From: a virus | Length of the DNA stretch: 45,203 nt | Reading direction: 5' to 3' (one strand) | Virus genome (UHGV): UHGV-0169311 | Shown here: in pieces, positions 1-45,203 of the stretch | How positions within the stretch are numbered: position 1 is the first letter of the stretch | Layout: every line of letters begins with the position of its first letter | Translations under genes and position numbers: made by a program | Notes under the pieces: generated by a model | What the model saw: the letters and a program-made list of their open reading frames with translations, nothing else | Database searches by the model: none | Told to the model about the DNA's origin: nothing

Positions 1-49
1 CTTTGTGTACACTTTTGTGTACCCAAAAACAAAAATGTGTACCCATTCA

Positions 50-1243
50 ATGATCACCGACACAAAGCTCAGGAAGGCGCTCGGCAAGAAAAGAGATGAT
101 ATCGAGATTATTTCTGATTCGCACGGGCTCAACGCCAGAATCAGCCAGGCCGGAAAAATATCATTTTTCTATCGGTATCGCTGGGCCGGTAAAGCGGTAA
201 AACTCAATGTTGGTGATTATCCTGCAATGAGTATCACCCAGGCAAGAGAGCGTCGCCAACAATTCAGAAACTGGTTAACTGAGGGACTGGATCCGCGAGA
301 GCAGGTGAAGCTGGATAAGCAGACCCGACAGGAAGCGATGTCCGTTGCCGAAGCGTTCAATTACTGGATTGAAAGGCACTGTATCGCTAACGGGCTAGTT
401 AAAGTCGATTACTATCGCCAGGTGTTTGAGAAACATATCGCCGAACCGATGAAGAATGTCAAAGTCGATAACACAGCGAAAATGCACTGGATCAACGTCT
501 TCGATTCTATAGAAAGCAGGGTGATGGCTCATTACATGCTTTCGCTGTGCAAACGGGCGTTTAGGTTCTGCGTTAACAGAAGTGTGATCGCCTCAAACCC
601 ACTCGAGGGATTACTGCCATCTGATGTCGGGCAAAAGCCTAAAAAGAGAACTCGCAGGATGGACGATGACGATCTGCGCAAAATCTATCAGTGGTTGAAA
701 AGCCATATGTCGATAGAGTCCGTTTTCCTGGTGAAATTTATTATGCTTACCGGATGCCGTACGGCTGAGATTCGACTTAGTGAGAGATCATGGTTTCGAT
801 TGGATGATAATGAGTGGGTCGTGCCTGCGGGCAGTTATAAAACTCGGGTACATATTAGAAGGGGACTCTCAGACGCCGCCGTTAACCTGGTCAGAAATCA
901 CCTCAAGAAAATAAACACCAATCACCTGGTGACTTCACAACGTAAAATTGATGGCGGGATCAAAGATTCGCCCGTTCATTCACCTGTGGCATCCAATTAC
1001 GCCCGTTCTATTTGGAATGGAACAGGTATGGCAGAGTGGTCGCTTCATGATATGAGGCGGACGATAGCCACAAATCTCTCTGAGTTAGGTTGCCCGCCGC
1101 ACGTAATTGAAAAGCTGCTCGGGCATCAGATGGTGGGGGTTATGGCGCATTACAACCTTCATGACTATATCGATGATCAGAAACACTGGCTCCGCGTTTG
1201 GCAGAGCCATCTTGAAGAGATCATCGGAGAGCCCTTCAGTTAA
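50..1243 (+). CDS. int: Tyrosine integrase (P4-type phage integrase)
   Basis: 412-aa ORF (track 5..1243, GTG start). C-terminal catalytic pattern HDMRRT ... GHQ ... MAHY (R, HxxR, Y). Most likely start is the ATG at 50 (MITDTKL...); no clear RBS. Confidence 0.85.
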
Positions 1244-1482
1244 TTTATCTTCTTTTTATCCTCCCACTCTTTGATTGACTCAGAGCGCCAGCGGTTAGGG
1301 TTGCCGGGCCAGTCAGGGGGTGGGAACGGGCATACGAAGCCCCGAGGCATTGTGTCTGCACTTTGCCATGACCAAAGGGTTTTGCGTGAAATTTTGTAGC
1401 GACTGGTCAGGTCTGACGTTACCAAAATATCATCCATAGCTCTCTCCAGTTGCCCGTTCGGGCCATTCAAAATCTTTTTCAA
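1240..1482 (-). CDS. Excisionase-like DNA-binding protein (AlpA/Xis family)
   Basis: 80-aa ORF convergent with int, ends overlapping. Pattern [14 protein letters not shown] ... P ... [10 protein letters not shown] resembles AlpA/Xis HTH proteins (from memory). Confidence 0.5.
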
Positions 1483-1721
1483 CCAACCTGCCCGGGCAGG
1501 GAGCGGAGACGGCGCATGCCGGTCATCGCTGTGGCCACGTAGCTCGCCTTTCGGTTCACCACCTCCACCCAGACTTTCACGCCTTCAACCTTCACCGTAT
1601 AAGTCTCTTTCATCTTGCTTCGCCCATAGTCGCCATATGTTTGCAAGTGAGCTGCCAGCGCGATGTCGCATGCTTGGCGAGCTAAAGGTGATTGCTTACT
1701 TCCTCGATTGATCAGTCGCAT
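1479..1721 (-). CDS. Hypothetical protein
   Basis: 80-aa ORF, start overlaps the stop of the upstream gene in the leftward operon; no recognisable family. Confidence 0.4.
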   Translation of the reverse strand: MRLINRGSKQSPLARQACDIALAAHLQTYGDYGRSKMKETYTVKVEGVKVWVEVVNRKASYVATAMTGMRRLRSLPGQVG

Positions 1722-1759
1722 ATAATCTCCTTGAGGGAGGGTTACCCCTCCCGGTCTCG

Positions 1760-2878
1760 TCAGGCCACGTATTCCGGTTTCATATCCGCCAGGGTGATGC
1801 TGAATTGATCGTGCAGTTCATCGCCTAAGTGACGCTTTGAAGATGCAAGCATGCGCTCGGCTTCAGCGAACCGTTCGGCTGCATGCGGCTCGTCGGGCTG
1901 GGGCAGGGATTTAATAGCCTCCTCAACCTTGTTGCGTGCATCCACTAGGTAATAACGCTTTACGGCTTTGTTTTTCAGCTCGGTGAATAGTGCGGATCCC
2001 AGCGTAGCTTTCGCCGTTTCAATGTCGGCACGCAGCGATTTGGCGCTATCCACGTCCTGAGCAGATTCGATGCGTTCGCGGAAATCATCGGCAAGAGAGT
2101 CGACATTTACCGACGATTCCTGTGCGCTTTGCGTGGTTGTGACGGTGTCACCTGAGATATCAGCCAGGCTAACGCGTTGCGGCGTTGGGTTGATCTCTTT
2201 TTCTGTGCGCTGTTCAATCTCATCAGGGGTGTACACACCAAGAACAACTGCAGGGCAATACAGGCGCGCCCAGTATTTGAGTGCCAGATAAGCGATCTGC
2301 TGTTTCGGGTTTGATACCCAAAGTGGAGAATTACGTGTGATTACGCTGGAGAGGAAAACAGGCTCTCCCCAGGTGATATCACTTTCACCGCGAATAACGG
2401 CACCTACCCGTACCGACAGTCCTTGTTCATCAGCACTTTCCCAACCGCGTACCATTTCTTTCTTGTCGTACGTCCCGCCACCTTTCGCAGGCTTTTTAAC
2501 GGTTATCTCGCGGCTGCTGGCACATTTCGACCAGTCGCCCTCGTACTCATAGTGAAAGCGGCCAACGATGGCGTTTGAGCTGGAGATCACCGCATTAACC
2601 AGTTGCGCTTCGTATCCCAGGACACCGTTAACCAGGTGCGTCTTTTGCGCCACGGCGTAAGGGTTCATACCCCACTGCATCGCCTGCATGATGATGGCCA
2701 TGCAGTCTGCCGGATTGCCGCGGAGGTGCTCAGGCACCGTTACGGCTGCCTGTGCCATCAACCCGGCGACAGACTGAAGCTGGGTTAAAGCCTGCACGTT
2801 GAAAATGGCATTGCTGGCTGAGATCGTGTTTGGAGTCTGCTGTTCAGCGGTTACGATATTCGTGTTTTCCATCATCAT
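1760..2878 (-). CDS. bet: Single-strand annealing protein, Bet/Red-beta-like (RecT superfamily)
   Basis: 372-aa ORF directly downstream of the exonuclease gene. Segment CMAIIMQAMQWGMNPY resembles the lambda Bet core (ANQYGLNPW) and the C-terminal part resembles the Bet C-terminus (from memory). Confidence 0.7.
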   Translation of the reverse strand: MMMENTNIVTAEQQTPNTISASNAIFNVQALTQLQSVAGLMAQAAVTVPEHLRGNPADCMAIIMQAMQWGMNPYAVAQKTHLVNGVLGYEAQLVNAVISSSNAIVGRFHYEYEGDWSKCASSREITVKKPAKGGGTYDKKEMVRGWESADEQGLSVRVGAVIRGESDITWGEPVFLSSVITRNSPLWVSNPKQQIAYLALKYWARLYCPAVVLGVYTPDEIEQRTEKEINPTPQRVSLADISGDTVTTTQSAQESSVNVDSLADDFRERIESAQDVDSAKSLRADIETAKATLGSALFTELKNKAVKRYYLVDARNKVEEAIKSLPQPDEPHAAERFAEAERMLASSKRHLGDELHDQFSITLADMKPEYVA

Positions 2879-2883
2879 TCCCC

Positions 2884-5793
2884 TTATGCCTGAGTACGCA
2901 GCGCTTCAAGGCGGCGCAGGTCGAAGTCGTTCAGTTCGTCGGTGTAGTCAGCAGTGATTGGCGCTGGCCATTCACCTGTGTCGAATCCGGTTGCGATATT
3001 GCGCATCGCTTTGCGGTACTCGAACATACCCAGCTCCAGTAGTTCAGCGGATGCCTCGATGATGGCGATCCAGTGGTAGTTCTCGTCTTTGTTGACGAAA
3101 ATCCAGAAGAACTGATCCAGCGCTGCGGTTTCGCAGTACATAGCCGCGCTCAGGTGATAATCACGTTCAATAATTTCCCGGTGTAGCCTGGCGCGCAGGC
3201 TTTCCTGCTTAACATTCCACATGCTGATGGTTTTCAGGTCTGCACCTATACGCACGCCATCCAGGTCGATCTCAAGGTCAGGGCGCACACGAACTTCCAA
3301 GCCCGTCTCCTCGTCAAAACCAAAGTAGCTCACCTCAACGGCTCGGCTAGGGTGGGTCAGCAGCATGCCGGCGGTCGGGTGTGCCAGAAGCGCTTTTTGA
3401 ATATTCAGCGCGGTGCTCAGCTGCTGGCGGGTGACCAGCACTTTTCCTTCCGGGTTATCGCGCCAGGCATCCAGCAGTTCGTCGGCAAATACGGCATCTG
3501 GTTTGACTGCCTTCACGGCCTGGATCATGTCTGCTTTGGTACCGGACACTTTCAGTGGTGCCGGTTTCTGTGCTTCCTGAGCCACAAGGTCAGGGTTGAT
3601 GATTGCCAACTGCTCCAGCAGCGCGTCACGGCTGCCGCTGGTTTTAACCGGCGGCGGCAGGGTGGCGTTGTACTCTTTAATGCATGCCTTCATTGCCGTC
3701 GCCGTCTGCTTCTGGTCACCATCAATACGCTGGAAGTCAGCTGGCAGCGCCATATAGTTCTGTGCCGTTTCTTCCAGGTTAGCGCCAAGCGGAACCTGCG
3801 GCGGCAGGGTGGCGTTGTACTCTTCCAGTAACACCTTGATGTCGTCGGCAGACAGCAGCGCCGGCAGGCTGGCATTGTGCTCATCGATAAAGGCGCGCAG
3901 GGTCGCGGCCGTTGTGAATGCGCCTTCAGGGATCACCGGTTCAACGCTGAATTCTGCGTCCAGTAGTTCAGGCTGCAACGCCAGCGCATGCACCAAGTTG
4001 CCCATGTCCAGCACCGCTGAGCGCTCTTTGACGATGGTTTTCTCTACGTGGCGCGCATTGAAGTACATCAGCGAAACGCGCGCATCTTTCACCTGGGTTG
4101 AGCTGATGCCGTTGGCGGCGTGGCAAACCTCGTTTGGCAGCCCTTCATAGCGGCCTGGCTCGAAATAAGCGGGATAAACAACAGCTGGTTCGTCAGATTG
4201 CGCTTCTGGCTCGGTTTGTGCTGCAACTGGTTCGGTTTGGCTTACAGAATCGCTATTTTTGGCGACAGAATCCGTATTCTGGTCTACATCGTCCTTCTGG
4301 CTGGTATCTGACTCTTCACCAGACTCCAGACTGCTTTCGCCTGGCTGTACTTCATCACCAGCTTGTTTTTCATCACTGACAGTTTCTTGAACCTGCACAT
4401 TGCTGGTGGTCTCCGTAGCCTTTTTCGTGCCATGAGTTGCTGAGTTCTGCAGCAAAGCCGTAACGTCGAATATTCCGTTGCCGACATTTTTAACCAGTTC
4501 TTGTTCGACTTTCTGCGGTTGTGCTGCCGCTTCCTCTGCGCGGCGGCGTGCTCCTTCTTCACGCACGCGTTGCAGGTTCTCTTCGTGAGTGCAGAAGGAT
4601 TTGCGCGGAGACTCCTTACCTTCAGGTTGGGGAATTTCCTGTGCTGCGGGTTCAGCCTCATGCAACGGCAATAACTCGACCGCGGAATTGAACGCGGCTG
4701 TCATGGTCTGGTTAACAAATTCCAGGTGAGCGACAGGAGTTAAATGAATATTTTCCGGTGCGATACGTACCAGGTTAAAAATAGCCGTGCGGTTAACACC
4801 CAGAACGCCTGGCTGATTGCGCAGGATGTTGCTCCATGATTTCCATGGTTCTTCTTTTTTGGTCACGATTTCTTTAGCGCGACGAAGAATGCTGCCCGGG
4901 ATCTCGAAGTGGTTGAAGTCCATAGGCAGAAGGGCACACGCAATCTCTAAATCGAGAGTGTCCAGTGTGTGGTGTGCGTCAGGTCCACGGTCAGTGACGT
5001 AACCGCCGTCGGCATTAGTGCCGGAATCAGTACGCTGCACACTACTGATGTGATTACCGGCAGCCCATTCACGCGCCAGGATGCCACGGTCAATGTAATC
5101 AGTCGCCGCCCACATTCTGGTGAAACGGAGTACCAGCGCGAGTTCGTGACGCTTGTCCTGGCTGAACACTTTGCGAATGGCATCGGTGTAGCGCCACAGG
5201 TCTTTGGTGTCGTAACCCTTCACTTCCGGGCAGTTCTCAGCAGCTAACAGCAAGTTCTGGACGTAACTGTTATCAGTGTCCATCTCCAGCGCGCCGATAG
5301 CTTCGTACTCTTCGTGGGTTACGTGGTGGCGCAGTTCGTCGGCGGTGAACTGGGAAAGCAGTTGCTTACGAAACGGCATCTGCACTACCGGGTAGAGGGT
5401 TGAGTCGTCGTCGTGTTCGTCCAGCGTGATGCCAGCGGTTTCTGGCAGCGTTGACTCAGTAGTTATGTGACTATCAACGGTCTGAGCCGTTTTCTCGTCA
5501 GAGTTTTCAGCTGTGACTTTTGGCAGCCAGGTGCGGTCATCGTTCTGCAGTTCGTAGCGTTCGCACCAGGTGTAATCCACTGCGCCTTCTTCCGGCAGGT
5601 CGTCATATACCGGGAAATCGGTGCGGATTGGTTTGGCATAATCTTTACCGCGGCCAGTTTCTTCAATTCCGGCTTCTTCCAGTGCCACATCGAGTTGGAG
5701 ATTGGCGCGCGCTACACTTTTCGCAGTGAACCAAATCACTGCATCTTTCTTGCCAGACTTCTGACTGGCTTTTATCAGATGGAAAAATTCCAT
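2884..5793 (-). CDS. recE: RecE-like exonuclease (exonuclease VIII family) with long N-terminal region
   Basis: ORF track 2884..5898 (GTG). Preferred start is the ATG at 5793 (MEFFHLIK...) preceded by AAGAGGA. C-terminus has a PD-(D/E)xK-like pattern (RPDLEIDLDGVRIGADLKT). Synteny exonuclease then annealase. Confidence 0.55.
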   Translation of the reverse strand: MEFFHLIKASQKSGKKDAVIWFTAKSVARANLQLDVALEEAGIEETGRGKDYAKPIRTDFPVYDDLPEEGAVDYTWCERYELQNDDRTWLPKVTAENSDEKTAQTVDSHITTESTLPETAGITLDEHDDDSTLYPVVQMPFRKQLLSQFTADELRHHVTHEEYEAIGALEMDTDNSYVQNLLLAAENCPEVKGYDTKDLWRYTDAIRKVFSQDKRHELALVLRFTRMWAATDYIDRGILAREWAAGNHISSVQRTDSGTNADGGYVTDRGPDAHHTLDTLDLEIACALLPMDFNHFEIPGSILRRAKEIVTKKEEPWKSWSNILRNQPGVLGVNRTAIFNLVRIAPENIHLTPVAHLEFVNQTMTAAFNSAVELLPLHEAEPAAQEIPQPEGKESPRKSFCTHEENLQRVREEGARRRAEEAAAQPQKVEQELVKNVGNGIFDVTALLQNSATHGTKKATETTSNVQVQETVSDEKQAGDEVQPGESSLESGEESDTSQKDDVDQNTDSVAKNSDSVSQTEPVAAQTEPEAQSDEPAVVYPAYFEPGRYEGLPNEVCHAANGISSTQVKDARVSLMYFNARHVEKTIVKERSAVLDMGNLVHALALQPELLDAEFSVEPVIPEGAFTTAATLRAFIDEHNASLPALLSADDIKVLLEEYNATLPPQVPLGANLEETAQNYMALPADFQRIDGDQKQTATAMKACIKEYNATLPPPVKTSGSRDALLEQLAIINPDLVAQEAQKPAPLKVSGTKADMIQAVKAVKPDAVFADELLDAWRDNPEGKVLVTRQQLSTALNIQKALLAHPTAGMLLTHPSRAVEVSYFGFDEETGLEVRVRPDLEIDLDGVRIGADLKTISMWNVKQESLRARLHREIIERDYHLSAAMYCETAALDQFFWIFVNKDENYHWIAIIEASAELLELGMFEYRKAMRNIATGFDTGEWPAPITADYTDELNDFDLRRLEALRTQA
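3651..3824. repeat. 27-bp perfect direct repeat, two copies (3651..3677 and 3798..3824) inside the recE-like ORF
   Basis: gcggcggcagggtggcgttgtactctt occurs twice 147 bp apart (in frame), giving a repeated EYNATLPP block in the protein. Confidence 0.85.
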
Positions 5794-5931
5794 GTGAGAT
5801 CCTCTTTTTTGAGTGTTAGAATCCCCGGGCCAGAGATAGCGCCCATTGGATGTTTTTTGGTTTGGTATAAATTCCGGTGTAACTTTGGTCGGTGGCACCG
5901 GACGTGAATCCCGCCTTGCGCGGGGTTTTCG

Positions 5932-6093
5932 TTATGCTTCGTGGGCCATCTGGTCGAACGAAGCGCAACGTACTGAACAGTAATCACGTTGCTCGCGTTT
6001 CAACTGCGTGCCGTGGATAAAGAGCAGTTCGTTTTTAACTTCCTTCCCTTGCTTGATCGGCTTGCGGCAGTACGCGCATTTTTTCTCCTGCAT
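5932..6093 (-). CDS. Small Cys-rich protein (53 aa), not in the ORF track
   Basis: ATG preceded by GGAG at 8-nt spacing. Translation MQEKKCAYCRKPIKQGKEVKNELLFIHGTQLKREQRDYCSVRCASFDQMAHEA has CxxC ... CxxxC, zinc-ribbon-like. Sits between two leftward genes. Confidence 0.35.
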   Translation of the reverse strand: MQEKKCAYCRKPIKQGKEVKNELLFIHGTQLKREQRDYCSVRCASFDQMAHEA

Positions 6094-6104
6094 AACTCAC
6101 TCCG

Positions 6105-6311
6105 TTAATGGCTAAGGCCATGTCCTAAACCGTTTAGATAAACCTCAACCAGCAAATCTTTGGTGTAGGTACGTTCGATGCCACGGTGAAGATACAGGCG
6201 ACCGCGTGCGTTAGCAGATGCGGTCCAGGTTGAGTCTTTGTGTTTTACAAGCATCCCCGGCTGAACTGCGCCGCGGTTTACTGTCTGTGTACCGTAGTGC
6301 TGATGAACCAT
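6105..6311 (-). CDS. Hypothetical protein (69 aa from ATG; ORF extends to 6470 from a GTG)
   Basis: In-frame ATG at 6311 preceded by GGAG (ctggagtacatcATG); the longer GTG-initiated form has no RBS. Confidence 0.4.
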   Translation of the reverse strand: MVHQHYGTQTVNRGAVQPGMLVKHKDSTWTASANARGRLYLHRGIERTYTKDLLVEVYLNGLGHGLSH

Positions 6312-6490
6312 GATGTACTCCAGTTTTTCTGAGTGAACTTCGCTGGTGGTGCCGTGGTGCTGATCTTCACAGTTGAGCGTTTTAACTCTGCAGTTCACCA
6401 CCGCGAAACCCACTCTTATGTGCCTGTCTTTTATCCACTTCAGGCTCGGTGGTATGCTGGTAGTTCTCACACAGCCAGCAAGGAATAACT

Positions 6491-6784
6491 ATGAAATCAG
6501 TAACTAAGCCATGCCCTATTTGTGGTGAAGATGCTTTGTCTTTTAACCAGACAAATCAGTTGGTTAACATCAAAGTAAAACCACCAACTATTCGTGAAGT
6601 TCCATCAGTGGTTTACGTTTGCGATACTCACGGATGGTTTTCACTTTCAGAACAGATAAACAGACTCGTCACATCTAATAACGACCCTGCGGCTAAGCAA
6701 AAACTGGCTGTTATTGTCAAAGAGCGATATGTGCCGGAACAGGATCAGCCGTTAGCCCTGAAACCTATTGAGTCGCTCGCATAA
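6491..6784 (+). CDS. Hypothetical zinc-ribbon protein
   Basis: 97-aa ORF with AAGGA RBS; CPICGE ... YVCDTHGW (CxxC ... CxxH). Rightward gene embedded in the leftward early region. Confidence 0.5.
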   Translation: MKSVTKPCPICGEDALSFNQTNQLVNIKVKPPTIREVPSVVYVCDTHGWFSLSEQINRLVTSNNDPAAKQKLAVIVKERYVPEQDQPLALKPIESLA

Positions 6785-7034
6785 GGTCTTTTCGGCTCTC
6801 GCTGCGATATCCCAGGCGGTACATTTTCACGTAGGCTTTGCCGCGAGGAATGCCGCCTGTTTTGTTGAATCTCTGCTGGGCGCGGCGATGGTGTTTTGCT
6901 TCAGGGCTGTTTGAACCTTTCCCGCCATTCGATCGAGAACTTGGGAGTTGCATTGGCTTTTGGCGTGAATAGAATTTACGTGCCCAGCATGCTCCAAAGC
7001 CGATCATGCCTGTTTTCTTCGTATTACCTTTCAT
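6765..7034 (-). CDS. Hypothetical basic protein
   Basis: Internal ATG at 7034 preceded by GAGGGG; Lys/Arg-rich 89-aa product; overlaps the 3' end of the convergent 6491..6784 gene by 20 nt. Confidence 0.3.
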   Translation of the reverse strand: MKGNTKKTGMIGFGACWARKFYSRQKPMQLPSSRSNGGKGSNSPEAKHHRRAQQRFNKTGGIPRGKAYVKMYRLGYRSESRKDLMRATQ

Positions 7035-7329
7035 CTCAATCCCCTCGTTTGCCCTTGTCGCCAGGCTGGCGGAACGTTTCAAACCTACTGCGCGTTAATC
7101 TCACCACCTCATTCCGGTCTTCGTATGCCCCGGACGGCTTCTTCGTGGGCGTCCTGCCTAGGTGGTTGTGTTGATGGAGTAAGTAAAACACCGCTTTACC
7201 ATTAAGTCAAGTAATGCAGATTAAAAAGGTAAAGCATAGCTGTATGTTGGGCGAAATTTATCCAGATTAGAGATGATTGCATCAACTAAAAGTGTGTATG
7301 ATGAAAAAAAACATCATTGAGGGTGGGAT

Positions 7330-7524
7330 ATGGAAAAGTTCTACGTGGGTTACAACGATGTATGTCAGGCGGTAGGTAGAGCGACGCTGAATCTGATATC
7401 ACATGGAGACGCGCCCACTACTGAGGCGATCATTTCAATGCTGGAGTCGCTGGGGGATATTGAGCAGAACGATTTTTGGCGACAGGTGTTCAGGTTTGCT
7501 GCTGAGGAAGTGCGAAAAGGGTAG
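7330..7524 (+). CDS. Hypothetical protein
   Basis: 64-aa ORF with RBS GAGGGTGGG before the ATG, AT-rich upstream region, followed by a GC hairpin. Confidence 0.45.
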   Translation: MEKFYVGYNDVCQAVGRATLNLISHGDAPTTEAIISMLESLGDIEQNDFWRQVFRFAAEEVRKG

Positions 7525-7529
7525 GCAAA

Positions 7530-7560
7530 AGAAACCCCGGCGCGGTGGCCGGGTTGGAGA
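7530..7560. terminator. Bidirectional hairpin between convergent genes (stem CCCGGC / GCCGGG, 7536..7553)
   Basis: 6-bp GC stem with 6-nt loop; on the minus strand it is followed by GTTTCTTTTG, on the plus strand by TTGGAGATTATTTT. Confidence 0.45.
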
Positions 7561-7986
7561 TTATTTTCTAGATGATGTTGGGGACCAAGGTAACGTTATA
7601 GTATCTAACACTGTGTTTTTGAACATATTTTCAAAAACTGTTTTTGTACATACATATACATAATTTTCAAAAAACCAAGCATTTTCATTATAAAAATCCT
7701 CAGTTACTTCTTCATCGAGGTCACACTCAAATGTTAGTGTCAAGGTAGCCTCTGCCTTGAACAATACATCCTCACCATCATCAAAATCTTTTTTATCGCG
7801 AGGGAAACCAGTTATCGATGGCTTAACTTCAATAAAGAGCCAATTTCCATCTTCATCTTTTTGAGGAACAACGTGATGCTCAGAAAATTTTAAGCTATAT
7901 TTTCCGCCTTCAGAATTATCACTGTCGTCGATAAAAAGGGAAGAACCCTCGAGATCAAATCCCTTAAAGCGAATTTTATCAAGCAT
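7561..7986 (-). CDS. Hypothetical acidic protein, translationally coupled to hicB
   Basis: ATG at 7986 overlaps the hicB TGA (TGATG). 141-aa Asp/Glu-rich product; AT-rich DNA. Confidence 0.5.
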   Translation of the reverse strand: MLDKIRFKGFDLEGSSLFIDDSDNSEGGKYSLKFSEHHVVPQKDEDGNWLFIEVKPSITGFPRDKKDFDDGEDVLFKAEATLTLTFECDLDEEVTEDFYNENAWFFENYVYVCTKTVFENMFKNTVLDTITLPWSPTSSRK

Positions 7987-8459
7987 CAATGTGGCACTCC
8001 GTTGTCTACTGAAACTTCCCAATAGGTCTCTTCTGTACGTCTACGGGATGAGAAGAAAGTAACTTCTCTAACATCCCTCGGTTTTTCAAAGTGGTAGTGA
8101 ACCTCTTTTTTCCCATTAACTGACTCACTGACAGCCTGTTTTACATAATCGTTTAAAGTCATATTCTTAGCTTTAGCAGCTAAATATGCTTTTTTATGCA
8201 GGGATTCACCTATCCGGATGTTAAACGAACCACTCATTGTCTTATCTGGAGATTTTCCTATCTCTTCACAAGTGGAGAGGTAATCGTCCACGGCCTCCTC
8301 AAAGGCTGCACGGAGTTCTGCAACCGTTGCACCCTCATAAGTGACGAGATCATTTATACATTCGAGTTTTCCATGCATCACCCCATCTTCAAATGAAATG
8401 CTGGAGCTACCATAGTAACCTTTGTATTTCATCAAGTTATTCATGATCATCAATCTCAT
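7986..8459 (-). CDS. hicB: HicB-family antitoxin with C-terminal extension
   Basis: MKYKGYYG ... NDLVTYEGATVAELRAAFEEAVDDYL ... SGSFNIRIGESLHKKAYLAAKAKNMTLNDYVKQAV matches the HicB pattern (RNase H-like fold plus RHH) from memory; about 45 extra residues follow. Start ambiguous (ATGs at 8459, 8450, 8444). Confidence 0.75.
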   Translation of the reverse strand: MRLMIMNNLMKYKGYYGSSSISFEDGVMHGKLECINDLVTYEGATVAELRAAFEEAVDDYLSTCEEIGKSPDKTMSGSFNIRIGESLHKKAYLAAKAKNMTLNDYVKQAVSESVNGKKEVHYHFEKPRDVREVTFFSSRRRTEETYWEVSVDNGVPH

Positions 8460-8691
8460 CTAACAGCTGTTTAACTTCTTCCAAGACGTACCTTTTGAGG
8501 GTGTTTTCAGGATGAGGCTCATGAAAAATGACCAATCTATCAACACGTTGGTTGTAAAATTTACGGCCAGAACCTCGTTTAGCATTCAAAAGCTTGAAGC
8601 CATACTGGTTCATGAGAGTAACGAACTCATCCCAAGTAAAATTTTTGGGTAAGCCGTCTAACTTTGACTTTAGCTTTTCCTTTCTTCCCAC
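8437..8691 (-). CDS. hicA: HicA-family toxin (mRNA interferase)
   Basis: 84-aa ORF with GFKLLNAKRGSGRKFYNQ ... LVIFHEPHP ... LKRYVLEEVKQLL, the HicA/YcfA pattern (from memory); directly upstream of and overlapping hicB. Confidence 0.7.
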   Translation of the reverse strand: MGRKEKLKSKLDGLPKNFTWDEFVTLMNQYGFKLLNAKRGSGRKFYNQRVDRLVIFHEPHPENTLKRYVLEEVKQLLDEIDDHE

Positions 8692-8718
8692 GAAGGATAC
8701 ATCCTCTGTTAAAGGTAG

Positions 8719-8739
8719 TGCAACTGAAATCTAGTTGCA
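8719..8739. promoter_or_regulatory. Inverted repeat TGCAACT-N7-AGTTGCA upstream of hicA
   Basis: Perfect 7-bp arms, 28-48 bp upstream of the hicA start on the minus strand; candidate autoregulatory operator. Confidence 0.3.
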
Positions 8740-8851
8740 AGCTATGCTATCTATAGACAAAATGTTTCATTGTTATATCAGAAGATACCCGATCTGTTTC
8801 ACCTTCAACTACTATAATTTGTTATAAGCTATCAACCGGTGGAACTGCGAA

Positions 8852-8950
8852 TTAGCCGCTGGGTGTTGCGTATCCATCGATGATAAACCATGCCATAAAC
8901 CCCATAGCTACGATGAACACCAAGATCGGAAACACTATACCAATTCTCAT
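8852..8950 (-). CDS. Small hydrophobic peptide (32 aa), not in the ORF track
   Basis: ATG preceded by AGGGA; MRIGIVFPILVFIVAMGFMAWFIIDGYATPSG is a single predicted transmembrane helix; between the repressor paralogs and hicA. Confidence 0.3.
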   Translation of the reverse strand: MRIGIVFPILVFIVAMGFMAWFIIDGYATPSG

Positions 8951-8995
8951 GATTTTATCCCTGTCTACCCATGCTTCCTGGGCACCAGCGGCTCG

Positions 8996-9388
8996 TTACT
9001 CGGCATCGCCCTTAATCCGCCGCCCCATATATTTGGCGTACAGATCGTCGAGTTCCTTCAGGCGCAGTGATACCGCCTTAAGAACTCCACCCTGATCCTC
9101 TTCGGGGAGTTGACGGAAAAGGCGTAAAAGCTCTTGCTCATTACTTTTTAATCCATCATTGGGCCCTATATCCTGCCCCAAAACCCAGGCTAAATTCACA
9201 CCAAGCGCATCAGCTAGCTTAAGTGCGGAGTTTTTCCCAATAGTTCCCCTTACAAACCAGTTGTTAACCGACTGGGATGTTACGCCACAAATTCTGGCCA
9301 GATCTGCTTTTGAGAGATGTTTACTATTCGTGATCTCATTGAGTCGTCTGACCTGTGGGTTATCTGATTCGTGTGTATTTTTTCTCAT
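8996..9388 (-). CDS. HTH repressor-like protein (paralog 2)
   Basis: 130 aa from the ATG at 9388 (track start is GTG 9403). HTH segment SKADLARICGVTSQSVNNWF and C-terminal helix LPEEDQ ... LRLKELDDLYAKYM. Paralogous to 9408..9791. Confidence 0.55.
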   Translation of the reverse strand: MRKNTHESDNPQVRRLNEITNSKHLSKADLARICGVTSQSVNNWFVRGTIGKNSALKLADALGVNLAWVLGQDIGPNDGLKSNEQELLRLFRQLPEEDQGGVLKAVSLRLKELDDLYAKYMGRRIKGDAE

Positions 9389-9407
9389 GTACAAGAGTAT
9401 CACTTAG

Positions 9408-9791
9408 CTAATCAGCATCGCCCCTGATTCTGCGATTCATGTACTTGGCATATAGTTCATCGAGTTCCTTCAGACGCAGGGAGAAGATCCTTATCATATT
9501 CTGCTGTTCTTCTTCCGGTAACTGTCTGTAGAGCTCCAGAATACGTTGTTCATCAGGCTTAAGACCATCCTTCTCTCCAACATCCTCACCAAGTAGCCAG
9601 GGGACGGACACCCCTGCAGCGTCAGCAACCGCTAATGCAGAACTTTTGCTGATTCTTCCTGTTTTGAACCAACTGGAAACAGCTTGCTTACTGACGCCAG
9701 CAACCCTGGCCATCTCTGTTTTAGAGAAACCTTTCCTGTTCAGTTCTGTAAGCCTGGAAATCAGCTCATTTGTCATTGTTTTTTCGCTCAT
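9408..9791 (-). CDS. HTH repressor-like protein, probable prophage repressor (paralog 1)
   Basis: 127 aa; HTH segment SKTEMARVAGVSKQAVSSWF; short, no peptidase domain; divergent from the Cro-like gene across an operator-bearing intergenic region. Confidence 0.6.
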   Translation of the reverse strand: MSEKTMTNELISRLTELNRKGFSKTEMARVAGVSKQAVSSWFKTGRISKSSALAVADAAGVSVPWLLGEDVGEKDGLKPDEQRILELYRQLPEEEQQNMIRIFSLRLKELDELYAKYMNRRIRGDAD

Positions 9792-9800
9792 TTCATTAGT

Positions 9801-9817
9801 GTAAATGATCGCTTTAC
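9801..9817. promoter_or_regulatory. Operator-like palindrome GTAAA-N7-TTTAC (copy 1)
   Basis: gtaaatgatcgctttac in the repressor/cro intergenic region. Confidence 0.5.
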
Positions 9818-9850
9818 TGTCAGGTAGGCATTCATGGTTTGACTTTTATA

Positions 9851-9867
9851 GTAAAATGATGCTTTAC
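9851..9867. promoter_or_regulatory. Operator-like palindrome GTAAA-N7-TTTAC (copy 2)
   Basis: gtaaaatgatgctttac, 50 bp from copy 1 and 23 bp upstream of the Cro-like start. Confidence 0.5.
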
Positions 9868-9889
9868 TTTTGCCATCTAAGGAGGTCCT

Positions 9890-10114
9890 ATGACTGGTAT
9901 TGAGAAAGCTATTCAAAAGTTCGGCACAGGTGCGGCACTCGGAAGAGCGCTTGGATTTTCAAAAATGACAATTTCCAACTGGAAAAAAACTGGCATTCCG
10001 CCCGATCACATTCTCTCTGTTTTTGAGCTTACGGGGGTCACACCGCATGAGTTGCGGCCTGACTTATATCCAAATCCAACCGATGCCTTACCAGTGCAAG
10101 AAACGAGGACGTAA
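9890..10114 (+). CDS. Cro-like HTH regulator (YdaS-like)
   Basis: 74 aa with RBS GGAGG; HTH LGRALGFSKMTISNWKK; ELRPDLYP motif as in YdaS-type Cro proteins (from memory). Confidence 0.6.
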   Translation: MTGIEKAIQKFGTGAALGRALGFSKMTISNWKKTGIPPDHILSVFELTGVTPHELRPDLYPNPTDALPVQETRT

Positions 10115-10116
10115 AC

Positions 10117-10656
10117 GTGCAATCACTATCACTTCATCAAAATAGCGGATATCAACCGGCTGCGATGATAAATCGCAATCAACCTGTCTCGGTAGATAAA
10201 CATGACCAGATCCGCGATGCCGTTCGTGCGTGGGCGGGTGTAGATGGTCAGGATGTCGTTTCTGCTCTGATCATCGAAGAGTACCAGGCTCAAGGGGGAG
10301 ACGAGATCACTTTCCCTGATGACCTCAGCCGACAGCGTCAGAAGCTTTTCCGCTTTCTGGATAACCATTTCAACAGCGAACGGTACCGCGAAAACGTTCG
10401 CCAGCTGACTCCGGCAATCCTCGCTGTCCTGCCGATTGAATACCGCAATCGTCTGCTACCAGAAGACAACGTAATGGCTCGTCTGGCAAGGCTGGAGAAG
10501 GAAACCAGCGAAGCGAAGATTGCTGTCGCAATGGATGCGCCACGTCATCAGAAGCTGAAAGAGTTGAGCGAGGGGATCGTGGAGATGTATCGCGTTGACC
10601 CTGGGTTAACCGGTCCGTTGATGGAAATGGTGCAGATTATGCTGGGGGCTATATGA
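10117..10656 (+). CDS. YdaT-like protein (occupies the CII position)
   Basis: 179 aa; TPAILAVLPIEYRNRLL resembles the YdaT motif IPAILAILPRELRHRL (from memory); immediately follows the Cro-like gene. Confidence 0.45.
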   Translation: MQSLSLHQNSGYQPAAMINRNQPVSVDKHDQIRDAVRAWAGVDGQDVVSALIIEEYQAQGGDEITFPDDLSRQRQKLFRFLDNHFNSERYRENVRQLTPAILAVLPIEYRNRLLPEDNVMARLARLEKETSEAKIAVAMDAPRHQKLKELSEGIVEMYRVDPGLTGPLMEMVQIMLGAI

Positions 10657-10740
10657 CCGGTTCAAAAATGGCGAAAGCCGCGGTGCTCGAACACCAACGG
10701 CTTTCAGGTGCAAAAACAGTGCGTAATTGCGGAGAACAGT

Positions 10741-11649
10741 ATGTCAAACACCGCTGAAATAATCAATTTCCCAAATAAAACCGAACAACCGGGAGGTCGT
10801 ATGGCCGACCTGTCGAACGGGTATACCAAGGTCGCTAACGAGATCCAACAGCTTAAGCCTCGCCTGAGACTGTCAGGCCGGGAATGGCAATGTTTTGAGG
10901 CGGTGATCTGGCTTACCTACGGCTGGAACAAGAAACAGGACCGCGTGACAAATACGGTTATTGCCGAGCTTACGGGCCTGAGCGATACGCATGTATCGGA
11001 CGCGCTTAAGTCTCTCGCAGAACGCAAAATCATCTTTTCACAGAAGCAGGGCATGATGAAAATCGTCGGTGTAAACACTGACCTTTCAGCATGGATTTTA
11101 GACAAACCGGAAACGGGAAGAAAATTCCCGAAAACGGGAAAATCCTTCCCGAAATCAGGAATAACCTTCCCGAAAACGGTAGACACCCAATACAAGAACA
11201 AGAACAGTATTAAAAGATCTTCGTCCGAGAATTCTGACGAATCCTCTGACGCACGTCTGAAGAAATTTTTATCAACTCATCCTGAAGCTGCGGTCTACAC
11301 ACCATCCGGTGCGAAGTGGGGCTCTGCTGAAGACCTCGAGACAGCTAAGTGGATTTCCTCCAGGGTGAAGCTGATTAACCCAACCTGCAAAGCCCCGGAC
11401 ATGACCTCCTGGTCTAACACTGTTCGCCTGATGCGCCAGATAGACAACCGGTCGCACCAGGACATCTGCGCGCTGTATGACTGGGCTAGCAAACACCACT
11501 TCTGGCAGACCAACATCCTGAGTCCCGAAAGCCTGCGTAAGCAGTGGGACAAGCTGACAATGCAGCGTAACGCCGGAGGTGAGCAGCGCGCTGTCAAGCC
11601 AGATCTGGACTTCAACAACACTGACTGGGCCTATGGGGTGATCCGATGA
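10741..11649 (+). CDS. O: Replication initiation protein O
   Basis: Start MSNTAEIINFPNK parallels lambda O MTNTAKILNF; TYGWNKKQDRVT motif; contains internal iterons. Confidence 0.8.
   Translation: MSNTAEIINFPNKTEQPGGRMADLSNGYTKVANEIQQLKPRLRLSGREWQCFEAVIWLTYGWNKKQDRVTNTVIAELTGLSDTHVSDALKSLAERKIIFSQKQGMMKIVGVNTDLSAWILDKPETGRKFPKTGKSFPKSGITFPKTVDTQYKNKNSIKRSSSENSDESSDARLKKFLSTHPEAAVYTPSGAKWGSAEDLETAKWISSRVKLINPTCKAPDMTSWSNTVRLMRQIDNRSHQDICALYDWASKHHFWQTNILSPESLRKQWDKLTMQRNAGGEQRAVKPDLDFNNTDWAYGVIR
11104..11182. repeat. Origin iterons: four ~16-bp repeats (TTCCCGAAAACGGGAA-like) at 21-bp spacing inside the O gene
   Basis: Copies at 11104, 11125, 11146, 11167; each is an imperfect palindrome; an A-rich tract follows. 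Analogous to ori-lambda within O. Confidence 0.6.
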
Positions 11650-12335
11650 AATCTCTTGCAGAGCAGATGCGTAACCACGACCGCGAGCAGATGAGCCGCA
11701 TGGCCCATAACCTGCCAGAGCAGTACCAGGAGTGCGCGCCGGTCGAGCAGGTGGCGCAGGTATTCAACAAGCTGTTCAACGAGCTGCGCGCCGCGTTCCC
11801 GGCCAGCATGGCGAACTTCCGCACCCAGGAAGACCTGAACGAATTCCGCCGTCAGTGGCTGCTGGCGTTTCAGGAGAACGGGATCCACACCATGGCTCAG
11901 GTCGATGCCGGCATGCACATTGCCCGCCGCCAGGAGCGCCCATTCCTGCCGTCGCCGGGCCAGTTCGTCGCCTGGTGCAAGCAGAGCGGCGGCGCGCTGG
12001 GCGTCAACGTTGACCAGGTGATCGCCGAATACTGGGACTGGCGTAACCGCTCGTTCGAATTCATCTCCAGCGAGCAATTTCCATGGTCGCAGCCGGTCAT
12101 GTACCACATTTGCGTAGAATTGCGCCACCGCAGCACCGAGCGCCAGTTAACGCATGGTGAACTGGCACGCGAGGCAGGCGATCTGCTGGACATGTGGGAA
12201 AGGCGCGTCACCGAGGGTAAGCCAGTGCCGCCGGTACGCCGGGCTATTGCCGCACCAGCTGCCGAGCAAGGGCCGACGCCGATCCAGCTGCTGCTGGCCA
12301 AGTACAACCGCAACAAGTCGAACGGGATGGTGTGA
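11646..12335 (+). CDS. P: Replication protein P (DnaB helicase loader)
   Basis: Strong colinear similarity to lambda P (MK..AEQM.N.DREQM ... RPFLPSPGQFVAWC) from memory. Confidence 0.85.
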   Translation: MKSLAEQMRNHDREQMSRMAHNLPEQYQECAPVEQVAQVFNKLFNELRAAFPASMANFRTQEDLNEFRRQWLLAFQENGIHTMAQVDAGMHIARRQERPFLPSPGQFVAWCKQSGGALGVNVDQVIAEYWDWRNRSFEFISSEQFPWSQPVMYHICVELRHRSTERQLTHGELAREAGDLLDMWERRVTEGKPVPPVRRAIAAPAAEQGPTPIQLLLAKYNRNKSNGMV

Positions 12336-12336
12336 C

Positions 12337-12681
12337 ATGAACATAACAATCCGTGAGCAGGTGCTGGCAGCCCTGCGCAACAACCCAGGGTTGAACAACG
12401 CCAAACTGGCAGGGCTTATCGGCATGGACACCAAAAAGATATCCGGAACGGTGAGCACGCTGCTGGCAGACGGCCTGATCCGCTGCGAAGGAAAATACGG
12501 CCAGCGCCTTTACAGCCTGACCAGCTACGGAATGCGCTTCGCCCCTGACACGATACCTGGCATGAAGCAGGGTAAGTCGAAGTTAATTCAGCGGACGGAC
12601 ACAAACGTGATCTGCCAGGAGTGCCGCAACAGCGCGGCGATGAGAAGGGTATTGATGGTTTGGGGGAGGGTAGGGGTATGA
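12337..12681 (+). CDS. Hypothetical protein (possible winged-helix)
   Basis: ATG at 12337, 1 nt after the P stop; track ORF 12154..12681 is its in-frame upstream extension inside P. Confidence 0.5.
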   Translation: MNITIREQVLAALRNNPGLNNAKLAGLIGMDTKKISGTVSTLLADGLIRCEGKYGQRLYSLTSYGMRFAPDTIPGMKQGKSKLIQRTDTNVICQECRNSAAMRRVLMVWGRVGV

Positions 12682-12875
12682 AAATCGAAGATATCAAAAA
12701 CGTTGCGGTGTTCTTCAATATGAACGGCAAGACAGTAGCGTTACGAATGGATGCTGAGCAGAAGCGGATCGTCGCATTAATGGCGCTTAACACGGCTGAT
12801 GCTCGGGCAGAACTGATTGAAGTGCCGCACATGACTTTACCAGCAGACCCAGCCATGGAGGAGGCCGCCCAATGA
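12678..12875 (+). CDS. Hypothetical protein
   Basis: ATG overlaps the upstream stop (ATGA); G-rich RBS; 65 aa. Confidence 0.45.
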   Translation: MKIEDIKNVAVFFNMNGKTVALRMDAEQKRIVALMALNTADARAELIEVPHMTLPADPAMEEAAQ

Positions 12876-13414
12876 GCAACATCGACAAACGTGGATTACG
12901 GGAAGCAGCGGAGAAGGCGACGAAAGGCCGGTGGGCTGTTGAGTTCGACGATGAGATTTACTCCACTGACGGCGTGAACCATGAGCAAATAGCCATGGTA
13001 TTCAGTGAAAACGAAGCGCGTGATGCTGCATTTATCGCCGCAGCCAACCCCGCCACCGTGCTGGCGCTGCTGGATGAGCTGGAAGCCGCAGAGAAGCGCA
13101 TAGCAGAACTGGAGGCGCGTTCATTCAATCCAGCAATTCTGGATGTGGTAGCCGAACGTCAGCGGCAACAGTCGGTTGAAGGATGGACTCCTGAACATGA
13201 CAACGCATATCAAAATAGCGAATTAGCAGATGCAGCGGCTTGTTACGCAATTCATGCGCACAACCAAGGTTTCTCCACTCCAGCACATTGGCCGTGGTCG
13301 CCTGATTGGTGGAAGCAATCAGGAGCACGCTGCGACTTGGTAAAAGCTGGCGCTCTTATTCTGGCAGAAATTGAACGCATTGACCGCGCAGCTGGCGTTG
13401 GAGTTCCTGCGTAA
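12872..13414 (+). CDS. Ead/Ea22-like protein
   Basis: N-terminus MSNIDKRGLREAAEKATKGRWAV ... AANPATVLALLDELEAAEKRIAELE typical of Ead/Ea22-like proteins (from memory). Confidence 0.55.
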   Translation: MSNIDKRGLREAAEKATKGRWAVEFDDEIYSTDGVNHEQIAMVFSENEARDAAFIAAANPATVLALLDELEAAEKRIAELEARSFNPAILDVVAERQRQQSVEGWTPEHDNAYQNSELADAAACYAIHAHNQGFSTPAHWPWSPDWWKQSGARCDLVKAGALILAEIERIDRAAGVGVPA

Positions 13415-13688
13415 GTACTGCGGTGAGGATTGCGACGGGCTGGTAGATATTGACAGAATCACTTTTCGCATCGTTGATATCGGTATGCGGATGCTGCAAC
13501 CGCACGAGCTATACCGCGCGCAGGGCTTCCCGGAGTGGTACATCATCGATCAGGACTATCGGGGGCAGAAGTACGCGAAGGACAAGCAGGTTGCGCGTTG
13601 TGGCAACGCAGTTCCGCCGCCATTCGCCGAGGCACTGGTGAGAGCTAATTTACCGGAGCTTTGTCAGCAGAAAGAGATCGCAGCTTAA
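13371..13688 (+). pseudogene. C-terminal fragment of a DNA (cytosine-5) methyltransferase
   Basis: RMLQPHELYRAQGFPEWY ... RCGNAVPPPFAEAL matches C5-methyltransferase motifs IX-X; no catalytic N-terminal motifs upstream; overlaps the Ead-like gene in another frame. Confidence 0.45.
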
Positions 13689-13787
13689 TGTCCGAGTTTC
13701 AGAACATGGTGTAACAAATCCTGCTACTTCAATGACGTAGATTCAAACCTGATATAATTAGTCTCTTCACAACACGAGGAGCCTAAA

Positions 13788-14024
13788 ATGCACCATTACA
13801 TGATCCCTATCAACGGAACTGTTCACCTGATCAAGACTGACTCTCTAATCCCTGAAGGGATTGAGTATAGCTTTGAAGGAGAAAGTCTAATCTGCGCTCA
13901 TGCCACTTTTAAATCTGGGACGTATGGCTTCCTGATACCAAAGGGAAATCAGTTGAATAGAGAGCATGCGTTCTGGCATGTAAGTGGAATTCACCCTAAT
14001 CCCCTGGGAATGGATAAATCGTAA
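13788..14024 (+). CDS. Hypothetical protein in an AT-rich insert
   Basis: 78 aa, RBS GAGGAG; lies between two diverged copies of the methyltransferase 3' end. Confidence 0.45.
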   Translation: MHHYMIPINGTVHLIKTDSLIPEGIEYSFEGESLICAHATFKSGTYGFLIPKGNQLNREHAFWHVSGIHPNPLGMDKS

Positions 14025-14216
14025 TCCATAATATGCATGCCATCGTCCTGAACATACGGTGGCATGCATCCGGCACTACAACAGAAACGTTAAAGTGCAA
14101 ACAATACAATTCGAGCAATATTCAACCTGTCACAGATGGCGAATACCACCGCCATTTCGTGCATTCTGTGGTTTCTATTACCCATTGCGTTAATGCTGTC
14201 CAATCATCAGCTCGCT

Positions 14217-14276
14217 GAGGCGCTGGTTAGGGCTAACCTACAGGAGCTTTGTCAGCAGAAACAAATAGCGGCGTAA
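14217..14276 (+). repeat. Diverged second copy (~80% identity) of the 60 bp at 13629..13688
   Basis: Both copies encode ...EALVRANL(P/Q)ELCQQK(E/Q)IAA-stop; the second has no methyltransferase body upstream. Confidence 0.6.
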
Positions 14277-14293
14277 TAAAACATCGCTAATTC

Positions 14294-14320
14294 AACCCGC
14301 TACGGCGGGTTTTCTTTTTT
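14294..14320 (+). terminator. Rho-independent terminator
   Basis: AACCCGC-TACG-GCGGGTT stem-loop followed by TTTCTTTTTTT. Confidence 0.6.
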
Positions 14321-14383
14321 TACTACTGACAGAAAATTAACAATTTGTGCTCTTAAAACGTTGATCATTTCCGCGCATAGGTA

Positions 14384-14403
14384 TACTGTATAAAAACACA
14401 GTA
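14384..14403. promoter_or_regulatory. LexA box (SOS operator)
   Basis: TACTGTATAAAAACACAGTA: perfect CTGT-N8-ACAG, 19 bp upstream of the dinI-like start. Confidence 0.7.
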
Positions 14404-14421
14404 CATGCAATTGGGGCCATT

Positions 14422-14655
14422 ATGAAAGTTGAATTAACCATTGATCGCATGAAAGAACTTCCTAAAGGCGCAGTACCAGCACTGGAGAAAGAACTGCTTA
14501 AGCGCCTGAATGATCACTATGACAATTGCAGGCTCACAATCCGCCGTGCCGGGGCCGATGGGTTAAGTGTTTTTGGTGGTGACAAGGACGATAAAAAGAA
14601 AATTGAATCAATCCTCCAGGATACCTGGGAAAGCGCTGACGACTGGTTTTATTAG
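14422..14655 (+). CDS. dinI: DinI-family protein
   Basis: 77 aa; colinear with E. coli DinI (MRIEVTI ... LSV.G..K.DK..I..ILQ.TWESADDWF) from memory. Confidence 0.8.
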   Translation: MKVELTIDRMKELPKGAVPALEKELLKRLNDHYDNCRLTIRRAGADGLSVFGGDKDDKKKIESILQDTWESADDWFY

Positions 14656-14772
14656 AATTGCGCTTAAGGCTGGCGCGCATTTTTCAGAATACCGCAATTT
14701 GCGTAACCCTCTGATGCTGCTGCCGACAATCTTTAATCGCGTCTGTTAGTCGCTCGAAGGGAGAACATAAAT

Positions 14773-15021
14773 GTGAGTGATTCAGCTTTGCAAACGTCAG
14801 AAGACAACTGGTATGACATTGTAAGAAGGTCTGACGGCTGCGTGGTGTTTAGCTTTCCTTCATCGGGCAGGCATCTAATTTATCGCGTCAATGGCATGGT
14901 TTCTATGCGGCCTTTGCTGGATGATGAAGAGGTCTTTACTCCTAATGGTTTTATGCAGTTTATTCACCGTCTCGGCTACCGGGTAACCCCACCTTCTGAT
15001 AATATGAAATCAACGGTCTGA
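14773..15021 (+). CDS. Hypothetical protein (GTG start); candidate antirepressor by context
   Basis: 82 aa, RBS GAAGGGAG; second gene of the LexA-box/dinI unit. Confidence 0.4.
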   Translation: MSDSALQTSEDNWYDIVRRSDGCVVFSFPSSGRHLIYRVNGMVSMRPLLDDEEVFTPNGFMQFIHRLGYRVTPPSDNMKSTV

Positions 15022-15055
15022 ACAACCGTAACCTACTGCGCCACGGAGAGAAACC

Positions 15056-15655
15056 ATGGCGCACGAACTACAACTCATCAAGCATTCCTCAGGAATCCTG
15101 ATCCCCGCTACGCCGGAGACCAGTGATTTACTGCAATCAAAAATCAAACTCGGCTCCGTACTGGTGGCTGAGTTCCGGCAGGTACGCAACCCGGCCTTTC
15201 ACCGTCGTTTCTTCGCGTTACTCAATCTCGGTTTCGAATACTGGGAACCCACCGGCGGGGCAATCTCCTCCAACGAACGCAAGCTGGTAACCGGCTATGC
15301 CAAGTTCCTTGCCTCATTCGCGGGAAGTGAAGCAGCACTCCTGGATGCTGCTGAGCAATATCTGGACCGCATCGCCGATAAGCGCGCCGGTAGTATCAGC
15401 ATCTGCAAATCCTATGACGCATACCGTGCATGGGTGATCATCGAGTCTGGCCACTACGACGCTATCCAGCTTCCTGACGGCACTCTTCGTAAACACCCCC
15501 GCAGCATTGCCTTCGCCAACATGGACGAAACCGAGTTCCAGCAGCTGTACAAAGCCGCGCTCGATGTTCTGTGGCGCTGGGTATTGTCCCGGGCATTCAA
15601 GGACCAGCGTGAAGCGGAAAACGCCGCATCGCAACTCATGAGCTTTGCGGGGTGA
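15056..15655 (+). CDS. Phage nin-region protein (DUF1367-like, from memory)
   Basis: 199-aa ORF with conventional start; MA..LQLIKHSSGILIPATPE N-terminus. Confidence 0.5.
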   Translation: MAHELQLIKHSSGILIPATPETSDLLQSKIKLGSVLVAEFRQVRNPAFHRRFFALLNLGFEYWEPTGGAISSNERKLVTGYAKFLASFAGSEAALLDAAEQYLDRIADKRAGSISICKSYDAYRAWVIIESGHYDAIQLPDGTLRKHPRSIAFANMDETEFQQLYKAALDVLWRWVLSRAFKDQREAENAASQLMSFAG

Positions 15656-15861
15656 TGGCGATGAAATATTCCTGGTTCCATCATACCGATTGCACAACCC
15701 AGCAGGCCGAAGAGCTCATGGAGGAATACCAGCGCCGCGGCGTAATGGTAGAGCGCAGCCTGAACTCCGATTATCTCACCTGGACCGTCAGCGCCCGGCT
15801 TCCTGAAGGCAATAAACCACCGCGTATAAATCGCCAGTGGCAAAACCGGATATGGGGGTGA
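15652..15861 (+). CDS. Hypothetical protein
   Basis: 69 aa, start overlaps upstream stop. Confidence 0.45.
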   Translation: MMAMKYSWFHHTDCTTQQAEELMEEYQRRGVMVERSLNSDYLTWTVSARLPEGNKPPRINRQWQNRIWG

Positions 15862-16145
15862 GCGTGGCTATTTATCGCAGCAAGAAATGGCTCGCCGCCG
15901 TCGGGCAGATCGAACGTTGTGTTCTTTGTGGCGCATGGGGAACGCAGGTGGCACACCGGAACGAAGGGAAAGGCATGGGATTAAAAACTGATGACTGTGC
16001 GACAGCTGCGCTCTGCGTTTGCTGTCATGACAGCATTGATAACGGGAATAAGCTGAACAGGGAAGAGCGCCGGCAGCTTATGGATCGCGCGATTGTTCTG
16101 ACAGTGATTGAAGTTGCCCGCCGCGGGCTGGTGGTGCCCGCATGA
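15837..16145 (+). CDS. Phage nin-region Cys/His-cluster protein (DUF1364/YbcO-like)
   Basis: CVLCGAWGTQVAHRNEGKGMGLKTDD ... CVCCHDSIDNG; start ambiguous within 15837..15866. Confidence 0.45.
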   Translation: MAKPDMGVSVAIYRSKKWLAAVGQIERCVLCGAWGTQVAHRNEGKGMGLKTDDCATAALCVCCHDSIDNGNKLNREERRQLMDRAIVLTVIEVARRGLVVPA

Positions 16146-16498
16146 AAATTTACGAAATTACGCCGATTGGCAAGCCCAGGATGACTCAGCGTGACCGATG
16201 GCATAAACGGCCAGCAACGGCAGCGTACTGGGCTTACAAAGAACAGGTCAGGTTGCTCGGCATCCGTCTGCCTGAGTCCGGATATCACGTCACGTTCGTT
16301 ATCCCCATGCCAAAGAGCTGGAGTAAGGCAAAGCGGGCGCAATATGTCGGCAAGCCACATCGACAAAAGCCGGACAAAGACAACCTGGAAAAAGCTTTGC
16401 TGGATGCAGTGTTTGACGAGGATAGCCATGTCTGGGACGGACGGGTTACCAAAATCTGGGGAGAAACCGGGCAAATCATTATTGAGGAGGCCAAATGA
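16142..16498 (+). CDS. rusA: RusA-family Holliday junction resolvase
   Basis: 118 aa; PDKDNLEKALLDAV parallels the RusA D-x-D-N-L-x-K-A motif (from memory). Confidence 0.7.
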   Translation: MKIYEITPIGKPRMTQRDRWHKRPATAAYWAYKEQVRLLGIRLPESGYHVTFVIPMPKSWSKAKRAQYVGKPHRQKPDKDNLEKALLDAVFDEDSHVWDGRVTKIWGETGQIIIEEAK

Positions 16499-16632
16499 AG
16501 CCAGAAACGCTTGAGATACTCCGCGCGCGCTGGCAGCGCCTTCGCATTTATCGCTACCGGGGATCGGTGCTGGTGGATTATCGCATTCTTCGTAATTTTG
16601 TTCGTATCTATCATTCAGCAGGAGCAGCCTAA
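16495..16632 (+). CDS. Small basic protein (45 aa), not in the ORF track
   Basis: ATG overlaps the rusA stop (ATGA) and its stop overlaps the Q ATG (TAATG); strong RBS GAGGAGG; MKPETLEILRARWQRLRIYRYRGSVLVDYRILRNFVRIYHSAGAA. Confidence 0.4.
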   Translation: MKPETLEILRARWQRLRIYRYRGSVLVDYRILRNFVRIYHSAGAA

Positions 16633-17414
16633 TGAACCTCGAAAACACCGTGAAATATCACTTCGCCAAGTCGACGCTTATTAGCGACTCTCCGCGCGCC
16701 ACTGGTTCAGATTCGCTGACCGGGACGGATGTCATGGCGGCCATGGGCATGACCCAGGAACGTGCCGCCATGGGATACAGTGCCTTCCTCGGCAAGATGG
16801 GCATCAGTTACAACGATCGGGAGAGGGCGATTGAGTTGCTGTCTGAGTACGCGTTAACCAAATGCGATAAGGTTGCCGCGCTGCGCAAGCTGGACGATGC
16901 GGTTAAGCCACTGGTTATGCACCAGCTGGCCACCTTCGCGTTCGAGGACTATTCCCGCAGTGCTGCCAGCGTAAAACAGTGTGACTGCTGCTCGGGTCAG
17001 GGATTCATTGAGGCTGATGTTTTCACCAATAAATTCCGCAAGCCAGAAGGCAAAATGACAGTGTCCGGAATGGTGAAGGTCAAAGAGTCTGTGAAGGTGC
17101 TCTGCAAAAAGTGCAATGGTGCCGGAACCGTTAGCGCGGCATGCATTGATTGCCACGGGCGAGGAAAGGCAGTAAACCAAGACCTGACGGAAAAGCAGGG
17201 TATTCCTGTCCTGGCGGATTGTAAGCGCTGCGGCGGTCGCGGATATGAACGTATCCCATCAACTGAGGCCCACGCAGCTGTTTGCCAAATTACGGATGCT
17301 ATCAGCCTGGATACGTGGAAGAAGTCTGTTAAACCGTTCTATGATCAGCTGATTACGAAATTCGATATTGAAGAGGCATGGGCCGAAACACAGCTTAAGC
17401 AAATAACACGATAG
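16632..17414 (+). CDS. Q-like late-gene antiterminator
   Basis: 260 aa with repeated CxxC clusters, immediately upstream of a ~500-bp non-coding region with terminators and the lysis cassette. Confidence 0.6.
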   Translation: MNLENTVKYHFAKSTLISDSPRATGSDSLTGTDVMAAMGMTQERAAMGYSAFLGKMGISYNDRERAIELLSEYALTKCDKVAALRKLDDAVKPLVMHQLATFAFEDYSRSAASVKQCDCCSGQGFIEADVFTNKFRKPEGKMTVSGMVKVKESVKVLCKKCNGAGTVSAACIDCHGRGKAVNQDLTEKQGIPVLADCKRCGGRGYERIPSTEAHAAVCQITDAISLDTWKKSVKPFYDQLITKFDIEEAWAETQLKQITR

Positions 17415-17510
17415 CGATTACGAAAATAGTCTGCGCTTTGATTGCGGCTATTTACTTTTCCCGAATCTGTGTTAATTTTGTCCCAACGATGGGTTAATGC
17501 CTTCGTTTCA

Positions 17511-17546
17511 AGCCCTGCGGATAACACCGTGGGGCTTTTGCGTTTC
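17511..17546 (+). terminator. Putative terminator/structured RNA downstream of Q
   Basis: AGCCC ... GGGCT stem with interrupted inner pairing, followed by TTTGCGTTTC. Confidence 0.3.
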
Positions 17547-17791
17547 TGGAGGGTAAGAAAATGCACCAGTAAACGGATAGACCGCAGCCGAAAGGCAAAG
17601 CAGCAGTCATGATGCTGCCCTGAGTCGCCATTGAGCGAGCCTGTGTAGCGATGGGTTAAGGTTCATGTATTAAAAATAGCTCCGGTAGAGCAGCGCGAAC
17701 GCCAGACGCGCACCGGTTATAAGCGGCGATAGAGCGACAGCACCTCAAGGGCATGAGCGTGGCCACTCCGGGTAGTGGCAAAGAATTTATA

Positions 17792-17820
17792 GCCTCGCTT
17801 ATGCGGGGCTTTTCTATTTC
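17792..17820 (+). terminator. Rho-independent terminator (GCCUCGC-UUAU-GCGGGGC plus U-tract)
   Basis: 7-bp stem with one G-U pair (valid only on the plus-strand RNA), followed by TTTTCTATTTC. Confidence 0.55.
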
Positions 17821-17930
17821 AGGCCTCACGGGAATCATCCGCTACGTGCTTTGTTGATAAATCCAGCCCGTGAAGCCTGACCCTTTTCAAACACACACAC
17901 AGCGCCATCCGAAAAATCGGAGGTGAGGCT

Positions 17931-18209
17931 ATGACCAGAATGAGCACCATTTACAGCAGACTTTCATATGGAACAGGAACCACGCTGACCGGCTGCGGTG
18001 TATCAGCGAAGGCATATGCCGAAACAGCAAAAACAGCAAAAGAGGTGTCCTGGATGTTGGCCGACAGAATTGCAGGGTTAAGCCTGAGCGACTGGGCAAT
18101 TATTGTCGGTATCGCATGCACGGTAATCACCTGTGCAGTGAACTGGTATTTCCGCTGGAAAGAACGGGAGGATCGGCGCAATGGCTATGTCTCTAAAGCT
18201 GAAGAATAA
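17931..18209 (+). CDS. Holin (pinholin, S21-like)
   Basis: 92 aa, RBS GGAGGTGAGG, dual Met start (M1/M4), hydrophobic segment, C-terminus NWYFRWKEREDRR resembling phage 21 S; followed by a SAR endolysin. Confidence 0.75.
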   Translation: MTRMSTIYSRLSYGTGTTLTGCGVSAKAYAETAKTAKEVSWMLADRIAGLSLSDWAIIVGIACTVITCAVNWYFRWKEREDRRNGYVSKAEE

Positions 18210-18729
18210 ATTGAGCGCAGCGGTCGTTGGTTTGATTCTTGCCGGGGCTTCCGCACCCGTGATTCTCGATCAGTTTCTGGATGAGAAAGAGGGTAACAGC
18301 TTGACAGCATATCGCGACGGCGGCGGACTCTGGACCATTTGCCGTGGTGCAACAATGGTTGATGGCAAGCCAGTAGTACAGGGCATGAAGCTGTCAGCTG
18401 AGAAATGCGCCCAAGTAAACGCCATTGAACGCGACAAGGCGCTGGCGTGGGTTGACCGAAATATCAAAGTACCACTGACCGAACCACAGAAAGCGGGTAT
18501 CGCTTCTTTCTGCCCATATAACATCGGCCCCGGAAAATGTTTCCCGTCTACGTTCTATAAGCGAATTAATGCTGGCGATACGAAAGGAGCCTGTGAAGCT
18601 ATCCGCTGGTGGATTAAAGACGGTGGCCGCGATTGCCGCCTGACCAAGGGCCAGAAGGATGGATGTTATGGGCAGGTAGAACGGCGGGACCAGGAAAGCG
18701 CACTGACGTGCTGGGGGATAGACCAGTGA
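18181..18729 (+). CDS. SAR endolysin (T4-lysozyme-like, GH24)
   Basis: N-terminal SAR segment LSAAVVGLILAGASAPVIL, catalytic E ... D ... T spacing (DEKEGNSLTAYRDGGGLWTICRG). Confidence 0.8.
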   Translation: MAMSLKLKNKLSAAVVGLILAGASAPVILDQFLDEKEGNSLTAYRDGGGLWTICRGATMVDGKPVVQGMKLSAEKCAQVNAIERDKALAWVDRNIKVPLTEPQKAGIASFCPYNIGPGKCFPSTFYKRINAGDTKGACEAIRWWIKDGGRDCRLTKGQKDGCYGQVERRDQESALTCWGIDQ

Positions 18730-19229
18730 AGCCGGGTGGCATCTGCATCATTGTGATTGTTGCGTTGGTAGGTTCGTTTCTCGCTGGCAGTGAGTGGACG
18801 AACCGCAGCTGGAAAATAAAGTGGGCTGACCGGGATAGCGCGGAATCTTCACAGGAAGCGAATGCACAGACCGCAGCTCGTATGATTGAACAAGGGCGAA
18901 CAATCGCCCGGGATGAGGCCGTTAAAGATGCTCAAGCTCAAGCAGCGAGCGCTGCCGTTACTTCTGCTGGCCTGGCTACCACTGTTAAGCAGCTGCGCGC
19001 CGAAGCAACAAAACTCGCTACCCACATGGACGCCGCAAAGCACACCGCAGATCTCGCCACTTCCGTCAGAAGCAAAACAGCCGGAGCCAACGCAGCAATG
19101 CTTGCCGACATGCTCGGAAGCCTTGCAGAAGCAGCTCGATATTATGCTGGACGATCTGACGAAAGCTACCGGGCAGGAATGACGTGTGAGCGGATTTACG
19201 AATCAGTGCGACTGTCGAATAACCAATAG
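18726..19229 (+). CDS. Rz: Rz-like i-spanin
   Basis: GTG overlapping the endolysin stop; N-terminal transmembrane segment then Ala/Gln-rich coiled-coil-like region. Confidence 0.7.
   Translation: MKPGGICIIVIVALVGSFLAGSEWTNRSWKIKWADRDSAESSQEANAQTAARMIEQGRTIARDEAVKDAQAQAASAAVTSAGLATTVKQLRAEATKLATHMDAAKHTADLATSVRSKTAGANAAMLADMLGSLAEAARYYAGRSDESYRAGMTCERIYESVRLSNNQ
18928..19182 (+). CDS. Rz1: Rz1-like o-spanin lipoprotein embedded in Rz in another frame
   Basis: MLKLKQRALPLLLLAWLPLLSSC (lipobox LSSC), Pro-rich mature part; entirely inside Rz. Confidence 0.7.
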   Translation: MLKLKQRALPLLLLAWLPLLSSCAPKQQNSLPTWTPQSTPQISPLPSEAKQPEPTQQCLPTCSEALQKQLDIMLDDLTKATGQE

Positions 19230-19400
19230 GCGATTCATGCTGCTAGTTTTCGTCCTCTTGTCGATATGGCTCTGTCGGCAACATGAGGAACGCCGCTGGC
19301 CTTCGGTCGGCTTTAATGTCTCATCGCTGATGCTCATCACCGAGCAACCGGCACGCAGTAAGGGGCTGCGCTGAGATAAGAGCCGAGAATTCAATCAAAT

Positions 19401-19423
19401 CGCCTCGCACTCGCGGGGCTTTT
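19401..19423 (+). terminator. Rho-independent terminator (GCCUCGC-ACUC-GCGGGGC plus U-tract)
   Basis: Same stem sequence as the terminator at 17792; followed by CTTTTT. Confidence 0.5.
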
Positions 19424-19436
19424 TAACAACTGAGGA

Positions 19437-19640
19437 ATGAGCATGACAGTAGTTCTTACAGCTAAGCAGATTGAAGACCTGGCAGCCTTCGCGAAGGAAG
19501 ATGGCCAGCCTCAATACACCATCACCACCGGCACAATTCCTGAATTTGAAGCTGATAATGGTGAGATTATCCCCGGTTATACCGGACTTATCGCCTATTC
19601 AGAATCACTGGATCACGGTGTGTTGCAACTCGACGACTAG
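19437..19640 (+). CDS. Hypothetical protein
   Basis: 67 aa, RBS GAGGAATGAG; first gene after the lysis cassette. Confidence 0.45.
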   Translation: MSMTVVLTAKQIEDLAAFAKEDGQPQYTITTGTIPEFEADNGEIIPGYTGLIAYSESLDHGVLQLDD

Positions 19641-19708
19641 CGGCATTACAGCAGGCATTCACTGAGTGCCTGTGATAATGCAACAGCCCGTACAAAACGG
19701 GCTTGGAT

Positions 19709-20323
19709 TTATCTCTTTGTTGCGTTCATGGTCACATGGTAAACGAATTGGCTAAATTGGTTATCCCAGCGCCCATTATGATTAGCTGCAACTAATTGCA
19801 TTAACGCCTGCATTAACTTGCTGAACAGCAAGATTAACTTAAGTCTGTTTTTTGAACTGTCACTATCTAAGGAAACTTCTTCGGTTAATTGATTCTCGGC
19901 GTTAAAAATACCCAGTTTTGATTCTTCCATGCTGGGTTCCGTTGGATGCTGTTTAAAGTATTCAGTCAGAGTATCCTTCAGGCTCTGGATCCTTGAATCA
20001 GCAATGCTTTGTATTGATGGATTGTGTGCAAGGTCATTACGCATTGAGTTGATGGTTTTAAGTGATTTCATAAGTTCCGGGGGGATTCCCAGGTTTCCCG
20101 CCATGGATATTTTAGTATTACATTCGATTAAAAGTTTGTTTTTATCTCTTCCAAAGAGATCTTGGCAGTCACAGCATGCGCATATCCATGCTTCGACCAT
20201 GCGCTCACAAAGTAGGTGAATGCGCAATGTAGTACCCACATCGTCATCGCTTTCCACTGCTCTCGCGAATAAAGATGGAAAATCAATCTCATGGTAATAG
20301 TCCATGAAAATCCTTGCATTCAT
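19709..20323 (-). CDS. Hypothetical protein with HEPN-like R-x4-H motif (candidate abortive-infection/defence gene)
   Basis: 204-aa ORF on the strand opposite the late operon, AT-rich; motif MRNDLAHN; Cys cluster CACCDC; alternative start M7 with AAGGA RBS. Confidence 0.5.
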   Translation of the reverse strand: MNARIFMDYYHEIDFPSLFARAVESDDDVGTTLRIHLLCERMVEAWICACCDCQDLFGRDKNKLLIECNTKISMAGNLGIPPELMKSLKTINSMRNDLAHNPSIQSIADSRIQSLKDTLTEYFKQHPTEPSMEESKLGIFNAENQLTEEVSLDSDSSKNRLKLILLFSKLMQALMQLVAANHNGRWDNQFSQFVYHVTMNATKR

Positions 20324-20708
20324 AAATCCTCCAGGTAGCTATATGCAAATTGAAACAAAAGAGATGGTGATCTTTCTAAGAGATGATGGAATCTCCCTTC
20401 AGTATCCCGATGGTCAATGCGCTGGATATGGGATAGATGGGAATATGCTGATTTTTATGGGACAGAGTTGCGCACTGTTCCCAACTAAAATCATTTTGCA
20501 CGATCAGCGCACTACGAACTTTACCCACAAATAGTCAGGTAATGAATCCTGATATAAAGACAGGTTGATAAATCAGTCTTCTACGCGCATCGCACGCGCA
20601 CATCAAAGAGAGTCTTTCAGTAGTGAGCCTGGGTGATGCCGTTAGGTTGCGTTTACCTCTCGGGCGGCATTGCCGTGCGACAGGCTCACGCCTAAAAGGA
20701 AATATTCC

Positions 20709-21437
20709 ATGAGTAACAAAATCATTACGCTATCTGGCGCTGCTAATGAAGTGCTTTATGCGCTGTTTTTCCGTGGCGCGTTGCTGTCTGGTGATCTGCC
20801 TTCTAAATCTGGCACAGCCGAATTGCGCGAGCTTGGTTTTGCTGAAACCAGACACACAGCAACTGAATACCAGAAAGAAAATCACTTTACCTTTCTGACA
20901 TCAGAAGGGCAGAAATTTGCCGTTGAACACCTGGTCAATACGCGTTTTGGTGAGCAGCAATATTGCGCTTCGATGACGCTTGGCGTTGAGATTGATACCT
21001 CTGCTGCACAAAAGGCAATCGACGAGCTGGACCAGCGCATTCGTGACACCGTCTCCTTCGAACTTATTCGCAATGGAGTGTCATTCATCAAGGACGCCGC
21101 TATCGCAAATGGTGCTATCCACGCAGCGGCAATCGAAACACCTCAGCCGGTGACCAATATCTACAACATCAGCCTTGGTATCCAGCGTGATGAGCCAGCG
21201 CAGAACAAGGTAACCGTCAGTGCCGATAAGTTCAAAGTTAAACCTGGTGTTGATACCAACATTGAAACGTTGATCGAAAACGCGCTGAAAAACGCTGCTG
21301 AATGTGCGGCGCTGGATGTCACAAAGCAAATGGCAGCAGACAAGAAAGCGATGGATGAACTGGCTTCCTATGTCCGCACGGCCATCATGATGGAATGTTT
21401 CCCCGGTGGTGTTATCTGGCAGCAGTGCCGTCGATAG
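20709..21437 (+). CDS. Hypothetical protein
   Basis: 242 aa from ATG with AAGGA RBS (track ORF starts at 20670); immediately upstream of cos; no recognisable family. Confidence 0.55.
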   Translation: MSNKIITLSGAANEVLYALFFRGALLSGDLPSKSGTAELRELGFAETRHTATEYQKENHFTFLTSEGQKFAVEHLVNTRFGEQQYCASMTLGVEIDTSAAQKAIDELDQRIRDTVSFELIRNGVSFIKDAAIANGAIHAAAIETPQPVTNIYNISLGIQRDEPAQNKVTVSADKFKVKPGVDTNIETLIENALKNAAECAALDVTKQMAADKKAMDELASYVRTAIMMECFPGGVIWQQCRR

Positions 21438-21583
21438 CATGCAATTGATAATTATTATCGTTTGCGGGTCCTTTCCGGCGATCCGCCTTGTTACGGGGCG
21501 GCGTCCGCGCAGATTCTCGCTATATATGAAAATTTTGGACATGAGGTTGTTGTTTAATCATTGCTGAAAACGGGTGAGGGAAT
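21438..21583. other. cos region; putative cohesive-end core GGGCGGCGTCCG at 21496..21507
   Basis: ttacggggcggcgtccgcgc ... tttcgctatatatgaaaatttt closely parallels the lambda cos sequence (TTACGGGGCGGCGACCTCGCGGGTTTTCGCTATTTATGAAAATTTT, from memory), immediately upstream of Nu1. Confidence 0.6.
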
Positions 21584-22090
21584 ATGGCCGTGCTATTGAA
21601 TAAATCTGATATGGCTTCCTCGCTGGGAATATCCGTCCAGGCCTTTGATAAATGGGGTGTCCAGCCAGTAGAAAAGAGAGGGCGAGAAGTCTTCTTTGAC
21701 GTTCGTTCAGTCGTTGATAACCGCATCGAACACCAGAGTCGAAAACTACAACCATCGCCGGGAGAAGACGATGATGGTGTCAATATTGATTATGAACGTT
21801 GGCGTTTAACTCGTGCTAATGCGGATGCGGCTGAGCTGGCCAATGAGAAAAAGCGTCGCGAGGTCGTAGAGACTGCGTTTTGTACCTTCGTGTTATCCAG
21901 AATTGCCGCTGAAATATCCAGTATTCTGGATGGCATACCCCTTTCGATGCAGCGCCGGTTCCCTGAGCTGGAAAATCGGCATATCGAGTTCCTGAAAGGG
22001 GACGTAATAAAGGCGATGAATAAGGCTGCGGCGCTGGATGAACGGATTCCGGGGTTGTTGAATGATTATATCGACCAGTCAGGTAGCTAA
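21584..22090 (+). CDS. nu1: Terminase small subunit
   Basis: Colinear with lambda Nu1 (EVVETAFCTFVLSRIA.EI.SILDG.PLS.QRRFPELENRH) from memory. Confidence 0.9.
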   Translation: MAVLLNKSDMASSLGISVQAFDKWGVQPVEKRGREVFFDVRSVVDNRIEHQSRKLQPSPGEDDDGVNIDYERWRLTRANADAAELANEKKRREVVETAFCTFVLSRIAAEISSILDGIPLSMQRRFPELENRHIEFLKGDVIKAMNKAAALDERIPGLLNDYIDQSGS

Positions 22091-23984
22091 TCTGCGAGCA
22101 GCGGTAAAAGCTGGTCTGAAATCACTATACCGCCCGGAACCCATGACAGCTGTCGAATGGGCCGATGCGCATTATTACCTTCCGAAGGAATCCGCTTATC
22201 AGGAAGGGCGCTGGGAAACATTGCCATTTCAGCGCGCGATCATGAATGCGATGGGCAGCGACTATATTCGCATTGTTAACGTAATTAAGTCGGCGCGAGT
22301 AGGCTATTCGAAAATGCTACTCGGCGTCATTGCTTATTTCATCGAGCACAAACAACGTAATGAGTTGCTGTGGCTGCCGACCGACGGCGACGCAGATAAT
22401 TTCATGAAGTCACACGTTGAACCTACGATTCGTGATGTTCCCTCGCTGTTATCACTTGCTCCCTGGTATGGGAAAAAGCACAGGGATAACACGCTGTCGA
22501 TGAAGCGATTTACCAATGGCCGTGGCTTCTGGTGCTTGGGTGGTAAATCGGCAAAGAACTATCGTGAAAAATCAGTCGATGTCGTTGGATACGATGAGCT
22601 GGCTGCGTTTGACGCTGATATTGAGAAAGAGGGTTCGCCGACCTTCCTGGGGGATAAGCGTATCGAGGGTTCTGTTTGGCCCAAATCCATACGCGGTTCG
22701 ACACCGAAATTGCGTGGAACGTGTCAGATTGAGCGAGCAGCAAAAGAGTCCGGACATTTTATGCGATTTCATGTCGCATGCCCGCACTGTGGTGAAGAGC
22801 AGTATCTTAAATTTGGTGACCGGGATACTCCTTTCGGCTTCAAATGGGAGCCTGAGCAGGCCGAAACGGTCTACTACCTCTGCGAGCATAATGCTTGTGT
22901 CATTAAGCAACACGAACTGGACTTTTCCAACGCTCGTTATATCTGCGAATTGACCGGAATATGGACGCGCGACGGGCTTCGCTGGTTCTCATCGTCTAAT
23001 GCTGAAATTGACCCACCTGAAAGCGTAACTTTCCACATCTGGACTGCTTTTAGCCCGTTTACCACTTGGGTACAGATAGTTAAAGACTGGTTCAAAACGA
23101 AAGGCGACACGGGTAAACGCAAGACATTTGTGAACACCACCCTGGGCGAAACGTGGGAAGCGAAAATCGGTGATCGCCCCGATGCAGACGTTTTAGCAGA
23201 GCGTAAAGAGCACTTTGATGCAGCAGTACCTGAGCGAGTGGCGTATCTGACAGCTGGTATTGACTCCCAGCTCGACCGTTACGAAATGCGTGTGTGGGGA
23301 TGGGGGCCGGGTGAGGAAAGCTGGCTTATCGACAGGCAAATCATCATGGGTCGCCATGATGATGAGTCAACGCTTGCCCGTGTGGATGAGGCGATTAACA
23401 AGACATATAAACGCCGGAACGGCGTAGAAATGTTTATATCCCGTATCTGCTGGGATATCGGTGGTATTGATCCCACTATCGTTTACAACCGCTCGAAAAA
23501 ACACGGTCTGTTTCGTGTGATCCCGATAAAGGGTGCGTCGGTTTATGGAAAGCCGGTGGCGAACATGCCACGCAAACGCAACAAAAACGGTGTTTATCTG
23601 ACAGAAGTGGGTACTGATACCGCGAAAGAGCAGATTTATAACCGCTTCACGCTGACCGTTGAAGGTGATGAGCCTCTGGCCGGTGCCGTTCACTTCCCCA
23701 ATAACCCCGATATTTATGATCTTTCAGAGGCGCAGCAGCTGACCGCCGAAGAACTGGTCGAAAAGTGGGTTGATGGTAAGAGAAAAATCATATGGGACAG
23801 CAAAAAAAGGCGAAATGAGGCTCTCGACTGCTTTGTTTACGCACTGGCGGCGCTTCGTATCAGCATATCCCGCTGGCAGCTTAACCTTGATTCACTTCTT
23901 GCCAGCCTGCTGGAGGAAGAAGGCACCCGTAACAATAACAAGACCCTGGCGGATTACGCGCGGGCATTGTCTGGAGAGGAATAA
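22062..23984 (+). CDS. A: Terminase large subunit
   Basis: Near-colinear identity with lambda gpA over 640 aa (from memory). Confidence 0.95.
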
Positions 23985-24190
23985 TGGCAACACAGACTGA
24001 ACTGGATGCCGCGCGCGCTGCGTTACATGACCTGATGATGGGGAAACGAGTGGCGACGGTACAGAAAGATGGCCGAAGAGTGGAATTTACAGCTACCTCA
24101 GTCACCGATCTCAAAAAGTATATTGCTGACCTTGAATCTCAGGTTGGTACCACATCACGACGCCAGGGGCCTGCAAGGTTTTACGTATGA
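23984..24190 (+). CDS. W: Head-tail joining protein W
   Basis: 68 aa, colinear with lambda gpW ([40 protein letters not shown]). Confidence 0.9.
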
Positions 24191-25779
24191 AAATACCATC
24201 TTTAGTGGGTCCTGACGGGAAAACGTCCCTCCGGGAATACGCGGGGTATCATGGCGGCGGCGGAGGGTTTGGTGGTCAGTTGCGGGGCTGGAATCCACCA
24301 AGCGAAAGTGCTGATGCGGCTCTTCTGCCTAACTTCTCGCGCGGAAATGCCCGTGCTGACGATCTGGTCAGAAATAATGGCTATGCGGCAAACGCCGTGC
24401 AGCTCCACCAGGACCACATCGTCGGGTCATTTTTCAGACTCAGCTATCGACCGAGCTGGCGCTATCTTGGCATCAATGAGGAGGATTCACGCGCATTTTC
24501 GCGGGATGTAGAAGCCGCCTGGAACGAGTATGCCGAGGATGATTTTTGCGGGATTGATGCTGAGCGCAAGCGAACCTTTACGATGATGATCCGTGAAGGT
24601 GTGGCCATGCATGCGTTTAACGGTGAATTATGCATGCAGGCGACATGGGACAGCGATTCAACGCGTCTTTTCCGTACTCAGTTCAAAATGGTCAGTCCGA
24701 AGCGCGTCAGTAATCCAAACAATATCGGTGATACCCGGAACTGTCGCGCCGGTGTGAAAATAAATGATAGCGGTGCTGCGCTGGGATATTACGTCAGCGA
24801 CGATGGTTATCCCGGCTGGATGGCGCAGAACTGGACCTACATTCCTCGCGAACTACCCGGCGGTCGACCTTCATTTATCCATGTATTCGAACCGATGGAG
24901 GATGGACAGACCCGTGGGGCCAATGCGTTTTACAGCGTGATGGAGCAGATGAAAATGCTCGATACCCTGCAAAATACCCAGCTCCAGAGCGCGATAGTGA
25001 AGGCTATGTATGCCGCTACCATCGAGAGTGAACTGGATACCCAATCGGCGATGGACTTTATTCTCGGCGCGGATAATAAAGAGCAGCAGAGCAAACTTAC
25101 GGGCTGGCTCGGTGAAATGGCGTCCTATTACTCAGCTGCGCCTGTTCGCCTGGGTGGGGCAAGGGTTCCACACCTGTTGCCGGGTGATTCTCTCAACCTT
25201 CAGTCGGCGCAGGATACCGATAACGGCTACTCGACTTTTGAACAGTCCCTGCTGCGTTATATTGCCGCTGGGCTTGGTGTGTCGTATGAGCAGCTTTCGC
25301 GAAACTATTCGCAGATGAGCTACTCGACCGCACGCGCAAGTGCTAACGAGTCCTGGGCGTACTTTATGGGGCGTCGCAAGTTTGTGGCATCCCGACAGGC
25401 CTGTCAGATGTTTCTTTGCTGGCTTGAAGAGGCGATTGTCCGCCGCGTGGTCACGCTTCCTTCGAAAGCCCGGTTCAGTTTCCAGGAGGCGAGAACAGCC
25501 TGGGGGAATGCCAACTGGATTGGCTCTGGTCGAATGGCAATTGACGGGCTGAAAGAGGTACAGGAGGCCGTCATGCTCATTGAGGCAGGTCTCAGCACGT
25601 ATGAAAAAGAGTGCGCCAAACGCGGTGATGATTATCAGGAGATTTTTGCCCAGCAGGTCCGGGAAACCATGGAGCGTCGTGCTGCGGGTCTGAAACCACC
25701 GGCATGGGCCGCTGCAGCTTTTGAGGCCGGAGTGAAAAAATCAAACGAGGAGGAGCAAGATGGCGCACGAGCTGCGTAA
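24187..25779 (+). CDS. B: Portal protein
   Basis: Near-colinear identity with lambda gpB (from memory). Confidence 0.95.
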
Positions 25780-27103
25780 TCTTCCGCATATTGCCAGTAT
25801 GGCCTTTAATGAGCCGCTGATGCTTGAACCCGCCTATGCGCGGGTTTTCTTTTGCGCGCTGGCTGGCCAGTTGGGCATCACCCGGCTGACAGATACCGTC
25901 TCTGGCATCACGCTTGATGCCGGACAAATAGCCGAACCGCTGGCGCTGTTTGGTGAGGATGATGACATGGATCCCCGTCCATCACGCAGCTATCAGGTGG
26001 CAAATGGTATCGCGGTCTTGCCGGTTTCCGGCACGCTGGTCAGTAAAACCCGTGCGCTTCAGCCTTATTCCGGCATGACGGGTTACAACGGGATCATTGC
26101 TCGCCTGCAGCAGGCAATCAGTGACCCCGGCGTTGACGGCATTCTTCTGGATATGGATACGCCGGGTGGAATGGTGTCCGGGGCGTTTGACTGCGCCGAC
26201 ATTATAGCCCGTATGCGCGATATCAAACCCATCTGGGCGCTGGCCAATGACATGAACTGCAGTGCAGGGCAGCTTATAGCCAGTTCGGCATCGCGACGGC
26301 TGGTCACACAAACGGCCAGAACCGGCTCCATTGGGGTCATGATGGCGCACAGCAACTATGGCGCTGCGCTCAAAACTAACGGCGTTGAGGTCACGCTGAT
26401 TTACAGCGGCGATCGCAAGGTCGACGGCAACCCTTACGAAAAGCTTCCGAAAGATGTGCGTGCTGATTTCCAGACGCGTATCGATGCCACTCGTCAGATG
26501 TTTGCCGAAAAGGTTTCCGCTTATACCGGCATGTCTGTTCAGGACGTGCTGGACACCGAAGCGGCAGTATTCTCCGGCCAGGAGTCTTTGGATAACGGAC
26601 TGGCGGATGAACTTGTTAACAATACCGATGCGCTCGGCGTGATGCGCGAAGCACTCGACAGACGCAAAAAAACAACCCTTGGAGGAACTATGCCATCACC
26701 TTCTGCTTCAGCTGTGACCACTAAGCCAGTTGACCAGGCAGCAACTCAGACAACTGCCTCAGCTGAACAGGTCGCTACCGTTGACACGACCATTGCTTCC
26801 GTAGCGGCCCCTGTAGATGTCAGTGCGCAGGTTACTGCAGCAGTAGCTGCAGAGAATAGCCGCATCATGGGCATCCTGAACTGCGATGAGGCTAAAGGGC
26901 GTGAGTCACAGGCGCGAGCACTGGCCGAAACGCCGGGTATGACGGTAGAGAGCGCACAGCGCATTCTGGCTGCTGCACCGCAAAGTGCCCAGGCGCGTAC
27001 CGATACGGCGCTGGATCGTTTGATGGAAACAGCACCCGGTGCACTCCCAGCAGGTAGCGCATCTTCTGATGCCGCTGACGATTTGTTAAACACCCCCGTT
27101 TAA
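25760..27103 (+). CDS. C: Head maturation protease / scaffold (ClpP/S49-like)
   Basis: Colinear with lambda gpC (from memory). Confidence 0.9.
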   Translation: MAHELRNLPHIASMAFNEPLMLEPAYARVFFCALAGQLGITRLTDTVSGITLDAGQIAEPLALFGEDDDMDPRPSRSYQVANGIAVLPVSGTLVSKTRALQPYSGMTGYNGIIARLQQAISDPGVDGILLDMDTPGGMVSGAFDCADIIARMRDIKPIWALANDMNCSAGQLIASSASRRLVTQTARTGSIGVMMAHSNYGAALKTNGVEVTLIYSGDRKVDGNPYEKLPKDVRADFQTRIDATRQMFAEKVSAYTGMSVQDVLDTEAAVFSGQESLDNGLADELVNNTDALGVMREALDRRKKTTLGGTMPSPSASAVTTKPVDQAATQTTASAEQVATVDTTIASVAAPVDVSAQVTAAVAAENSRIMGILNCDEAKGRESQARALAETPGMTVESAQRILAAAPQSAQARTDTALDRLMETAPGALPAGSASSDAADDLLNTPV

Positions 27104-27112
27104 GAGGCTATC

Positions 27113-27445
27113 ATGGCAATTACTGAAGTTTTCACACATAACCAGCCGCTCGGTAACAGCGACCCGGCGCACACTGCGTATGGTCCTGGCGAACTGACGG
27201 CTTCCACTCCAGCCATGACGCCGCTCATGCTGGATGCCACTTCTGGCAAGCTGACCGTCTGGGATGGTGCTCATGCTGGCGCGGCAATGGGCATCCTGGC
27301 TGTAACCGCAGACCAGAACAGCGCGGAACTGGCATATTACAAATCTGGCTCTTTCCGTATTGAAGATGTCCTCTGGCCATCTGCCGTCACCGACGACAAC
27401 ATTAAACGTAACGCGTTCGCCGGTACTGCAATCAGCATCGTTTAA
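27113..27445 (+). CDS. D: Head decoration protein
   Basis: 110 aa, colinear with lambda gpD (from memory). Confidence 0.9.
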
Positions 27446-27474
27446 TCCGCATTTCTACAACCATCATCATTCAT

Positions 27475-27499
27475 AAAAGCCGCTTGCGCGGCTTTTTTT
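27475..27499 (+). other. Terminator-like RNA hairpin between D and E (AAAAGCCGC-TTGC-GCGGCTTTT plus T-tract)
   Basis: Perfect stem followed by TTTTTTT, 14 nt upstream of the E start, inside the late operon. Confidence 0.4.
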
Positions 27500-27512
27500 A
27501 CGGGAAAAATCT

Positions 27513-28538
27513 ATGTCCGTTTACACCACTGCCCAACTGCTGGCGGTCAATGAGAAGAAATTCAAATTCGATCCGCTTTTCCTGCGTATCTTTTTCCGCG
27601 AAACCTATCCCTTCAGTACAGAGAAGGTTTACCTGTCGCAAATTCCTGGCCTGGTCAATATGGCGCTTTACGTCTCGCCGATTGTCTCCGGCAAAGTGAT
27701 CCGCTCCCGTGGCGGCAGCACGTCTGAATTCACGCCGGGTTATGTGAAGCCGAAACACGAAGTTAACCCACTGATGACTCTCCGCCGCCTGCCGGATGAG
27801 GATCCGCAGAATCTCGCTGACCCGGTCTATCGCCGTCGCCGCATTATCCTTCAGAACATGAAGGATGAAGAGCTGGCGATTGCTCAGGTCGAAGAGAAAC
27901 AGGCTGTTTCGGCGGTGCTCAGCGGTAAATACACCATGACCGGGGAAGCGTTCGAGCCTGTTGAAGTCGATATGGGCCGCAGCGCTGGTAACAACATTGT
28001 CCAGGCCGGTGCGGCTGCATGGTCAACCCGCGACAAAGAAACGTATGACCCGACCGATGACATTGAAGCCTACGCGCTCAACGCCAGCGGTGTGGTCAAC
28101 ATCATTGTGTTCGATCCGAAAGGCTGGGCGCTGTTCCGTTCCTTCAAGGCTGTTGAGAAGAAGCTGGATACGCGTCGTGGTTCTAACTCTGAGCTGGAAA
28201 CTGCCGTGAAAGACCTGGGTATGGCTGTTTCATACAAGGGGATGTTTGGCGATGTGGCCATCGTGGTGTACTCCGGCCAGTACGTCGAAAACGACGTCAA
28301 AAAGAATTATCTGCCGGACCTGACAATGGTGCTGGGGAATACCCAGGCTCGTGGCCTGCGTACCTATGGCTGCATTCTTGATGCTGATGCCCAGCGCGAA
28401 GGTATCAATGCCTCGACACGCTACCCGAAAAACTGGGTGCAGTCGGGGGATCCGGCGCGCGAATTCACCATGATTCAGTCAGCTCCGCTGATGCTGCTGC
28501 CAGACCCTGACGCATTCGTCTCCGTCAAACTGGCATAA
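27513..28538 (+). CDS. E: Major capsid protein
   Basis: 341 aa, near-identical N-terminus to lambda gpE (MS.YTTAQLLA.NE.KFKFDPLFLR). Confidence 0.95.
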   Translation: MSVYTTAQLLAVNEKKFKFDPLFLRIFFRETYPFSTEKVYLSQIPGLVNMALYVSPIVSGKVIRSRGGSTSEFTPGYVKPKHEVNPLMTLRRLPDEDPQNLADPVYRRRRIILQNMKDEELAIAQVEEKQAVSAVLSGKYTMTGEAFEPVEVDMGRSAGNNIVQAGAAAWSTRDKETYDPTDDIEAYALNASGVVNIIVFDPKGWALFRSFKAVEKKLDTRRGSNSELETAVKDLGMAVSYKGMFGDVAIVVYSGQYVENDVKKNYLPDLTMVLGNTQARGLRTYGCILDADAQREGINASTRYPKNWVQSGDPAREFTMIQSAPLMLLPDPDAFVSVKLA

Positions 28539-28583
28539 CTTCCCCCAGTGGCCCTGTCGGGCCACCTTTCTGGAGTATTTCCC

Positions 28584-29000
28584 ATGACAGAAAAAGAAAA
28601 GCTGGTCGCCCGCCTGAATGAACTTGGGACCCAGCTTAACCGCGAGGTCAGTACCAGCGGCACCATTCAGGAACTGACGATGCGTATTGCTGAGCTTGAA
28701 GAGGAACTGGATGGCAATGCCGGGTCAGTTGACGGTGAAAACGGCGTGCAGAATGCTTCCGACAGCACCGACAGCACCGACAGCACCGACAACAATGTTG
28801 CTAACGTGGCAAAAGTAAAAACGGAATCGGCCACAACGGGTGACCTGGTATCAGTAGAAACGCTGGCCACCCTGCATATTGACGCTCTGCATGCCACGCG
28901 TAACGAGCCGGTATCTATCGTAGAGCCTGGTGTGATTATCCGCGTATCTGAACAGGATGCCGACGACTTGATCGCAAAGGGGCTGGCTTTCGAAGTCTGA
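28584..29000 (+). CDS. FI: DNA packaging protein FI
   Basis: Start MTEKEKLVARL (track ORF starts upstream at 28548); similar to lambda gpFI at both termini, with a variable acidic/Ser-Thr linker. Confidence 0.8.
   Translation: MTEKEKLVARLNELGTQLNREVSTSGTIQELTMRIAELEEELDGNAGSVDGENGVQNASDSTDSTDSTDNNVANVAKVKTESATTGDLVSVETLATLHIDALHATRNEPVSIVEPGVIIRVSEQDADDLIAKGLAFEV
28761..28790 (+). repeat. 9-bp tandem repeat (GACAGCACC) x3.3 in the FI linker
   Basis: gacagcaccgacagcaccgacagcaccgac encodes DSTDSTDSTD. Confidence 0.85.
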
Positions 29001-29010
29001 AGGGGGCCAC

Positions 29011-29364
29011 ATGGCTGATTTCGATAATCTCTTTGACGAGGCCATGTCGCGAGCTGATAGCGCTATCCGTGGTGTGATGGGCACAGAGGCAAAGGTGATG
29101 TCAGGCGCTTTGTCAGGTGCCACCCTGGTCGGTGTATTCGATGATCCAGAAAATATCGGATATGCCGGTGCCGGGATTCGTGTTGAAGGAACCAGCCCGA
29201 CCCTGTTTGTGGAAACCGCCACTGTCAGGCAGCTGCAGCGTATGGACACGCTGACGATTAACGGTCGGCAATTCTGGGTTGAACGTATTGGTCCGGATGA
29301 CTGTGGCTCCTGTCATATCTGTCTGGGTAACGGCTCTCCACCTGCATCTTCGCGTCGCCGTTAA
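29011..29364 (+). CDS. FII: Head-tail joining protein FII
   Basis: Colinear with lambda gpFII (MADFDNLFD ...). Confidence 0.9.
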   Translation: MADFDNLFDEAMSRADSAIRGVMGTEAKVMSGALSGATLVGVFDDPENIGYAGAGIRVEGTSPTLFVETATVRQLQRMDTLTINGRQFWVERIGPDDCGSCHICLGNGSPPASSRRR

Positions 29365-29373
29365 GGAGCGCAT

Positions 29374-29928
29374 ATGTCCATAAAAGGCCTTGAACAGGCC
29401 ATAGAAAACCTTAACAGCATCAGCAAAACGGCTGTTCCGCGGGCATCGGCGCAGGCCGTTAACCGCGTGGCAAACCGGGCCGTCAGCCGCAGCGTGGCAG
29501 TCGTATCAAAAGATACGCGCGTACCGCGAAAACTGGTAAAGCAACGCGCCAGGGTGAAGCGTGCGACGGTCAATAGACCTCGTGCACTTATCCGGGTAAA
29601 CCGGGGAAATTTACCGGCCATTAAACTCGGTACCGCAAGCGTGCGACTTTCCCGCAGAAAACGGGACAAGAAAGGGGCCAACAGCGTTCTGCGCATAGGG
29701 CCATTTCGTTTTCCGGGCGGCTTTATCCAGCAACTTAAAAATGGTCGCTGGCATGTCATGAGGCGGACTTCAAAACCTCGTTACCCCATTGAAGTGGTCA
29801 GCATCCCGCTGGCAGCTCCATTAACTACGGCATTTAAAGAAGAACTGCCGAAGCTCATGGAGTCAGATATGCCCAAAGAGCTCCGGGCATCCCTTACCAA
29901 CCAACTCAGGTTAATTCTGACACGATGA
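29374..29928 (+). CDS. Z: Minor tail protein Z
   Basis: Colinear with lambda gpZ (M.IKGLEQA.ENL..ISKTAVP ...). Confidence 0.9.
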   Translation: MSIKGLEQAIENLNSISKTAVPRASAQAVNRVANRAVSRSVAVVSKDTRVPRKLVKQRARVKRATVNRPRALIRVNRGNLPAIKLGTASVRLSRRKRDKKGANSVLRIGPFRFPGGFIQQLKNGRWHVMRRTSKPRYPIEVVSIPLAAPLTTAFKEELPKLMESDMPKELRASLTNQLRLILTR

Positions 29929-30323
29929 AACACAGCGATATTCGCAAGGTGATTATTGACGCGCTGGAAAGCGCGATTGGTACTGATGTCATTTATTTTG
30001 ACGGCAGACCTGCAGTGCTCGAAGAGGGTGATTTTCCCGCTGTTGCCGTCTACCTGACAGATGCGGAATACACAGGGGAAGAACTGGACGCCGATAGCTG
30101 GCAGGCCATTCTGCATATCGAAGTCTTTCTTGAGGCTCAGGTACCTGATTCTGATCTGGATGACTGGATGGAGACGAGAGTGTATCCGGTTCTCGCAGAG
30201 GTTCCGGGGCTTGAATCTCTTATCACCACAATGGTTCAGCAGGGCTATGACTACCAGCGCGATGACGATATGGCGCTGTGGAGTTCTGCCGACCTGAAAT
30301 ATTCCATTACTTACGACATGTGA
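29925..30323 (+). CDS. U: Tail terminator protein U
   Basis: Colinear with lambda gpU (MKH ... FDGRPAV ... [19 protein letters not shown]). Confidence 0.9.
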
Positions 30324-30330
30324 GGACCCT

Positions 30331-31068
30331 ATGGCCACACCAAACCCGCTGGCACCAACAAAAGGTGCTGGTACCACCCTCTGGGTTTACACCGGAACTG
30401 GTGATCCATACGCCAATCCGCTTTCAGACGTTGACTGGCTGCGCCTGGCAAAGATTAAAGACCTGCAGCCCGGAGAACTGACAGCTGAATCGGAAGATGA
30501 CACCTACATCGATGATGAGAATGCCGACTGGACATCAACGATGCAGGGGCAGAAATCAGCCGGTGAAACAAACCTGACGCTCGCATGGATGCCGGAGGAT
30601 TCCGGTCAGCAGGACCTGGTGAACTGGTTCGATGAAGGCACCGTGAAGGGGTATAAAATCAAATATCCGAATGGTGTTGTCGATGTCTTTAAGGGCTGGG
30701 TGAGCAGTCTCGGCAAGACCATCTCGTCTAAAGAGGTCATGACCCGCACGGCAAAAATCACCAACAATGGCAAACCATCGCTGGCCGAAGACAGTGGTAC
30801 CGCGCCGATTGCCGTTACGGGGATCAGCCTGGATAAATCCACGGCGGCTGTGGCTGTCGCGGCCACGACGCAACTGGTTGTTTCTGTCCTGCCAGCAAGT
30901 GCTTCAGATAAGTCTTTCCGCGTAGCCAGTTCTGATCCGTCAAAAGCAACGGTCACCGTCAGCGGCAATACCCTGACTGTTACCGGCGTGGCGGCAGGCA
31001 CCGTCGAGATCATCGTAATGAGCAATGACGGTAACTTTGTGGCGATCTGCAAAGTCACTGTTTCCTGA
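30331..31068 (+). CDS. V: Major tail protein V
   Basis: Colinear with lambda gpV including the C-terminal Ig-like part. Confidence 0.9.
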
Positions 31069-31104
31069 TAACCGGGGCGAAAGCCCCGTTCCCCCGGAGT
31101 AATT

Positions 31105-31527
31105 ATGTTTCTAAAGAGCGAGCTGCTTGAAAGTAACGGCAGCAGCGTCACATTGTTCCAGCTGTCGGCGCTGCAGCGTATTGAATACCTCGAATACCTG
31201 AAACAACTTGAGGCGGTTGAAGCTGGTGATTTTCAGGCTGCCATTACCCTTACCGTGAAGAGTGGAGCATATCTGGTGGCAATGTCACTCTGGCATGGCC
31301 ACGCGCTTAAAGGATCGCAGGGAGAAAACGCGGCGGCGGAAGTGGAGCAGATTCAGGATGAGGTCATGCAGACATGGCCGACCGAACTTGTTGCCGAAGC
31401 CGAATATAAGGTGAAACTCCTGTCCGGGATGATTGCGCCGGTCACTGATGACCAGGCTGAGCCCGGTGAAGAACGTAATGAACCCGCTGAACCTGTTACT
31501 GCGGAAAAGCCCTCGCCAGTGAGCTGA
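31105..31527 (+). CDS. G: Tail assembly chaperone G
   Basis: Colinear with lambda gpG (MFLK ... VTL.ELSALQRIE ...). Confidence 0.85.
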   Translation: MFLKSELLESNGSSVTLFQLSALQRIEYLEYLKQLEAVEAGDFQAAITLTVKSGAYLVAMSLWHGHALKGSQGENAAAEVEQIQDEVMQTWPTELVAEAEYKVKLLSGMIAPVTDDQAEPGEERNEPAEPVTAEKPSPVS

Positions 31528-31856
31528 AGTTTGCCATGAAACTGGCGCGTGAGTTCGGTCGCCCGGACTGGCGTGCCATGCTTGCTGGCATGTCCTCAAC
31601 GGAATACGGCGACTGGAAAATCTTCTACCAGGACAATTACTTTCATGATGCGCAGCTGGATGCTCATTTCTCCGGTTTGCTCTACACCATCTCAACCCTG
31701 TTTTTTGCTGATCCGGAATTAACACCGGACAGTTTCAGCATCCTTTCCCCTGTATCGGAAAGCATCGACGTTGATGAGCCGGATGACGATACGCTGATGG
31801 CGAAGGCTGCAGGTATTTCAGGAGGCGTGCGCTATGGCCCAGACGGCAGTGGGTGA
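31509..31856 (+). CDS. T: Tail assembly protein T portion, expressed as a G-T fusion by -1 frameshift
   Basis: T frame is open from 31491 and overlaps the G 3' end; the only slippery-like heptamer in the overlap is G GAA AAG (31503..31509); downstream sequence LAREFGRPDWRAMLAGMSSTEY matches lambda gpT. Confidence 0.7.
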   Translation, partial: ALASELKFAMKLAREFGRPDWRAMLAGMSSTEYGDWKIFYQDNYFHDAQLDAHFSGLLYTISTLFFADPELTPDSFSILSPVSESIDVDEPDDDTLMAKAAGISGGVRYGPDGSG

Positions 31857-34350
31857 TCTGGTCGTTAACCTTGACGTTAACTCGACGAAATTTAACGAGC
31901 AGCTTAACTACGTCAAAAAAGAATTAAAGCAGACTGGCAGCGCGGCGAACGACGAAGCGCTACGGATCCAGCAGTCCTTTAGCCGCCAGGAGAACGCCGC
32001 GCGCAAGGCGGGTATTTCAATAGGCCAGTATAACGCAGCAATGCGTATGCTTCCGGCGCAGTTTACCGATATAGCTACGCAGCTAGCGGGCGGGCAGAAC
32101 CCATGGCTGATTCTGCTTCAGCAGGGCGGTCAGGTTAAGGACTCCTTTGGCGGGATCATTCCGACATTCCGGGCGTTGCTGGGGACGATTTCCCCGTTGA
32201 TGGTCGGCATTGGTGCATTGTCCGTTGCAACGGGCGCGTTGTTCTATGCCTGGTACCAGGGCTCTTCCACTCTGTCTGATTTCAACAAAACGCTGGTACT
32301 GTCGGGGAACACAGCCGGACTGACAGCTGACCGCATGCTGGCACTGGCGCGGAACGGACAGGCAGCGGGGCTAACGTTCAACCAGACCAGTGAAGCCCTG
32401 ACCGAGCTTATCAATGCAGGTGTGCGTACTGGCTCGCGCTTTGATGAAATGAGCCAGGCGGTGGCGCGGTTTACTGATGCCTCCGGCGTGCCGGTGGAGA
32501 AAGTCGCTGCAGCCTACGGCAAGCTCGCAACTGACCCGACATCGGGCCTGATCGCGATGGCCCAGCAGTTCCATAACGTTACCGCAGAACAGATTGCCCA
32601 TGTGGCGCAGCTGCAGCGTGCCGGTGATGAGGCTGGCGCACTGCAGGCGGCTAACGAGGCGGCTACAGCCGGATTCAACGATCAGACCAAAGCCATCCGC
32701 GACAATATGGGGACGATAGAGTCTTCAGCGGACTCCCTGAAGCGCGCCTTCAAGTCGATGTGGGATGCAGCCCTCGATATTGGCCGACCTGACACCGCGC
32801 AGGAGATGGTGGCAAAAGCCGAAGCCGCGTTCAAAAAAGCTGATGAAATCTGGAACCTGCGTAAAGGTGACCGATATGTCAATGATGAGGCTCGCGCCCG
32901 ATTCTGGAATGACCGCGAAACGGCCAGGCTTGCGCTGGATATGGCGCAGCAGCAGGCGGGAATTGCCAGGGCGAACGAAGAGAATGCATCGCGCGAAGCG
33001 GCTGCGGAATCGGATCGCCAGAAGTATGCTGCGCAGGCACAGGCAAACTATGCCAAAACGCAGACGGCACTGGAGAAATACACGGCCAGGCAGAGCGAGC
33101 TCAACAAGGCGCTGAAAGAGGGGCGGATCCTCCAGGCTGACTACAACATCAACCTGGCTGCCGCGAAAAAAGAGTACGAAGACACCCTTAAAAAGCCGAA
33201 GAAGACCCCGGCAATCAGAACCCCCGCAGGTGCCCGTGCCACCGATACGGCCAGTGCCCAGACGCTGGAGCTACAGACACAGCTGCGCACCCTGCAGGAG
33301 CATAAGAGCATCAATGACACCATCAGCCAGCAGCGTCAGGAGCTGTGGCGTCAGCAGTCCCGCTTTACGGTTCTGGAAGAGGCCGCGAAGACCCGAACGC
33401 TTTCTGCTGAGGAAAAATCCCTGCTGGCCAGTAAAAGTGAGGTGCTTTCCCGTGCGGAGCTGAATGCGAAGCTTGGCGATCAGATAGTGGCGCAGGAGCG
33501 GCTTAACCGCCTGCAGGATACGTCCCAAAAATACGTCACGCAGATCGGCGAGAAAACCCGAGCCCTTGCGGAAAGTGCTGGTATGAGCAGTCGTGCAGCA
33601 CAACGCCGCAATGAGGAGGCCCAGCTTCTTCAGGGCTGGAAAAATGGTGGCGGTTCGGAGAACGACGCTGGTTATCAGAATGAGCTGCAGGCGCTGCAGG
33701 CGTATTACGCCGAGCAGGATAAGCTGCGGGACGACTGGCAATCCGGGGCCAAATCCGCATGGGCAGATTATGTTGATTCCGCTTCAGATGCTTATGGCCA
33801 GATGAAGTCGGTTGCCACCAGTACGTTTGATGGCATCGGGCAGAATATGGCAGACATGCTGACACGCGGAAAGGCTGACTGGGCTGACTTTACCCGCTCC
33901 ACGCTCTCCATGCTGACACAAATTCTGCTGAAGCAGGCAATGACCGGACTGGTAGATTCAGCCTCCACGGCGCTGGGGTTTGCCAGCGGGGGATTCACCG
34001 GTTCGGGTGGGAAATATGAACCCGCAGGTGTCGTTCACCGTGGCGAATTTGTTTTCACCAAAGAGGCTACCAGTCGGATCGGCGTCGGCAACCTTTACCG
34101 GATGATGAAAGGGTACGCCACAGGAGGGCTTGTCGGGGGCAGTGGCACAGGTCCCGCTGCAGCACCTTTCGGGGTGAGCGTGTACGCGCCTGTGACCGTC
34201 GAGAATGCCTCCGGTGGCGCACAGCAGCAAAATGACGGAGACAGGCTGGGTAAGGCGTATCAGCAGGTGATTAACAAATCTGTCAACGATGGTATCGCCA
34301 GGGCAATCCAGCCCGGTGGGCTTATCTGGAATGCGAACAATCGCAGGTAA
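31834..34350 (+). CDS. H: Tail tape measure protein
   Basis: 838 aa, colinear with lambda gpH (from memory). Confidence 0.9.
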   Translation: MAQTAVGDLVVNLDVNSTKFNEQLNYVKKELKQTGSAANDEALRIQQSFSRQENAARKAGISIGQYNAAMRMLPAQFTDIATQLAGGQNPWLILLQQGGQVKDSFGGIIPTFRALLGTISPLMVGIGALSVATGALFYAWYQGSSTLSDFNKTLVLSGNTAGLTADRMLALARNGQAAGLTFNQTSEALTELINAGVRTGSRFDEMSQAVARFTDASGVPVEKVAAAYGKLATDPTSGLIAMAQQFHNVTAEQIAHVAQLQRAGDEAGALQAANEAATAGFNDQTKAIRDNMGTIESSADSLKRAFKSMWDAALDIGRPDTAQEMVAKAEAAFKKADEIWNLRKGDRYVNDEARARFWNDRETARLALDMAQQQAGIARANEENASREAAAESDRQKYAAQAQANYAKTQTALEKYTARQSELNKALKEGRILQADYNINLAAAKKEYEDTLKKPKKTPAIRTPAGARATDTASAQTLELQTQLRTLQEHKSINDTISQQRQELWRQQSRFTVLEEAAKTRTLSAEEKSLLASKSEVLSRAELNAKLGDQIVAQERLNRLQDTSQKYVTQIGEKTRALAESAGMSSRAAQRRNEEAQLLQGWKNGGGSENDAGYQNELQALQAYYAEQDKLRDDWQSGAKSAWADYVDSASDAYGQMKSVATSTFDGIGQNMADMLTRGKADWADFTRSTLSMLTQILLKQAMTGLVDSASTALGFASGGFTGSGGKYEPAGVVHRGEFVFTKEATSRIGVGNLYRMMKGYATGGLVGGSGTGPAAAPFGVSVYAPVTVENASGGAQQQNDGDRLGKAYQQVINKSVNDGIARAIQPGGLIWNANNRR

Positions 34351-34355
34351 CAGTT

Positions 34356-34703
34356 ATGACGATAGAAACATTCTCCTGGGGTATTAAGGTCTCCAGCCAG
34401 CCCACAGAGGGAAGCAAAGACACCGTCAGGAAGGTCCAGTTCGGCGACGGTTACGCACAGGTGAGCGGCTCAGGTCTGAATGATGAAATTCGCACCTATG
34501 AATTTTCCTTCTCAGGGGATCCGACTACAGCGAATGAAATTCATGCCTTCCTTCGGCGGCATAAAGTGAAGTCGTTTATTTTCACTCCGCCTTTCGGCGA
34601 TACCGCGCTGTGGCGTGTCGAGGCTGACACGCTCAAAAAGGTGGTTAAAAACGTAAAAGTGATAACCGTAACCGCAACGTTTGAACAGGCATTTGCACCA
34701 TGA
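34356..34703 (+). CDS. M: Minor tail protein M
   Basis: 115 aa at the gpM position; VRKVQFGDGY motif. Confidence 0.85.
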   Translation: MTIETFSWGIKVSSQPTEGSKDTVRKVQFGDGYAQVSGSGLNDEIRTYEFSFSGDPTTANEIHAFLRRHKVKSFIFTPPFGDTALWRVEADTLKKVVKNVKVITVTATFEQAFAP

Positions 34704-35455
34704 GTCTTAATGCTGATTATCAAAAACTCGAGCCGGGCAATGAAGTCCGGCTTTTTTCTGTCGATGGCACAGCGTTCGGTATGTCAGATGTACTCCGCTT
34801 CCACGCACATAATATCGCGCATACCCCGGAAGAGATTGAGGCTGCAGGCGGGGATGAGAATAAACTTCCGGCGAAGTCCATCTGGTGGCAGGGGGAGGAG
34901 TATAAAGCCTGGCCGTGTCAGGTTGAGGGTATTGAAGCGACTACGGACGGTACCAGTCCACAGCCAAAACTGAGTGTGGCGAACCTGGACAGCTCGATCT
35001 CAGCGCTCTGTCTGGCGTATGACGATCTGCTGCAGGCGAAAGTGAGTATCCACGACACGCTGGCACAGTATCTGGACGCCAGAAATTTTCCGCAGGGCAA
35101 TCCCACTGCAGACCCGTCACAGGAAAAGCTGAAGGTCTTTTATATCGATGCCAGAAGCACCGAGACGGATGAATCTGTTGAATTTACGCTTTCCAGTCCG
35201 ATGGATTTACAGGGCCAGATGATACCCACGCGGCAGCTGCATTCGTTATGCAGCTGGTGCATCCGGAACAAGTACCGGACCGGCGACGGCTGCGACTATG
35301 CCGGAACGCGCTATTTCGACAAAAACAATAATCCGGTTGACGATCCATCGCTGGATGTCTGCAACGGCACGCTGACGGCCTGCAAGCTCCGGCACGGAGA
35401 CAGCAACGAGCTGCCGTTTGGCGGTTTCCCCGGTACATCTCTTATCAGGAGCTGA
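34700..35455 (+). CDS. L: Minor tail protein L
   Basis: 251 aa at the gpL position; C-terminal Cys cluster as in gpL. Confidence 0.85.
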   Translation: MSLNADYQKLEPGNEVRLFSVDGTAFGMSDVLRFHAHNIAHTPEEIEAAGGDENKLPAKSIWWQGEEYKAWPCQVEGIEATTDGTSPQPKLSVANLDSSISALCLAYDDLLQAKVSIHDTLAQYLDARNFPQGNPTADPSQEKLKVFYIDARSTETDESVEFTLSSPMDLQGQMIPTRQLHSLCSWCIRNKYRTGDGCDYAGTRYFDKNNNPVDDPSLDVCNGTLTACKLRHGDSNELPFGGFPGTSLIRS

Positions 35456-35456
35456 T

Positions 35457-36188
35457 ATGCGCCAGAAAACCATTGATGCCATCATGGCACACGCTGCAGC
35501 GGAATATCCGCGAGAGTGCTGCGGCGTGGTGGCACAGAAAAGCCGGGTTGAGCGCTATTTTCCCTGTCGTAATCTCGCAGCAGAGCCGACTGAACATTTT
35601 CACCTGTCCCCCGAAGATTACGCAGCGGCAGAAGACTGGGGGACGGTGGTGGCCATTGTTCACAGCCATCCTGATGCGACGACGCAGGCCAGCGAGCTGG
35701 ATAAGGCGCAGTGTGATGCAACGCTGCTGCCCTGGCATATTGTGAGCTGGCCAGAGGGGGATTTACGTACCATTCAGCCACGCGGGGAGCTGCCATTGCT
35801 GGAGCGTCCGTTCGTGCTTGGCCACTTCGATTGCTGGGGTCTGGTAATGAGCTATTTCCGGCAGACCCACTGTATCGAGCTCCACGATTACCGGGTGGAT
35901 TATCCCTGGTGGGAAAACGACTACCCGGACAATTTCTATCAGGAGTGCTGGTACGAGTGCGGATTCAGGGAGTTTGATGGTCCGCCTCAGGAAGGGGACC
36001 TCGTCATCATGCAGGTGCAGGCCGATAAGTGGAATCATGCCGGGATTTTACTGGAGGGTAACATGCTGCTGCACCATCTTTACGGGCATCTGAGTCAACG
36101 TGTTCCTTATGGCGGATACTGGCAGGAGCGCACAATGAAGATCGTTCGCTATAAAGATGTAATGGCAGGTGAAACATGCAGGAAGTAA
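35457..36188 (+). CDS. K: Tail assembly protein K (MPN/NlpC-P60-like)
   Basis: Start MRQKTIDAIMAHA; colinear with lambda gpK (PRE.CGVV ... HSHPD ... ELDKAQCDAT). Confidence 0.85.
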   Translation: MRQKTIDAIMAHAAAEYPRECCGVVAQKSRVERYFPCRNLAAEPTEHFHLSPEDYAAAEDWGTVVAIVHSHPDATTQASELDKAQCDATLLPWHIVSWPEGDLRTIQPRGELPLLERPFVLGHFDCWGLVMSYFRQTHCIELHDYRVDYPWWENDYPDNFYQECWYECGFREFDGPPQEGDLVIMQVQADKWNHAGILLEGNMLLHHLYGHLSQRVPYGGYWQERTMKIVRYKDVMAGETCRK

Positions 36189-36766
36189 TGACCCGCATTG
36201 AGCTTGGCGGCGTGCTCGGGAAAACATTCGGTAAAGTTCACCATCGCCTGATTTCCCGCGTGAACGAAGCGAGTGTTGCGCTGGCAAAGACTATACCGGG
36301 CTTTGAGCAGTTTATGATTTCCAGCCAACGCCGTGGTCTCACTTATTCAGTATTCAAAGGGAAAAAGAATATTGGTGTTGATGACCTGGGTTACCCGGTC
36401 ACCGGCGATGTCATTCGCATTGTCCCGGTGATTATCGGGAGCAAAAAGGCCGGATTACTCCAGACAATACTTGGTGCAGTTCTGGTTGCCGTTGGGGCGG
36501 TGCTTAATTTCACACCCTGGGCTGCGGCATCACCATTCTTATACAAATTCGGTGCCGCAATGATGATTGGCGGGGTTGTTCAGATGCTTTCCCCTCAACC
36601 AGCGGGGCTGGCCAGCAAACAGAGTTCAGATAACCGCGCCTCATACGCGTTCGGTGGAGTCACCAACACCGCCGCGCAGGGCTATCCGGTACCGCTTCTT
36701 TATGGTCGTCGGCAAATCGGCGGTGCGATTATTTCTGCCGGGATTTATGTCGAAGACCAGCAATAA
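36176..36766 (+). CDS. I: Tail assembly protein I
   Basis: 196 aa at the gpI position, Gly/Ala-rich hydrophobic middle region. Confidence 0.85.
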   Translation: MQEVMTRIELGGVLGKTFGKVHHRLISRVNEASVALAKTIPGFEQFMISSQRRGLTYSVFKGKKNIGVDDLGYPVTGDVIRIVPVIIGSKKAGLLQTILGAVLVAVGAVLNFTPWAAASPFLYKFGAAMMIGGVVQMLSPQPAGLASKQSSDNRASYAFGGVTNTAAQGYPVPLLYGRRQIGGAIISAGIYVEDQQ

Positions 36767-36782
36767 ATAAAAACCTCCTTTC

Positions 36783-36808
36783 AGGCCACCTCAGGGTGGC
36801 CTTTTTTA
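36783..36808 (+). other. Terminator-like RNA hairpin between I and J (GGCCACC-TCAG-GGTGGCC plus T-tract)
   Basis: Perfect 7-8-bp GC-rich stem followed by TTTTTT, 10 nt upstream of the J start. Confidence 0.4.
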
Positions 36809-36818
36809 TGGGCGCAAT

Positions 36819-39800
36819 ATGGCTACATCTACTCCGATTAGAGGCCGCAAGGGCGGCAGCTCCAGTTCACGCACCCCGACTGAACAACCAGACGATCTCC
36901 AGTCCGTAGCGAAAGCCAAAATTCTTGTTGCACTGGGAGAGGGCGAATTTGCAGGGCAGTTGACGGCGAAGGATATCTATCTCGATGGCACGCCACTGGA
37001 GAATGCAGACGGATCGCAAAACTTCAGTGGCGTGGCGTGGGAATTTCGTCCGGGGACTCAGGCACAAAAATATATTCAGGGTATCCCCGGCACAGAAAAT
37101 GAAATCAGCGTGGGCACCGAAGTGTCAAGCACCACCGGCTGGACACATACCTTTACCAACACGCAACTGTCAGCCGTTCGCCTGCGCCTCAAGTGGCCAT
37201 CGCTTTTTAAACAGGAGGATGATGGCGATCTGGTTGGCTATTCAATTAACTACGCTATTGATCTGCAGACCGATGGCGGCACCTGGCAGACGGTACTTAA
37301 TACCAGCGTAACCGGCAAGACAACTTCCGGCTACGAACGCAGCCATCGTATCGATTTACCACAGGCAGGCAGTACATGGACGGTGCGCCTGCGTAAGCTT
37401 ACGGCGGATGCCAACAGCGCGAAAATTGGCGACACGATGACGCTGCAGAGCTACACAGAGGTTATTGACGCCAAACTGCGTTATCCAAATACCGCGCTGC
37501 TGTACATCGAATTCGACTCAAGCCAGTTTAACGGCTCTATCCCGCAAATATCCTGCGAACCGCGAGGGCGTGTAATCCGCGTTCCGGATACGTATGACCC
37601 GGAGACCCGCACCTACAGCGGCACATGGACAGGGGCGTTTAAGTGGGCGTGGACGGATAATCCAGCCTGGATTTTTTACGATCTGGTGGTGAGCGACCGC
37701 TTTGGGCTGGGCAATCGCCTGACGGCGGCCAATATTGATAAATGGACGCTTTATCAGGTCGCGCAATATTGCGATCAGCCGGTTCCTGATGGTAAAGGCG
37801 GTAGCGGCACTGAGCCTCGCTATACCTGTAACGTGTACGTGCAGGAGAGGAATGACGCCTATACCGTGTTACGTGATTTTGCGGCGATATTCCGGGGCAT
37901 GACGTACTGGGGTGGCGATCAAATCGTTGCGCTGGCGGATATGCCCCGCGATGTGGATTACAGCTACACGCGTGCAAACGTGGTTAATGGGCGCTTTACC
38001 TATTCGGGCAGCACCACCAAAACCCGCTATACCACGGCACTGGTTTCCTGGTCCGATCCGGGTAATGCCTACGCGGATGCGATGGAGCCTGTATTTGAGC
38101 AGGATCTCGTTGCTCGCTTTGGCACAAATCAGCTCGAAATGACAGCCATTGGTTGTACCCGGCAGTCAGAGGCAAACCGCAAAGGACGTTGGGGTATCCT
38201 GACCAATAACAAGGATCGCATCGTGTCGTTCGATGTTGGTCTTGACGGTAAGATCCCACAGCCTGGTTATATCATCGCGGTTGCCGATGAGCTGCTTTCC
38301 GGAAAAGTGATGGGAGGGCGCATCAGCGCGGTTAACGGTCGCGTTATCACGCTTGATCGTGATTCGGCAGCCGCTCCCGGAAGCCGTCTGATGGTTAACC
38401 TTCCGTCCGGCGCATCGCAGAGCAGGACGATACAGAGCGTAAACGGGCGGGCCGTCACTGTGACAACGGCATACAGCGAAACACCTGCAGTGGAATCGGT
38501 GTGGATTGTCGAGTCTGAAGAGCTTTACGCGCAGCAATATCGCGTTATCAGCGTTACGGATAATAATGACGGAACGTATTCGATTGCTGGCGCTTTGCAC
38601 GATCCGGATAAATATGCGCGTATCGATACCGGTGCCATTATCGACCAGCGGCCAATAAGTGTAATTCCGCCCGGTAATCAGTCCCCGCCAGCTAATATCG
38701 CGATCAGTTCGTTTTCTGTCGTTCAGCAGAATATCAGCGTTGAGACCATGCGCGTCAGCTGGGACCAGGCGAAAAATGCTATCGCGTATGAGGCACAGTG
38801 GCGTCGCAATGACGGGAACTGGGTGAATGTGCCGCGCAGCTCCACCACGTCATTCGATGTTCCGGGGATTTATGCAGGACGCTACCTGGTTCGCGTGCGT
38901 GCCATCAATGCCGCCGAAATTTCATCTGGGTGGGGCTATTCAGAAGAGAAAACGTTGACGGGTAAAGTGGGAAACCCACCGAAGCCGGTTGGCTTCATCG
39001 CTTCTGAAAACGTGGTATTCGGTATCGAGCTGAACTGGGGATTCCCGGCGAATACCGAAGACACGCTGAAGACGGAAATTCAGTACAGCCTGACCGGTAG
39101 CGAAGATGATGCAATGCTGCTGGCCGATGTGCCTTATCCGCAGCGCAAATATCAGCAGATGGGTCTTAAGGCAGGGCAGATTTTCTGGTATCGCGCGCAA
39201 CTGGTCGACAGAACGGGAAACGAGTCCGGGTATACCGACTGGGTGCGAGGTCAGGCCAGCATCGATGTTTCCGATATCACCGATGTGATCCTGGAGGAGA
39301 TCAAAGACTCCGCTACGTTTAAAGATCTGATTGAGAGCGCAGTGGACAGCAATGAAAAAATTGCTGGCATGGCTGACGAAATCAAAAACCATGCCGACGA
39401 GCTGGAGCAGCAGGCGAAAGATATACAGGAAAACGCTGACGGGCTGGCGCAGGCGGCGGTAAAAATCGATGAGATTTCCGTTTCAATGGACGGTATGACA
39501 GGAGGCGTGAAGAATTCGGCAATTGCGATAATCCAGAATGGGCTGGCGCAGGTTGTCAGTCGTCGTTCCCAGACAGCAACAAACGCCGGGAACAGTGCCA
39601 GTATAGACAGAGTGGATACTACGATTGCCGATACCAGCCAGGCGGTCGCACGCGCGCTGGTCACACTGGATGCAGAAGCTGGTGGCAATATCTCTAACTC
39701 AACGGACCTGACAGAAACTCTTGCTGATTTCACCCAGGCTTCGGCAACAAAAATCAACACTCTGACTGTTAAATCAGGCGAAAACAGTGCAGCGATAAAC

Positions 39801-40274
39801 GTCAACGCACAGGCTATAGCAGATGTAAACGGTAACCTCAGCGCGATGTATAACATCAAGGTGGGGGTGTCCAGTAACGGGCAGTATTACGCTGCCGGGA
39901 TGGGTATTGGGGTTCAAAATACACCCTCCGGCATGCAGTCACAGGTAATCTTCCTGGCAGACCGTTTCGCCGTGACTACTATGGTCGGCGGGACTGTAAC
40001 ACTGCCGTTCGTTATCCAGAATGGCCAGGCCATTATCAGGGATACAGTCATTGGCGACGGGACCATAAGCAATGCAAAAATTGGCAATTACATCCAGTCG
40101 AACAATTATGTTGCCGGCTCTGTTGGCTGGAAACTGGATAAGTCCGGGACGTTTGAGAACTACGGTTCGACAGCTGGGGAGGGAGCCATGAAGCAGACCA
40201 ACCAGACAATCAGCGTCAAGGATGGCAACAACGTTCTGAGAGTGCAGGTTGGCCGATTAACGGGGGTGTTCTGA
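36819..40274 (+). CDS. J: Central tail fibre / host specificity protein J
   Basis: 1151 aa; N-terminal two thirds colinear with lambda gpJ (YTEVIDAK.RYPNTAL ...); C-terminal third divergent. Confidence 0.9.
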   Translation: MATSTPIRGRKGGSSSSRTPTEQPDDLQSVAKAKILVALGEGEFAGQLTAKDIYLDGTPLENADGSQNFSGVAWEFRPGTQAQKYIQGIPGTENEISVGTEVSSTTGWTHTFTNTQLSAVRLRLKWPSLFKQEDDGDLVGYSINYAIDLQTDGGTWQTVLNTSVTGKTTSGYERSHRIDLPQAGSTWTVRLRKLTADANSAKIGDTMTLQSYTEVIDAKLRYPNTALLYIEFDSSQFNGSIPQISCEPRGRVIRVPDTYDPETRTYSGTWTGAFKWAWTDNPAWIFYDLVVSDRFGLGNRLTAANIDKWTLYQVAQYCDQPVPDGKGGSGTEPRYTCNVYVQERNDAYTVLRDFAAIFRGMTYWGGDQIVALADMPRDVDYSYTRANVVNGRFTYSGSTTKTRYTTALVSWSDPGNAYADAMEPVFEQDLVARFGTNQLEMTAIGCTRQSEANRKGRWGILTNNKDRIVSFDVGLDGKIPQPGYIIAVADELLSGKVMGGRISAVNGRVITLDRDSAAAPGSRLMVNLPSGASQSRTIQSVNGRAVTVTTAYSETPAVESVWIVESEELYAQQYRVISVTDNNDGTYSIAGALHDPDKYARIDTGAIIDQRPISVIPPGNQSPPANIAISSFSVVQQNISVETMRVSWDQAKNAIAYEAQWRRNDGNWVNVPRSSTTSFDVPGIYAGRYLVRVRAINAAEISSGWGYSEEKTLTGKVGNPPKPVGFIASENVVFGIELNWGFPANTEDTLKTEIQYSLTGSEDDAMLLADVPYPQRKYQQMGLKAGQIFWYRAQLVDRTGNESGYTDWVRGQASIDVSDITDVILEEIKDSATFKDLIESAVDSNEKIAGMADEIKNHADELEQQAKDIQENADGLAQAAVKIDEISVSMDGMTGGVKNSAIAIIQNGLAQVVSRRSQTATNAGNSASIDRVDTTIADTSQAVARALVTLDAEAGGNISNSTDLTETLADFTQASATKINTLTVKSGENSAAINVNAQAIADVNGNLSAMYNIKVGVSSNGQYYAAGMGIGVQNTPSGMQSQVIFLADRFAVTTMVGGTVTLPFVIQNGQAIIRDTVIGDGTISNAKIGNYIQSNNYVAGSVGWKLDKSGTFENYGSTAGEGAMKQTNQTISVKDGNNVLRVQVGRLTGVF

Positions 40275-40275
40275 T

Positions 40276-40578
40276 ATGGCTTATGGAATACAGACCTGGG
40301 ATGCTTCGGGAAACCCCAACAACTACGGAATCAAGCCCGTTTCCGTTGTTGGACGTATACAACTTGCCGCCGGACAAAACTCCGGCAGCTGGTCTTTCAC
40401 TGTACCCTCAGGAATGAAGGTCGGTTTTGCGCTCTCACTTGATGAAGGAGGTAACAGCGTAGGGAGGAGCATTGTCGCGTCAGGGAACACAATAACCGTA
40501 ACCGCAGCCTCTTCTGTGGGCCTGGGTAATTACCCGGCCTCTAAATGTGAGGTGGTCGTTTTCATGGAGAAAGCATAA
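40276..40578 (+). CDS. Hypothetical protein (post-J)
   Basis: 100 aa, starts 2 nt after the J stop; shares a WDASG motif with the next ORF. Confidence 0.5.
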   Translation: MAYGIQTWDASGNPNNYGIKPVSVVGRIQLAAGQNSGSWSFTVPSGMKVGFALSLDEGGNSVGRSIVASGNTITVTAASSVGLGNYPASKCEVVVFMEKA

Positions 40579-41252
40579 TGGCCGAATTTGGCGCGATGAT
40601 ATTAATGGATAACGGGAATCCCTTTGTAACGCCACAATCAACGCCTTTCTGTCTTTACGGGAAGTATACCTTCAATTCATCCGCGAATGGCAGTTCTCAG
40701 CAGGTTGCTCAAAATATCGCTTTAAACGCTGATTACCCAGTGATGGTTTTTATCAAAACCACCAATACAGCACAGCCCACTCCGGTTATGTCTTACAGGA
40801 ACGGCGGTAATGTGTATGTTGCTGGTGTTAATCCCTACAACCAAAGTTTCACTTTAACGGCGTACGTTTTTGCCATATTCCCGCAGATATTACCGAAATG
40901 GGGTTTGGCAATATGGGATGCGAGCGGAAAGCTTGTGTTAACTAATGAGTCCCGTGTGCTATCAGACCTGCAGACGGTTGGCACGCCTGGTGCAAACGGC
41001 GGGATAAATATTGACCAGACGCTGAGCGGGTCATGGGCCGTTGCACCTGCTCAGTTGGGTCAGACCATCATTGTGAATAATTCAACCCAGCCTCCGACTA
41101 TCTACACGATAAATGCTTATTCTTCATGCAGGTTTGACGGGGCCAATACGAGGATAAACGCAGGGGGGACCTCCACTGGGGCAGGTTCACCTGGAGGGGG
41201 AACGAATACTGGCATTTCATTAACCGCCATAAATACAGCGGCCTATGATTGA
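40578..41252 (+). CDS. Hypothetical protein (post-J)
   Basis: 224 aa, start overlaps the upstream stop; Gly/Thr/Asn-rich. Confidence 0.5.
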   Translation: MAEFGAMILMDNGNPFVTPQSTPFCLYGKYTFNSSANGSSQQVAQNIALNADYPVMVFIKTTNTAQPTPVMSYRNGGNVYVAGVNPYNQSFTLTAYVFAIFPQILPKWGLAIWDASGKLVLTNESRVLSDLQTVGTPGANGGINIDQTLSGSWAVAPAQLGQTIIVNNSTQPPTIYTINAYSSCRFDGANTRINAGGTSTGAGSPGGGTNTGISLTAINTAAYD

Positions 41253-41290
41253 TTGATCGTTTTTAGCGATCAATAACATAATATTGATCT
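41252..41290. promoter_or_regulatory. Cluster of three GATC sites within TTGAT/ATCAA palindromes upstream of the lipoprotein gene
   Basis: GATC at ~41255, 41268, 41286; inverted repeat ATTGATCG-N7-CGATCAAT. Confidence 0.3.
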
Positions 41291-41363
41291 ATCCAATCAA
41301 TTATACCCACCAGAATTGTATTGGTATCGTCTAAGATACTGAATTCCTCTGGATACTATCAAA

Positions 41364-41597
41364 ATGAGAAAACTGATTATCTGCATGGCAGGCGCTGTCA
41401 TGCTTACAGGATGCGCTGGCGTAATTGAGAAACAGGAACCAGTTTGCAGCGGCACTGCAATCGTTGGCGGTCAGGAAACTACGGTTCAGATTTACGGTGT
41501 GCGTAAACAAAACAACCAGACGCAGTACCGGGCTGGATATCCTTTCAGCTGGCGCTGGGTAAGTGCGAATACATTTACCGAAACAACCTGCAAATAA
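41364..41597 (+). CDS. Small lipoprotein, Cor-like (superinfection exclusion candidate)
   Basis: Signal peptide with lipobox LTGC; size and post-J position as for Cor of phi80/HK022-type phages; motif QNNQTQYRAGYPFSWRWVSANTFTETTC recalled as Cor-like (uncertain). Confidence 0.45.
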   Translation: MRKLIICMAGAVMLTGCAGVIEKQEPVCSGTAIVGGQETTVQIYGVRKQNNQTQYRAGYPFSWRWVSANTFTETTCK

Positions 41598-41616
41598 CCC
41601 ACTACGCTTAAACATA

Positions 41617-41641
41617 AACCTCGCTCCGGCGGGGTTTTTTT
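41617..41641 (+). terminator. Rho-independent terminator (AACCUCGC-UCCG-GCGGGGUU plus U-tract)
   Basis: Stem with one G-U pair, followed by TTTTTTT; third occurrence of the CCTCGC/GCGGGG stem. Confidence 0.6.
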
Positions 41642-41657
41642 ATTGCCTGGAGAAAAT

Positions 41658-43061
41658 ATGCTTTATAACACCGGCACCATCGCCATTAATGGAAATACCG
41701 CCACCGGGACGGGTACAAACTGGACGGCACCGGCCAGCCAGGTCCGCGCTGGCCAGACGATTATCGTGATGTCTAACCCGGTGCAGCTGTTTCAGATTTC
41801 ATCCGTGAACAGCGCCACGTCAATGACGGTTACTCCAGCTGCTTCCCCGGCGCTGAGCGGCCAGAAGTATGGAATTCTTGTGTCGGACATTATCTCGGTC
41901 GACGGACTGGCACAGGCCATGTCTCAGCTCATCAATGAGTATGACGAGAATATCGGTGCGTGGGAAACGTTCGCCACCACCTCAGCAAACCAAAGCATCA
42001 CAGTTACCATCAACGGCACCGCCGTAACCATCCCAGGCATCGGTAAACTTGCGCAGAAAGGGAGCAATGGTGCGCTTGCAATCGCTGACGGCGGGACCGG
42101 GGCAACGAAGGCAGAAGACGCTCGCACAAACCTCGGTTTAGGCACATTCGTTACCCAGGAAGATCAGAGCATCGTCTATGGCCCGTCGCGGGATCATGCG
42201 CTTGTCGTACGAAAAGACGAATGGGGCGTCGTTGTTTCGGATAATGGTAATCCGGTACCACTCGGAACCCGTTATGGCGGAACGGGGGCAACCACCGGAG
42301 ATTACTGGGGAGCCTGTACTAACATTGGAGCCATAAGACAAAAGACAGCACGGTTTGTGCCTGGTGATACACCGACGAACATTTACTGGAAAAACAGTAC
42401 CGGCTTCATTACTGGCCAGGTTGAAGGTGGAGCCTTAGGGGCATGGATTGATATTACCTCTGCCGATGAAGCCGCCCGAATGCAGCTAATAGGTTTTTAT
42501 GACGACAATAATGGTAAACGTGGGTTCGGTTATAAGGTTTATAACCCCAACTCTCAGTCCTGGTACAATCTCGCCGTAGTGCGTGATACAAGCAACACAA
42601 CCGTAGATAGCAACGGGTTTATCAAAATCGCGTCACCAATTGTGAAGATTTACGGTGACGGACGATATGAAACTAACGATGAATCAGAAGGTGTTACGGT
42701 CACTCGTCTGGATGTAGGCCAATATCTCATTGATGGGTGTGAATCACTCAATTCAGACGCTGCCTGGGGCGGTATCGACGGAGGGTTTGAGATTCCCACA
42801 GACCGGAATAAACAACCGCTGATTTGGCTGGATTATGAGGTTAATGCCGATGGTTCTGTGTTGGTCAAAACCTATCACCGTACCCACCCTGACGCACCAG
42901 CGTTCGCCAGAAACGAACAGGACGGCGTGAGTAATGGCGATCCAGTCGACATTCCGCGCGACCAGTTTGTGTCCGTTCGTGTCGAAATGCCTGCTGATTC
43001 TTTATACAACCAAAAGCTCAGAGCCGCAGAGCAGGCCCTCATTACAGATACAGGTGAATAA
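41658..43061 (+). CDS. Tail fibre protein (constant part)
   Basis: Start MLYNTGTIAINGNTATG (track ORF from 41643); contains the fibre motif GGTGATKAEDARTNLGLG; its stop lies 3 nt before the left inverted repeat. Confidence 0.65.
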   Translation: MLYNTGTIAINGNTATGTGTNWTAPASQVRAGQTIIVMSNPVQLFQISSVNSATSMTVTPAASPALSGQKYGILVSDIISVDGLAQAMSQLINEYDENIGAWETFATTSANQSITVTINGTAVTIPGIGKLAQKGSNGALAIADGGTGATKAEDARTNLGLGTFVTQEDQSIVYGPSRDHALVVRKDEWGVVVSDNGNPVPLGTRYGGTGATTGDYWGACTNIGAIRQKTARFVPGDTPTNIYWKNSTGFITGQVEGGALGAWIDITSADEAARMQLIGFYDDNNGKRGFGYKVYNPNSQSWYNLAVVRDTSNTTVDSNGFIKIASPIVKIYGDGRYETNDESEGVTVTRLDVGQYLIDGCESLNSDAAWGGIDGGFEIPTDRNKQPLIWLDYEVNADGSVLVKTYHRTHPDAPAFARNEQDGVSNGDPVDIPRDQFVSVRVEMPADSLYNQKLRAAEQALITDTGE

Positions 43062-43063
43062 AG

Positions 43064-43089
43064 GTCGGTTTAGGAAACAGCGCTACGAG
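43064..43089. repeat. Left inverted repeat / crossover region of the invertible segment
   Basis: gtcggtttaggaaacagcgctacgag is the exact reverse complement of the right repeat; contains a gix/hix-like half site (TTTCCTAAACCGAC on the complementary strand). Confidence 0.75.
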
Positions 43090-43114
43090 GGACGTTGGAT
43101 CAGCAGCGGGAACA

Positions 43115-43771
43115 GTGGCCGCTGGCGATGATTCTCGCCTCGGTACGGTGAACGGAAAGACCGGGGGGCAACTTACAACAGCATCGATTTATACAGGTGC
43201 GAGCACGCAAAATGCAAATAACCGAGTAGGTATGCAGTCCATTGCCGCTAATTCGGTTGGTGGTCCTGTTGGCCGAACAACCTTTCAATATTTTAATGAC
43301 ACAGGATATGTGGGTGCTACGAGAGGCGGCGGTTACTTAATCCAGGATATCCGTATAGGTATAGATAAAACTGACGGTACATGGGTTACCTGGTCATTTG
43401 ATTATGGCGGAAATGCGACAGCTAACAATGGCGCCTGGGTCAATAATTCCGACCGTCGTATTAAAACAAATACCAGGCCGATTGAATCTCCGCTTGAAAA
43501 AATGAAGATGTTACGTGGCTATACATGGGAACGACTGGATAACGCACCTCCTGGCCAGGGGTTTATCGCGCAGGAGCTGATGGAAGTGATACCGACGGCT
43601 GTTTTCATCGGCGGCACAACCATCCTTGATGACGGGACACAGATTGAAGATACATTATCGGTCGATGTAGCAGGTGCGGCCGCAGCACTTCACCACGAAG
43701 CCATGCTGGCATTGATGGAAAAAGTTGAAGAACTAACCGAAAAATTCGAGGCGTTGCAGGCGGGTAGCTAA
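43115..43771 (+). CDS. Fibre-tip cassette A with C-terminal intramolecular chaperone (peptidase S74-like)
   Basis: Track ORF (GTG). Motif SDRRIKTNTRP ... MLRGYTWERLD ... GFIAQELMEVIP typical of S74 auto-cleaving chaperone domains; reading frame is open from 43058 with no ATG. Confidence 0.55.
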   Translation: MAAGDDSRLGTVNGKTGGQLTTASIYTGASTQNANNRVGMQSIAANSVGGPVGRTTFQYFNDTGYVGATRGGGYLIQDIRIGIDKTDGTWVTWSFDYGGNATANNGAWVNNSDRRIKTNTRPIESPLEKMKMLRGYTWERLDNAPPGQGFIAQELMEVIPTAVFIGGTTILDDGTQIEDTLSVDVAGAAAALHHEAMLALMEKVEELTEKFEALQAGS

Positions 43772-43775
43772 ATAA

Positions 43776-44570
43776 TTACTTGGCCAGTAAAAAATTATCT
43801 ACCTGTGTTTTAAGGCTATCAATCTTGACCATGAGAGCAAGGATCGCTTCATGGTGAAGAGCTGCCGCCACGCCGAACGTATCAACAGATTTTACATCCT
43901 CAATTTCTGAGCCATCTCGTAAGGTTGTTTTTCCATATGATTTCACTGCGTCAGGGAAAACCTTCTCAACTTCCTGGGCTATGAATCCATACCCGTGCGC
44001 AGGGGTATCGAGGCGGTCACATTCGACGCCTCGAAGCTGCTGCATTTTCATTAGCGGATCAGCGATTACCGTAACATTTTCTTTGATGCGTTCATCAGAT
44101 GCTGTTACCCAATTGCCTGTGGCAGCGCCATTTGAATGGAAAACCCAAGTGACCATCCCTTCCTGATTCGACCCTTTCAGGTTTAGTGTGACATTATCAA
44201 AATTAGCCCCGCCACCACGGGCTCCCCCGAAAGACCATTCTCCTGTATACCAGGTGCCTTTGATGAGGTTGACGTAATTACCTGTATTCGGGTTATAGCC
44301 ACTGGCCACGACCAGGCTGATGCCGTTATTCATCAATCCACCGCCACCATTATCCCCAGAATTGATGGCAAATCCGGGGTTACCGTTAATCCCTGGCTGG
44401 ACTGTAATTGGGCTCGTAATTTTCCCACCCACTTTCTGATCGACAGAATTGAGCCGTGAATCATCGCCGGCGGCGACCGTTCCCGCCGCTGCGCCAACGT
44501 CTCTCGTAGCGCTGTTTCCTAAACCGACGTTTAATAGATTGCCACGGGGCGGCCTGGCCGATAACTTCAC
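43776..44570 (-). CDS. Fibre-tip cassette B with C-terminal intramolecular chaperone (peptidase S74-like)
   Basis: Motif SDERIKENVTV ... LRGVECDRLD ... GFIAQEVEKVFP; shares the repeat-encoded VGLGNSATRD ... AAGDDSRL N-terminal block with cassette A; its GTG start lies outside the segment on the invertase side. Confidence 0.55.
   Translation of the reverse strand: MKLSARPPRGNLLNVGLGNSATRDVGAAAGTVAAGDDSRLNSVDQKVGGKITSPITVQPGINGNPGFAINSGDNGGGGLMNNGISLVVASGYNPNTGNYVNLIKGTWYTGEWSFGGARGGGANFDNVTLNLKGSNQEGMVTWVFHSNGAATGNWVTASDERIKENVTVIADPLMKMQQLRGVECDRLDTPAHGYGFIAQEVEKVFPDAVKSYGKTTLRDGSEIEDVKSVDTFGVAAALHHEAILALMVKIDSLKTQVDNFLLAK
44503..44528. repeat. Right inverted repeat / crossover region of the invertible segment
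   Basis: ctcgtagcgctgtttcctaaaccgac; coordinates +/- 1 nt. Confidence 0.7.
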
Positions 44571-44604
44571 CTGATTTTTTTGCAGAATTTATAGGGTGAA
44601 AAAT

Positions 44605-45153
44605 ATGCAAATTGGCTATGTCAGAGTGTCAACAAATGACCAAAATACAGATCTCCAGCGCCAAGCTCTCGAACGCGCAGGATGTGAACAGGTTTTTGAA
44701 GAAAAAATGAGCGGGACGGTAGCGAACCGGCCAGCGCTCAAAAAGCTTCTGCGGACTCTGAATGCGGGCGATACACTGGTGGTGTGGAAGCTGGACAGGA
44801 TAGGCCGCAACGTTCTGCATGCGCTGTTGATGTTCCAGCAGTTACAGGAAAAGGGTATCAACTTCCGCAGTATTACCGATGGCGTGGATCTCAAAACAGC
44901 CAGCGGCCGCTATAACTTTCGTAACATCCTTTCCGCAGCACAATATGAATCTGATCTTAATAGCGAACGTACCTTAGCAGGGCTGGCCGTAGCCAGGGCA
45001 AAATGGCGAGTTGGTGGTCGCAGGCCTAAGTTCACGGATGAGCAATGGCGGGAAATGGGGGAGCGGATGGCAACCGGTGAATCACGACAAAGCGTATCAA
45101 AAACGTATGGAGTAGGGCTCTCAACTCTGTATAAAAAGTTTCCAGCTAGCTGA
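44605..45153 (+). CDS. DNA invertase (serine recombinase, Gin/Pin/Hin family)
   Basis: MQIGYVRVSTNDQNTDLQRQALERAGCE matches the Gin/Pin N-terminus with the catalytic Ser in VRVSTNDQ; C-terminal HTH. Track ORF starts at an upstream GTG (44596). Confidence 0.9.
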   Translation: MQIGYVRVSTNDQNTDLQRQALERAGCEQVFEEKMSGTVANRPALKKLLRTLNAGDTLVVWKLDRIGRNVLHALLMFQQLQEKGINFRSITDGVDLKTASGRYNFRNILSAAQYESDLNSERTLAGLAVARAKWRVGGRRPKFTDEQWREMGERMATGESRQSVSKTYGVGLSTLYKKFPAS

Positions 45154-45203
45154 TAACGGGAAAGAAACAGAGAAGGGCACAAATATTGTGTACTTTAATG
45201 TGC

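Follow-up and report, generated by a model that had tools for sequence, protein, structure and literature searches.

A HicAB toxin–antitoxin pair with a predicted SecB-like third protein in the immunity region of a lambdoid prophage

Downstream of two repressor paralogs in the virus genome UHGV-0169311 lie three intact open reading frames, all on the minus strand of an AT-rich cassette: hicA, hicB and a 141-aa acidic ORF (ORF3, here hicC). The question raised by this locus – studied within a window that comprises the whole stretch of 45,203 nucleotides – is why a HicAB pair should be accompanied by a third gene, and what that gene might do. An earlier note, made from the letters alone, placed both the third gene and a C-terminal tail of HicB outside known modules, and proposed that the acidic ORF could be a DNA mimic or an effector/immunity component. 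Neither idea has fared well: gene and tail both fit toxin–antitoxin–chaperone (TAC) systems, HicAB versions of which have been described since 2013 and 2016 and were validated in 2016 (PMC3581621, PMC5105189), and ORF3 has a predicted SecB fold together with SecB-like acidity. The unit is very probably a tripartite HicAB-type TAC system, because the HicB tail resembles a chaperone-addiction (ChAD) element and because tail and third gene occur together. For the locus as a whole the best explanation, and one held with good confidence, is a HicAB-type TAC moron in the immunity region of a lambdoid prophage.

The cassette and its regulatory sites

The GC content of positions 7550-8900 is 0.35-0.41 and that of both flanks 0.47-0.55, a drop that bears out the AT-rich island described in the earlier note. 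Comparison of window positions 7400-9100 with the lambdoid phages mEp234, HK106 and mEp506 delimits a low-GC mobile cassette (query positions 124-1636, that is 7523..9035 of the window) common to these phages at 99.7%; its right edge takes in the final ~37 nt of the repressor gene of the window type. In mEp234 the cassette (99.7% identical) is flanked by cI and the Timm terminator, immediately ahead of pL/N, and a position adjacent to the repressor recurs in the window, in mEp234 and in Klebsiella and Enterobacter prophages. The prophage is Rac-like and lambdoid; in its immunity region the cassette forms a mobile moron, one that moves between immunity types. The suggestion that it occupies the rex-equivalent slot is upheld by the arrangement in mEp234 and by a HigBA TAC found in the same slot (Mets et al. 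2024). Its location downstream of two repressor paralogs stands as well, but not the word "directly": a 32-aa YoaK-family ORF (8852..8950) separates hicA from the repressor.

The unit ends, as had been proposed, at a GC hairpin with a minus-strand T-tract. This intrinsic terminator (7526..7553, minus strand) consists of a stem at 7536..7553 with 6 G-C pairs and a loop of 6, followed by GTTTCTTTTG. It is the sole terminator-like site in 7300..9100 and follows hicC; none lies between repressor and hicA. mEp234 has an identical terminator annotated as Timm, which corresponds to the lambda terminator of the pRM/pRE/pLit transcripts. Expression of the cassette could start at its own promoter, with a possible contribution of read-through from the repressor transcript.

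Upstream of hicA is the inverted repeat TGCAACT-N7-AGTTGCA (8719..8739; arms 8719..8725 and 8733..8739), present as the earlier note had it. Finding one 7-nt inverted repeat within 130 nt would not be unusual by chance (an estimated ~0.1 expected). The repeat is nevertheless taken to be real because it is kept at the same position in all of 10 diverged loci: a core GCAACT(A)-N5-7-(T)AGTTGC stands at -46 to -49 from the hicA start in 10/10, with flanks that are otherwise unalignable. This conservation backs a regulatory reading, and the repeat is a probable operator for the ribbon-helix-helix (RHH) domain of HicB. It overlaps the -35 box and spacer of a putative weak sigma-70 promoter (8712..8740, minus strand; -35 TTGCAA at 8740..8735, a 17-nt spacer, -10 TACCTT at 8717..8712), and a GAGGA Shine-Dalgarno sequence can be read at 8706..8702 on the same strand. 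A consensus scan for sigma-70 gave no strong promoter upstream of hicA, TTGCAA-17-TACCTT being recognized by eye only; because that scan was not passed the hicA promoter is an inference. Related loci share the promoter layout and have better -10 boxes, for example TATTTT and TAATTT.

The HicB tail and hicC across related loci

The antitoxin gene hicB (7986..8444, minus strand) encodes 152 aa from MNNLMKY, comprising an N-terminal HicB fold, an RHH segment and a C-terminal tail; its start overlaps the 3' end of hicA, and an alternative ATG at 8432, the PGAP choice, gives 148 aa. The product matches Pfam HicB (PF05534) at residues 55-104 (E 1.4e-18; 66.9 bits against a cut-off of 21). In the AlphaFold model residues 3-110 are folded as four strands and a helix followed by two RHH helices. 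N-terminal HicB fold, C-terminal RHH and upstream operator together place the protein in the HicB/RHH class, with DNA binding predicted.

Beyond the RHH segment extends the tail noticed earlier, although its length is about 40 residues (113-152) and not the ~45 first given. Encoded by 7989..8108 on the minus strand and reading KEVHYHFEKPRDVREVTFFSSRRRTEETYWEVSVDNGVPH, the tail is predicted to be disordered (pLDDT <50 at residues 116-152 in the AlphaFold model), and 6/40 of its residues are aromatic. Conservation is confined to a KE[VI]HxH motif and the terminal His, the remainder being variable. The protein ends ...DNGVPH, the final His being invariant in 10 loci; this ...GVPH terminus lacks the LAA-type ClpXP tag that CmdA and other TAC antitoxins are reported to carry (PMC11618068). 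Such a tag on TAC antitoxins is a reported tendency rather than a strict criterion. By analogy with characterized TAC antitoxins, the tail is a putative ChAD element.

The relationship between tail and third gene can be followed across related loci. The third gene is present in every locus with a tailed HicB that can be read to the next gene, so the recurrence of the three-gene arrangement raised by the earlier note holds for all such loci. Conversely, all hicC homologues for which upstream DNA is available are preceded by hicA and a tailed hicB (152-180 aa), and each of these loci has a stop–start overlap between hicB and hicC. In the window the overlap is TGATG at 7984..7988 on the minus strand, exactly as previously read from the sequence, with a shared A (hicB TGA 7988..7986; ORF3 ATG 7986..7984). 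The form T(G/A)ATG is found in the window and in six related loci, and two further loci have overlaps of 4 nt and 16 nt, these being the genes as called. This organization strongly supports translational coupling of hicB and hicC. The hicABC arrangement recurs down to ~20% identity of the third protein, and none of the loci examined has hicC without hicAB: the three genes stay together in a family that has diverged to ~20% identity.

Short two-gene HicB homologues (117 and 132 aa) have neither tail nor third gene, a comparison that comprises two loci only. A 114-aa HicB with 96% identity (P0082) was considered as a natural deletion of the tail and discarded, since it sits at a contig end. Mean pairwise identity is 31% for the HicB tail and 33% for HicC, compared to 56% for HicA and 62% for the HicB core; tail and HicC thus diverge together, and faster than HicA and the HicB core.

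The predicted fold of HicC and a divergent HicA

The hicC gene (7561..7986, minus strand) encodes a predicted SecB-like chaperone of 141 aa. The Asp/Glu-rich composition reported for this ORF is borne out: 30 Asp+Glu residues (21%), a net charge of -15 and a pI of 4.36. E. coli SecB is comparably acidic (pI 4.26, net -14). Structure prediction, which the earlier note had proposed for both the HicB tail and the 141-aa ORF, gave a disordered tail and a SecB fold. The AlphaFold model of the HicC monomer, built from a 10-sequence alignment, has a pLDDT of 77.6 and a pTM of 0.70; its top 18 matches in Foldseek are all SecB or Rv1957 (TM up to 0.70), and the best matches in BFVD include viral proteins annotated SecB. 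A SecB chaperone fold for HicC is strongly supported by these models.

At the level of sequence the picture is one of isolation. Not one of 53 members of the HicC family matches Pfam SecB (PF02556) at E<=0.1, and a profile of the 53 sequences finds nothing in the PDB at E<=10. Alignment of HicC with E. coli SecB by hhalign, both alone and as a 12-sequence alignment, gave a probability of 0.4-0.7%, against a SecB profile that is shallow because the homologue search returned only sequences with at least 83% identity to the query. Nor does phmmer retrieve Rv1957 with E. coli SecB as the query. Searches of ORF3 in Pfam, NCBIfam, PADLOC and (by phmmer) the PDB gave no match, and PADLOC has no model matching HicA, HicB or HicC; in PHROGs the single match is phrog_19522, of "unknown function". 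GenBank PV340539.1 (phage mEp234, 2025) labels the third gene "HicC chaperone". As no link to SecB was found in sequence, the homology of HicC and SecB rests on predicted structure.

The toxin gene hicA (8437..8691, minus strand) has a GTG start and encodes 84 aa. Its product matches Pfam HicA_toxin (PF07927; E 1.2e-7, 32.1 bits, cut-off 27) and PHROG 8887 "toxin" (E 2.7e-34) and is named HicA toxin in RefSeq and GenBank; profile search thus backs the HicA-like and HicB-like assignments of the earlier note, both lying above the Pfam cut-offs. Neither HicA nor HicB gave a sequence match to solved HicAB structures. HicA carries an N-terminal extension, and has GS[GR]RKF where canonical HicA has the catalytic GSH. 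The histidine of that motif is catalytic in other HicA proteins (EcHicA His23, BpsHicA His24, YpHicA3 His28; PMC11594946). Across the clade the corresponding position reads GSGRKF or GSRRKF (GSGRKF in the window), and the invariant histidines sit in a HEPHP motif. The clade thus appears to lack the canonical GSH histidine, a call that is provisional because the alignment is to a reference of 20% identity and is not secure. With the canonical histidine apparently absent, RNase activity of HicA is an assumption.

Known systems and competing explanations

The features found here are those by which TAC systems are recognized: a HicAB pair, a third gene with a predicted SecB fold in the same operon, a variable C-terminal extension of the antitoxin, and overlapping antitoxin and chaperone genes. 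The nearest relative in organization is the validated Mmet-HicAB/SecB^TA of Methylomonas methanica (Bordes 2016, PMC5105189; Sala 2013, PMC3581621), in which hicA, an RHH hicB and the chaperone gene follow one another in the same order, antitoxin and chaperone genes share a few nt, and the ChAD is a C-terminal extension of ~40 residues (HicB 119-159, versus 113-152 here). Unlike Mmet-HicAB, however, the HicC clade occurs only with hicAB in the sampled loci and its host is an enterobacterial lambdoid prophage; and whereas the chaperones of HicAB TACs were found via the Pfam SecB domain, the present clade matches no SecB profile. Canonical two-gene HicAB systems (E. coli K-12, Y. pestis, B. pseudomallei) belong to the same HicA and HicB Pfam families and likewise have an operator upstream of hicA, with autoregulation expected; compared to these, the window unit adds a chaperone gene and an antitoxin tail, and its 84-aa HicA has GSH replaced. 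Neither SecB nor any chaperone comes up in the HicA survey of Gerdes (PMC10865869), and the literature yielded no publication on the present hicABC unit.

Three TACs with other toxin–antitoxin pairs are also relevant. HigBAC of E. coli NT1F31 occupies, in a lambdoid prophage, the variable locus downstream of cI where lambda has rexAB, and is set off by competition between lambda gpV and the ChAD for HigC (Mets et al. 2024, bioRxiv 10.1101/2024.02.24.581848): the ChAD is recognized through aromatic residues and the chaperone is the phage sensor. Its toxin pair is HigBA (a ribosome-dependent RelE-type RNase), as opposed to HicAB. In CmdTAC a SecB-like chaperone again serves phage defense: once capsid protein has displaced CmdC, ClpP degrades CmdA, so that loss of the chaperone ends in destruction of the antitoxin and liberation of the toxin (Vassallo et al. 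2024, PMC11618068). The CmdTAC toxin, however, is an mRNA ADP-ribosyltransferase, and CmdA ends in the ClpXP LAA tag, whereas HicB ends ...GVPH. M. tuberculosis HigBA1-SecB^TA (Rv1955-Rv1957; PDB 5MTW) differs in having only 12% sequence identity, another TA family and another host, and has been framed as stress-responsive. Lambda rexAB shares the genomic slot – the mEp234 unit being closed by the same Timm terminator – and would share, if hicABC acts as suggested below, an exclusion function expressed from the prophage. There is no sequence or structural relationship between the two: no homology to RexA or RexB was found in the cassette, where Pfam matches are limited to HicA and HicB, and RexAB is an ion-channel-type abortive-infection system.

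A mechanism can be proposed from the characterized TACs (Mtb HigBA1-SecB^TA, Mmet-HicAB, HigBAC and CmdTAC). The ChAD tail would make HicB prone to aggregation or proteolysis unless held by HicC; HicB so bound would neutralize HicA and repress the operon via the operator. Were HicC titrated away, HicB would be lost and HicA freed, leading to arrest of the cell. If the role is defense, HicC would be titrated by a structural protein that an infecting phage has just made and that shows a similar aromatic pattern; for the lysogen, the cassette would then provide abortive infection or exclusion from the place where rexAB lies in lambda.

How does this account compare with other functions for ORF3? 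The strict linkage of the genes and their translational coupling might befit a second neutralizer or adaptor that binds HicA or HicAB directly in a three-component TA system, but SecB and Rv1957 are specifically the proteins whose fold is predicted here, and the third gene tracks the HicB tail rather than HicA: we consider this improbable. Smaller still is the chance that ORF3 is an acidic DNA mimic, an anti-restriction protein or an unrelated effector/immunity protein. Its 21% Asp+Glu and net charge of -15 invite the idea; yet E. coli SecB is equally charged, the fold matches exclusively SecB-type chaperones, and ORF3 is never apart from hicAB in the loci examined. The same very low probability attaches to a phage-borne general (solitary) SecB export chaperone lying beside hicAB by chance. 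Stop–start overlap and linkage to a tailed hicB are conserved across the family and HicC has no sequence similarity to housekeeping SecB, even though solitary phage SecBs exist (PhiCD119, for example) and some TAC chaperones can replace SecB.

The more serious contender accepts a genuine HicAB–chaperone TAC and differs as to its role, which would be prophage stabilization/addiction or stress response rather than phage defense, the chaperone coupling antitoxin stability to the proteostasis of the cell and not to a phage protein. That the first characterized TAC, from M. tuberculosis, was framed as stress-responsive speaks for such a role, as does the mobility of the cassette as a moron between immunity types. 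Against it, in the two enterobacterial TACs with worked-out activation, HigBAC and CmdTAC, the chaperone is the sensor of a defense system, and MqsRAC, as a third, confers protection from phage T2; the cassette has repeatedly been inserted in the repressor-adjacent exclusion slot; and the rapid divergence of tail and chaperone is as expected of arms-race interfaces. We regard stabilization or stress response as rather unlikely, and lean, by analogy with these systems, toward phage defense with the chaperone as sensor. A bolder proposal combines several elements: HicC would be a sequence-orphan SecB-fold lineage, seen only with one HicAB clade and missed by current profile libraries and defense tools, that acts as the sensor of a prophage exclusion system triggered by some structural protein of a phage that is neither lambda gpV nor T4 Gp23, with a HicA effector devoid of the canonical catalytic histidine. 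This combination is speculative and in our judgment doubtful. If true, a histidine-less HicA would mean that this clade has its active site arranged otherwise, or has another activity.

Systems of this kind have been described before, with relatives that protect bacteria from other phages; the present locus is an ordinary, poorly annotated example, and its conceptual weight is small: it widens the picture drawn from HigBAC and CmdTAC to include the HicAB family in this prophage slot. What is added is a HicC clade invisible to Pfam, NCBIfam, PHROGs and PADLOC, an operator kept in 10/10 loci and a HicA clade that appears to be without the canonical histidine; the invariant operator and the HicA clade offer small extra routes into HicAB regulation and catalysis. 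Because the third gene is left unnamed by these four resources and by RefSeq, genome surveys count a plain HicAB pair and miss what is probably a chaperone-gated system. The TAC reading predicts that some phages are excluded, with the trigger reachable via binding partners of HicC or escape mutants. A tractable model is at hand: mEp234, HK106 and mEp506 carry the cassette and grow on E. coli K-12.

Organization of the hicABC cassette

Three intact, closely packed genes occupy a low-GC cassette on the minus strand (7523..9035; GC 0.35-0.41 versus ~0.5 on either side): hicA (8437..8691, -; GTG start, 84 aa), hicB (7986..8444, -; 152 aa, or 148 aa from the PGAP-preferred ATG at 8432) and hicC (7561..7986, -; 141 aa). 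The stop codon of hicB and the start codon of hicC have one base in common (TGATG, 7984..7988, -), and the sole terminator-like hairpin in 7300..9100 lies 3' of hicC (stem 7536..7553, with a minus-strand T-tract). When re-derived, the ORF calls, overlap, hairpin and upstream inverted repeat of the earlier note all proved to be correctly placed; its proposal of a three-gene operon is borne out by the overlapping genes, by the single terminator after hicC and by recurrence of the arrangement in related loci. A 64-aa ORF (7330..7524, +) converges with hicC on the one terminator: it has weak PHROGs matches to families of unknown function, and ~155 bp at this ORF are common to the window and mEp237.

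The HicA-like and HicB-like identities proposed earlier are supported by profile matches: HicA to Pfam HicA_toxin (E 1.2e-7, over the gathering score) and HicB to Pfam HicB (E 1.4e-18, residues 55-104), with PHROGs in agreement (toxin and HicB-like antitoxin). HicC-linked HicA proteins form a clade in which, on a provisional alignment (HicA residues 40-45), GS[GR]RKF replaces the GSH containing the catalytic histidine of canonical HicA (EcHicA His23); the invariant histidines of the clade lie within an H-E/C-P-H-P motif (residues 57-61). A two-gene relative (locus L022) also has a GS[GR]RKF-type HicA, with its histidines in H-E/C-P-H-P.

HicC and the tail of HicB

Sequence searches with HicC gave no match in Pfam, NCBIfam, PADLOC or PDB, and PHROGs returned just an unnamed family with no assigned function. 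When 5.8 billion proteins were searched through a word index, 12 close relatives emerged; an exhaustive profile search, run on 1.8 billion cluster representatives, gave a family of 60 proteins at E<=1e-3, mostly of 130-155 aa. The AlphaFold model of HicC (10 homologues; pLDDT 77.6, pTM 0.70) has four long strands, antiparallel to one another, with a long helix after them, and all 18 Foldseek matches at E<=1e-3 are SecB or Rv1957, the SecB-like chaperone of M. tuberculosis (TM up to 0.70). SecB-annotated proteins are also among its best matches in a viral structure library. As modelled, HicC has a SecB-type chaperone fold. At the sequence level the link is invisible: none of 53 family members matches Pfam SecB, the family profile found nothing in PDB, and hhalign of HicC against SecB gave a probability <1%. 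This is not unusual among the chaperones of toxin-antitoxin-chaperone systems (TACs). A phmmer search with E. coli SecB likewise misses Rv1957, and in published comparisons TAC chaperones share 14-19% identity. The earlier note saw in the third gene an acidic partner, perhaps a DNA mimic or an effector or immunity component, a view that the SecB-type fold of the model and the SecB-like charge contradict. Acidity (30 Asp+Glu, net -15, pI 4.36) is not a special feature of the protein: E. coli SecB is nearly equal (net -14, pI 4.26).

In TACs the chaperone binds a C-terminal extension of the antitoxin (the chaperone-addiction, or ChAD, extension); in the validated HicAB TAC of Methylomonas this is HicB 119-159 (PMC3581621, PMC5105189). 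In the AlphaFold model of HicB (41 homologues as input) residues 3-110 are folded: four strands plus one helix are joined by a linker to the two helices of the ribbon-helix-helix (RHH) domain; residues 116-152 have pLDDT <50 throughout. In alignments the core is strongly conserved to about residue 110, and is followed by a short KE[VI]HxH motif and an aromatic-rich stretch (6/40 residues in the window protein) varying in length and sequence. The tail (residues 113-152), regarded earlier as no part of a canonical HicAB module, thus fits the known ChAD extension, disordered in the model. The last residue of HicB is an invariant His in 10/10 loci (CAY codon, window 7989..7991), whereas other TAC antitoxins (CmdA) reportedly end in an LAA tag, absent here. 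A Gly codon (GGA/GGT) is frequent 3-5 codons before this His (junction 7984..8000); the pattern may reflect a constraint on the protein, or a Shine-Dalgarno or coupling constraint for hicC.

The linkage of hicC to a tailed hicB was read in Klebsiella and metagenomic lambdoid prophages, members of 20-32% identity, Enterobacter prophages and an E. coli prophage (one member at a contig end, without upstream DNA, was left out of the count). In every readable locus, other prophages included, hicC is preceded by hicA and by a hicB whose product, of 152-180 aa, has a tail, answering the earlier question of whether the arrangement recurs. This holds for the members at 20-32% identity (metagenomes and other genomes); in the Klebsiella and metagenomic lambdoid prophages the trio lies directly behind a cI/S24 repressor, and in the Enterobacter prophages again behind the repressor, with a third protein 26% identical to HicC of the window. 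The T(G/A)ATG overlap is found in the window and six loci; two others have hicB/hicC overlaps of 4 nt and 16 nt, as called. Neither of two tail-less HicB homologues (117 and 132 aa; a small sample) has a third gene alongside. Mean pairwise identity over ten trios is 56% for HicA, 62% for the HicB core, 31% for the tail and 33% for HicC: the fastest-diverging pair is therefore formed by the parts proposed to interact. E. coli prophages (L024/L025) carry a diverged trio (hicB 158 aa, hicC 144 aa) in another slot, near the Q antiterminator, with a hok-like gene upstream and RusA and Q downstream; the module is therefore not limited to the repressor-adjacent slot.

The hicABC unit is very probably a HicAB-type TAC. 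The earlier interpretation stands as regards operon and position, and fails as regards what the third gene and the tail are. One lambdoid prophage carries a HigBA TAC next to its repressor, in the rex slot; this TAC confers phage defence, since lambda gpV, by virtue of an aromatic pattern, vies with the ChAD for the chaperone (Mets et al., bioRxiv 10.1101/2024.02.24.581848); activation of CmdTAC is analogous, capsid-triggered and ClpP-dependent (Vassallo et al., PMC11618068). By analogy, we infer HicC-tail binding, toxicity, a protease, a trigger and any defence phenotype. A GenBank record of phage mEp234 (PV340539.1, 2025) already names the trio HicA toxin, HicB antitoxin and HicC chaperone; literature searches found no paper on that system. 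Our analysis adds a chaperone clade that sequence profiles do not recognize – and that is therefore "hypothetical" in almost all annotations – together with a putative operator invariant across the family, the invariant C-terminal His in place of an LAA tag, and the GS[GR]RKF HicA clade.

Regulatory sequences

The perfect 7-nt inverted repeat upstream of hicA (TGCAACT-N7-AGTTGCA, 8719..8739), to which the earlier note drew attention, is not significant on its own. Its core, GCAACT(A)-N5-7-(T)AGTTGC, nevertheless recurs 46-49 nt before the start codon of hicA in 10/10 loci despite unalignable flanks, and for this reason the repeat is read as the phylogenetic footprint of an operator, whose ligand would most plausibly be the conserved RHH domain of HicB. 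Overlapping the repeat is a putative hicA promoter (weak TTGCAA, 17-nt spacer, TACCTT); the pair did not pass a consensus promoter scan, and relatives have better -10 boxes. A terminator scan of 7300..9100 found none between the repressor genes and hicA, so that transcription of the repressor genes could run on into hicA, an arrangement like that of lambda cI-rexAB.

Prophage context and mobility

The window is a lambdoid prophage that resembles Rac and is integrated beside tsr; it carries RecE/RecT, YdaS/YdaT and replication O/P-like genes. Two tandem helix-turn-helix repressor paralogs of Phage_CI_repr/HTH_3 type (8996..9403, -, 135 aa; 9408..9791, -, 127 aa), alike in their C-terminal halves and both lacking a peptidase S24 domain, face YdaS/YdaT-like genes at 9890..10656, which makes this a Rac-type immunity region whose repressor is duplicated. 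The lambdoid phages mEp234, HK106 and mEp506 carry the cassette at 99.7% identity (HicC 100%), flanked there by cI on one side and the Timm terminator on the other and directly ahead of pL and N, exactly the position of rexAB in lambda, in keeping with the rex-slot placement proposed earlier. Of 5,426 complete genomes of E. coli, only 6 have the window version (>=80% of query).

At its right edge (8996..9035) the cassette contains the final ~37 nt of the repressor gene of the window type (...MGRRIKGDAE*). This remnant is non-coding in mEp234 (locus L001, about 4990..5030), downstream of the phage's own unrelated cI, which suggests the direction of transfer: from the immunity type of the window into a lambda-like one. 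A hydrophobic 32-aa ORF annotated in RefSeq as a YoaK-family small membrane protein (MRIGIVFPILVFIVAMGFMAWFIIDGYATPSG; 8852..8950, -), between the repressor paralog and hicA, accompanies the cassette into mEp234; its sequence was not found in the other hicABC loci compared. Just downstream of hicABC in a Klebsiella-type prophage (L007, 5352..6425), a variable region contains a gene with a RelA_SpoT domain, perhaps encoding a toxSAS-like toxin; its place is taken by SieB in sister prophages, and in prophages of this type the region appears to be a hotspot for exclusion genes.

Follow-up and report, generated by a model that had tools for sequence, protein, structure and literature searches.

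Two paralogous helix-turn-helix (HTH) repressor genes lie in tandem in the window, the whole 45,203-nucleotide stretch of viral DNA analysed here. They form part of an immunity region that appears to belong to a lambdoid, Gifsy-like prophage induced through an antirepressor. We consider it probable that the second of these genes, distal to cro, is a captured orphan repressor conferring immunity against phages of another immunity group, here called type C. The DNA-reading part of the distal protein matches that of the other phage group and its target sites are absent from the window; its most likely role is therefore protection against that group rather than a part in the prophage's own switch.

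Two tandem repressor genes and their surroundings

Both genes are read from the minus strand. The proximal gene (9408..9791) encodes a GfhR-like, predicted non-cleavable repressor of 127 aa with a 'type A' helix (SKQAVSSWFK), and the distal paralog (8996..9388) encodes 130 aa from its ATG, or 135 aa from an alternative GTG start at 9403, with a 'type C' recognition helix of the GfoR type (TSQSVNNWFVRG). Alignment of the two proteins over 121 residues gave 55% identity and 77% positives (BLASTP, E=1e-50), confirming the adjacent, co-oriented paralogs described in an earlier note on this DNA. As that note also stated, the proteins have a common C-terminal ending (...SLRLKELD(E/D)LYAKYM...) and diverged recognition helices (KQAVSSWFKTG in the proximal versus SQSVNNWFVRG in the distal protein). 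Both match only HTH_3 and Phage_CI_repr in Pfam, and neither matched Peptidase_S24 in Pfam or the PDB. The proximal protein ends at residue 127 and the distal at residue 130, each after a helical hairpin and with no self-cleavage domain of the lambda CI/LexA type. An AF2 model of the distal protein (pLDDT 84) has a five-helix HTH domain followed by the C-terminal helical hairpin. A sequence search of solved structures returned only spurious ubiquitin and generic HTH matches and no close solved relative. A PDB fold search gave nothing at E<=0.001; its matches were HTH_3 proteins of a generic kind and, weakly, SinR. Both paralogs correspond to the small HTH proteins of about 130-155 aa without an S24 domain that are typical of Gifsy prophages, and by these features they are classed as Gifsy-type repressors and predicted to be non-cleavable. 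Repressors of this class stay uncleaved during induction and come off the DNA when an antirepressor binds them.

A junction of 19 nt (9389..9407, minus strand) lies between the stop codon of the proximal gene and the ATG of the distal one. No Shine-Dalgarno sequence for the distal gene was found in this junction, and a promoter of its own was not evident; the distal gene would presumably be co-transcribed with the proximal gene and translated. Phage mEp237 shows an arrangement identical in kind, with tandem repressors and operator sites, and its repressor is 97.6% identical to the proximal protein.

Divergent from the repressors lies a cro-position gene (9890..10114, plus strand) for a YdaS-type HTH protein of 74 aa (Pfam YdaS_toxin, E=5.6e-12; PHROG 35), with operator-like sites in between, as in the immunity region that the earlier note had recognized. 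It is followed by a cII-position gene of the YdaT family (10117..10656, plus strand; 179 aa; Pfam YdaT_toxin, E=2e-25), annotated as CII-like in mEp237. Despite their 'toxin' names in Pfam, these genes are switch regulators by position and by the mEp237 annotation. Beyond the distal gene, the remaining cargo of the lysogenic operon (7536..8950, minus strand) consists of genes for a yoaK-like small membrane protein (8852..8950), hicA (8437..8691), hicB (7986..8459) and orf153 (7561..8022), and the operon is closed by a terminator-like hairpin (7553..7536). Rfam and tRNA scans of the window gave no matches.

An SOS induction module (14384..15021, plus strand) lies outside the immunity region. 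Preceded by a terminator-like hairpin near 14295..14325, it comprises a LexA box CTGT-N8-ACAG (14386..14401), dinI (14422..14655; Pfam DinI, E=3.8e-26) and a GfoA-like antirepressor gene of 82 codons with a GTG start (14773..15021); a DUF1367 gene (15056..15655) occupies the irsA-like position after the antirepressor. Both published gfoA cloning primers match the ends of the antirepressor ORF, with 1 and 3 mismatches.

The repressors GfoR and GfhR and the LexA-controlled antirepressors GfoA and GfhA of the Gifsy prophages were described by Lemire, Figueroa-Bossi and Bossi in 2011 (PMC3121763). As in the window, small HTH repressors without a self-cleavage domain are divergent there from cro- and cII-position genes, and a terminator, LexA box, dinI and GUG-start antirepressor gene stand downstream of the replication genes (PMC3121763). 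The 24-nt annealing part of the gfoR forward primer corresponds exactly to codons 2-9 of the type-C repressor of locus L017, which is 63% identical to the distal paralog; the reverse primer was not found among the loci examined. Repressors of the proximal type have 92-96% identity with proteins from Salmonella whose genes have a parA-like gene next to them, an order also seen in the Gifsy-3 constructs. The paralogs thus appear to be relatives of GfoR and GfhR, as judged indirectly from the primer match and the parA-like neighbour. For the Gifsy prophages that were studied, repressors are described singly, and the deletions in the strain constructs start at parA, immediately behind the tagged repressor gene (PMC3121763). 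At the likely GfhR loci the parA-like gene directly follows the repressor and no distal paralog was found. In contrast, the window pairs a GfhR-like and a GfoR-like repressor in tandem, the second without operators. A further difference concerns GfhR*, a long isoform with an N-terminal extension, which is encodable in mEp237 and the Salmonella relatives but out of frame in the window.

Resident operators and putative lytic promoters

The motif GTAAA-N7-TTTAC was seen three times in the window against 0.05 expected, and a count of three was reached in 0/100 shuffles. Two of the sites lie at the right operator: one nearest the repressor gene (9801..9817; GTAAATGATCGCTTTAC), with a strong half-site GTAAAGC on the minus strand, and one overlapping the putative rightward lytic promoter (9851..9867; GTAAAATGATGCTTTAC). 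The 50-bp spacing reported earlier for these sites was reproduced, but their description as 17-bp palindromes holds only for the outer 5+5 bases. The same palindrome, which the earlier note had proposed to seek elsewhere in the prophage, recurs beyond the region that note covered, at what is predicted to be the left operator. Here a third exact match, OL1 (7183..7199; GTAAAACACCGCTTTAC), overlaps the -10 element of the putative PL, and a degenerate fourth site, OL2 (7229..7245; GTAAAGCATAGCTGTAT), is centred 46 bp from the centre of OL1. The three exact sites are kept in mEp237 and other relatives, with an identical OL1 in mEp237 and locus L005, and the OL2 element GTAAAGC...TGTA(C/T) stands at an equal distance in 15 type-A loci. 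Half-sites are unequal, a strong GTAAAGC being combined with a weaker GTAAAT/A.

The putative leftward promoter PL (7182..7210, minus strand) was assigned from conserved sequence and would consist of a -35 TTGACT (7210..7205), a 17-nt spacer and a -10 TTTACT (7187..7182). This layout of TTGACT, operator and TTTACT is kept at the left operator in 15 loci, and the right operator matches it. By likeness to PL, the putative PR (9839..9868, plus strand) would have a -35 TTGACT (9839..9844), an 18-nt spacer and a -10 TTTACT (9863..9868) and would drive cro; a consensus promoter scan offers another candidate, TAGGCA-16-TATAGT (9825..9852). The scan gave no minus-strand promoter for the repressor operon, and hand-picked lysogenic promoter candidates (CTGACA-17-ACTAAT) were rejected for their poor fit to the start codon. 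Taken together, these features support the palindromes as predicted operators overlapping the lytic promoters.

The cro-proximal gene is assigned as the resident repressor because single-repressor relatives with its helix type carry GTAAA-N7-TTTAC sites: the motif was present in all 81 such type-A loci, with three sites in 77/81, and a type-C site in none. Operator sequence follows the helix type of the proximal repressor and not that of the distal one, and operator layout is unchanged between tandem and single loci. The earlier proposal that the two repressors and the operator pair form one duplicated unit is at odds with these single-repressor loci, which have the same three sites, and with the occurrence of the distal gene alongside operators of types A, B and D.

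The distal repressor: predicted specificity, mobility and selection

The recognition helix of the distal protein recurs unchanged in 91 stand-alone repressors of type C, an immunity group that includes GfoR of Gifsy-1 (prophage example, Gifsy-1 of strain 14028). Each of these 91 single loci carries 2-4 TAAAC-N5-GTTTA operators (four in 84/91), arranged pairwise at the right and at the left operator; TTAAACATTATGTTTAT and GTAAACATTTAGTTTAA are parts of such an operator fragment. Type-C sites carry C where the resident half-sites carry G, T or A. Helix type and operator sequence covary across about 190 loci, which are not phylogenetically independent. The 45-kb window contained 0 TAAAC-N5-GTTTA sites, its sole one-mismatch match being at chance level, and the motif was likewise absent from tandem loci with a type-C distal gene (0/12). 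A search of the window for type-C half-sites with spacings from 0 to 30, inverted or everted, yielded no conserved site. The only cluster, at 6126..6143 (TAAACCGTTTAGATAAAC), was rejected as a type-C operator; it lies within a kil-region ORF and is also found in single-repressor loci of other immunity types. By these comparisons, the distal gene is an orphan repressor: its predicted DNA-binding domain belongs to an immunity group resident in other phages, it has no cognate operator in the window, and its presence leaves the resident layout unaffected.

An origin by local duplication, as first suggested, is not borne out. Against stand-alone type-C repressors, the DNA-binding domain of the distal protein shows 79-84% identity; against its neighbour the value is 48%. 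Loci L004 and L117 encode a distal protein that matches at every residue (100% identity, 2 synonymous differences) the stand-alone repressor found in a Citrobacter prophage with 4 operators of its own. At the nucleotide level, L004 is homologous to a complete type-C module from 9 nt before the distal ATG onwards, and the homologous segment therefore excludes the operators and cro. The junction sequence GCTAAGTGATACTCTTGTACATG is a conserved cassette joint, identical in the window and loci L003, L004, L117 and L199 and similar in the Salmonella locus L196. The same distal cassette and junction were found behind three types of primary repressor (A, B and D); the phages concerned, from E. coli and Salmonella, differ in their replication and recombination modules. 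The distal gene occupies a slot of variable cargo that runs from the repressor stop codon to the left operator: homology of single-repressor relatives to the window stops exactly at the proximal stop codon, and in other loci unrelated cargo fills the slot.

The distal gene is under purifying selection, with a dN/dS of 0.19 against mEp237; in comparison with other alleles, synonymous sites were saturated at a dN of 0.20. None of the tandem loci examined has a disrupted distal ORF, and the distal 90%-identity cluster comprises sequences on hundreds of contigs. The tandem arrangement is nevertheless a minority one, found in about 5% of type-A viral contigs and 4/5426 E. coli genomes. Complete type-C modules were present in 11/5426 E. 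coli genomes, and type-C phages circulate in the same hosts as the tandem carriers; strain 2022CK-00450 provides an E. coli example of a type-C prophage. Two isolated, viable phages, mEp237 (distal gene mEp237_038) and SEN34, keep a distal gene; nothing about a second repressor was found in the literature on either phage.

Proposed function and alternatives

These results suggest a model in which the proximal repressor binds GTAAA-N7-TTTAC at 9851..9867 (rightward), 7183..7199 (leftward) and 9801..9817 (its own gene), and in which, during the SOS response, the LexA-controlled GfoA-like antirepressor (14773..15021) presumably inactivates it. The distal type-C repressor, which would read TAAAC-N5-GTTTA, would have been captured with none of its operators, its promoter or its cro. 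It would now be one of the cargo genes of the lysogenic operon, 19 nt after the gene for the resident repressor, and would have no target in its own prophage. In a lysogen the distal protein would occupy the operators of an incoming type-C phage and shut its early promoters, so that the lysogen would be protected against two phage groups simultaneously. Among the three functions offered in the earlier note (dual immunity specificity, heterodimer regulation and a decoy for antirepressors), the comparative evidence thus appears to favour the first.

A possible, though rather unlikely, alternative is that the distal paralog tunes the resident switch by protein contacts and not through foreign DNA, either by forming heterodimers via the C-terminal helices or as a decoy or buffer for the GfoA-like antirepressor that raises the SOS threshold. 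Heterodimers may form because the C-terminal parts of the paralogs are 63% identical, a value that is higher still for the L004 and L117 alleles. GfoA and GfhA each inactivate both GfoR and GfhR despite the different operators of these repressors (PMC3121763), which makes binding of the resident antirepressor to both paralogs very likely; some buffering of the antirepressor by the distal protein would be almost unavoidable. The fold also resembles that of Bacillus subtilis SinR, in which the HTH is followed by C-terminal helices for oligomerisation and for docking of the antirepressor SinI, although the match was weak (third in the fold search; E=0.027, TM about 0.4-0.5), no sequence relation extends beyond the HTH and SinR does not serve phage immunity. 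However, regulation by protein contacts would not need an intact DNA-binding domain, yet the type-C helix is kept across alleles with saturated synonymous sites. In addition, the slot accepts a complete swap for a bona fide type-C immunity repressor, and the resident switch has the same operator layout in tandem as in single loci.

Protein contacts are also suggested by one feature of the window's own allele. It has lost N101 and R104, near-invariant residues of the C-terminal helix, and the loss is common to two further diverged distal alleles, those of L119 and SEN34, a hint that the gene has a specialised role and was not simply captured. We tentatively raise the doubtful idea that these three alleles represent an old, specialised 'second-slot' lineage in which divergence at N101/R104 blocks pairing with the primary repressor, or allows the antirepressor to be escaped or differentially bound. 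Such a protein could provide a second, insulated channel of immunity, or a tunable sink for the antirepressor by which the threshold of induction is set. In polylysogens, the crosstalk of prophages through antirepressors would then have a further level of regulation. The SEN34 distal paralog has a different helix (KQAVNAW) and was in tandem in 13/13 loci, with no stand-alone counterpart found; immunity against a circulating type may therefore not apply to every tandem pair.

It is improbable that both paralogs act on the resident GTAAA-N7-TTTAC sites, at different half-sites or sites, and jointly form the switch. The TAAA core is common to all operator types, and weak cross-binding is conceivable at sites that each combine a strong and a weaker half, but the 81 primary-only loci carry the same sites with the same asymmetry, one distal gene accompanies operators of types A, B and D, and the type-C consensus has C at positions where resident half-sites have other bases. 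Least probable of all is that the distal gene is a functionless, passively carried remnant of heteroimmune phage recombination: lambdoid immunity regions are highly mosaic, the tandem arrangement is a minority one, and the gene lacks its own promoter and ribosome-binding site, but its ORF is intact throughout with a dN/dS well below 1, it persists in E. coli and Salmonella on varied phage backbones and with three primary immunity types, and viable phages retain it.

The capture of a foreign immunity repressor has a precedent in mycobacteriophage Mcgavigan, a temperate phage with an acquired Bxb1-like repressor of another immunity group, which forms lysogens without this gene and needs it for heterotypic immunity (PMC12700041). 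This is the function proposed here for the distal gene. The Mcgavigan repressor differs in belonging to an unrelated family and host and in being encoded in a separate acquired operon with no tandem paralog, and its phenotype was shown by deletion, whereas that of the distal gene is predicted from comparison. In its position the distal gene resembles the rex genes of lambda cI-rexA-rexB, which are likewise repressor-operon cargo before the left operator, expressed in the lysogen and excluding other phages; lambda also has a pair of operators on either side of this region, at its rightward and its leftward promoter. Unlike in lambda, the cargo here is a repressor together with hicAB and the yoaK-like gene, and the S24 cleavage domain is missing. 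Since the cargo is itself a repressor, exclusion would be transcriptional immunity and not abortive infection as with lambda rex.

If the captured-repressor model is correct, some lambdoid phages of E. coli and Salmonella carry a portable second-immunity cassette by which two Gifsy-type groups are blocked per lysogen, and transcriptional immunity joins the defence cargo of repressor operons. The immunity group of a phage could then not be read from its genome by the cro-nearest gene alone. Prophage competition and co-induction in polylysogenic pathogens would be concerned as well, because the same SOS-controlled antirepressor likely targets both repressors. The comparative data also provide a small table of recognition-helix variants versus operator half-sites in this Gifsy-type repressor family.

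The repressor pair and the resident operators

The proximal repressor gene (9408..9791, minus strand, 127 aa) and the distal paralog (8996..9388, minus strand, 130 aa counted from the ATG) are separated by 19 nt, and their products share 55% identity (E=1e-50). Both proteins match HTH_3 and Phage_CI_repr, and a domain search detected a self-cleavage domain in neither. AlphaFold models the distal protein (pLDDT 84) as an HTH of five helices (residues 11-69) joined by a linker to a C-terminal helix-turn-long-helix (82-92, 96-126). A YdaS-type cro gene (9890..10114) diverges from the repressors, and beyond it come a cII-position gene of the YdaT type, then O and P; the Pfam names 'YdaS_toxin' and 'YdaT_toxin' carried by the cro- and cII-position genes (9890..10656) are misleading in this setting. 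From the distal stop codon through both repressors and cro into the cII-like gene, the window is 96% identical to mEp237, a viable lambdoid phage whose distal gene is annotated merely as hypothetical or HTH.

The window repressors are members of the Gifsy-type family, small uncleaved proteins freed from DNA by a small antirepressor whose gene lies outside the immunity region, after dinI and under the control of a LexA box (Lemire et al., PMC3121763). Exactly this module is present in the window: a terminator-like hairpin, a LexA box (14386..14401), dinI (14422..14655), an ORF of 82 aa that starts with GTG (14773..15021) and a DUF1367 gene. The two published cloning primers for the antirepressor gene gfoA fit the termini of this 82-aa ORF with 1 and 3 mismatches; the published gfoR forward primer, which encodes KEKTHQIN, is an exact 24-nt match to codons 2-9 of one type-C repressor.

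The two palindromes described in the earlier note as operator-like (9801..9817 and 9851..9867) proved to be real; the window has three occurrences of GTAAA-N7-TTTAC where 0.05 would be expected. The note had proposed searching for the palindrome elsewhere, and an exact pattern match located the third site at 7183..7199, accompanied by a degenerate fourth (7229..7245, GTAAAGCATAGCTGTAT) whose centre lies 46 bp from that of the third. This left operator pair (7183..7245), 2.6 kb away from the right operators, was absent from the earlier list, and its region carries a promoter-like element, TTGACT-17-TTTACT. The layout is kept in 15 related loci, where a gap of 5-6 nt separates TTGACT from the operator and the end of the operator, with a T added, forms TTTACT. 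The operator would therefore cover the spacer and -10 element at both lytic promoters, the assignment of which is putative and drawn from conserved sequence. The original observation of tandem repressors with paired palindromes is confirmed, and the left operator and SOS module are added to it.

An upstream ATG in mEp237 and its Salmonella relatives gives a 155-aa long repressor isoform resembling GfhR*, the long isoform reported by Lemire et al. (PMC3121763). The corresponding ATG of the window (9874..9876, minus strand) lies 85 rather than 84 nt from the main start (ATG 9791) because of a 1-nt insertion between the right-operator sites (spacing 50 versus 49 bp), so the long isoform cannot be made; the same is true of the IMG/VR locus L119.

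Specificity and origin of the distal repressor

Approximately 230 related loci were fetched from species-representative genomes, IMG/VR viral contigs, annotated phages and E. coli genomes; about 190 were sorted into immunity types by repressor recognition helix, and operator patterns were counted per locus. Among 81 loci with a single type-A repressor (helix SKQAV[ST][SG]WF, proximal-like), 77 carry three copies of GTAAA-N7-TTTAC and none carries TAAAC-N5-GTTTA. The 91 loci in which a single type-C repressor (helix [ST][SA]QSVNNWFV, distal-like) stands alone beside its own cro all contain at least two copies of TAAAC-N5-GTTTA (four in 84), paired 47 bp apart in the right operator and 46 bp apart in the left, and lack GTAAA-N7-TTTAC save for one locus with one copy. 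None of the 12 tandem loci with a type-C distal gene contains TAAAC-N5-GTTTA; GTAAA-N7-TTTAC is present three times in each of the nine loci with type-A primaries and absent where the primary is type B (L003, L004) or type D (L199). The 45-kb window itself has no exact TAAAC-N5-GTTTA, one single-mismatch match at chance level, and no conserved site when type-C half-sites are taken at other spacings. These counts and the absence of type-C sites from the window assign the resident operators, on sequence grounds, to the proximal repressor. Its distal partner carries the DNA-reading part of a different immunity group and is predicted to find no site of its own in the prophage.

Helix variants also track operator half-sites (loci L006-L030, L034, L120-L195), pairing KQAV[ST][SG] with GTAAAGC, PQAVNG with (G/A)TAAACC, [SA]QSVNN with TAAAC(A/T) and PQSVNG with TTAAG(C/T)C, in effect a short table of natural specificities across the family.

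With stand-alone type-C repressors the distal DNA-binding domain shares 79-84% identity, with its proximal neighbour 48%, and the gene is therefore no local duplicate. In two tandem loci, E. coli 1368KP (L004) and an IMG/VR contig (L117), the distal protein matches at every residue (100% identity) a repressor that stands alone in a Citrobacter pasteurii prophage; the genes differ at two synonymous positions. Nucleotide homology to the type-C module starts 9 nt 5′ of the distal ATG, the type-C operators and cro being cleanly left out. The same junction, GCTAAGTGATACTCTTGTACATG, and the same distal gene stand behind primary repressors of three helix/operator types: type A (window, mEp237, Salmonella loci), type B (AR_0118, 1368KP) and type D (L199). 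A mosaic boundary lies within the primary gene, near residue 55. The earlier interpretation is thus partly supported: the HTH repressor paralogs and palindromes stand, whereas local duplication and the implied joint use of the resident operators are not supported.

Possible roles of the distal repressor

The distal ORF is intact in all tandem loci, with a dN/dS of 0.19 against mEp237; in comparisons with other alleles synonymous sites are saturated, whereas dN is 0.20. At 90% identity it falls in a cluster of 61 distinct sequences, which were seen on hundreds of contigs from E. coli and Salmonella. The tandem arrangement is a minority, found in 4/80 type-A viral contigs, 3/80 contigs closest to the distal protein, 0/25 species-representative loci and 4/5426 complete E. 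coli genomes, yet two isolated phages retain it, mEp237 and Salmonella phage SEN34. Type-C modules are present in complete form in 11/5426 E. coli genomes, so the presumed target phages share the hosts of tandem carriers.

The distal gene probably encodes an orphan repressor acquired by capture; expressed together with the resident one, it would confer heterotypic immunity against type-C (GfoR-type) phages. A comparable captured gene in a mycobacteriophage is dispensable for lysogeny and required for heterotypic immunity (PMC12700041). Several observations hold this reading at probable: the distal gene lacks a ribosome-binding site; the window, L119 and SEN34 alleles have lost two nearly invariant C-terminal-helix residues; and the SEN34-type distal paralog has a different helix, SKQAVNAWFA, found only in tandem (13/13 loci), for which neither a stand-alone phage nor an operator was found. 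SEN34 (L034, 3090..3902) and 13 related viral contigs (L205-L217) pair this paralog with a type-D primary. The three diverged alleles carry GGVLKAV, NDVIQAI and QDIMQVI in place of the 'QNMxRI' motif (long C-terminal helix, residues about 99-106 in the window protein) that other distal alleles keep.

A role at the protein level, through heterodimers with the primary repressor or antirepressor buffering, is the main alternative, although an unlikely one. Some buffering is almost unavoidable, since the antirepressors GfoA and GfhA each inactivate GfoR as well as GfhR (PMC3121763), but such a role leaves the preserved, intact type-C recognition helix unexplained. Joint action of both paralogs on the resident operators is highly improbable, being contradicted by the identical operator layout of the 81 loci that have one repressor. 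Least credible is a dead remnant, at odds with the signal of selection.

The orphan-repressor proposal is also compatible with the heteroimmunity reported for the Gifsy prophages, since, unlike the window, these model prophages appear to lack the tandem pair as judged by gene order and annotation. In published constructs the deletion begins at parA, directly after tagged gfoR or gfhR (PMC3121763), and in the likely GfhR loci of S. Typhimurium a parA-like gene comes directly after the repressor and a second repressor is absent. The family of the repressor proteins is known; for enterobacterial lambdoid phages the tandem orphan-repressor cassette seems not to have been described before. Mechanistically it is no revolution, but the result is clean and general.

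A cargo slot in the lysogenic operon

Homology between the window and single-repressor relatives stops exactly at the proximal stop codon and resumes at the left operator. The interval, which occupies the position of lambda's rexAB, is filled in the window by the distal repressor, a yoaK-like gene, hicAB and a 153-aa ORF (PHROG 19522), and is closed by a terminator-like hairpin (7553..7536). The hicA/hicB toxin-antitoxin pair, the 32-aa yoaK-like membrane protein and the 153-aa product, at 7561..8950 (minus strand), share the presumed lysogenic operon with the repressors. In Citrobacter (L202) yoaK directly follows a stand-alone type-C repressor, which suggests that yoaK came along with the distal repressor in a single capture. 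The slot is hypervariable (Salmonella L218-L236; L120-L125), and its cargo elsewhere is unrelated: a parA-like ATPase, a 353-aa protein with ASCH, DUF1828, DUF6932 with a 310-aa protein, among other things. Several of the genes in the slot may be undescribed defence genes.

Follow-up and report, generated by a model that had tools for sequence, protein, structure and literature searches.

A truncated C5-cytosine methyltransferase gene and a duplicated methyltransferase tail among lambdoid prophage accessory genes

The closest described counterpart of the locus analyzed here is the gp46–gp48 region of phage mEp237 (NC_019704 / JQ182730), which contains the same DNA from the methylase remnant tail through dinI at 99.4–99.7% identity, with a 78-codon ORF (orf78), a spacer, a second copy of the methylase tail (copy B), a terminator, a LexA box and dinI all in the same arrangement. 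The depositors of mEp237 had already described gp46 as 'similar to C-terminus' of a methylase and had left the second tail unannotated; a literature search on mEp237 returned no relevant paper. The DNA studied here, a 45,203-nucleotide stretch of the virus genome UHGV-0169311 (hereafter, the window), differs from mEp237 at the left joint: in mEp237, and in CUWW10 with the same downstream DNA, approximately codon 20 of an Ead gene is fused to the methylase 53 nt farther upstream, whereas the window retains nearly the whole Ead gene and changes over at the pentanucleotide CGCGC (13385–13389). The feature as a whole is a pseudogene with a recombination scar of a well-known kind, that is, ordinary lambdoid mosaicism, and it is already half-annotated, both in mEp237 and by PGAP.

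Intact methylase genes are found at the same position in several relatives, including two IMG/VR prophage contigs (L023 and L034, 627 aa), E. coli H5 (662 aa) and Klebsiella phage 5 LV-2017 (715 aa), with further examples in gp21 of Pectobacterium phage ZF40 and Met of Citrobacter phage phiNP. Like the gene in the window, these lie between the replication genes and ninB/Q and share motifs IX–X and the tail peptide; they differ in possessing the N-terminal half, with its AdoMet-binding and catalytic parts (PF00145 positions 4–115), which the window has lost. A DinI-family gene behind a LexA box is likewise familiar from the prophages Gifsy-1, Gifsy-2 and SEN34, whose dinI DNA is 83–91% identical to that of the window, the difference being that a methylase tail and a terminator precede dinI here.

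Morons and mosaic joints of lambdoid phages were reportedly described by Juhala et al. in 2000 and by Hendrix and colleagues. The segment containing orf78 resembles lambdoid morons in its lower G+C content and its position between conserved genes, where it would form an autonomous promoter-gene-terminator cassette (the promoter being putative here), and the joints of the locus resemble lambdoid mosaic joints in that the homology at them is short or imperfect. De Paepe et al. 2014 (PMC3945230) examined how phage recombinases carry out relaxed homologous recombination; they used 'HR trace' for partly identical sequence adjoining a recently exchanged block and noted that repeats are usually missing from phage genomes. 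Partly identical sequence beside a recently exchanged block is present in the window too, differing from the 'HR trace' of PMC3945230 in that the homology trace lies within one genome, as a direct repeat, and in that natural deletion products of this very repeat exist, with two different crossover points.

The methylase remnant and its joint with the Ead gene

The window is a lambdoid prophage and the locus lies in its accessory region between replication gene P and ninB, with all of the genes and elements described below on the + strand. Replication genes O and P (10708–12335) are followed by a Ren-like winged-helix gene, a 65-aa ORF and the 180-aa Ead/Ea22-like gene (12872–13414; Pfam PF13935, E 1e-20), and on the 3' side of the locus dinI is followed by an 82-aa ORF and ninB (15056–15655). 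The original prediction held that an ORF at 13371–13688 carries only the C-terminal motifs of a C5-methyltransferase, overlaps the Ead/Ea22-like gene in another frame and looks like a truncated gene, and all three points were borne out. The ORF is called mechanically from a TTG start inside the Ead gene. The ORF matches Pfam PF00145 at positions 270–320 of 324 only (E 1.2e-6, above the gathering score), TIGR00675 at positions 274–326 of 329, and the PADLOC methylase models at their C-terminal ends only. Motifs IX (QGFP, within RAQGFPEWY) and X (GNAVPP, within RCGNAVPPPF) are the only ones retained; the AdoMet-binding motif I (FxGxG) and the catalytic motif IV (PC dipeptide) are absent and lie inside the 527 deleted codons.

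The intact 627-codon methylase of L023 and L034 identifies the missing portion. In L023 the gene is an intact ORF with PF00145 positions 4–115 in residues 6–122, and its residues 528–627 are identical to residues 6–105 of the window ORF at 100 of 100 positions. The beheaded gene proper (13385–13688) thus consists of codons 528–627 and the stop of a 627-codon gene; 100 of the 627 codons remain and 84% of the methylase length is lost. The first five codons of the mechanically called ORF are out-of-frame Ead sequence, and its TTG start has no Shine-Dalgarno sequence. PGAP flags the equivalent E. coli stretch as 'incomplete; missing N-terminus' (pseudogene), and the recorded gene calls of public assemblies omit the ORF. 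Since the AdoMet-binding and catalytic motifs are lost and no credible translation start is left, we conclude from its sequence that the remnant is a dead gene.

We considered whether ORF 13371–13688 might instead encode a small protein with a function of its own, namely a free-standing C-terminal methylase subdomain under selection. The frame is open through the native stop codon, some length of the 3' end has been kept in many lineages, a 134-aa gp46 is annotated in mEp237, and the ORF is matched with E 4e-34 by phrog_13621, which groups short proteins (profile length 121). An open frame is nevertheless expected without selection in DNA encoding 100% identity to an intact gene, the length kept ranges from about 28 to 122 codons beside unrelated left neighbours, and the same-position relatives in Klebsiella, Pectobacterium and Citrobacter phages (575–717 aa) are full length, which together with the 100/100 match describes a truncated large enzyme and not a complete small protein family. 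Combined with the poor start, the out-of-frame first codons, the missing AdoMet-binding and catalytic motifs, the PGAP pseudogene flag and the omission from public gene calls, these observations make a functional small protein highly improbable, and phrog_13621 most likely collects such remnants, mEp237 gp46 among them.

Alignment to prophages with an intact methylase placed the truncation breakpoint at CGCGC (13385–13389). In three-way alignments this 5-nt microhomology, common to both parents, contains the right-hand crossover; it lies inside an imperfect 18-nt patch (13384–13401) at which 15–16 of 18 positions are identical between the Ead 3' end and the methylase. The Ead gene of the window is identical to those of L039 and KL53 up to 13389, and 13385 is where blastn first detects homology with the intact L023 gene. 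On the left, window 12260–13116 corresponds to L023 1–857; window 13117–13384 (268 nt) corresponds to the C-terminal half of Ead as it occurs in L039, H5 and KL53, which carry another allele; and on the right, window 13385–15100 corresponds to L023 3598–5313 with 99.8% identity. In the window lineage, 2.7 kb was replaced, with loss of four small genes and methylase codons 1–527. The last eight codons and the stop of the Ead gene are read out of frame from methylase-derived DNA; native Ead proteins end in ...RIDRAAGIG-KGE* or -VKGE*, from which five of the eight residues differ, so that all but the last five residues of the Ead protein are retained.

Other beheaded forms have their joints elsewhere. 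In addition to the mEp237 and CUWW10 form, the AR0118 type, found in 31 complete E. coli genomes, has a Ren-like N-terminus fused at the equivalent of window position 13520. The methylase occurs in 40 of 5,426 complete E. coli genomes, being full length in only four and truncated in the other 36. Neither these 5,426 genomes nor IMG/VR nor the GTDB representative genomes contained the joint of the window itself; an exact-protein look-up located its exact Ead fusion protein on at least 14 public contigs, of which one matches the window at 100% identity across 3.5 kb. Truncated copies retain about 28 to 122 codons next to differing left neighbours, and among the truncated copies seen none has its right-hand truncation endpoint in the first four-fifths of the methylase gene.

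Simple random deletion would not be expected to cluster the endpoints in the last fifth of the gene. One possibility is that the clustered endpoints reflect one-sided erosion of a pseudogene beside a hot spot of accessory-gene turnover and that the orf78 promoter shields the 3' side. The beheaded forms might also predominate because McrBC-positive hosts select against m5C methylases that are active; cells acquiring an m5C methylase gene are killed by McrBC (PMC2614495).

Two methylase tails and the orf78 cassette

The 3' end of the remnant gene (copy A, 13624–13689) recurs downstream as copy B (14212–14277), with 54 of 66 positions matching (82%) in the best register and a 19-nt identical core. 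The local alignment of the two copies, which are 588 nt apart, scores 36 compared with a maximum of 14.5 in 500 dinucleotide shuffles. The original prediction had placed the recurrence of 13629–13688 at 14217–14276 with approximately 80% identity and the same terminal peptide; we counted 49 matches in 60 bases and found nearly the same 20-residue peptide, the last 20 methylase codons being present in both copies and encoding AEALVRANLPELCQQKEIAA and AEALVRANLQELCQQKQIAA, respectively. Copy A is the in-frame native end of the intact L023 methylase. Copy B is identical over 14212–14272 to the methylase tail of strain MSB1_9D, an allele different from copy A. The repeats are only 82% identical while their flanks are 99–100% identical among relatives, implying that the two copies come from different alleles. 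A near-Chi octamer (GCTGGTGC or GCTGGTGA) is present in the tails of some alleles and absent from the window.

Between the copies lies orf78 (13788–14024), the cargo of the cassette, and the claim of a 78-aa ORF with a good ribosome-binding site holds, with GAGGAG located 6 nt upstream of the ATG. A putative promoter (13732–13758) consists of ATGACG, 15 nt and an extended –10 element, TGaTATAAT (13750–13758); a promoter for orf78 is annotated in mEp237, and the promoter region is about 95% conserved beside the 42%-identical orf78 allele of H5. The protein belongs to phrog_30079 (E 5e-48), a tiny family of enterobacterial prophages with about four true cluster representatives among 1.8 billion proteins. 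Its AF2 model, of moderate confidence (pLDDT 78), has five strands and one helix and gave no significant match in the PDB or BFVD; the protein had no match in PADLOC, Pfam or NCBIfam, and scanning genome contigs with an alignment of orf78 likewise gave no match.

The neighbourhood of orf78 in other prophages bears on where the cassette came from. In H5, L036, L037 and L039 an intact 662-aa methylase lies directly upstream of a 42%-identical orf78 allele, which has the same upstream region of about 70 nt, including TGaTATAAT; downstream of this allele come a terminator of its own and a theta-subunit homologue, and there is no second tail. Since orf78 is found behind intact methylases that have no second tail, copy A and orf78 are a native pair, and by this comparison orf78 is not foreign to the methylase.

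The cassette has the deviant base composition and the presence or absence among close relatives by which morons are recognized: the DNA between the copies has 43% G+C compared with 56% in the remnant, and the cassette is absent from four sister prophages and combined with other cargo in others. As to a promoter and terminator of its own, the putative extended –10 (13750–13758) and the predicted terminator (14294–14320) would serve, and a consensus promoter scan with spacers of 16–18 nt found none for orf78. The notion of an AT-rich insert is correct as to composition and fails as to specificity, because the dinI region downstream of copy B is equally AT-rich at 42% G+C and low G+C is therefore not particular to the DNA between the copies.

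The original prediction interpreted this arrangement as the scar of a moron exchanged inside a methylase gene. The duplicated 3' end is indeed a recombination scar. The data do not support the second half of the proposal, on which a moron entered, or was swapped within, a single methylase gene and split it, the repetition of the 3' end being the by-product of that insertion. Such an insertion would accommodate two methylase tails flanking a lower-G+C cassette with a promoter-like site and a ribosome-binding site, as well as the variable presence of the cassette among sister prophages. Copies produced by insertion into one gene would not be expected to be 82% identical when the flanks are 99–100% identical among relatives, and copy A is the native in-frame end of the L023 gene, orf78 being its native neighbour: H5 and L039 carry orf78 behind an intact methylase with no second tail, and L023 and L034 carry the cassette behind the intact gene. 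In addition, neither terminal inverted repeats nor a transposase ORF, as a transposon-type target-site duplication would call for, were found around the cassette, and cassette-less forms carry hybrid tails as predicted by deletion. We therefore consider an insertion inside the methylase very doubtful. Because L023 and L034 have the cassette and copy B behind an intact methylase, the truncation and the tail duplication are independent events.

A misassembly or chimera joining reads of two prophages could in theory duplicate a tail, in that repeats between related prophages can mislead assemblers. Nothing specific in the data favours it, and we give it next to no credence: the duplicated-tail structure is present in the finished phage mEp237, in 32 complete E. 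coli chromosomes and on about 25 IMG/VR contigs, and the window's own joint recurs in at least 14 contigs.

The second relic, the spacer and the dinI block

Similarity of copy B to methylase genes extends weakly for approximately 32 nt upstream, to about 14180, giving a second methylase relic of about 97 nt in total (14180–14277) that comprises a degenerate motif-X region (14180–14211) and copy B. The relic has a 1-nt insertion, an extra A, at 14209; in loci lacking the extra A (L026 and L025) it reads ITHCVNAVQSSLAEALVR... and aligns to methylase residues 631–662 with E 4e-12. Alignment anchored at copy B and continued upstream was better than shuffles; when the spacer (14025–14211) was aligned freely and locally with full methylase genes, its score did not exceed that of shuffles. 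From these alignments, we take relic B to be the end of a second, different methylase allele with a degenerate motif X.

Directly behind copy B is the intrinsic terminator that had been predicted to follow the cassette (14294–14320, consisting of 14294–14311 and a T-run), and next are a LexA box, TACTGTATAAAAACACAGTA (14384–14403; CTGT-N8-ACAG at 14386–14401, read from the sequence and conserved in relatives), and the dinI homologue (14422–14655; PF06183, E 3.8e-26). The dinI product scores 91.4 bits against NF007893 (E 4e-26), below the curated cutoff of 111 bits; it has both the PF06183 domain and the upstream LexA box that mark the DinI family, to which it is accordingly assigned as a predicted member. 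In Klebsiella phage 5 LV-2017, a full-length 715-aa methylase, a terminator directly after its stop, a LexA box and dinI are contiguous, and this arrangement is likely the original setting of relic B.

The spacer was found only together with the cassette in distant blastn searches of 5,426 E. coli genomes and 50,697 phage records, and orf78, the spacer and relic B form a unit that is maintained in loci about 10% diverged, even where DNA other than dinI follows. The spacer's resemblance to the KL53-type context of a 'terminator plus 99-nt remnant', assessed against simple mononucleotide shuffles, is weak and may be taken as a lead only. Just past the orf78 stop is a hairpin (14033–14069), an inverted repeat with a 14-bp stem and no T-run, which has been kept in diverged loci through one-sided changes only.

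These properties raised the question of whether 14025–14320 is kept as a functional RNA, in the form of a 3' UTR or sRNA of the orf78 transcript, or for a membrane peptide encoded by the ORF at 14136–14276. In favour of an RNA, the stretch travels with orf78 in the diverged loci even without downstream dinI, the hairpin stem tolerates wobble-type changes only, and the predicted fold of 14022–14320 is stable (z-score –4.9); the N-terminal half of the 46-aa ORF is hydrophobic, as a membrane peptide might be. Against these points, a compensatory change occurs in only 1 of 38 predicted pairs, with a covariation term of about 0, the best Rfam match has E 0.33 and assigns no family, and H5-type orf78 alleles do without the stretch and use their own terminator. 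The 46-aa ORF lacks a Shine-Dalgarno sequence, has accumulated 6 synonymous and 11 non-synonymous changes, has no ATG left in L031 and carries frameshifts in five loci. We rejected both candidates, a functional role of this kind being unlikely, and we continue to read the stretch as a spacer and methylase relic that lie between orf78 and the dinI block.

Loss of the cassette, proposed history and implications

Four complete E. coli genomes (AR0119, GPEC60, WEM25 and M172-1) lack orf78, and all four have the AR0118-type 5' joint and flanking variants in common. The single tail of each is an exact in-register A/B hybrid, with its left part from A and its right part from B, which is the pattern by which a deletion through direct-repeat (homeologous) recombination is recognized. 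In AR0119, GPEC60 and WEM25 the sequence is that of A through CAGCAGAAA and that of B thereafter, the switch falling in the 19-nt core, whereas in M172-1 the change from A to B comes at GAGGC, about 40 nt before that core crossover. At least two separate losses are implied by these crossover points, both of them perfectly in register, and comparison of these relatives thus shows that the cassette was, as far as the hybrid tails record it, deleted at least twice by recombination between the tails. Red-type recombinases recombine 12%-diverged sequences that share only short identical stretches (PMC3945230). The opposite direction, in which the cassette-less form is ancestral and the cassette was gained by homologous recombination, could in principle apply; it would require two pre-existing tails that happened to be exact A/B mosaics.

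Taken together, we think it probable that the locus records three separate recombination events in a lambdoid accessory region. In the oldest of these, two modules, each consisting of a methylase and downstream cargo, would have been joined: module A with a large C5-methylase and its usual neighbour orf78 under its own extended –10 promoter, and module B with the tail of another methylase allele, the terminator and the LexA-controlled dinI. This joining would have left approximately 97 nt of the second methylase (relic B, 14180–14277) behind orf78, and its product would persist with the intact 627-aa methylase in L023 and L034. The order assigned to this first event is inferred from present-day forms; no parent with a full-length B-type methylase joined to the present dinI block was found. 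The second event, which is recent and to which the alignments across the Ead joint attest, is the replacement of 2.7 kb by the C-terminal half of another Ead allele with a crossover at CGCGC. The third, evidenced in relatives of the window, is the in-register recombination of the tails that deletes orf78 and leaves an A/B hybrid.

In its present working state, orf78 would be transcribed from its own promoter and terminated at 14294–14320, with relic B in the 3' untranslated region, dinI would be LexA-repressed and SOS-induced, and the methylase remnant would be inert. The presence of orf78 is unstable as a result of the position of the cassette between two 82%-identical methylase tails. More speculatively, the last ~60–100 nt of the methylase may act as a portable recombination linker through which cargo (orf78, the theta-subunit homologue or dinI) is swapped, with the beheadings selected and not neutral. 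We hold this to be a minority possibility; were it true, selection against an active m5C methylase in McrBC/Mrr hosts would be at work while the tail anchors the cargo and its promoter.

The main value of these results lies in annotation and in the bookkeeping of phage evolution, and they introduce no new kind of system. For annotation, 13371–13688 is better called a pseudogene, and judging by the lost motifs no prophage-specific cytosine methylation would be expected from it. For phage evolution, the natural forms run from the intact gene through three versions beheaded at different points to two independent deletions mediated by the repeat, which makes the locus an unusually complete example of the formation and resolution of lambdoid joints where homology is very short or imperfect.

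Truncation endpoints and the Ead/Ea22-like mosaic

Every truncated copy of the C5-cytosine methyltransferase (methylase) gene among the related prophage loci compared with the window (L001-L040) retains approximately 28 to 122 C-terminal codons, with nine different breakpoints, each next to a different left neighbour and all confined to the final fifth of the gene. The Ead/Ea22-like protein encoded at 12872-13414 is itself a mosaic, in which the N-terminal ~80 codons match the lineage of phage mEp237 and L023, an IMG/VR contig with an intact 627-aa methylase, and the C-terminal half matches that of strain H5, L039 and KL53. The match to the Pfam Ead_Ea22 profile is limited to residues 2-88.

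orf78 and its flanks

Similar prophages carry variable cargo 3' of the methylase tail (loci L009, L008, L035, L006 and L002). The 78-aa gene orf78 (13788-14024) is accompanied by a homologue of the DNA polymerase III theta subunit in strains H5 and MSB1_9D and by both theta and dinI in L035, while KL53 and Klebsiella phage 5 LV-2017 have dinI alone. Comparison of two orf78 alleles (window 13700-13760, L009 3300-3365) revealed that the ~70 nt 5' of the gene, including the putative extended -10 TGaTATAAT, are ~95% identical, whereas the proteins share only 42% identity. This contrast suggests that the region is regulatory and conserved, or else that a recombination boundary lies at the start codon. 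Nine nucleotides past the orf78 stop codon begins a palindrome with a 14-bp stem and no T-run (ATGCATGCCATCGT...ACGGTGGCATGCAT, 14033-14069). It is retained in loci diverged by ~10%, where the changes are of wobble type only, and could stabilise the RNA or provide a binding site.

From copy B to dinI

An ORF of 46 aa whose N-terminal half is hydrophobic (MANTTAISCILWFLLPIALMLSNH..., 14136-14276) extends into copy B, the tail of a second methylase allele. Across loci it shows 6 synonymous versus 11 non-synonymous changes. Because L031 has lost its ATG and five loci carry frameshifts, we consider that this ORF is probably not a gene. Farther downstream, a perfect LexA box (TACTGTATAAAAACACAGTA, 14384-14403) lies 18 nt 5' of the prophage dinI start codon, and Klebsiella phage 5 LV-2017 retains a conserved variant of it. 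The prophage dinI is probably under SOS control.

Follow-up and report, generated by a model that had tools for sequence, protein, structure and literature searches.

The window, meaning the whole 45,203-nt stretch of viral genome UHGV-0169311 that was analysed, contains at 14294-15655 what is, by its sequence elements, a predicted LexA-repressed dinI-gfoA-irsA operon of a Gifsy-like lambdoid E. coli prophage. The operon and its control region consist of the following features.

14294-14321, plus strand: Rho-independent terminator-like hairpin and T-run (7-bp stem with 5 GC pairs, followed by TTCTTTTTTT)
14361-14387, plus strand: putative PdinI promoter (−35 TTGATC at 14361-14366, 15-nt spacer, −10 TATACT at 14382-14387)
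14384-14403, plus strand: LexA box TACTGTATAAAAACACAGTA (from a consensus scan and a conserved offset in related viral loci)
14422-14655, plus strand: dinI homologue of 77 aa, first gene of the operon (Pfam DinI, E=3.8e-26; PHROG 189)
14656-14772, plus strand: dinI-antirepressor spacer of 117 nt (hairpin at 14659-14677; Shine-Dalgarno AAGGGAG at 14757-14763)
14773-15021, plus strand: gfoA/gfhA-type antirepressor gene of 82 aa with a GTG start (76/82 residues identical to the GfoA ORF of contig L017)
15056-15655, plus strand: DUF1367 gene, an irsA homologue (Pfam DUF1367, E=2.2e-91)

Control region, dinI and spacer

The E. coli LexA consensus palindrome TACTGTATATATATACAGTA served as the reference for the LexA scan. 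At up to three mismatches, it finds a single site in the 45-kb window, the LexA box at 14384-14403, while no LexA site at this threshold is present in any of 100 shuffled windows. The looser pattern CTGT-N8-ACAG occurs just twice across the window. The sequence-only reading had placed a near-consensus LexA box 19 bp upstream of a DinI-family gene, and this description is essentially correct. Specifically, 18 nt separate the box from the dinI ATG at 14422, and the protein matches Pfam PF06183 over the full profile with 91.6 bits, against a gathering cut-off of 24.2.

The −10 hexamer of the putative PdinI (14382-14387) overlaps the LexA box. A sigma-70 consensus scan with spacers of 16–18 nt gave no promoter match at this position. 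The geometry TTGAnn-N15-TATACT is also present in Gifsy-2, in a Klebsiella phage and in phage Chris1, and we infer PdinI (TTGATC-N15-TATACT) from its conservation in four divergent loci together with the literature. The −10 hexamer TATACT of the window is of the functional type; for comparison, a single −10 SNP in PdinI-gfoA abolishes Gifsy-1 induction in strain D23580 (PMC5322425). The strong terminator-like hairpin at 14294-14321 aligns with Gifsy-2, and a terminator-like element also precedes the LexA box in the Gifsy prophages (Lemire, Figueroa-Bossi and Bossi, PLoS Genet 2011, PMC3121763). Its putative role is insulation of the SOS operon against upstream transcription. An Rfam scan of 13600-15300 returned a sub-threshold chance match only and no Rfam family.

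The region around the spacer (14626-14765) is unusually conserved, yet the antirepressor genes behind it cannot be aligned with each other when one is GfoA-type and the other GftA-type. Against Gifsy-2, the final 30 nt of dinI show 97% identity and the 110-nt spacer 85%, but the body of dinI only 61%. The same spacer 32-mer is found in at least 120 viral contigs, ahead of either antirepressor type. The single-sequence fold of the spacer is no better than that of shuffled sequences (z=0.19), and RNAalifold on four diverse spacers gave −7.6 kcal/mol with little covariation, which lends no support to a structured RNA. One possibility is that the conserved spacer, with its weak terminator, acts as an attenuator and so determines the threshold for induction; another is a linker for recombination, through which antirepressor cassettes are exchanged.

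The gene order dinI, GTG-start ORF, DUF1367 is common to the window, coliphage mEp237, Gifsy-1 (that of LT2 included) and Gifsy-2, and the DUF1367 gene at 15056-15655 is syntenic with STM1020 of Gifsy-2. The annotations of its product disagree, with DUF1367 in Pfam and 'NinB/Orf recombination mediator' in PHROG 319. Deletion of irsA was without effect on induction in the Gifsy system (Lemire et al. 2011, PMC3121763).

Identity and conservation of the 82-aa protein

As noted in the sequence-only reading, dinI is followed by an 82-aa ORF of unknown function. Specifically, the protein has no match in Pfam, and its sole PHROG match is PHROG 340 ('unknown function'). A Shine-Dalgarno sequence, AAGGGAG, lies 9 nt before its GTG.

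GfoA, GfoR and GfhR were located in fetched viral contigs through the primers listed in Table S1 of PMC3121763. Contig L017 matches five primers of Gifsy-1(14028), namely pp752 and pp754 from the promoter region (both 40/40), the gfoR tagging primer (41/41) and two gfoA primers (22/23 and 38/40). Therefore, the 82-aa ORF of L017 is GfoA. The exact 3' gfoA tagging primer, searched in the loci, shows a mismatch at its last 2 nt, which is probably due to the way the primer was designed or to a typographical discrepancy and carries no significance. The window ORF is identical to the GfoA of L017 at 76 of the 82 positions (92.7%). Its N-terminus reads MSDSALQT, where the primer-encoded GfoA reads MSNSALQK, and its C-terminal stretch reads HRLGYRVTPPSD, where the primer-encoded GfoA has RRLGYRVTPPSD in the same place. 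By these comparisons, the 82-aa ORF is a GfoA/GfhA orthologue. With a GfhR-type repressor in the same prophage (88% identity; see below), the earlier proposal that this ORF is the antirepressor candidate is supported.

The protein is conserved down to about 50% identity, and the family alignment contains 17 invariant positions, the RPLL and RLGY motifs among them. A PDB sequence search with the 82-aa protein gave 0 matches. The AlphaFold2 model consists of four β-strands and one helix at moderate confidence (pLDDT 66.6), and a Foldseek search of this model against the PDB returned nothing at E<=0.001 and thus no fold assignment. Homologues with 38–69% identity are present in Klebsiella phage ST974-OXA48phi18.2, Escherichia phage PHB10, Citrobacter phage Chris1 and Salmonella phage SPN3UB. 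All four lie directly after dinI, with a near-consensus LexA box 18–19 nt before the dinI ATG. The 781-bp module of the window is 99.4% identical at the DNA level to coliphage mEp237, in which the ORF is gp49, a 'hypothetical protein'. The module is present in 52 of 5426 complete E. coli genomes, and the ORF is a 'hypothetical protein' in RefSeq/PGAP as well.

Related loci were collected with a 32-nt pattern taken from the spacer between dinI and the antirepressor gene; a scan of viral contigs for this pattern gave at least 120 loci. Among the 111 with enough upstream flank, CTGT-N8-ACAG is found at the same offset in 110 and 12 nt closer in the remaining one. The LexA box occurs in 10 variants, all with TACTGT...ACAGT, and the centre alone varies. 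Behind the spacer, 81 loci have a GfoA-type ORF and 31 a GftA-type one, and the DUF1367 gene comes next in 96 of 105. Where the immunity region was captured, GfoA-type ORFs occur with GfoR/GfhR-like repressors (26 loci) and GftA-type ORFs with GtgR-like repressors (14 loci). There are one or two exceptions, L122, which is clear, and L086, which has an odd repressor. That the antirepressor type tracks the repressor type is supportive, with the counts overstating the support because the loci are non-independent lineages.

Immunity region and prophage context

The immunity region of the window contains two repressor genes and three operator-like sites.

7183-7199, no strand assigned: third GTAAA-N7-TTTAC site, candidate operator of the left operon (motif scan)
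8996-9388, minus strand: second, GfoR-like repressor paralog of 130 aa (counted from the ATG at 9388; the open frame reaches up to a GTG at 9403)
9408-9791, minus strand: GfhR-type non-cleavable repressor of 127 aa (88% identical to the short form of GfhR in contig L040)
9801-9817 and 9851-9867, no strand assigned: two inverted repeats GTAAA-N7-TTTAC that resemble operators, in the repressor-cro intergenic region

Contig L040, which supplied the GfhR reference, matches the gfhR primer at 40/40. The second paralog shares 61% identity with GfoR and 54% with the 127-aa repressor, and in the HTH region it hardly differs from GfoR. Both paralogs (127–135 aa) match HTH_3 and Phage_CI_repr only in Pfam, and the same scan found no Peptidase_S24 or LexA-like cleavage domain in either. 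The description of the genes at 8996-9791 as short HTH repressors lacking an autocleavage domain is thus borne out. A repressor of the autocleavable lambda CI/LexA type was considered as well and rejected, both paralogs being without a C-terminal S24 peptidase domain and its Ser/Lys dyad. The 127-aa GfhR-type repressor is the predicted primary target of the antirepressor.

GTAAA-N7-TTTAC occurs at three sites in the window, and none of 100 shuffled windows has three or more. The site at 7183-7199 is some 1.8 kb left of the repressor genes, and the three sites are candidate OR and OL operators. In L040, the same motif is also found upstream of gfhR. Since the window shares with L040 both a GfhR-like repressor and this motif, its immunity is of the Gifsy-3 type.

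The GfhR-like and GfoR-like genes at 8996-9791 are arranged in tandem on the minus strand, 4 nt apart. Such tandem repressors recur in mEp237 and in several Salmonella-type loci (L013, L035, L104, L105 and L114), and most loci have one repressor. The two non-cleavable repressors may be co-transcribed, with the GfhR-like one having its operators in the prophage. The GfoR-type operator TAAAC-N5-GTTTA is absent from the window. Because the second repressor has a GfoR-like recognition helix and the prophage has no GfoR-type operator, it could extend immunity to heteroimmune Gifsy-like phages. The fuller version of this idea, in which one SOS-controlled antirepressor releases both repressors and the spacer is an attenuator or recombination linker, is speculative, and we consider it rather doubtful.

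The window is an apparently complete lambdoid prophage. Besides an integrase and RecT/RecE, it has Cro- and CII-like genes in the immunity region, O/P for replication, RusA and Q in a nin region, and a large terminase subunit; the long ORFs further downstream are consistent with head and tail genes. The genes in the Cro and CII positions (9890-10656) are named 'YdaS_toxin' and 'YdaT_toxin' by Pfam, compared with a repressor and a CII-like activator by PHROGs. For lambdoid regulators such as these, 'toxin' in the Pfam names is probably misleading. On the minus strand at 7986-8691, a gene for a HicB-like antitoxin of 157 aa (PHROG 9151) overlaps the 84-aa ORF that lies upstream of it; the two may form a HicAB toxin-antitoxin pair within the transcript of the immunity region. 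The segment 13371-14277, immediately before the SOS operon, contains a 66-nt direct repeat (13624-13689 and 14212-14277, 82% identical). The repeat is a duplication of the 3' end of a truncated gene for a C-5 cytosine methyltransferase, and it brackets a 78-aa ORF (13788-14024, PHROG 30079). This repeat-flanked segment has the appearance of a moron-type insertion or of a scar left by recombination.

Proposed mechanism and comparison with known systems

In the Gifsy prophages of Salmonella, the repressors are short and remain uncleaved during induction, and induction requires a LexA-controlled locus in which a terminator-like palindrome and a LexA box precede a dinI homologue, with a small antirepressor gene that starts with GUG and then an irsA homologue behind it (PMC3121763). 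The statement in the sequence-only reading, that LexA-controlled antirepressors are encoded beside dinI-like genes in Gifsy prophages, matches this report. The antirepressors are GftA in Gifsy-2, and GfoA and GfhA in Gifsy-1 and Gifsy-3 of ATCC14028; they bind the repressors and release them from DNA. Experimentally, GfoA inactivates two repressors, one of which is GfhR (PMC3121763).

The best overall explanation for the window, at a probability of about 0.88, is a GfoA-type SOS antirepressor operon that drives prophage induction. What sequence comparison establishes is the presence and conservation of the elements, the orthology, and the match between repressor type and antirepressor type. 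LexA control, repressor binding and sufficiency for induction come from the literature on the orthologues, and by analogy they would operate in this prophage too. In the lysogen, LexA bound to the box that overlaps the −10 element of PdinI, together with the upstream terminator that blocks read-through, would keep the operon silent. Upon DNA damage, RecA would become active, LexA would cleave itself, and the operon would be transcribed. The 82-aa product would then bind the GfhR-type repressor (9408-9791), and possibly the adjacent GfoR-like paralog too. Stripping of the repressor from the GTAAA-N7-TTTAC operators would derepress the early promoters and lead to lytic development. Points against this reading are the short 15-nt promoter spacer, missed by the consensus scan, the hairpin at 14659-14677, which could limit expression of the antirepressor, the non-independence of the related loci and the moderate confidence of the AlphaFold2 model.

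It is unlikely that the operon, although GfoA-type, is not the decisive switch here, the prophage being cryptic, induced by another route, engaged mainly in trans action, or buffered by its second repressor. Trans action is extensive among the Gifsy-like phages, GfhR being a target of GfoA, and GtgR a target of FsoA, which has no role in its own phage (PMC3121763), and the window does have two repressor paralogs. However, with genes for integrase, RecET, O/P, Q, terminase and tail the prophage looks complete, it has a cognate repressor of the GfhR type together with the operators, and neither repressor has a cleavage domain for another SOS route.

The hairpin and T-run at 14659-14677 are terminator-like and lie directly 3' of dinI, as would be expected if LexA governed dinI alone, with transcription terminating there and the 82-aa ORF expressed from elsewhere or never. 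This is very improbable, because Gifsy-1 and Gifsy-2 have nearly the same spacer and hairpin, yet their antirepressors are co-transcribed from PdinI and required for mitomycin C induction (PMC3121763, PMC5322425). Moreover, a scan between dinI and the 82-aa ORF found no promoter-like site.

A fortuitous or non-functional frame, to which the GTG start, the lack of a Pfam family and the label 'hypothetical' everywhere might point, can be dismissed in view of the protein-level conservation to about 50% identity with 17 invariant residues, the correctly spaced Shine-Dalgarno sequence, and two findings in the Gifsy system (PMC3121763): a gftA frameshift in Gifsy-2 abolished activity, so the inducer there is a protein, and gfoA expressed from PBAD is sufficient for induction.

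The system with which we identify the window operon is already known. Its biology was established in 2011 for the Salmonella Gifsy prophages, and homologues in E. coli were already remarked by the authors (PMC3121763). The gap is one of annotation, as the ORF is 'hypothetical' in RefSeq/PGAP and mEp237 and of 'unknown function' in PHROG 340. Transfer of the GfoA annotation would flag such prophages as SOS-inducible via antirepression, and would also flag potential cross-induction by the antirepressors of co-resident prophages. Beyond annotation, the window offers the tandem GfhR-like/GfoR-like repressors and a conserved spacer common to differing antirepressor operons.

Among known antirepressors, Rem of the cryptic prophage Qin is likewise a small E. 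coli prophage protein and is a reported antagonist of a short GfoR-like repressor; it was identified as a DicA antirepressor by iterative searches starting with GfoA (bioRxiv 10.1101/2023.04.14.536235). Homology to Rem was not detected here; hhalign of the GfoA-family profile against Rem gave a probability of 0.2%. Tum of coliphage 186 and AntC of N15 resemble the window system in that a LexA-repressed antirepressor inactivates a non-cleavable repressor. Tum carries a DinI-like half (PMC3121763). Unlike in the window, Tum joins an antirepressor part and its DinI-like part in a single fused polypeptide, in the opposite order.

GftA (Gifsy-2 and Gifsy-1 of LT2), considered here together with FsoA (Fels-1), is encoded at the corresponding position of its operon, where the preceding spacer is 85–97% identical. 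It is likewise a small protein with a GUG start that acts by binding a short non-cleavable repressor. BLASTP of the window ORF against GftA detects no similarity (E=0.98). A weak match is obtained with hhalign of the GfoA-type profile against GftA (probability 28%, E=6e-4, colinear over 50 columns), in keeping with the description of GfoA and GfhA as 'more distantly related to gftA' (PMC3121763). GftA belongs to PHROG 4847, compared with PHROG 340 for the window ORF, and it pairs with repressors of the GtgR type, not the GfoR/GfhR type.

The closest system is that of GfoA and GfhA in Gifsy-1 and Gifsy-3. As in the window, the antirepressor starts with GUG and lies between dinI and DUF1367/irsA, and a terminator is followed by a LexA box 18–19 nt before the dinI ATG. 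Similarly, the cognate repressor GfhR is 88% identical to that of the window and has the same operator motif. The two differ in host, Salmonella in one case and E. coli in the other, the window prophage being related to mEp237. They also differ in the centre of the LexA box, which is ATAAAAAC in the window and GTTTATAT in the GfoA/GfhA system. Other than that, the window differs by its extra GfoR-like paralog beside the GfhR-like one, an arrangement found in only a subset of the related loci.

What the first reader, a model, noticed from the sequence alone, without database searches (positions are those of the whole stretch)
19437..20534. AT-rich opposite-strand gene with a HEPN-like R-x4-H motif at the bor-equivalent moron slot between the lysis cassette and cos
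Between Rz/Rz1 and the cos/terminase block, where lambda carries bor on the opposite strand, there is a 204-aa minus-strand ORF (19709..20323) in clearly AT-richer DNA than the flanking late genes. It contains MRNDLAHN, i.e. an Arg-x4-His spacing as in HEPN RNase active sites (Abi proteins, HepT, Cas13), plus a Cys cluster (CACCDC). It is flanked by small plus-strand ORFs (19437..19640 and a doubtful 20304..20534) and bounded upstream by a plus-strand terminator. Position, strand and composition fit a horizontally acquired defence or abortive-infection cargo gene. The motif evidence is weak.
Basis: partly seen in the sequence, partly recalled or inferred. Interest (0 to 1): 0.65.

Follow-up and report, generated by a model that had tools for sequence, protein, structure and literature searches.

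The report
HepS-like prophage HEPN gene pair
An AT-rich cargo gene between the lysis genes and cos of a phi80-like prophage encodes a distant relative of HepS, a recently described phage-defence tRNA nuclease; unlike HepS it is always paired head-to-head with a tiny conserved gene that may switch it off during the prophage's own lytic growth.

Summary

Corrections: the Cys cluster is not conserved, and the 67-aa ORF (19437..19640) belongs to the left flank. The "doubtful" ORF is a real 63-aa gene starting at 20343 (dN/dS 0.17-0.5). It is present at 36 of 36 loci and intact in 35.

This partner always diverges from the HEPN gene across a ~20-nt spacer, and it recurs with relatives only 27-36% identical. 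The HEPN gene is antisense to the phage late genes and the partner is sense.

Best reading: a HepS-like abortive-infection RNase with a late-expressed partner, possibly an inhibitor analogous to Tha/Ith. Function, trigger and the partner's role are inferred, not shown. The cassette is in phage phi80, Nissle 1917 and TOP10/NEB10-beta.

The parts
19681..20578 (.). The inserted AT-rich cassette (898 bp): the HEPN-like gene, a 19-nt spacer, the small partner gene and a 3' hairpin.
   Evidence: Phage mEp390 is homologous to window 19402-19680 and 20579-20702 but has 167 bp of unrelated DNA in between. GC is 0.40-0.44 here against about 0.5 or more in the flanks. The cassette is >=99% identical in 80 of 5426 complete E. 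coli genomes.
19709..20323 (-). hepS-like gene: a 204-aa stand-alone HEPN-fold protein (phi80 PHI80_63/AFV29200.1; WP_000993911.1 in Nissle 1917).
20024..20050 (-). Codons for N92-S-M-R95-N-D-L-A-H100, the predicted HEPN catalytic motif (R-x4-H with Asn after Arg).
   Evidence: N92, S93, R95, N96, A99 and H100 are invariant in alignment A1. N92, R95, N96 and H100 are >=90% conserved in the 107-sequence alignment A2. The motif aligns to HepS R100..H105, the residues shown experimentally to be required.
19850..19969 (-). Hypervariable segment (residues 119-158: a loop plus the predicted beta-hairpin at 137-150); a candidate specificity or sensor surface.
   Evidence: This segment is 20-26% identical between subclades whose residues 1-118 are 56-76% identical and whose residues 159-195 are 44-70% identical. 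Column entropy peaks in residues 121-150, within this segment. The hairpin is seen in the AF2 model.
20324..20342 (.). 19-nt spacer between the two divergent start codons; it carries a Shine-Dalgarno sequence for each gene (GGAGG on the minus strand, AGG on the plus strand).
   Evidence: Read from the sequence. In all 35 loci with an intact partner the two start codons lie 18-21 nt apart, and 18-29 nt apart in distant clades. Each gene's promoter must therefore lie within or beyond the other gene.
20343..20534 (+). Small partner gene, 63 aa (within phi80 PHI80_64 'putative Fur-regulated protein', which is annotated from the earlier ATG; WP_001165416.1); predicted four-stranded beta-meander.
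   Evidence: Present at 36 of 36 loci carrying the HEPN-like gene and intact in 35. dN/dS 0.17-0.50. Invariant residues M1, F11, D14, D15, S18, L19, A27, Y29, G33, G40, P47, D54 and R56. AF2 pLDDT 84. Recurs beside relatives P0023, P0024 and P0026.
19642..19701 (.). Two hairpins immediately 3' of the HEPN-like stop codon. 19682-19701 lies inside the cassette. 19642-19681 is a widely conserved 40-bp element at the left junction. Probably bidirectional terminator or 3'-stabiliser structures.
   Evidence: RNA fold of the minus strand: -31.4 kcal/mol, z=-5.0, and 0 of 200 shuffles fold as well. The 40-bp element is 100% identical in several Klebsiella phage records.
19402..19419 (+). Context: intrinsic-terminator-like hairpin after the lysis genes, upstream of the 65-67-aa flank ORF.
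   Evidence: Found. phi80 also has a terminator annotated at the corresponding position just after Rz/Rz1; this stretch itself is not homologous to phi80.

Best explanation
The cassette is a prophage-borne defence module. Its effector is a stand-alone HEPN ribonuclease of the HepS lineage.

Shown by computation: the 204-aa protein has a HEPN fold, keeps an invariant R-N-x3-H catalytic motif, and is homologous to HepS.

Inferred from the HepS and Tha precedents: in the lysogen the protein sits as an inactive oligomer. A protein of an infecting phage, probably a late structural protein, binds it, perhaps on the hypervariable 119-158 hairpin region. That opens composite R/H active sites, which cut tRNA or other RNA, stop translation and abort the infection.

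Inferred from anatomy: the HEPN gene is always antisense to the phage late operon, and the 63-aa partner is always sense to it. When the resident prophage goes lytic, Q-antiterminated late transcription would therefore run antisense through the HEPN gene and at the same time express the partner. The most likely role for the partner is to inhibit or modulate the nuclease so that the prophage tolerates its own lytic cycle. That would be analogous to Ith with Tha.

My confidence by step:
- HEPN fold and HepS homology: about 0.9.
- Anti-phage abortive-infection RNase: about 0.6.
- Partner functionally coupled to the nuclease: about 0.6.
- Partner specifically a late-expressed inhibitor: about 0.35.

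For: Sequence: the A1 profile hits HepS at E=6e-4 with the motif in register. The A2 profile hits HepS at E=2.4e-16 over about 120 residues, with Csm6 HEPN next. Members graze only Pfam HEPN families and a few unrelated singletons. Weak PADLOC CARF_HEPN and PHROG Abi hits point the same way.

Motif: invariant in the family. The aligned HepS residues R100 and H105 are required for defence and for tRNA cleavage (PMC13043305).

Cargo status: an 898-bp AT-rich insert absent from mEp390. It appears in at least six different phage backbones and slots: lysis-terminase, tape measure-M/L, and Big_2-Arc/Ant.

Orientation: 33,797 aa of flanking long ORFs lie on the opposite strand and 2,673 aa on the same strand, over 23 loci.

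Partner: present at 36/36 loci and intact in 35. It is under purifying selection, sits across a fixed ~20-nt head-to-head spacer, and recurs with relatives of 27-36% identity.

Precedent: Tha, a tail-activated prophage HEPN RNase, is inhibited by Ith, the product of a 201-nt antisense gene. Antisense transcription switches between the two states (PMC11087260).
Against: - No experiment. RNase activity, toxicity, defence and expression in lysogens are all untested.
- No convincing sigma-70 promoter for the HEPN gene was found, and none is positionally conserved.
- Partner and nuclease divergences are decoupled. Window vs L005: partner 89% identical with dS 0.21; nuclease 63% identical with dS 2.3. 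That is not what a tightly co-evolving inhibitor-target pair predicts.
- Some family members (P0031, P0078, probably P0020) have no partner, and HepS works solo.
- HepS's trigger logic does not transfer simply. The residue aligned to lambda J F924 is Ile in the window's J but Phe in phi80's J, although phi80 carries a 99.5%-identical nuclease.
- From my own knowledge, unverified here: phi80 lysogens are not known to exclude lambda, and lambda-phi80 hybrids were made routinely. This argues against broad lambda restriction.
Confidence: 0.55

Rival explanations
1. The HEPN protein works alone, exactly like HepS. The small divergent gene is an independent moron, or a regulator or co-sensor, that travels with it only because of tight physical linkage.
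For: HepS is self-sufficient and has no conserved partner (PMC13043305). Family members P0031 and P0078 lack the small gene. Partner and nuclease show decoupled divergence, implying recombination between them. The partner has no recognisable inhibitor or antitoxin fold.
Against: Linkage persists from 100% down to 27% nuclease identity and across at least six unrelated insertion sites, always with the same head-to-head geometry and an 18-29-nt spacer. Hitch-hiking alone should have broken that over such distances. The partner family is about as narrow as the close HEPN-like family (25 and 19 clusters at 90% identity, both in Enterobacterales).
Confidence: 0.2
2. A toxin-antitoxin or addiction module. 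The HEPN RNase is a toxin and the 63-aa protein its antitoxin. The pair stabilises the prophage rather than sensing phages.
Against: TA pairs are normally co-transcribed operons, whereas these genes are divergent with promoters inside each other. There is no MNT nucleotidyltransferase or other known antitoxin family. The nearest characterised relative, HepS, is non-toxic on its own. One natural locus (L028) has the partner frameshifted while the nuclease ORF is intact.
Confidence: 0.12
3. A catalytically inert HEPN-fold regulator like MtlR/YggD, or a phage-benefit RNase used in the phage's own development rather than in defence.
Against: The R-N-x3-H motif is invariant and under strong purifying selection, which indicates retained catalysis. 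From my own knowledge, not checked here: MtlR and YggD lack the R-x4-6-H motif. The gene is antisense to the late operon in every backbone, the wrong orientation for a late-function gene. It is dispensable cargo, being absent from mEp390.
Confidence: 0.08

Closest known systems
HepS (STM14_3211, Salmonella Gifsy-1 prophage; PDB 9oij/9oik; Sargen et al., Nature 2026, PMC13043305)
   Different: Only 13-17% identical over structural alignments. [quoted passage not shown] It is always paired with a conserved divergent 63-aa gene, whereas HepS is 'solo'. It has a hypervariable internal hairpin, whereas HepS binds its trigger through its N- and C-terminal strands. Trigger, oligomeric state and RNA target are unknown here. 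phi80's own J keeps Phe at the lambda-F924 position.
Tha-Ith of Staphylococcus aureus prophages (80alpha gp03/gp02; Rostol et al., Nat Microbiol 2024, PMC11087260)
   Same: A prophage HEPN RNase defence coupled to a gene of about 65 aa on the opposite strand. Overlapping antisense transcription makes 'immunity on' (lysogeny) and 'immunity off' (lytic cycle) mutually exclusive. This is the architecture and logic I propose here.
   Different: No detectable homology for either protein (hhalign prob < 1%). Tha is 301 aa with an extra N-terminal region. tha and ith are convergent with overlapping 3' ends in the lysogeny module, whereas these genes are head-to-head in the late region. Inhibition by the small protein is proven for Ith and only hypothesised here.
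HEPN-MNT toxin-antitoxin systems and Abi_2 (AbiD/AbiF) HEPN abortive-infection proteins
   Different: No MNT partner. No match reaches any family threshold. Different size and architecture.
lambda bor (positional analogue only)
   Different: Unrelated protein. bor is a lipoprotein conferring serum resistance, from my own knowledge.

Membership tests
HEPN superfamily | All-alpha helical-bundle HEPN fold | tested here: met
HEPN superfamily | Conserved R-x4-6-H motif with a polar residue after Arg | tested here: met
   R95-N-D-L-A-H100 is invariant in A1, >=90% conserved in A2, and present in 160 of 168 family proteins held.
HEPN superfamily | Dimerisation that forms a composite active site; metal-independent RNase activity | not testable with these tools
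   No multimer prediction or biochemistry was available.
HepS family (stand-alone prophage HEPN Abi) | Sequence homology to HepS | tested here: met
   The close-family profile A1 gives E=6e-4 over the motif helix. The one-step-broader profile A2 gives E=2.4e-16, 63 bits, over HepS residues 25-146. HepS itself was not among the listed hits of the exhaustive search, so the relationship is distant. Whether this protein is among the paper's 393 homologues could not be checked because the supplements are not held.
HepS family (stand-alone prophage HEPN Abi) | Single-domain protein under 250 aa, encoded on prophages | tested here: met
   204 aa with no other domain. Every locus with enough flanking sequence lies among phage genes.
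HepS family (stand-alone prophage HEPN Abi) | 'Solo': no conserved partner gene | tested here: not met
   A conserved divergent 63-74-aa gene is present at 36/36 close loci and beside P0023, P0024 and P0026. It is absent beside P0031 and P0078.
HepS family (stand-alone prophage HEPN Abi) | Activation by the siphovirus tail-tip J peptide around lambda F924, with the resident prophage carrying a silent (Ile) variant | tested here: inconclusive
   The window's J has Ile1072 at the aligned position, but phi80's J has Phe although phi80 carries the same cassette. Binding and activation cannot be tested here.
HepS family (stand-alone prophage HEPN Abi) | Tetramer; cleavage of specific tRNA anticodon loops | not testable with these tools
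   Requires biochemistry. No tRNA genes are present in the window.
Tha-Ith | Homology to Tha-1/Tha-2 and Ith-1/Ith-2 | tested here: not met
   hhalign of A2 against 80alpha gp03 gives prob 0.4%, covering only the 12-residue motif. A3 against 80alpha gp02 gives prob 0.1%.
Tha-Ith | Small opposite-strand gene whose product inhibits the HEPN nuclease, with overlapping antisense transcription | tested here: inconclusive
   The opposite-strand small gene and the unavoidable transcript overlap are shown. Inhibition is not testable here.
HEPN-MNT toxin-antitoxin | Adjacent minimal nucleotidyltransferase antitoxin in the same operon | tested here: not met
   The cassette holds only the two genes. The partner is a 63-aa beta-meander with no Pfam, NCBIfam or PADLOC hit.
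Fur regulon (as annotated for PHI80_64) | Fur box at the promoter | tested here: not met
   No site beside the cassette matches the 19-bp consensus better than 12/19, a level reached 52 times in the window. The best sites (15/19, twice) are at 21441-21465 near cos.

The most novel reading that the evidence does not exclude
The pair is a self-contained, portable immunity module. It combines a HepS-like nuclease, whose hypervariable hairpin senses a late protein of competing phages, with its own antidote gene, wired into the host phage's late operon by orientation alone. Because the antidote travels with the nuclease, the cassette can land in any phage backbone without that phage first evolving a 'silent' trigger variant, which is the Gifsy-1/HepS solution. 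That would explain why the cassette is found in many unrelated late-region slots, always in the same orientation. It would be a second, independently evolved solution to prophage autoimmunity for HEPN Abi proteins in Gram-negative phages, convergent with Tha-Ith in staphylococci.
Probability: 0.3. Interest if true: 0.75.

Novelty: new variant of a known kind. Interest (0 to 1): 0.6.

Why it matters
It gives a concrete, testable function to two 'hypothetical' genes of phi80, one of the classic coliphages.

The same cassette sits in the probiotic Nissle 1917 and, through the phi80 remnant, in everyday cloning strains such as TOP10 and NEB10-beta. A latent abortive-infection nuclease in those strains could bias phage-plating and defence-system assays run in them.

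Biologically, it extends the just-described HepS family to a sister clade that is not solo. It also suggests a different way for a prophage to avoid self-targeting: a linked, late-operon-oriented small gene rather than a silent tail-tip allele. The question becomes directly testable in phi80 and E. coli K-12.

The hypervariable 119-158 segment offers a handle on how such sensors diversify.

Tried and rejected
1. Cys cluster as a metal site: rejected. Only C48 and C68 are invariant; C50, C51 and C53 vary.

2. 'Fur-regulated' label for the small gene: no Fur box lies beside it. The best matches are about 900 bp away, near cos. The label seems inherited from the phi80 record ('ORF x171.8'), and I found no supporting paper.

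3. Link to the reported lambda/stx resistance of Nissle 'prophage 3' (PMC5987069): none of that paper's pr primers occurs in the window, and only 3.6 kb of the window matches Nissle. No link is claimed.

4. Transfer of the HepS trigger and escape logic (lambda J F924 / Ile): inconsistent between the window (Ile) and phi80 (Phe).

5. Direct family assignment by Pfam, NCBIfam or PADLOC: no hit at threshold. PHROG 5483 and 20632 are 'unknown function'.

6. Retrieving HepS with a 50-aa fragment through the homology search found nothing, and that search was wasted. tblastn of the fragment against the phage collection also found nothing.

7. The search for related loci failed with the broad alignments because no stretch was conserved enough. 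P0020 and P0023 had no relatives in IMG/VR.

9. Homology to Tha-1 and Ith-1: none.

10. Promoters: no sigma-70 consensus match, and no positionally conserved -10/-35 across diverged loci.

11. Rfam on 19200-21700: nothing. The 130-bp repeated leader folds only marginally better than shuffles, z=-1.8.

12. tRNA genes as an anticodon-nuclease countermeasure: none in the window.
Full report
**1. The observation**

The window carries a 204-aa ATG-initiated ORF on the minus strand at 19709..20323. GC content drops to 0.40-0.44 over 19600-20650, against 0.50-0.57 in the lysis genes upstream and 0.48-0.51 downstream.

Upstream lie a holin, a lysozyme (18181..18729) and a DUF2514 Rz-like gene. Downstream lie an N15-gp59-like gene (20670..21437), Nu1 (21584..22090; Pfam PF07471, E=2e-38) and the large terminase. 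A terminator-like hairpin sits at 19402-19419 on the plus strand. MRNDLAHN is residues 94-101.

The window as a whole is a phi80-like mosaic prophage. Its int/xis, part of the replication genes, the cassette-cos segment, the head genes and the 3' end of J through the cor region match phi80 at 88-99.5%. Only 17865-21459 matches a Nissle 1917 prophage, at 99.4%. The ORF is phi80 PHI80_63 and Nissle WP_000993911.1; both are annotated 'hypothetical'.

**2. Is the motif more than chance?**

An R-x4-H spacing alone is weak evidence; by my estimate about one 200-aa protein in four or five has one. The word-indexed homology search found only 19 clusters at 90% identity, all in Enterobacteriaceae.

In their alignment, N92, S93, R95, N96, A99 and H100 are invariant. 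In the 'CACCDC' cluster only C48 is invariant; the other invariant Cys, C68, lies outside it.

An exhaustive profile search of 1.84 billion representatives found 206 relatives at E<=1e-3 and 73 at E<=1e-10. Nearly all are stand-alone proteins of about 140-235 aa. Of the 168 family proteins then held, 160 have R-[NHD]-x3-H at the equivalent position, with consensus N-x-I-R-N-x-F-A-H.

**3. Fold and homology**

The AlphaFold2 model built on the family alignment is confident: pLDDT 87.1, pTM 0.83. It is all-alpha plus a beta-hairpin at 137-150, with a disordered tail at 189-204.

- Foldseek against the PDB ranks the four chains of HepS (9oij, 9oik) first, at prob 1.00 and TM 0.47-0.57. MtlR/YggD, sacsin HEPN and HEPN toxins follow.
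- By sequence, the close-family profile hits HepS at E=6e-4 with R95/H100 aligned to HepS R100/H105.
- A 107-sequence profile built from the exhaustive-search hits matches HepS at E=2.4e-16 over about 120 residues. Csm6 HEPN is next at 0.02.
- Individual members graze mostly Pfam HEPN families: RiboL-PSP, Cthe2314, Abi_2 and DUF4145. The window protein itself reaches no Pfam, NCBIfam or PADLOC threshold.

**4. What HepS is**

All of this comes from PMC13043305. HepS is a single-protein abortive-infection system on the Salmonella prophage Gifsy-1. It forms a resting tetramer that is opened by direct binding of a 32-residue peptide of the siphovirus tail-tip protein J, around lambda F924. It then cuts tRNA-Thr and a few other tRNAs in the anticodon loop. 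R100 and H105 are required. It has no conserved partner. Gifsy-1 escapes self-targeting because its own J has Ile instead of Phe at that position.

**5. The new element: a conserved partner**

*Linkage.* Across the 36 fetched loci that carry the HEPN-like gene, a homologue lies head-to-head with it. In the 35 loci where it is intact the two start codons are 18-21 nt apart. In one locus (L028) it is frameshifted. Many of these loci are near-identical copies, and about nine distinct lineages are represented.

*Selection.* The small gene is under purifying selection, with dN/dS 0.17-0.50 and pS up to 0.8. It evolves faster than the nuclease, whose dN/dS is 0.05-0.14.

*Spacer.* The 19-nt spacer holds a Shine-Dalgarno sequence for each gene. 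Each promoter must therefore lie within or beyond the other gene, and the two transcripts must overlap.

*Distant clades.* The pairing persists beside relatives that are only 36%, 32% and 27% identical to the window nuclease (P0023, P0024, P0026). It is absent beside P0031 and P0078, and probably beside P0020.

*The partner family.* It is about as narrow as the close HEPN-like family: 25 clusters, Enterobacterales. It is predicted as a four-stranded beta-meander (pLDDT 84) with no informative structural neighbour.

*The other flanking ORF.* The 67-aa ORF at 19437..19640 is not part of the unit. It belongs to the flank shared with mEp390, which lacks the cassette, and the ORF in the corresponding position at the Citrobacter locus L005 is unrelated to it.

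**6. Cassette limits and placement**

Comparison with mEp390 delimits the insert to 19681..20578, or 898 bp. It contains just the two genes plus a hairpin directly after the nuclease stop codon. That hairpin and the adjacent conserved 40-bp hairpin fold with z=-5.0.

The cassette occurs in several unrelated slots:
- between the lysis genes and cos/Nu1 in phi80 and this window;
- between the lysis genes and a DUF2280-type terminase in Citrobacter;
- between a Big_2 tail gene and an Arc/Ant region;
- between tail genes M and L;
- between the tape-measure gene and M.

The partnerless relative P0031 sits in a comparable slot, between lysis genes and HNH-TerS-TerL.

In 23 loci, 33,797 aa of flanking long ORFs lie on the strand opposite the nuclease and 2,673 aa on the same strand. 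So the nuclease is consistently antisense to the late operon, and the partner is consistently sense to it.

**7. Mechanism**

*Shown by computation:* a HEPN fold, an intact and invariant catalytic motif, homology to an experimentally proven prophage Abi anticodon nuclease, mobile AT-rich cargo status, and a tightly linked partner under selection.

*Inferred:* the protein is an RNase held inactive until a phage protein binds it. Residues 119-158 (a loop plus the hairpin) are hypervariable. They are 20-26% identical between subclades whose flanking regions are 44-76% identical, which fits a specificity surface.

The orientation rule suggests that antiterminated late transcription of the resident prophage would both oppose nuclease expression and express the partner. 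The Tha-Ith system of S. aureus phages is a proven precedent. There a HEPN RNase activated by tail proteins is inhibited by the product of a 201-nt antisense gene, and antisense transcription makes the two states exclusive (PMC11087260). Neither protein here is homologous to Tha or Ith, so this would be convergence, not membership.

**8. Evidence that cuts the other way**

- No sigma-70 promoter could be identified or shown to be conserved, so expression in lysogens is an assumption.
- Partner and nuclease divergence are decoupled. Window vs L005: 89% against 63% identity, and dS 0.21 against 2.3. The partner's identity tracks the nuclease core (Spearman 0.81-0.86) rather than the hypervariable segment (0.48), a non-independent statistic. 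This fits a partner that contacts conserved surfaces, or one that does not contact the nuclease at all.
- Some relatives, and HepS itself, lack a partner.
- The lambda-F924-equivalent residue is Ile in the window's J but Phe in phi80's J, so HepS's specific trigger and escape logic cannot simply be carried over.
- From my own knowledge, phi80 lysogens are not known to exclude lambda.

**9. Side issues resolved**

- The 'Fur-regulated' name attached to the partner is not backed by any Fur box nearby. The best matches in the window (15/19, twice) are at 21441-21465, near cos.
- The published lambda/stx resistance of Nissle 1917 was tied to the pr gene of 'prophage 3' (PMC5987069). Its primers are absent from the window, so I claim no connection.
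- I found no paper mentioning these accessions.

**10. Distribution**

The cassette is >=99% identical in 80 of 5,426 complete E. coli genomes. These include Nissle 1917 derivatives and the cloning strains NEB10-beta and TOP10. In TOP10 it lies in the phi80 remnant between rha and the terminase genes, and PGAP does not annotate the small gene there.

**11. Verdict**

The finding is real and the HEPN interpretation is supported. The nuclease is a distant member of the newly described HepS lineage. The obligate head-to-head partner and the strict antisense-to-late-operon placement make it a new variant of that kind. The mechanism is plausible and readily testable, but it is unproven.

Noticed in passing
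window 19642-19681: A 40-bp hairpin-forming element at the exact left junction of the cassette is 100% identical in at least seven Klebsiella phage records and in an Elizabethkingia phage record (H18-H25). mEp390 has a close copy. It may be a widely shared terminator or a module-boundary recombination sequence. Its presence in an Elizabethkingia phage record is odd.
   Followed up: partly
window 20583-20716; L001 (phi80) 2350-2487; L003 (mEp390) 3444-3554: A block of about 130 bp immediately upstream of the N15-gp59-like gene is duplicated in phi80 upstream of rha (78% identity) and also precedes mEp390_054. It looks like a conserved leader or linker that marks the junctions where cargo genes are swapped. 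It folds only marginally better than shuffles (z=-1.8) and has no Rfam match.
   Followed up: partly
window 21441-21465: The two best Fur-box-like sites in the whole 45-kb window (15/19 matches each, overlapping: GCAATTGATAATTATTATCGTTTGC) lie between the gp59-like gene and Nu1, in the cos region. This is probably the real origin of the 'Fur-regulated' label on the phi80 ORFs x171.8 and x171.28. Whether Fur binds near cos is unknown.
   Followed up: partly
window 36819-40274 (J-like tail-tip protein), residue 1072: The residue aligned to lambda J F924, the HepS trigger residue, is Ile. This is the same 'silent' substitution the Gifsy prophages use to avoid HepS. phi80's J has Phe there. It could matter for compatibility with HepS-type defences elsewhere in the host.
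   Followed up: yes
E. coli TOP10 NZ_CP080620.1 1253924-1254793 (L050 5029-5898); also NEB10-beta: Common cloning strains carry the cassette at 99.8% identity within their phi80 remnant. In TOP10, PGAP annotates the HEPN-like gene as 'hypothetical' and does not call the 63-aa partner at all.
   Followed up: partly
L028 about 5800-5990: In one IMG/VR contig the partner gene is split by a frameshift while the nuclease ORF is intact. This is either a sequencing error or a natural partner-null allele. If real, the nuclease is tolerated without the partner.
   Followed up: no
window 1-1700, 10731-12377, 17865-21459, 21857-29399, 39288-42067, 44765-45203: The prophage is a mosaic. Its int/xis, part of the replication genes, the head genes and the 3' end of J through the cor region match phi80 at 88-99.5%. 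The lysis-cassette segment is 99.4% identical to a Nissle 1917 prophage. The two ends of the window match sequence on either side of the phi80 attP core, so the window spans most or all of the integrated prophage.
   Followed up: partly
L002 (Nissle NZ_CP058217.1) 54-923 and 1434-2486; the stretch before 17865 has no homologue in the window: Upstream of the lysis genes the Nissle prophage carries an 'SDH family Clp fold serine proteinase' and a DNA methyltransferase. These are further accessory or defence-type cargo in the Q-lysis region and were not examined here.
   Followed up: no

Follow-up and report, generated by a model that had tools for sequence, protein, structure and literature searches.

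A variable-number 9-bp tandem repeat in the linker-coding segment of the lambdoid DNA-packaging gene FI

The gene encoding DNA-packaging protein FI in the virus genome UHGV-0169311 contains a perfect 9-bp tandem array that is in frame, lies within the interdomain linker of the protein, and differs in copy number between relatives. We consider this array probably to be a coding minisatellite (VNTR) of near-neutral effect, in which whole 9-bp units are gained or lost by slippage or short-homology recombination and are tolerated in a disordered linker.

The FI gene and its surroundings

The window, meaning the whole stretch of 45,203 nucleotides that was analysed, is a mEp237/HK225/phi80-like lambdoid prophage. 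Its head module has the gene order E-FI-FII-Z, which is that of lambda, and is formed of the following genes.

27513-28538, + strand: major capsid protein E gene (PF03864, E=9.8e-65), the upstream neighbour of FI
28584-29000, + strand: FI gene, 138 aa plus stop, encoding a DNA-packaging chaperone homologous to lambda gpFI
29011-29364, + strand: FII head-tail joining gene (PF05354, E=1.7e-15), the downstream neighbour of FI
29374-29928: Z gene (PF06763)

The FI protein gave a full-length match to Pfam Packaging_FI (PF14000; E=3.2e-51, 173.6 bits against a cut-off of 27), with residues 3-135 covering profile positions 1-131 of 131. Likewise, the identical protein WP_000136479.1 is annotated as gpFI or 'DNA-packaging protein FI' in E. 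coli 97.3, and the gene carries the latter annotation in every relative that was fetched. Together with the lambda gene order, this bears out the original prediction, which had named the gene FI. At the initiation of packaging gpFI acts as a bridge from the capsid to the terminase-DNA complex (PMC13595911), and by analogy with the lambda literature the FI protein of the window may also act in packaging and in stimulation of the terminase-prohead step (PMC13595911).

A simple terminator and promoter scan around FI found nothing above shuffle expectation. Between E and FI there is a hairpin at 28548-28565 (GTGGCCC-tgtc-GGGCCAC, then CTTTCT), which was missed by the terminator scan because its T-run is short, and a rho-independent terminator is annotated at the equivalent position in both HK225 and N15.

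A perfect in-frame array encodes Asp-Ser-Thr repeats in the FI linker

Using Tandem Repeats Finder we identified a perfect period-9 array at 28759-28791 on the + strand (3.7 copies, 100% matches, 0 indels, score 66), which reads cc GACAGCACC GACAGCACC GACAGCACC GACA and is therefore made of three whole units with partial units on either side. The coordinates first given for the repeat, 28761-28790, are exactly its in-frame portion of three units plus GAC, with perfect periodicity running 2 nt further to the left and 1 nt further to the right. With the FI ATG at 28584, (28761-28584) mod 3 = 0, which places the array in frame with Asp-Ser-Thr as the unit, and the frame check recovered the expected peptide DSTDSTDSTD as FI residues 60-69. 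With the base composition of the window, a 33-nt perfect period-9 run is expected ~2e-10 times by chance in 45 kb, which rules out a chance repeat, and the array is by far the longest lag-run of the window, with 24 matched bases vs 11 for the next independent run. A wrong frame or a non-coding location was also ruled out, as the array is in frame inside the Pfam-confirmed FI ORF. An antisense ORF at 28667-28897 (76 aa, containing 'LSVLSVLSV') was unsupported and was taken to be a by-product of the repeat.

We divided the FI protein into three parts, with a second, degenerate duplication inside the linker.

28584-28718, + strand: FI N-terminal helical domain, residues 1-45, conserved, with helices at residues 3-24 and 27-45 in a low-confidence AF2 model
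28719-28832, + strand: FI linker, residues 46-83, of polar and acidic character and low conservation
28794-28811, + strand: degenerate second 9-bp duplication AATGTTGCT/AACGTGGCA (NVANVA, residues 71-76), directly 3' of the DST array
28833-28997, + strand: FI C-terminal domain, residues 84-138, a homologue of the C-domain solved for lambda gpFI

Residues 84-135 aligned to residues 7-58 of PDB 2LSM_A (phmmer, E=1.9e-9), and the AlphaFold single-sequence model, which is of low confidence (mean pLDDT 58), showed the two N-terminal helices, with secondary structure absent from residues 46-87 and low pLDDT in the linker. Comparing 54 unique homologues with window FI, identity was 0.76-0.91 over residues 1-40 and 0.75-0.96 over residues 91-138 and dipped to 0.42-0.67 at residues 41-90, to which indels were confined, with alignment gaps piling up at residues 61-70. 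The array sits between the N-terminal helices and the 2LSM-like C-domain, within this low-conservation, gap-rich stretch; the conservation dip, the gaps and the domain borders thus place it in a non-conserved inter-domain linker, as had been proposed. Homology with lambda gpFI, the low-confidence model and the conservation pattern suggest that the linker of window FI is disordered, and a passage of PMC10968229 cites the gpFI linker as a functional disordered linker (citing Popovic et al. 2012). The adjacent NVANVA duplication displayed no length variation in the relatives examined and looks like an old, decayed repeat.

Copy number differs between relatives by whole units

The site had been proposed to be length-variable, and we compared repeat number across related prophages. 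A megablast of window positions 28500-29060 against 5,426 complete E. coli genomes matched 35 genomes, with matched spans of 552 bp (2 genomes), 561 bp (7 genomes, 5 + 2 phi80-like), 570 bp (20 genomes), 579 bp (4 genomes) and 588 bp (1 genome), which differ by multiples of 9 only. Representative relatives were fetched and their array sequences read, beyond the spans, and in these all array differences were whole GACAGCACC units. Alleles of 2, 3, 4, 5 and 6 units were found in E. coli prophages, with 2 units in mEp237, 3 in HK225, 3 in phi80, 5 in N15 and 8 in Enterobacter phage MStein-2023a. Across 47 repeat-bearing loci, drawn from the E. coli prophages, mEp237, HK225, phi80, N15, the Enterobacter phage and IMG/VR contigs, there were 1 (2 loci), 2 (9), 3 (12), 4 (11), 5 (8), 6 (4) and 8 (1) units. 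The IMG/VR contigs provided further loci with known alleles as well as three mixed arrays, and one contig stops after 10 units, which is a lower bound, with a second contig from the same draft genome starting inside the array. The number of whole units therefore ranged from 1 to 8, with at least 10 at one contig end. Unit number was thus not invariant and often differed on identical flanks, in agreement with the original prediction.

A sister clade (IMG/VR L033, L034 and L036-L046) has arrays of 1-5 GGCAGCACC units, encoding Gly-Ser-Thr (GST), at the same position in the FI linker. The FI ORF was intact in every allele seen, at 132-153 aa, and all length variation in the family maps to the linker, which is 40-61 aa long in steps of 3. 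As a control we examined a repeat-free Enterobacter-type clade (~20 loci), in which FI is constant at 137 aa with a 45-aa linker, notwithstanding many linker substitutions; length variation is therefore limited to FI homologues that carry the repeat. In addition, a divergent FI homologue in L052 (IMGVR_UViG_3300036846_000232) has TDT x3, a tripeptide repeat of another kind, near this point of the linker, which suggests that repeats may arise recurrently in the FI linker.

Arrays of 2-6 GACAGCACC units also occur outside FI, in the unrelated IMG/VR contigs L090, L095, L097, L100, L106, L113, L116 and L117. In L090, L097, L100 and L106 the frame is open through a low-complexity protein, and in L095, L113, L116 and L117 the corresponding frame has stop codons on the flanks of the array. 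These look like separate, independent instances of one simple unit.

The array changes faster than its flanks and its units are homogeneous

Direct Hamming comparison identified 34 locus pairs in which the 2.4-kb flanks are identical and copy number differs. Within an 18-locus cluster with ≤5 flank differences we found alleles of 2, 3, 4 and 5 units, and within a second cluster, with 0-1 flank differences, alleles of 4, 5 and 6. Over 4 kb, mEp237 (2 units) and ECONIH4 (5 units) differ by 0 substitutions. Among the genomes compared, RefSeq gives D, E, FII, Z and U the same protein accessions, and FI alone receives a different one. The presence of different alleles on identical flanks means that the array changes much faster than surrounding point substitutions accumulate, and the sequences indicate independent changes of the array on two backgrounds or more. 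None-the-less, seven isolates of lineage 2020S05-013-* all had the 570-bp span, corresponding to 4 units (from spans only, the array sequences being unread), and this single span argues against hypermutability of the array over very short times.

Units are also highly uniform within arrays, with 165 of 172 matching the majority unit of their own array, and this is against a background in which FI genes are only ~85% identical between clades. Variant units sit in adjacent blocks, such as GGCAGCATC x2 in L033, and likewise in the mixed array of L034. This combination of homogeneity and blockwise variants is the pattern expected of ongoing local duplication and deletion. Furthermore, DST and GST units are one A/G difference apart, yet the arrays are internally homogeneous, which points to concerted evolution.

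Origin of the polymorphism

Among E. coli short tandem repeats, those of tens of bp change predominantly by slippage that is independent of RecA. From this established behaviour, the most likely route to the FI alleles would be slipped-strand mispairing, in which the nascent strand misaligns on the perfectly repeated template during replication and whole 9-bp units are gained or lost. Each change would add or remove one Asp-Ser-Thr tripeptide, and length changes would always stay in frame because the unit is 9 bp. The linker, probably only a flexible tether joining the N-terminal domain to the capsid-binding C-terminal domain, appears to tolerate unit changes, which would accumulate as near-neutral polymorphism. 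A phase-variation switch was ruled out, as the 9-bp unit is divisible by 3 and none of the alleles disrupts the ORF.

That the differing copy numbers are a sequencing or assembly artefact, produced by a mis-assembled repeat, is extremely improbable. Contigs do break within the array in two draft genomes (L099/L103 of IMG genome 2703718696 and L051/L067 of IMG genome 2737471853), where the repeat can disrupt short-read assembly or the samples can be heterogeneous. However, normal reads exceed the 18-72 bp of such arrays, the differences are all exact whole units with sequence that is otherwise identical, and the alleles turn up again both in independent complete genomes and in phage genomes of the Sanger era (N15, 5; phi80, 3), a recurrence that excludes assembly artefact. 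Unequal homologous or short-homology recombination, either RecA-dependent or acting through an exonuclease/RecT-like system of the prophage, would give products identical to those of slippage, and we regard it as a less likely source of the polymorphism that still deserves consideration. An exonuclease and a RecT-like annealing protein are annotated in the phage family, annealing-type recombination would find sufficient homology in arrays of 27-90 bp, and lambdoid phages are mosaic, with flanks that differ in large blocks between clusters. The blockwise duplicated variant units in L033 and L034 are compatible with either mechanism, but what is established for short tandem repeats in E. coli favours slippage.

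An alternative to near-neutrality is that linker length is selected, with unit changes serving as a tuning knob that adjusts how far FI can reach between terminase-DNA and prohead, or that fits FI to capsid or terminase variants or to hosts. The repeat is retained and perfectly homogeneous where FI genes are ~85% identical (window vs phi80 and N15), TDT x3 arose at the same linker position in the divergent L052, and alleles are bounded, mostly at 2-6 units. Neutral turnover predicts unit homogeneity equally well, however, and many homologues manage with a fixed-length, repeat-free linker. To examine co-adaptation we compared RefSeq protein accessions in 18-kb regions, and found TerS and TerL with identical accessions alongside 2 vs 3 units (H24 vs H1), and TerS, portal and capsid with identical accessions alongside 3 vs 5 units (H1 vs H26). 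Copy number thus varies where TerS, TerL, portal, capsid and FII are each identical, and no co-variation with terminase or capsid was found in these regions. This independence from the known partner proteins favours a near-neutral, tolerated polymorphism over co-adaptation, and we judge selected linker length to be unlikely. Copy number therefore appears to be near-neutral, as far as sequence comparison can indicate, and the clustering of alleles at 2-6 units could be due to mutational bias or weak selection. An even less likely reading is that the DST/GST array is kept by selection as a mutable, homogeneous repeat, such that the population always holds FI variants of differing tether length. 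Were this so, packaging initiation would re-optimise quickly in different hosts or after the frequent mosaic exchanges that bring in other terminase or capsid modules, and the array would amount to a contingency-like locus within a chaperone of virion assembly.

Comparison with known systems

Window FI resembles lambda gpFI (PF14000; 2LSM) in its full-length profile match, its position between E and FII and its C-domain, which can be aligned at residues 84-135, and also in its three-part layout of an N-terminal helical region, a non-conserved polar and acidic linker, and a small C-domain. It differs in that the linker of the window clade bears the perfect DST-coding 9-bp array of variable copy number, whereas the linker of lambda gpFI is not known to have a tandem repeat. 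The FI proteins (gp9) of N15, phi80, HK225 and mEp237 have the GACAGCACC array at the same position in the same gene. They differ from window FI in copy number (window, 3), with ordinary substitutions in addition in N15 and phi80, and mEp237 FI is the window protein minus one DST unit and otherwise identical.

Coding VNTRs of bacteria and phages display slipped-strand length polymorphism and are used in MLVA typing. The FI array shares with these its perfect head-to-tail units, which are a multiple of 3 bp and homogenised, its whole-unit polymorphism between near-identical genomes, and its placement in a protein segment that is of low complexity and structurally tolerant. Unlike them it is short (up to ~10 units) and lies in a phage morphogenesis gene. 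Repeat instability is also common to phase-variable contingency loci, but the FI array is in frame and cannot switch the gene off, and so does not belong to this class. None of the papers searched mentions the DSTDSTDST repeat, and a search on the mEp237/HK225 genome papers gave nothing relevant. We have therefore counted the array as a further case of a familiar type, a textbook coding VNTR; it is real but ordinary, with little import for biology at large.

Within these bounds, the array offers a clean natural example of a gpFI linker that tolerates 40-61 residues, and probably more, with partner proteins unchanged, and this tolerance supports a 'flexible tether' model of FI. As a fast-evolving marker it could serve E. 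coli typing by separating mEp237/HK225/phi80/N15-type prophages that are identical in other respects. Short-read assemblies can also break at the array, and protein clustering at 90% identity hides its alleles.

Other observations in the window and its relatives

Elsewhere in the window a 21-bp tandem repeat (CCGAAAACGGGAAAAACCTTC, x3.5) is present at 11107-11179, inside an ORF at 10708-11649 on the + strand that encodes a lambda-O-like replication initiator. The corresponding region of the O-like protein shows FPKTGKS-like heptad repeats, and by analogy with lambda the CCGAAAACGGGAAAAACCTTC repeats are probably origin iterons embedded in the O gene.

In relatives of the window tail genes (L085-L088, at ~12030-12360), the 'phage tail assembly protein T' of RefSeq is annotated as an incomplete pseudogene after gpG in 4 of 4 cases. 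Rather than real decay, these calls presumably reflect mis-annotation of the programmed -1 frameshift G/GT product.

Follow-up and report, generated by a model that had tools for sequence, protein, structure and literature searches.

A predicted OxyR/Dam operator upstream of the phage exclusion gene cor in virus genome UHGV-0169311

Background

The phage gene cor is a textbook case of lysogenic conversion and superinfection exclusion and is generally regarded as constitutively expressed from the prophage. In phi80, Cor inactivates FhuA, excludes FhuA-dependent phages and lowers ferrichrome uptake, and the exclusion was described as a bulk property of lysogens (PMC3594210). The cor genes of phi80, N15, HK022 and mEp167 specify the same kind of FhuA-inactivating exclusion lipoprotein as the gene described here, and two proteins of virulent phages, Llp of T5 and the T1-type Cor, are FhuA-blocking exclusion lipoproteins that represent its analogues or homologues.

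The described regulatory systems that come closest to the one proposed below are the OxyR/Dam operators of P22 gtr, Salmonella opvAB, E. coli agn43 (flu) and phage Mu mom. Transcription of Mu mom depends on the phage-encoded activator C and is repressed by OxyR. The half-sites of gtr are bound by OxyR, and binding is abolished by Dam methylation (Broadbent 2010, PMC2909390), while Mu mom is not known to phase-vary (PMC2909390). In opvAB, the functional half-sites reach scores of 7-10/10, and their centres lie at -75 and -43 (PMC4856963). No link between cor and OxyR/Dam control was found in the literature, nor anything on heritable ON/OFF expression of cor with opposite methylation patterns, and papers on the ST131 and Salmonella methylomes contained nothing on the cor locus.

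Results

The cor gene and its transcription unit

The analysed DNA, hereafter the window, is the entire 45,203-nt stretch of UHGV-0169311. The gene of interest and its terminator comprise the following features.

41364..41597, + strand: cor, phage exclusion lipoprotein, 77 aa (PHROG, NCBIfam, phi80 identity, identical annotated DNA)
41364-41411, + strand: Cor signal peptide
41403-41414, + strand: Cor lipobox LTGC, residues 14-17
41616..41644, + strand: cor intrinsic terminator, a 9-bp stem (hairpin 41616-41637) followed by a T-run; annotated in phage records

The protein encoded by this ORF begins MRKLIICMAGAVMLTGC and matches PHROG 1119 with an E value of 7e-37 and, over its full length, the NCBIfam equivalog NF047972 with 140.9 bits, against a curated cut-off of 31 bits; these two collections were needed, as Pfam yielded no match for Cor or for either of the two upstream ORFs. 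The product is 100% identical to phi80 Cor, leaving no difference at the protein level, and the cor DNA is 100% identical in phages HK140, mEp237, mEp213 and mEp043, where it is annotated as Cor. Its lipoprotein signal peptide reads MRKLIICMAGAVMLTG, immediately followed by the Cys of LTGC, and G16 and C17 hardly vary among 32 members of the family. Thus, the 77-aa lipoprotein with an LTGC lipobox that an earlier note on this DNA had placed distal to J and called “Cor-like” is indeed present and can be given its proper name: judged by these matches, ORF 41364-41597 is the known phage gene cor, which codes for a predicted FhuA-inactivating lipoprotein expressed from the prophage.

On its 5′ side cor is preceded by a J-like gene (36819-40274) and by two small ORFs (40276-40578 and 40578-41252), and on its 3′ side it is followed by a tail-fibre gene (41643-43061). 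This slot, flanked by the J-distal small ORFs and by the side tail fibre, belongs to a gene order common to phi80, mEp213 and N15. Indeed, cor of the phi80/N15 type sits after a J-like gene and the homologues of gp22 and gp23 and before the side tail fibre, and it also resembles the present gene in having a lipobox, its own promoter and its own terminator. The separate terminator claimed for cor in the earlier note corresponds to the terminator-like hairpin at 41616-41637 with its T-run, which is annotated at the same place in identical and related phage records; the only Rfam matches were sub-threshold and fell on this hairpin. These data support the view of cor as a self-contained transcription unit with its own (predicted) promoter and terminator.

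The elements assigned to the promoter and leader are given below, where H3 denotes the proximal half-site of the operator described in the next section.

41302..41307, + strand: -35 position TATACC, weak; abuts H3, with a 17-nt spacing to the -10 hexamer
41322..41330, + strand: extended -10 element TGGTATCGT (hexamer 41325-41330); block TTGnTAnnGT conserved across genera
41350..41354, + strand: Shine-Dalgarno-like TGGAT, 10 nt before the ATG, in a conserved GGGAT/TGGAT block

We predict from these elements that cor is driven by a weak sigma-70 promoter of its own, with an extended -10 and a poor -35, with transcription starting near 41338 and a leader of ~26 nt. In the phi80 record FN582354, the -10 and the transcription start are annotated at the equivalent positions. 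Two other sigma-70-like combinations, TTAACC-18-TATGAT (41220-49) and TTGATC-18-CATAAT (41253-82), were rejected, because the hexamers of both are located in coding or non-conserved sequence and have no counterpart in other genera.

Dam sites and the predicted OxyR operator

Upstream of the promoter, the following sites can be read in the sequence, with positions relative to the predicted transcription start.

41255..41258, unstranded: GATC1, Dam site at ~-83, invariant in 10 representatives
41268..41271, unstranded: GATC2, Dam site at ~-70, invariant in 10 representatives
41286..41289, unstranded: GATC3, Dam site at ~-52, invariant in 10 representatives
41253..41273, unstranded: perfect dyad TTGATCG-N7-CGATCAA with GATC1 and GATC2

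In agreement with the earlier note, which had described three GATC sites in 35 bp within TTGAT/ATCAA inverted repeats, the sites span 35 bp, with spacings of 13 and 18; the dyad is unique in the window, even with two mismatches allowed, and a second inverted repeat is formed by TTGAT at 41284-88 and ATCAA at 41296-41300. The same note regarded clustered GATC as a hallmark in itself, and this part of the argument does not hold. Clustering alone is no more than expected by chance, because random placement of the 155 GATC sites found in the whole window would yield 0.74 triples within 35 bp per window, with a probability of 0.51 for at least one, and because another triple occurs within J (39287-39327). 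What does exceed chance is the precise 13+18 layout, for which 0.004 occurrences per window would be expected. A search for the DPPY motif revealed no phage-encoded Dam-type methylase, and we therefore assume that methylation would be performed by the host Dam.

OxyR half-sites were scored by their match to the consensus ATAGxTxxxAxCTAT, out of 10, and those with 7/10 or better were counted as half-sites.

41256..41270, unstranded: predicted distal OxyR half-site H1, ATCGTTTTTAGCGAT, centre ~-75, 8/10
41287..41301, unstranded: predicted proximal OxyR half-site H3, ATCTATCCAATCAAT, centre ~-44, 16 bp after H1, 7/10
41278..41292, unstranded: alternative half-site H2, ATAATATTGATCTAT, 7 bp after H1, 8/10 in UHGV-0169311

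The scan of the window with the OxyR consensus gave two matches against 0.09 expected, and the canonical 37-mer at 41256-41292, composed of H1 and H2 (8/10 + 8/10, 7-bp gap), has three mismatches to the consensus. This reading of the operator was demoted since the third tetrad of the 37-mer is not conserved: in homologues, the H2 frame does not preserve its first tetrad and has a mean score of 6.1/10, and in the other cassettes described below it scores 3-6/10, so that H2 is probably not the conserved OxyR register. H1 reaches 8/10 in 63 of the 73 distinct upstream regions of homologues, and together with H3 (8/10 + 7/10, 16-bp gap) it delimits a predicted 46-bp operator, 41256-41301, which contains these two OxyR-type half-sites and adjoins the -35 on its upstream side. 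It should be kept in mind that such half-site scores are modest, with 8/10 or better occurring 18 times in the window versus 11.4 expected. All three Dam sites fall on recognition tetrads, with GATC1 and GATC2 overlapping both tetrads of the distal half-site and GATC3 the first tetrad of the proximal one, and since H3 abuts the -35 position of a predicted, conserved promoter, the operator is placed to affect it. A third half-site of the kind seen in gtr was sought upstream of cor and was not found.

In alignments with the known switches, the dyad ATTGATCGTTTTTAGCGATCAAT shares 21/23 positions with the OxyR(A) half-site of P22 gtr, a score reached by 1 of 2000 shuffles, and the cor and agn43 operators are identical at 31 of 39 positions, a score reached by none of 2000 shuffles. 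When read as two half-sites, cor scores 8/10+7/10, agn43 8+8 and Mu mom 7+7, with gaps of 16-17 bp. Comparison thus lends real support to the prediction that the cor site is an OxyR/Dam operator of the gtr/agn43/opvAB/Mu mom type. The earlier note had invoked control of the pap, agn43 or gtr type, and of these the OxyR/Dam types are upheld by comparison and the pap type is not: the GATC spacings are 13 and 18 bp, there is no pair ~102 bp apart, the Lrp consensus matches the window 45 times versus 48 expected, which is no better than chance, and no papI- or papB-like gene is located next to cor. Neither is there a Fur box overlapping GATC, as in the Fur/Dam control of the sci1 type, with the best Fur-box match (11/19, a level reached at 327 window positions) falling within the non-conserved spacer. 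Scans with the IHF and DnaA consensus sequences yielded matches at chance level only.

Conservation among cor loci

Across 10 cor upstream regions less than 80% identical to each other, which range from Escherichia to Rahnella and Kluyvera, none of the 12 GATC bases varies. The GATC columns are 100% conserved versus 70% for other upstream columns, and in a permutation test only 6 of 20000 random tetramer triples were conserved to this degree. Loci with three GATC at the same spacing were found in Escherichia, Enterobacter, Pseudocitrobacter, Trabulsiella, Rahnella, Hafnia, Buttiauxella and Kluyvera. An identical copy of the locus is carried by the complete genome of E. coli ECONIH4 (NZ_CP026399.1), with its GATC sites at ~26523, 26536 and 26554. 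While UHGV-0169311 and phi80 retain all three sites, two of them have been lost from N15, which keeps only GATC1, and from HK022-type phages, which keep only GATC2; the Dam component must therefore be dispensable for a working cor. No GATC was present within 220 nt upstream of the cor homologues of virulent T1 and Dhillonvirus (jat), or of those of phi367 and SSU5, which links the operator to lysogeny. More distant cor loci, in Erwinia, Pantoea and their relatives, have, in place of the 13+18 layout, pairs of GATC spaced by 9 bp.

The same arrangement upstream of other prophage genes

The operator-promoter cassette is also found upstream of other small prophage genes. It consists of a two-GATC half-site, 16 bp, a one-GATC half-site, the -35, 17 bp and the -10, with the start codon ~55-62 nt past the operator, and its cargo, in addition to cor, includes 39-40-aa membrane peptides beside a P2-type tail sheath gene, ORFs of 47, 66 and 76 aa, and membrane proteins of 95-103 aa before tail fibres. 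In 20 unrelated non-cor cassettes that share the GATC layout of cor, the 15-mer equivalent to H3 keeps four OxyR positions that were outside the search pattern, T6 (17/20), A10, C12 and T15 (20/20 each). In 22 of 24 non-cor cassettes, the proximal half-site is followed by a -10 hexamer at a distance of exactly 23 nt, which is the geometry of cor with its 17-nt spacing between -35 and -10.

It is possible, although on balance doubtful, that the cassette is a portable OxyR/Dam operator-promoter unit, of which the cor regulatory region represents a single copy and which temperate Enterobacterales phages have put before numerous small accessory genes unrelated to each other. In that case, epigenetic phase variation at the population level would extend to superinfection exclusion and to further traits of lysogenic conversion, and the natural single-base GATC losses, as in HK022 and N15, would be locked alleles. 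If cor is under OxyR/Dam control, occurrence of the cassette before other prophage genes would suggest a general, transferable route to bistable accessory traits.

Discussion

Our preferred interpretation, to which we assign a probability of roughly 0.55, is that OxyR and Dam compete at the cor operator, making cor expression methylation-dependent and probably bistable. A host OxyR tetramer, in the extended register of the reduced form, would bind the operator only when its GATC sites are unmethylated; bound OxyR would shield these sites from Dam, and methylated sites would exclude OxyR. After each replication, the two proteins would compete for the hemimethylated operator, so that each state would tend to be inherited and a lysogen population would be a mix of cor-ON and cor-OFF lineages. 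As to the sign of control, we lean somewhat towards the OxyR-bound, unmethylated state being ON and the methylated state being OFF or basal, because the centres at -75 and -44 fit those of opvAB OBSC/OBSD and the arrangement that is usual for LysR-type activators, and because the -35 is poor and natural variants devoid of GATC occur in phages with documented Cor activity. The opposite sign, in which OxyR-bound would mean OFF in the manner of Mu mom and agn43, has slightly the lower odds. The description of Cor exclusion in bulk lysogens (PMC3594210) argues against a large OFF fraction. Further points against the preferred interpretation are the modest half-site scores, the 16-bp gap where gtr has 17 bp, the GATC losses of HK022-type phages and N15, and the example of Mu mom, which shares the layout and is not known to phase-vary.

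We may speculate that the purpose of such control is a hedge, in which protection from FhuA-dependent phages and colicin M is set against retention of ferrichrome uptake through FhuA. If the OxyR/Dam control is real, sister lysogens would differ in their resistance to phages and to colicin M and in their uptake of ferrichrome, which bears on the measurement of exclusion and on the performance of phage cocktails that use FhuA.

The alternative that survives best, and which we nevertheless consider unlikely, accepts the OxyR/Dam operator without heritable switching: cor would be coupled to the methylation state of DNA or to the peroxide response of OxyR, and the GATC sites would only modulate binding. 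In one version, cor would track methylation of newly injected, rapidly replicating or prophage DNA, as does Mu mom, which has the same three-GATC layout and Dam/OxyR control with no known phase variation. In the other, cor would respond to peroxide, and shutting FhuA would limit the entry of iron under oxidative stress; OxyR regulons limit iron toxicity. Lowered ferrichrome uptake in the presence of Cor, and the reported protection of bulk lysogens (PMC3594210), are consistent with this alternative. On the other hand, all tested chromosomally replicated OxyR operators with GATC on their tetrads, namely agn43, gtr and opvAB, do phase-vary (PMC2909390, PMC4856963). Plain redox OxyR sites need no GATC, yet at cor the consensus is broken across genera, with ATCG for ATAG and CGAT for CTAT, creating Dam sites. 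A purely lytic-cycle role is disfavoured by the absence of the element from the cor homologues of virulent T1 and Dhillonvirus jat, as well as from phi367 and SSU5.

It is less probable still that a different methylation-sensitive host protein acts on the conserved GATC palindromes, such as HdfR or another LysR-type protein, Lrp, or SeqA at hemimethylated sites. The motif ATCG-N7-CGAT fits the generic LysR T-N11-A pattern, the distant cor loci of Erwinia and Pantoea carry the 9-bp GATC pairs mentioned above, and GATCGTTTT resembles the pap GATC box. The HdfR-bound UAS of std also has three GATC, spaced 13 and 9 bp, but the std GATC located 13 bp away is dispensable for HdfR (PMC6735912), and the chance-level scores for Lrp, Fur, IHF and DnaA and the lack of pap hallmarks also count against this alternative. 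Finally, a cluster with no regulatory role, arising by chance in an AT-rich palindromic spacer or forming only an RNA/DNA hairpin that ends the upstream late-gene message, is very improbable: although chance alone would place a triple in roughly every second window of this kind and RNA of the region folds stably (z = -4.2), the GATC bases have stayed invariant amid diverged neighbours, the same layout recurs at a fixed distance from promoters of unrelated genes, and the hairpin or terminator reading was rejected, with no U-run following and the arms being invariant rather than covarying.

Comparison with known OxyR/Dam systems

The predicted competition of OxyR and Dam at cor can be compared with each of the four systems. 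P22 gtr is, like cor, a prophage accessory gene whose promoter has an extended -10 and whose leader measures 25-26 nt, and both carry the dyad TTGATCG-N7-CGATCAA with two GATC 13 bp apart. However, gtr has three half-sites 17 bp apart, four GATC and two OxyR positions (AB on, BC off), whereas cor would have two half-sites 16 bp apart, three GATC and only one OxyR position. In Salmonella opvAB, OBSC and OBSD are centred at -75 and -43, compared with ~-75 and -44 from the predicted transcription start of cor; in both, the proximal half-site directly adjoins the -35 on its upstream side, the half-site spacing corresponds to reduced OxyR, and GATC overlap the half-sites, although opvAB has four half-sites with alternating occupancy and cor two predicted ones.

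The three GATC of Mu mom, also a phage accessory gene, are spaced 18+13, the mirror image of 13+18 in cor, and its two 7/10 half-sites are 16 bp apart; beyond the GATC sites, however, similarity to cor is weak, and the mom operator is ~18 bp farther from its promoter than that of cor. In agn43, the 19+13 spacing of the three GATC resembles that of cor, but the operator is found at and downstream of the transcription start, with OxyR as a repressor, as opposed to the position upstream of the -35 in cor. Should the proposed control prove true, cor would become the third class of phage cargo under OxyR/Dam, after O-antigen (gtr, opvAB) and DNA modification (mom).

The cor gene and its surroundings

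The window corresponds to an mEp237/HK225-like lambdoid phage with a structural module of the N15/phi80 type, in which the region from the J-like gene onward is arranged as follows.

36819-40274, J-like gene
40276-40578, phi80 gp22 homologue, downstream of the J-like gene
40578-41252, phi80 gp23 homologue, likewise downstream
between the gp23 homologue and the 77-aa ORF, spacer of 111 bp
41364-41597, cor, the 77-aa ORF
41616-41644, hairpin and T-run, 3′ of cor
after the hairpin and T-run, side tail-fibre gene

An earlier note on this DNA had described a Cor-like lipoprotein with the lipobox LTGC, and by its matches the 77-aa product is Cor itself: it carries this lipobox, matches PHROG 1119 (E 7e-37) and the NCBIfam equivalog “phage exclusion lipoprotein Cor” (140.9 bits; cut-off 31), and is identical to the phi80 Cor protein. 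Of 5426 complete E. coli genomes, 49 carry the 601-bp cor region. Its sequence matches phages HK140, mEp237, mEp213 and mEp043 at 100% identity and phi80 at 94%. Since these protein and DNA matches identify Cor, the gene was already known; the terminator of its own that the note assigned to it is present as the hairpin and T-run.

Elsewhere in the window, two CI-type HTH repressor-like paralogues of 135 and 127 aa lie in tandem at 8996-9403 and 9408-9791 on the minus strand, and 43059-45153 holds an invertible tail-fibre segment bounded by 83-nt inverted repeats (43059-43141 and 44451-44533, 88% complementary).

43115-43771, plus strand, tail-fibre-tip ORF with S74 chaperone domain
43776-44570, minus strand, opposed tail-fibre-tip ORF with S74 chaperone domain
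44596-45153, Hin/Gin-type invertase adjoining the tail-fibre-tip ORFs

Conservation of the cor upstream region

Three GATC sites (41255, 41268 and 41286; GATC1 to GATC3) do lie upstream of cor within inverted repeats, namely the dyad TTGATCG-N7-CGATCAA and TTGAT...ATCAA. Their clustering, which had been taken for a hallmark, is by itself no evidence, because random placement yields triples within 35 bp about half the time (0.74 expected per window, P about 0.5). The window as a whole is poor in GATC (155 versus 189 ± 13 in dinucleotide-preserving shuffles), and a second triple, probably a chance occurrence, is found in coding sequence inside the J-like gene (39287-39327, spacings 12 and 25), in a layout unlike that of cor. 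The exact 13+18 layout is expected 0.004 times per window. The spacer also forms a nested palindrome of roughly 60 bp (41245-41304, centre near 41274), with the stop codon of the upstream gene in its left arm and the conserved block AATCAATTATA as its right arm.

Species-representative genomes and IMG/VR supplied 113 cor loci, which gave 73 distinct upstream regions with the CGATCAA/CGATAAA motif. The trio stands at -109, -96 and -78 from the cor ATG, within 1-4 nt across genera, and these positions are kept in Escherichia, Enterobacter, Pseudocitrobacter, Trabulsiella, Rahnella, Hafnia, Buttiauxella and Kluyvera, among which Cor identity is as low as about 50%. In 10 upstream representatives less than 80% identical to each other, all 12 GATC columns are invariant and the remaining columns average 70% conservation, a level for the GATC columns that was equalled by 6 of 20,000 random tetramer triples. 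The footprint further includes the block AAYCAATTATM (41295-41305) and an extended -10, TTGnTAnnGT (41320-41330), where phi80 record FN582354 also annotates a -10 and the start of transcription. The element upstream of cor is a genuine and conserved regulatory module.

Consensus matches for Fur, Lrp, IHF and DnaA are at chance level, and with Lrp the pap analogy drawn earlier falls away. The palindromes also fold as RNA (z = -4.2); an RNA hairpin was rejected as the explanation, since the arms show invariance and no covariation and are not followed by a U-run. No Rfam family matches the region.

A predicted OxyR/Dam operator

We propose instead, with a probability of about 0.7, that the element joins an OxyR/Dam operator to a weak promoter. 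No Dam-type methylase was found encoded by the phage, and full-text searches of freely accessible literature gave no paper tying cor to OxyR or Dam. Scored out of 10 against the consensus ATAGxTxxxAxCTAT, the predicted half-sites are:

41256-41270, H1, distal half-site, 8/10
41287-41301, H3, proximal half-site, 7/10, beginning at the A of GATC3

In the register that is conserved, 16 bp separate H1 from H3. An alternative OxyR reading, a canonical 37-mer at 41256-41292 with three mismatches to ATAG-N7-CTAT-N7-ATAG-N7-CTAT (2 matches in the window versus 0.09 expected), is less favoured because its third tetrad varies among homologues. The sole other match in the window (8731-8767, three mismatches, without GATC) sits in a toxin-antitoxin promoter region and could be a HicB operator instead of an OxyR site.

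8437-8691, minus strand, HicA
7986-8459, minus strand, HicB

The same cassette upstream of other genes

The dyad was found on more than 120 IMG/VR contigs; of the first 80 contigs, about a quarter to a third are cor loci. The third GATC lies exactly 18 bp off in 20 of 26 intergenic non-cor matches, and in only 5 of 29 matches inside long ORFs. In the 15-mer starting at the A of the third GATC, 20 distinct non-cor operators have T6 (17/20), A10, C12 and T15 (20/20 each), which are OxyR half-site positions that were no part of the search pattern; the alternative frame scores just 3-6 out of 10. Of 24 distinct non-cor cassettes, 22 have a -10-type hexamer (A2, T6) exactly 23 nt past the proximal half-site (any other offset, at most 8 of 24), and a small ORF starts 51-63 nt past that half-site, in most cases behind a Shine-Dalgarno-like motif. 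The cor locus has precisely this geometry (TATACC, 17 nt, TATCGT; ATG 62 nt past H3).

Unrelated small ORFs follow the cassette, laid out as a two-GATC half-site, 16 bp, a one-GATC half-site, -35, 17 nt and -10, at loci L125, L130, L132, L135, L144, L154, L157, L159, L167, L168, L172, L183, L186, L188, L190, L192, L194 and L198. Cargo includes 39-40-aa membrane peptides ending ...DETEKDYEECPYD, adjoining a P2-type tail sheath gene; a 47-aa ORF (MELNQEEAEMLAGF...); 95-103-aa membrane proteins (MSVKYTDGAKVF...) ahead of tail fibres; and ORFs of 66 and 76 aa. Most of these ORFs have no PHROG match. On contig L127 (12091-12160) a phage DNA methyltransferase gene (PHROG 56) begins about 20 nt past a four-GATC version, and on L145 (738-980) a version spaced 13+19 has a DinI-like gene 219 nt away.

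Natural variants

Only GATC2 is kept in HK022-type phages (L093-L099), and only GATC1 in N15 (L244, 2500-2560); both retain the OxyR consensus positions. Rare single-base changes in otherwise identical sequence affect GATC1 in L043, yielding the consensus ATAG, and GATC2 in L041, and in L102 a deletion places the GATC pair beside the -10. All of these look like locked alleles. No GATC was found within 220 nt upstream of the cor homologues of T1, Dhillonvirus, an Stx-like podophage and SSU5; T1 and Dhillonvirus are virulent, which suggests a tie between the element and lysogeny. In the distant cor loci of Erwinia, Pantoea and relatives (L026, L029, L032, L034, L035), the 13+18 layout is replaced by a pair of GATC sites at 9-bp spacing (TCGATC-N4-CGATC), located about 70-120 nt ahead of cor. 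This spacing recalls the HdfR-bound pair of the Salmonella std UAS (PMC6735912).

Comparison with known OxyR/Dam systems

Relative to the predicted transcription start at 41338, H1 has its centre at about -75 and H3 at about -44. In opvAB, whose expression requires OxyR, the centres are -75 for OBSC and -43 for OBSD, with OBSD directly upstream of the -35 and a spacing typical of reduced OxyR (PMC4856963). The repressing OxyR(C) half-site of gtr is about 6 bp closer and overlaps the -35 (PMC2909390). Protection of lysogens has been reported for Cor of HK022, N15 and phi80 (PMC3594210). We favour OxyR as an activator of cor, the unmethylated, OxyR-bound state being ON, because of the opvAB-like geometry, the combination of GATC-poor operators with a protective Cor in HK022 and N15, and the weak -35. 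The opposite sign of control, known from Mu mom and agn43, is only somewhat less likely.

The proposal of an epigenetic switch loses its statistical argument and the pap parallel, and keeps its kind, that of gtr and agn43. The full chain of an OxyR/Dam operator, including heritable bistability, would be slightly better than an even bet. In P22 gtr, the half-sites OxyR(A) and OxyR(C) equal the cor dyad (ATTGATCGTTTTTAGCGATCAAT from cor and ATTGATCGTTGTTACCGATCAAT from a gtr half-site are identical at 21 of 23 positions); there the GATC pairs are 13 bp apart, OxyR binds, and Dam methylation abolishes binding (Broadbent et al., PMC2909390). The agn43 operator aligns with the cor region at 31 of 39 positions, a score reached by none of 2000 shuffles, and Mu mom is likewise under Dam and OxyR control (PMC2909390). 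The GATC spacing of cor (13+18) compares with 18+13 for Mu mom and 19+13 for agn43; read as two half-sites, agn43 scores 8+8 with a gap of 17, and Mu mom 7+7 with a gap of 16.
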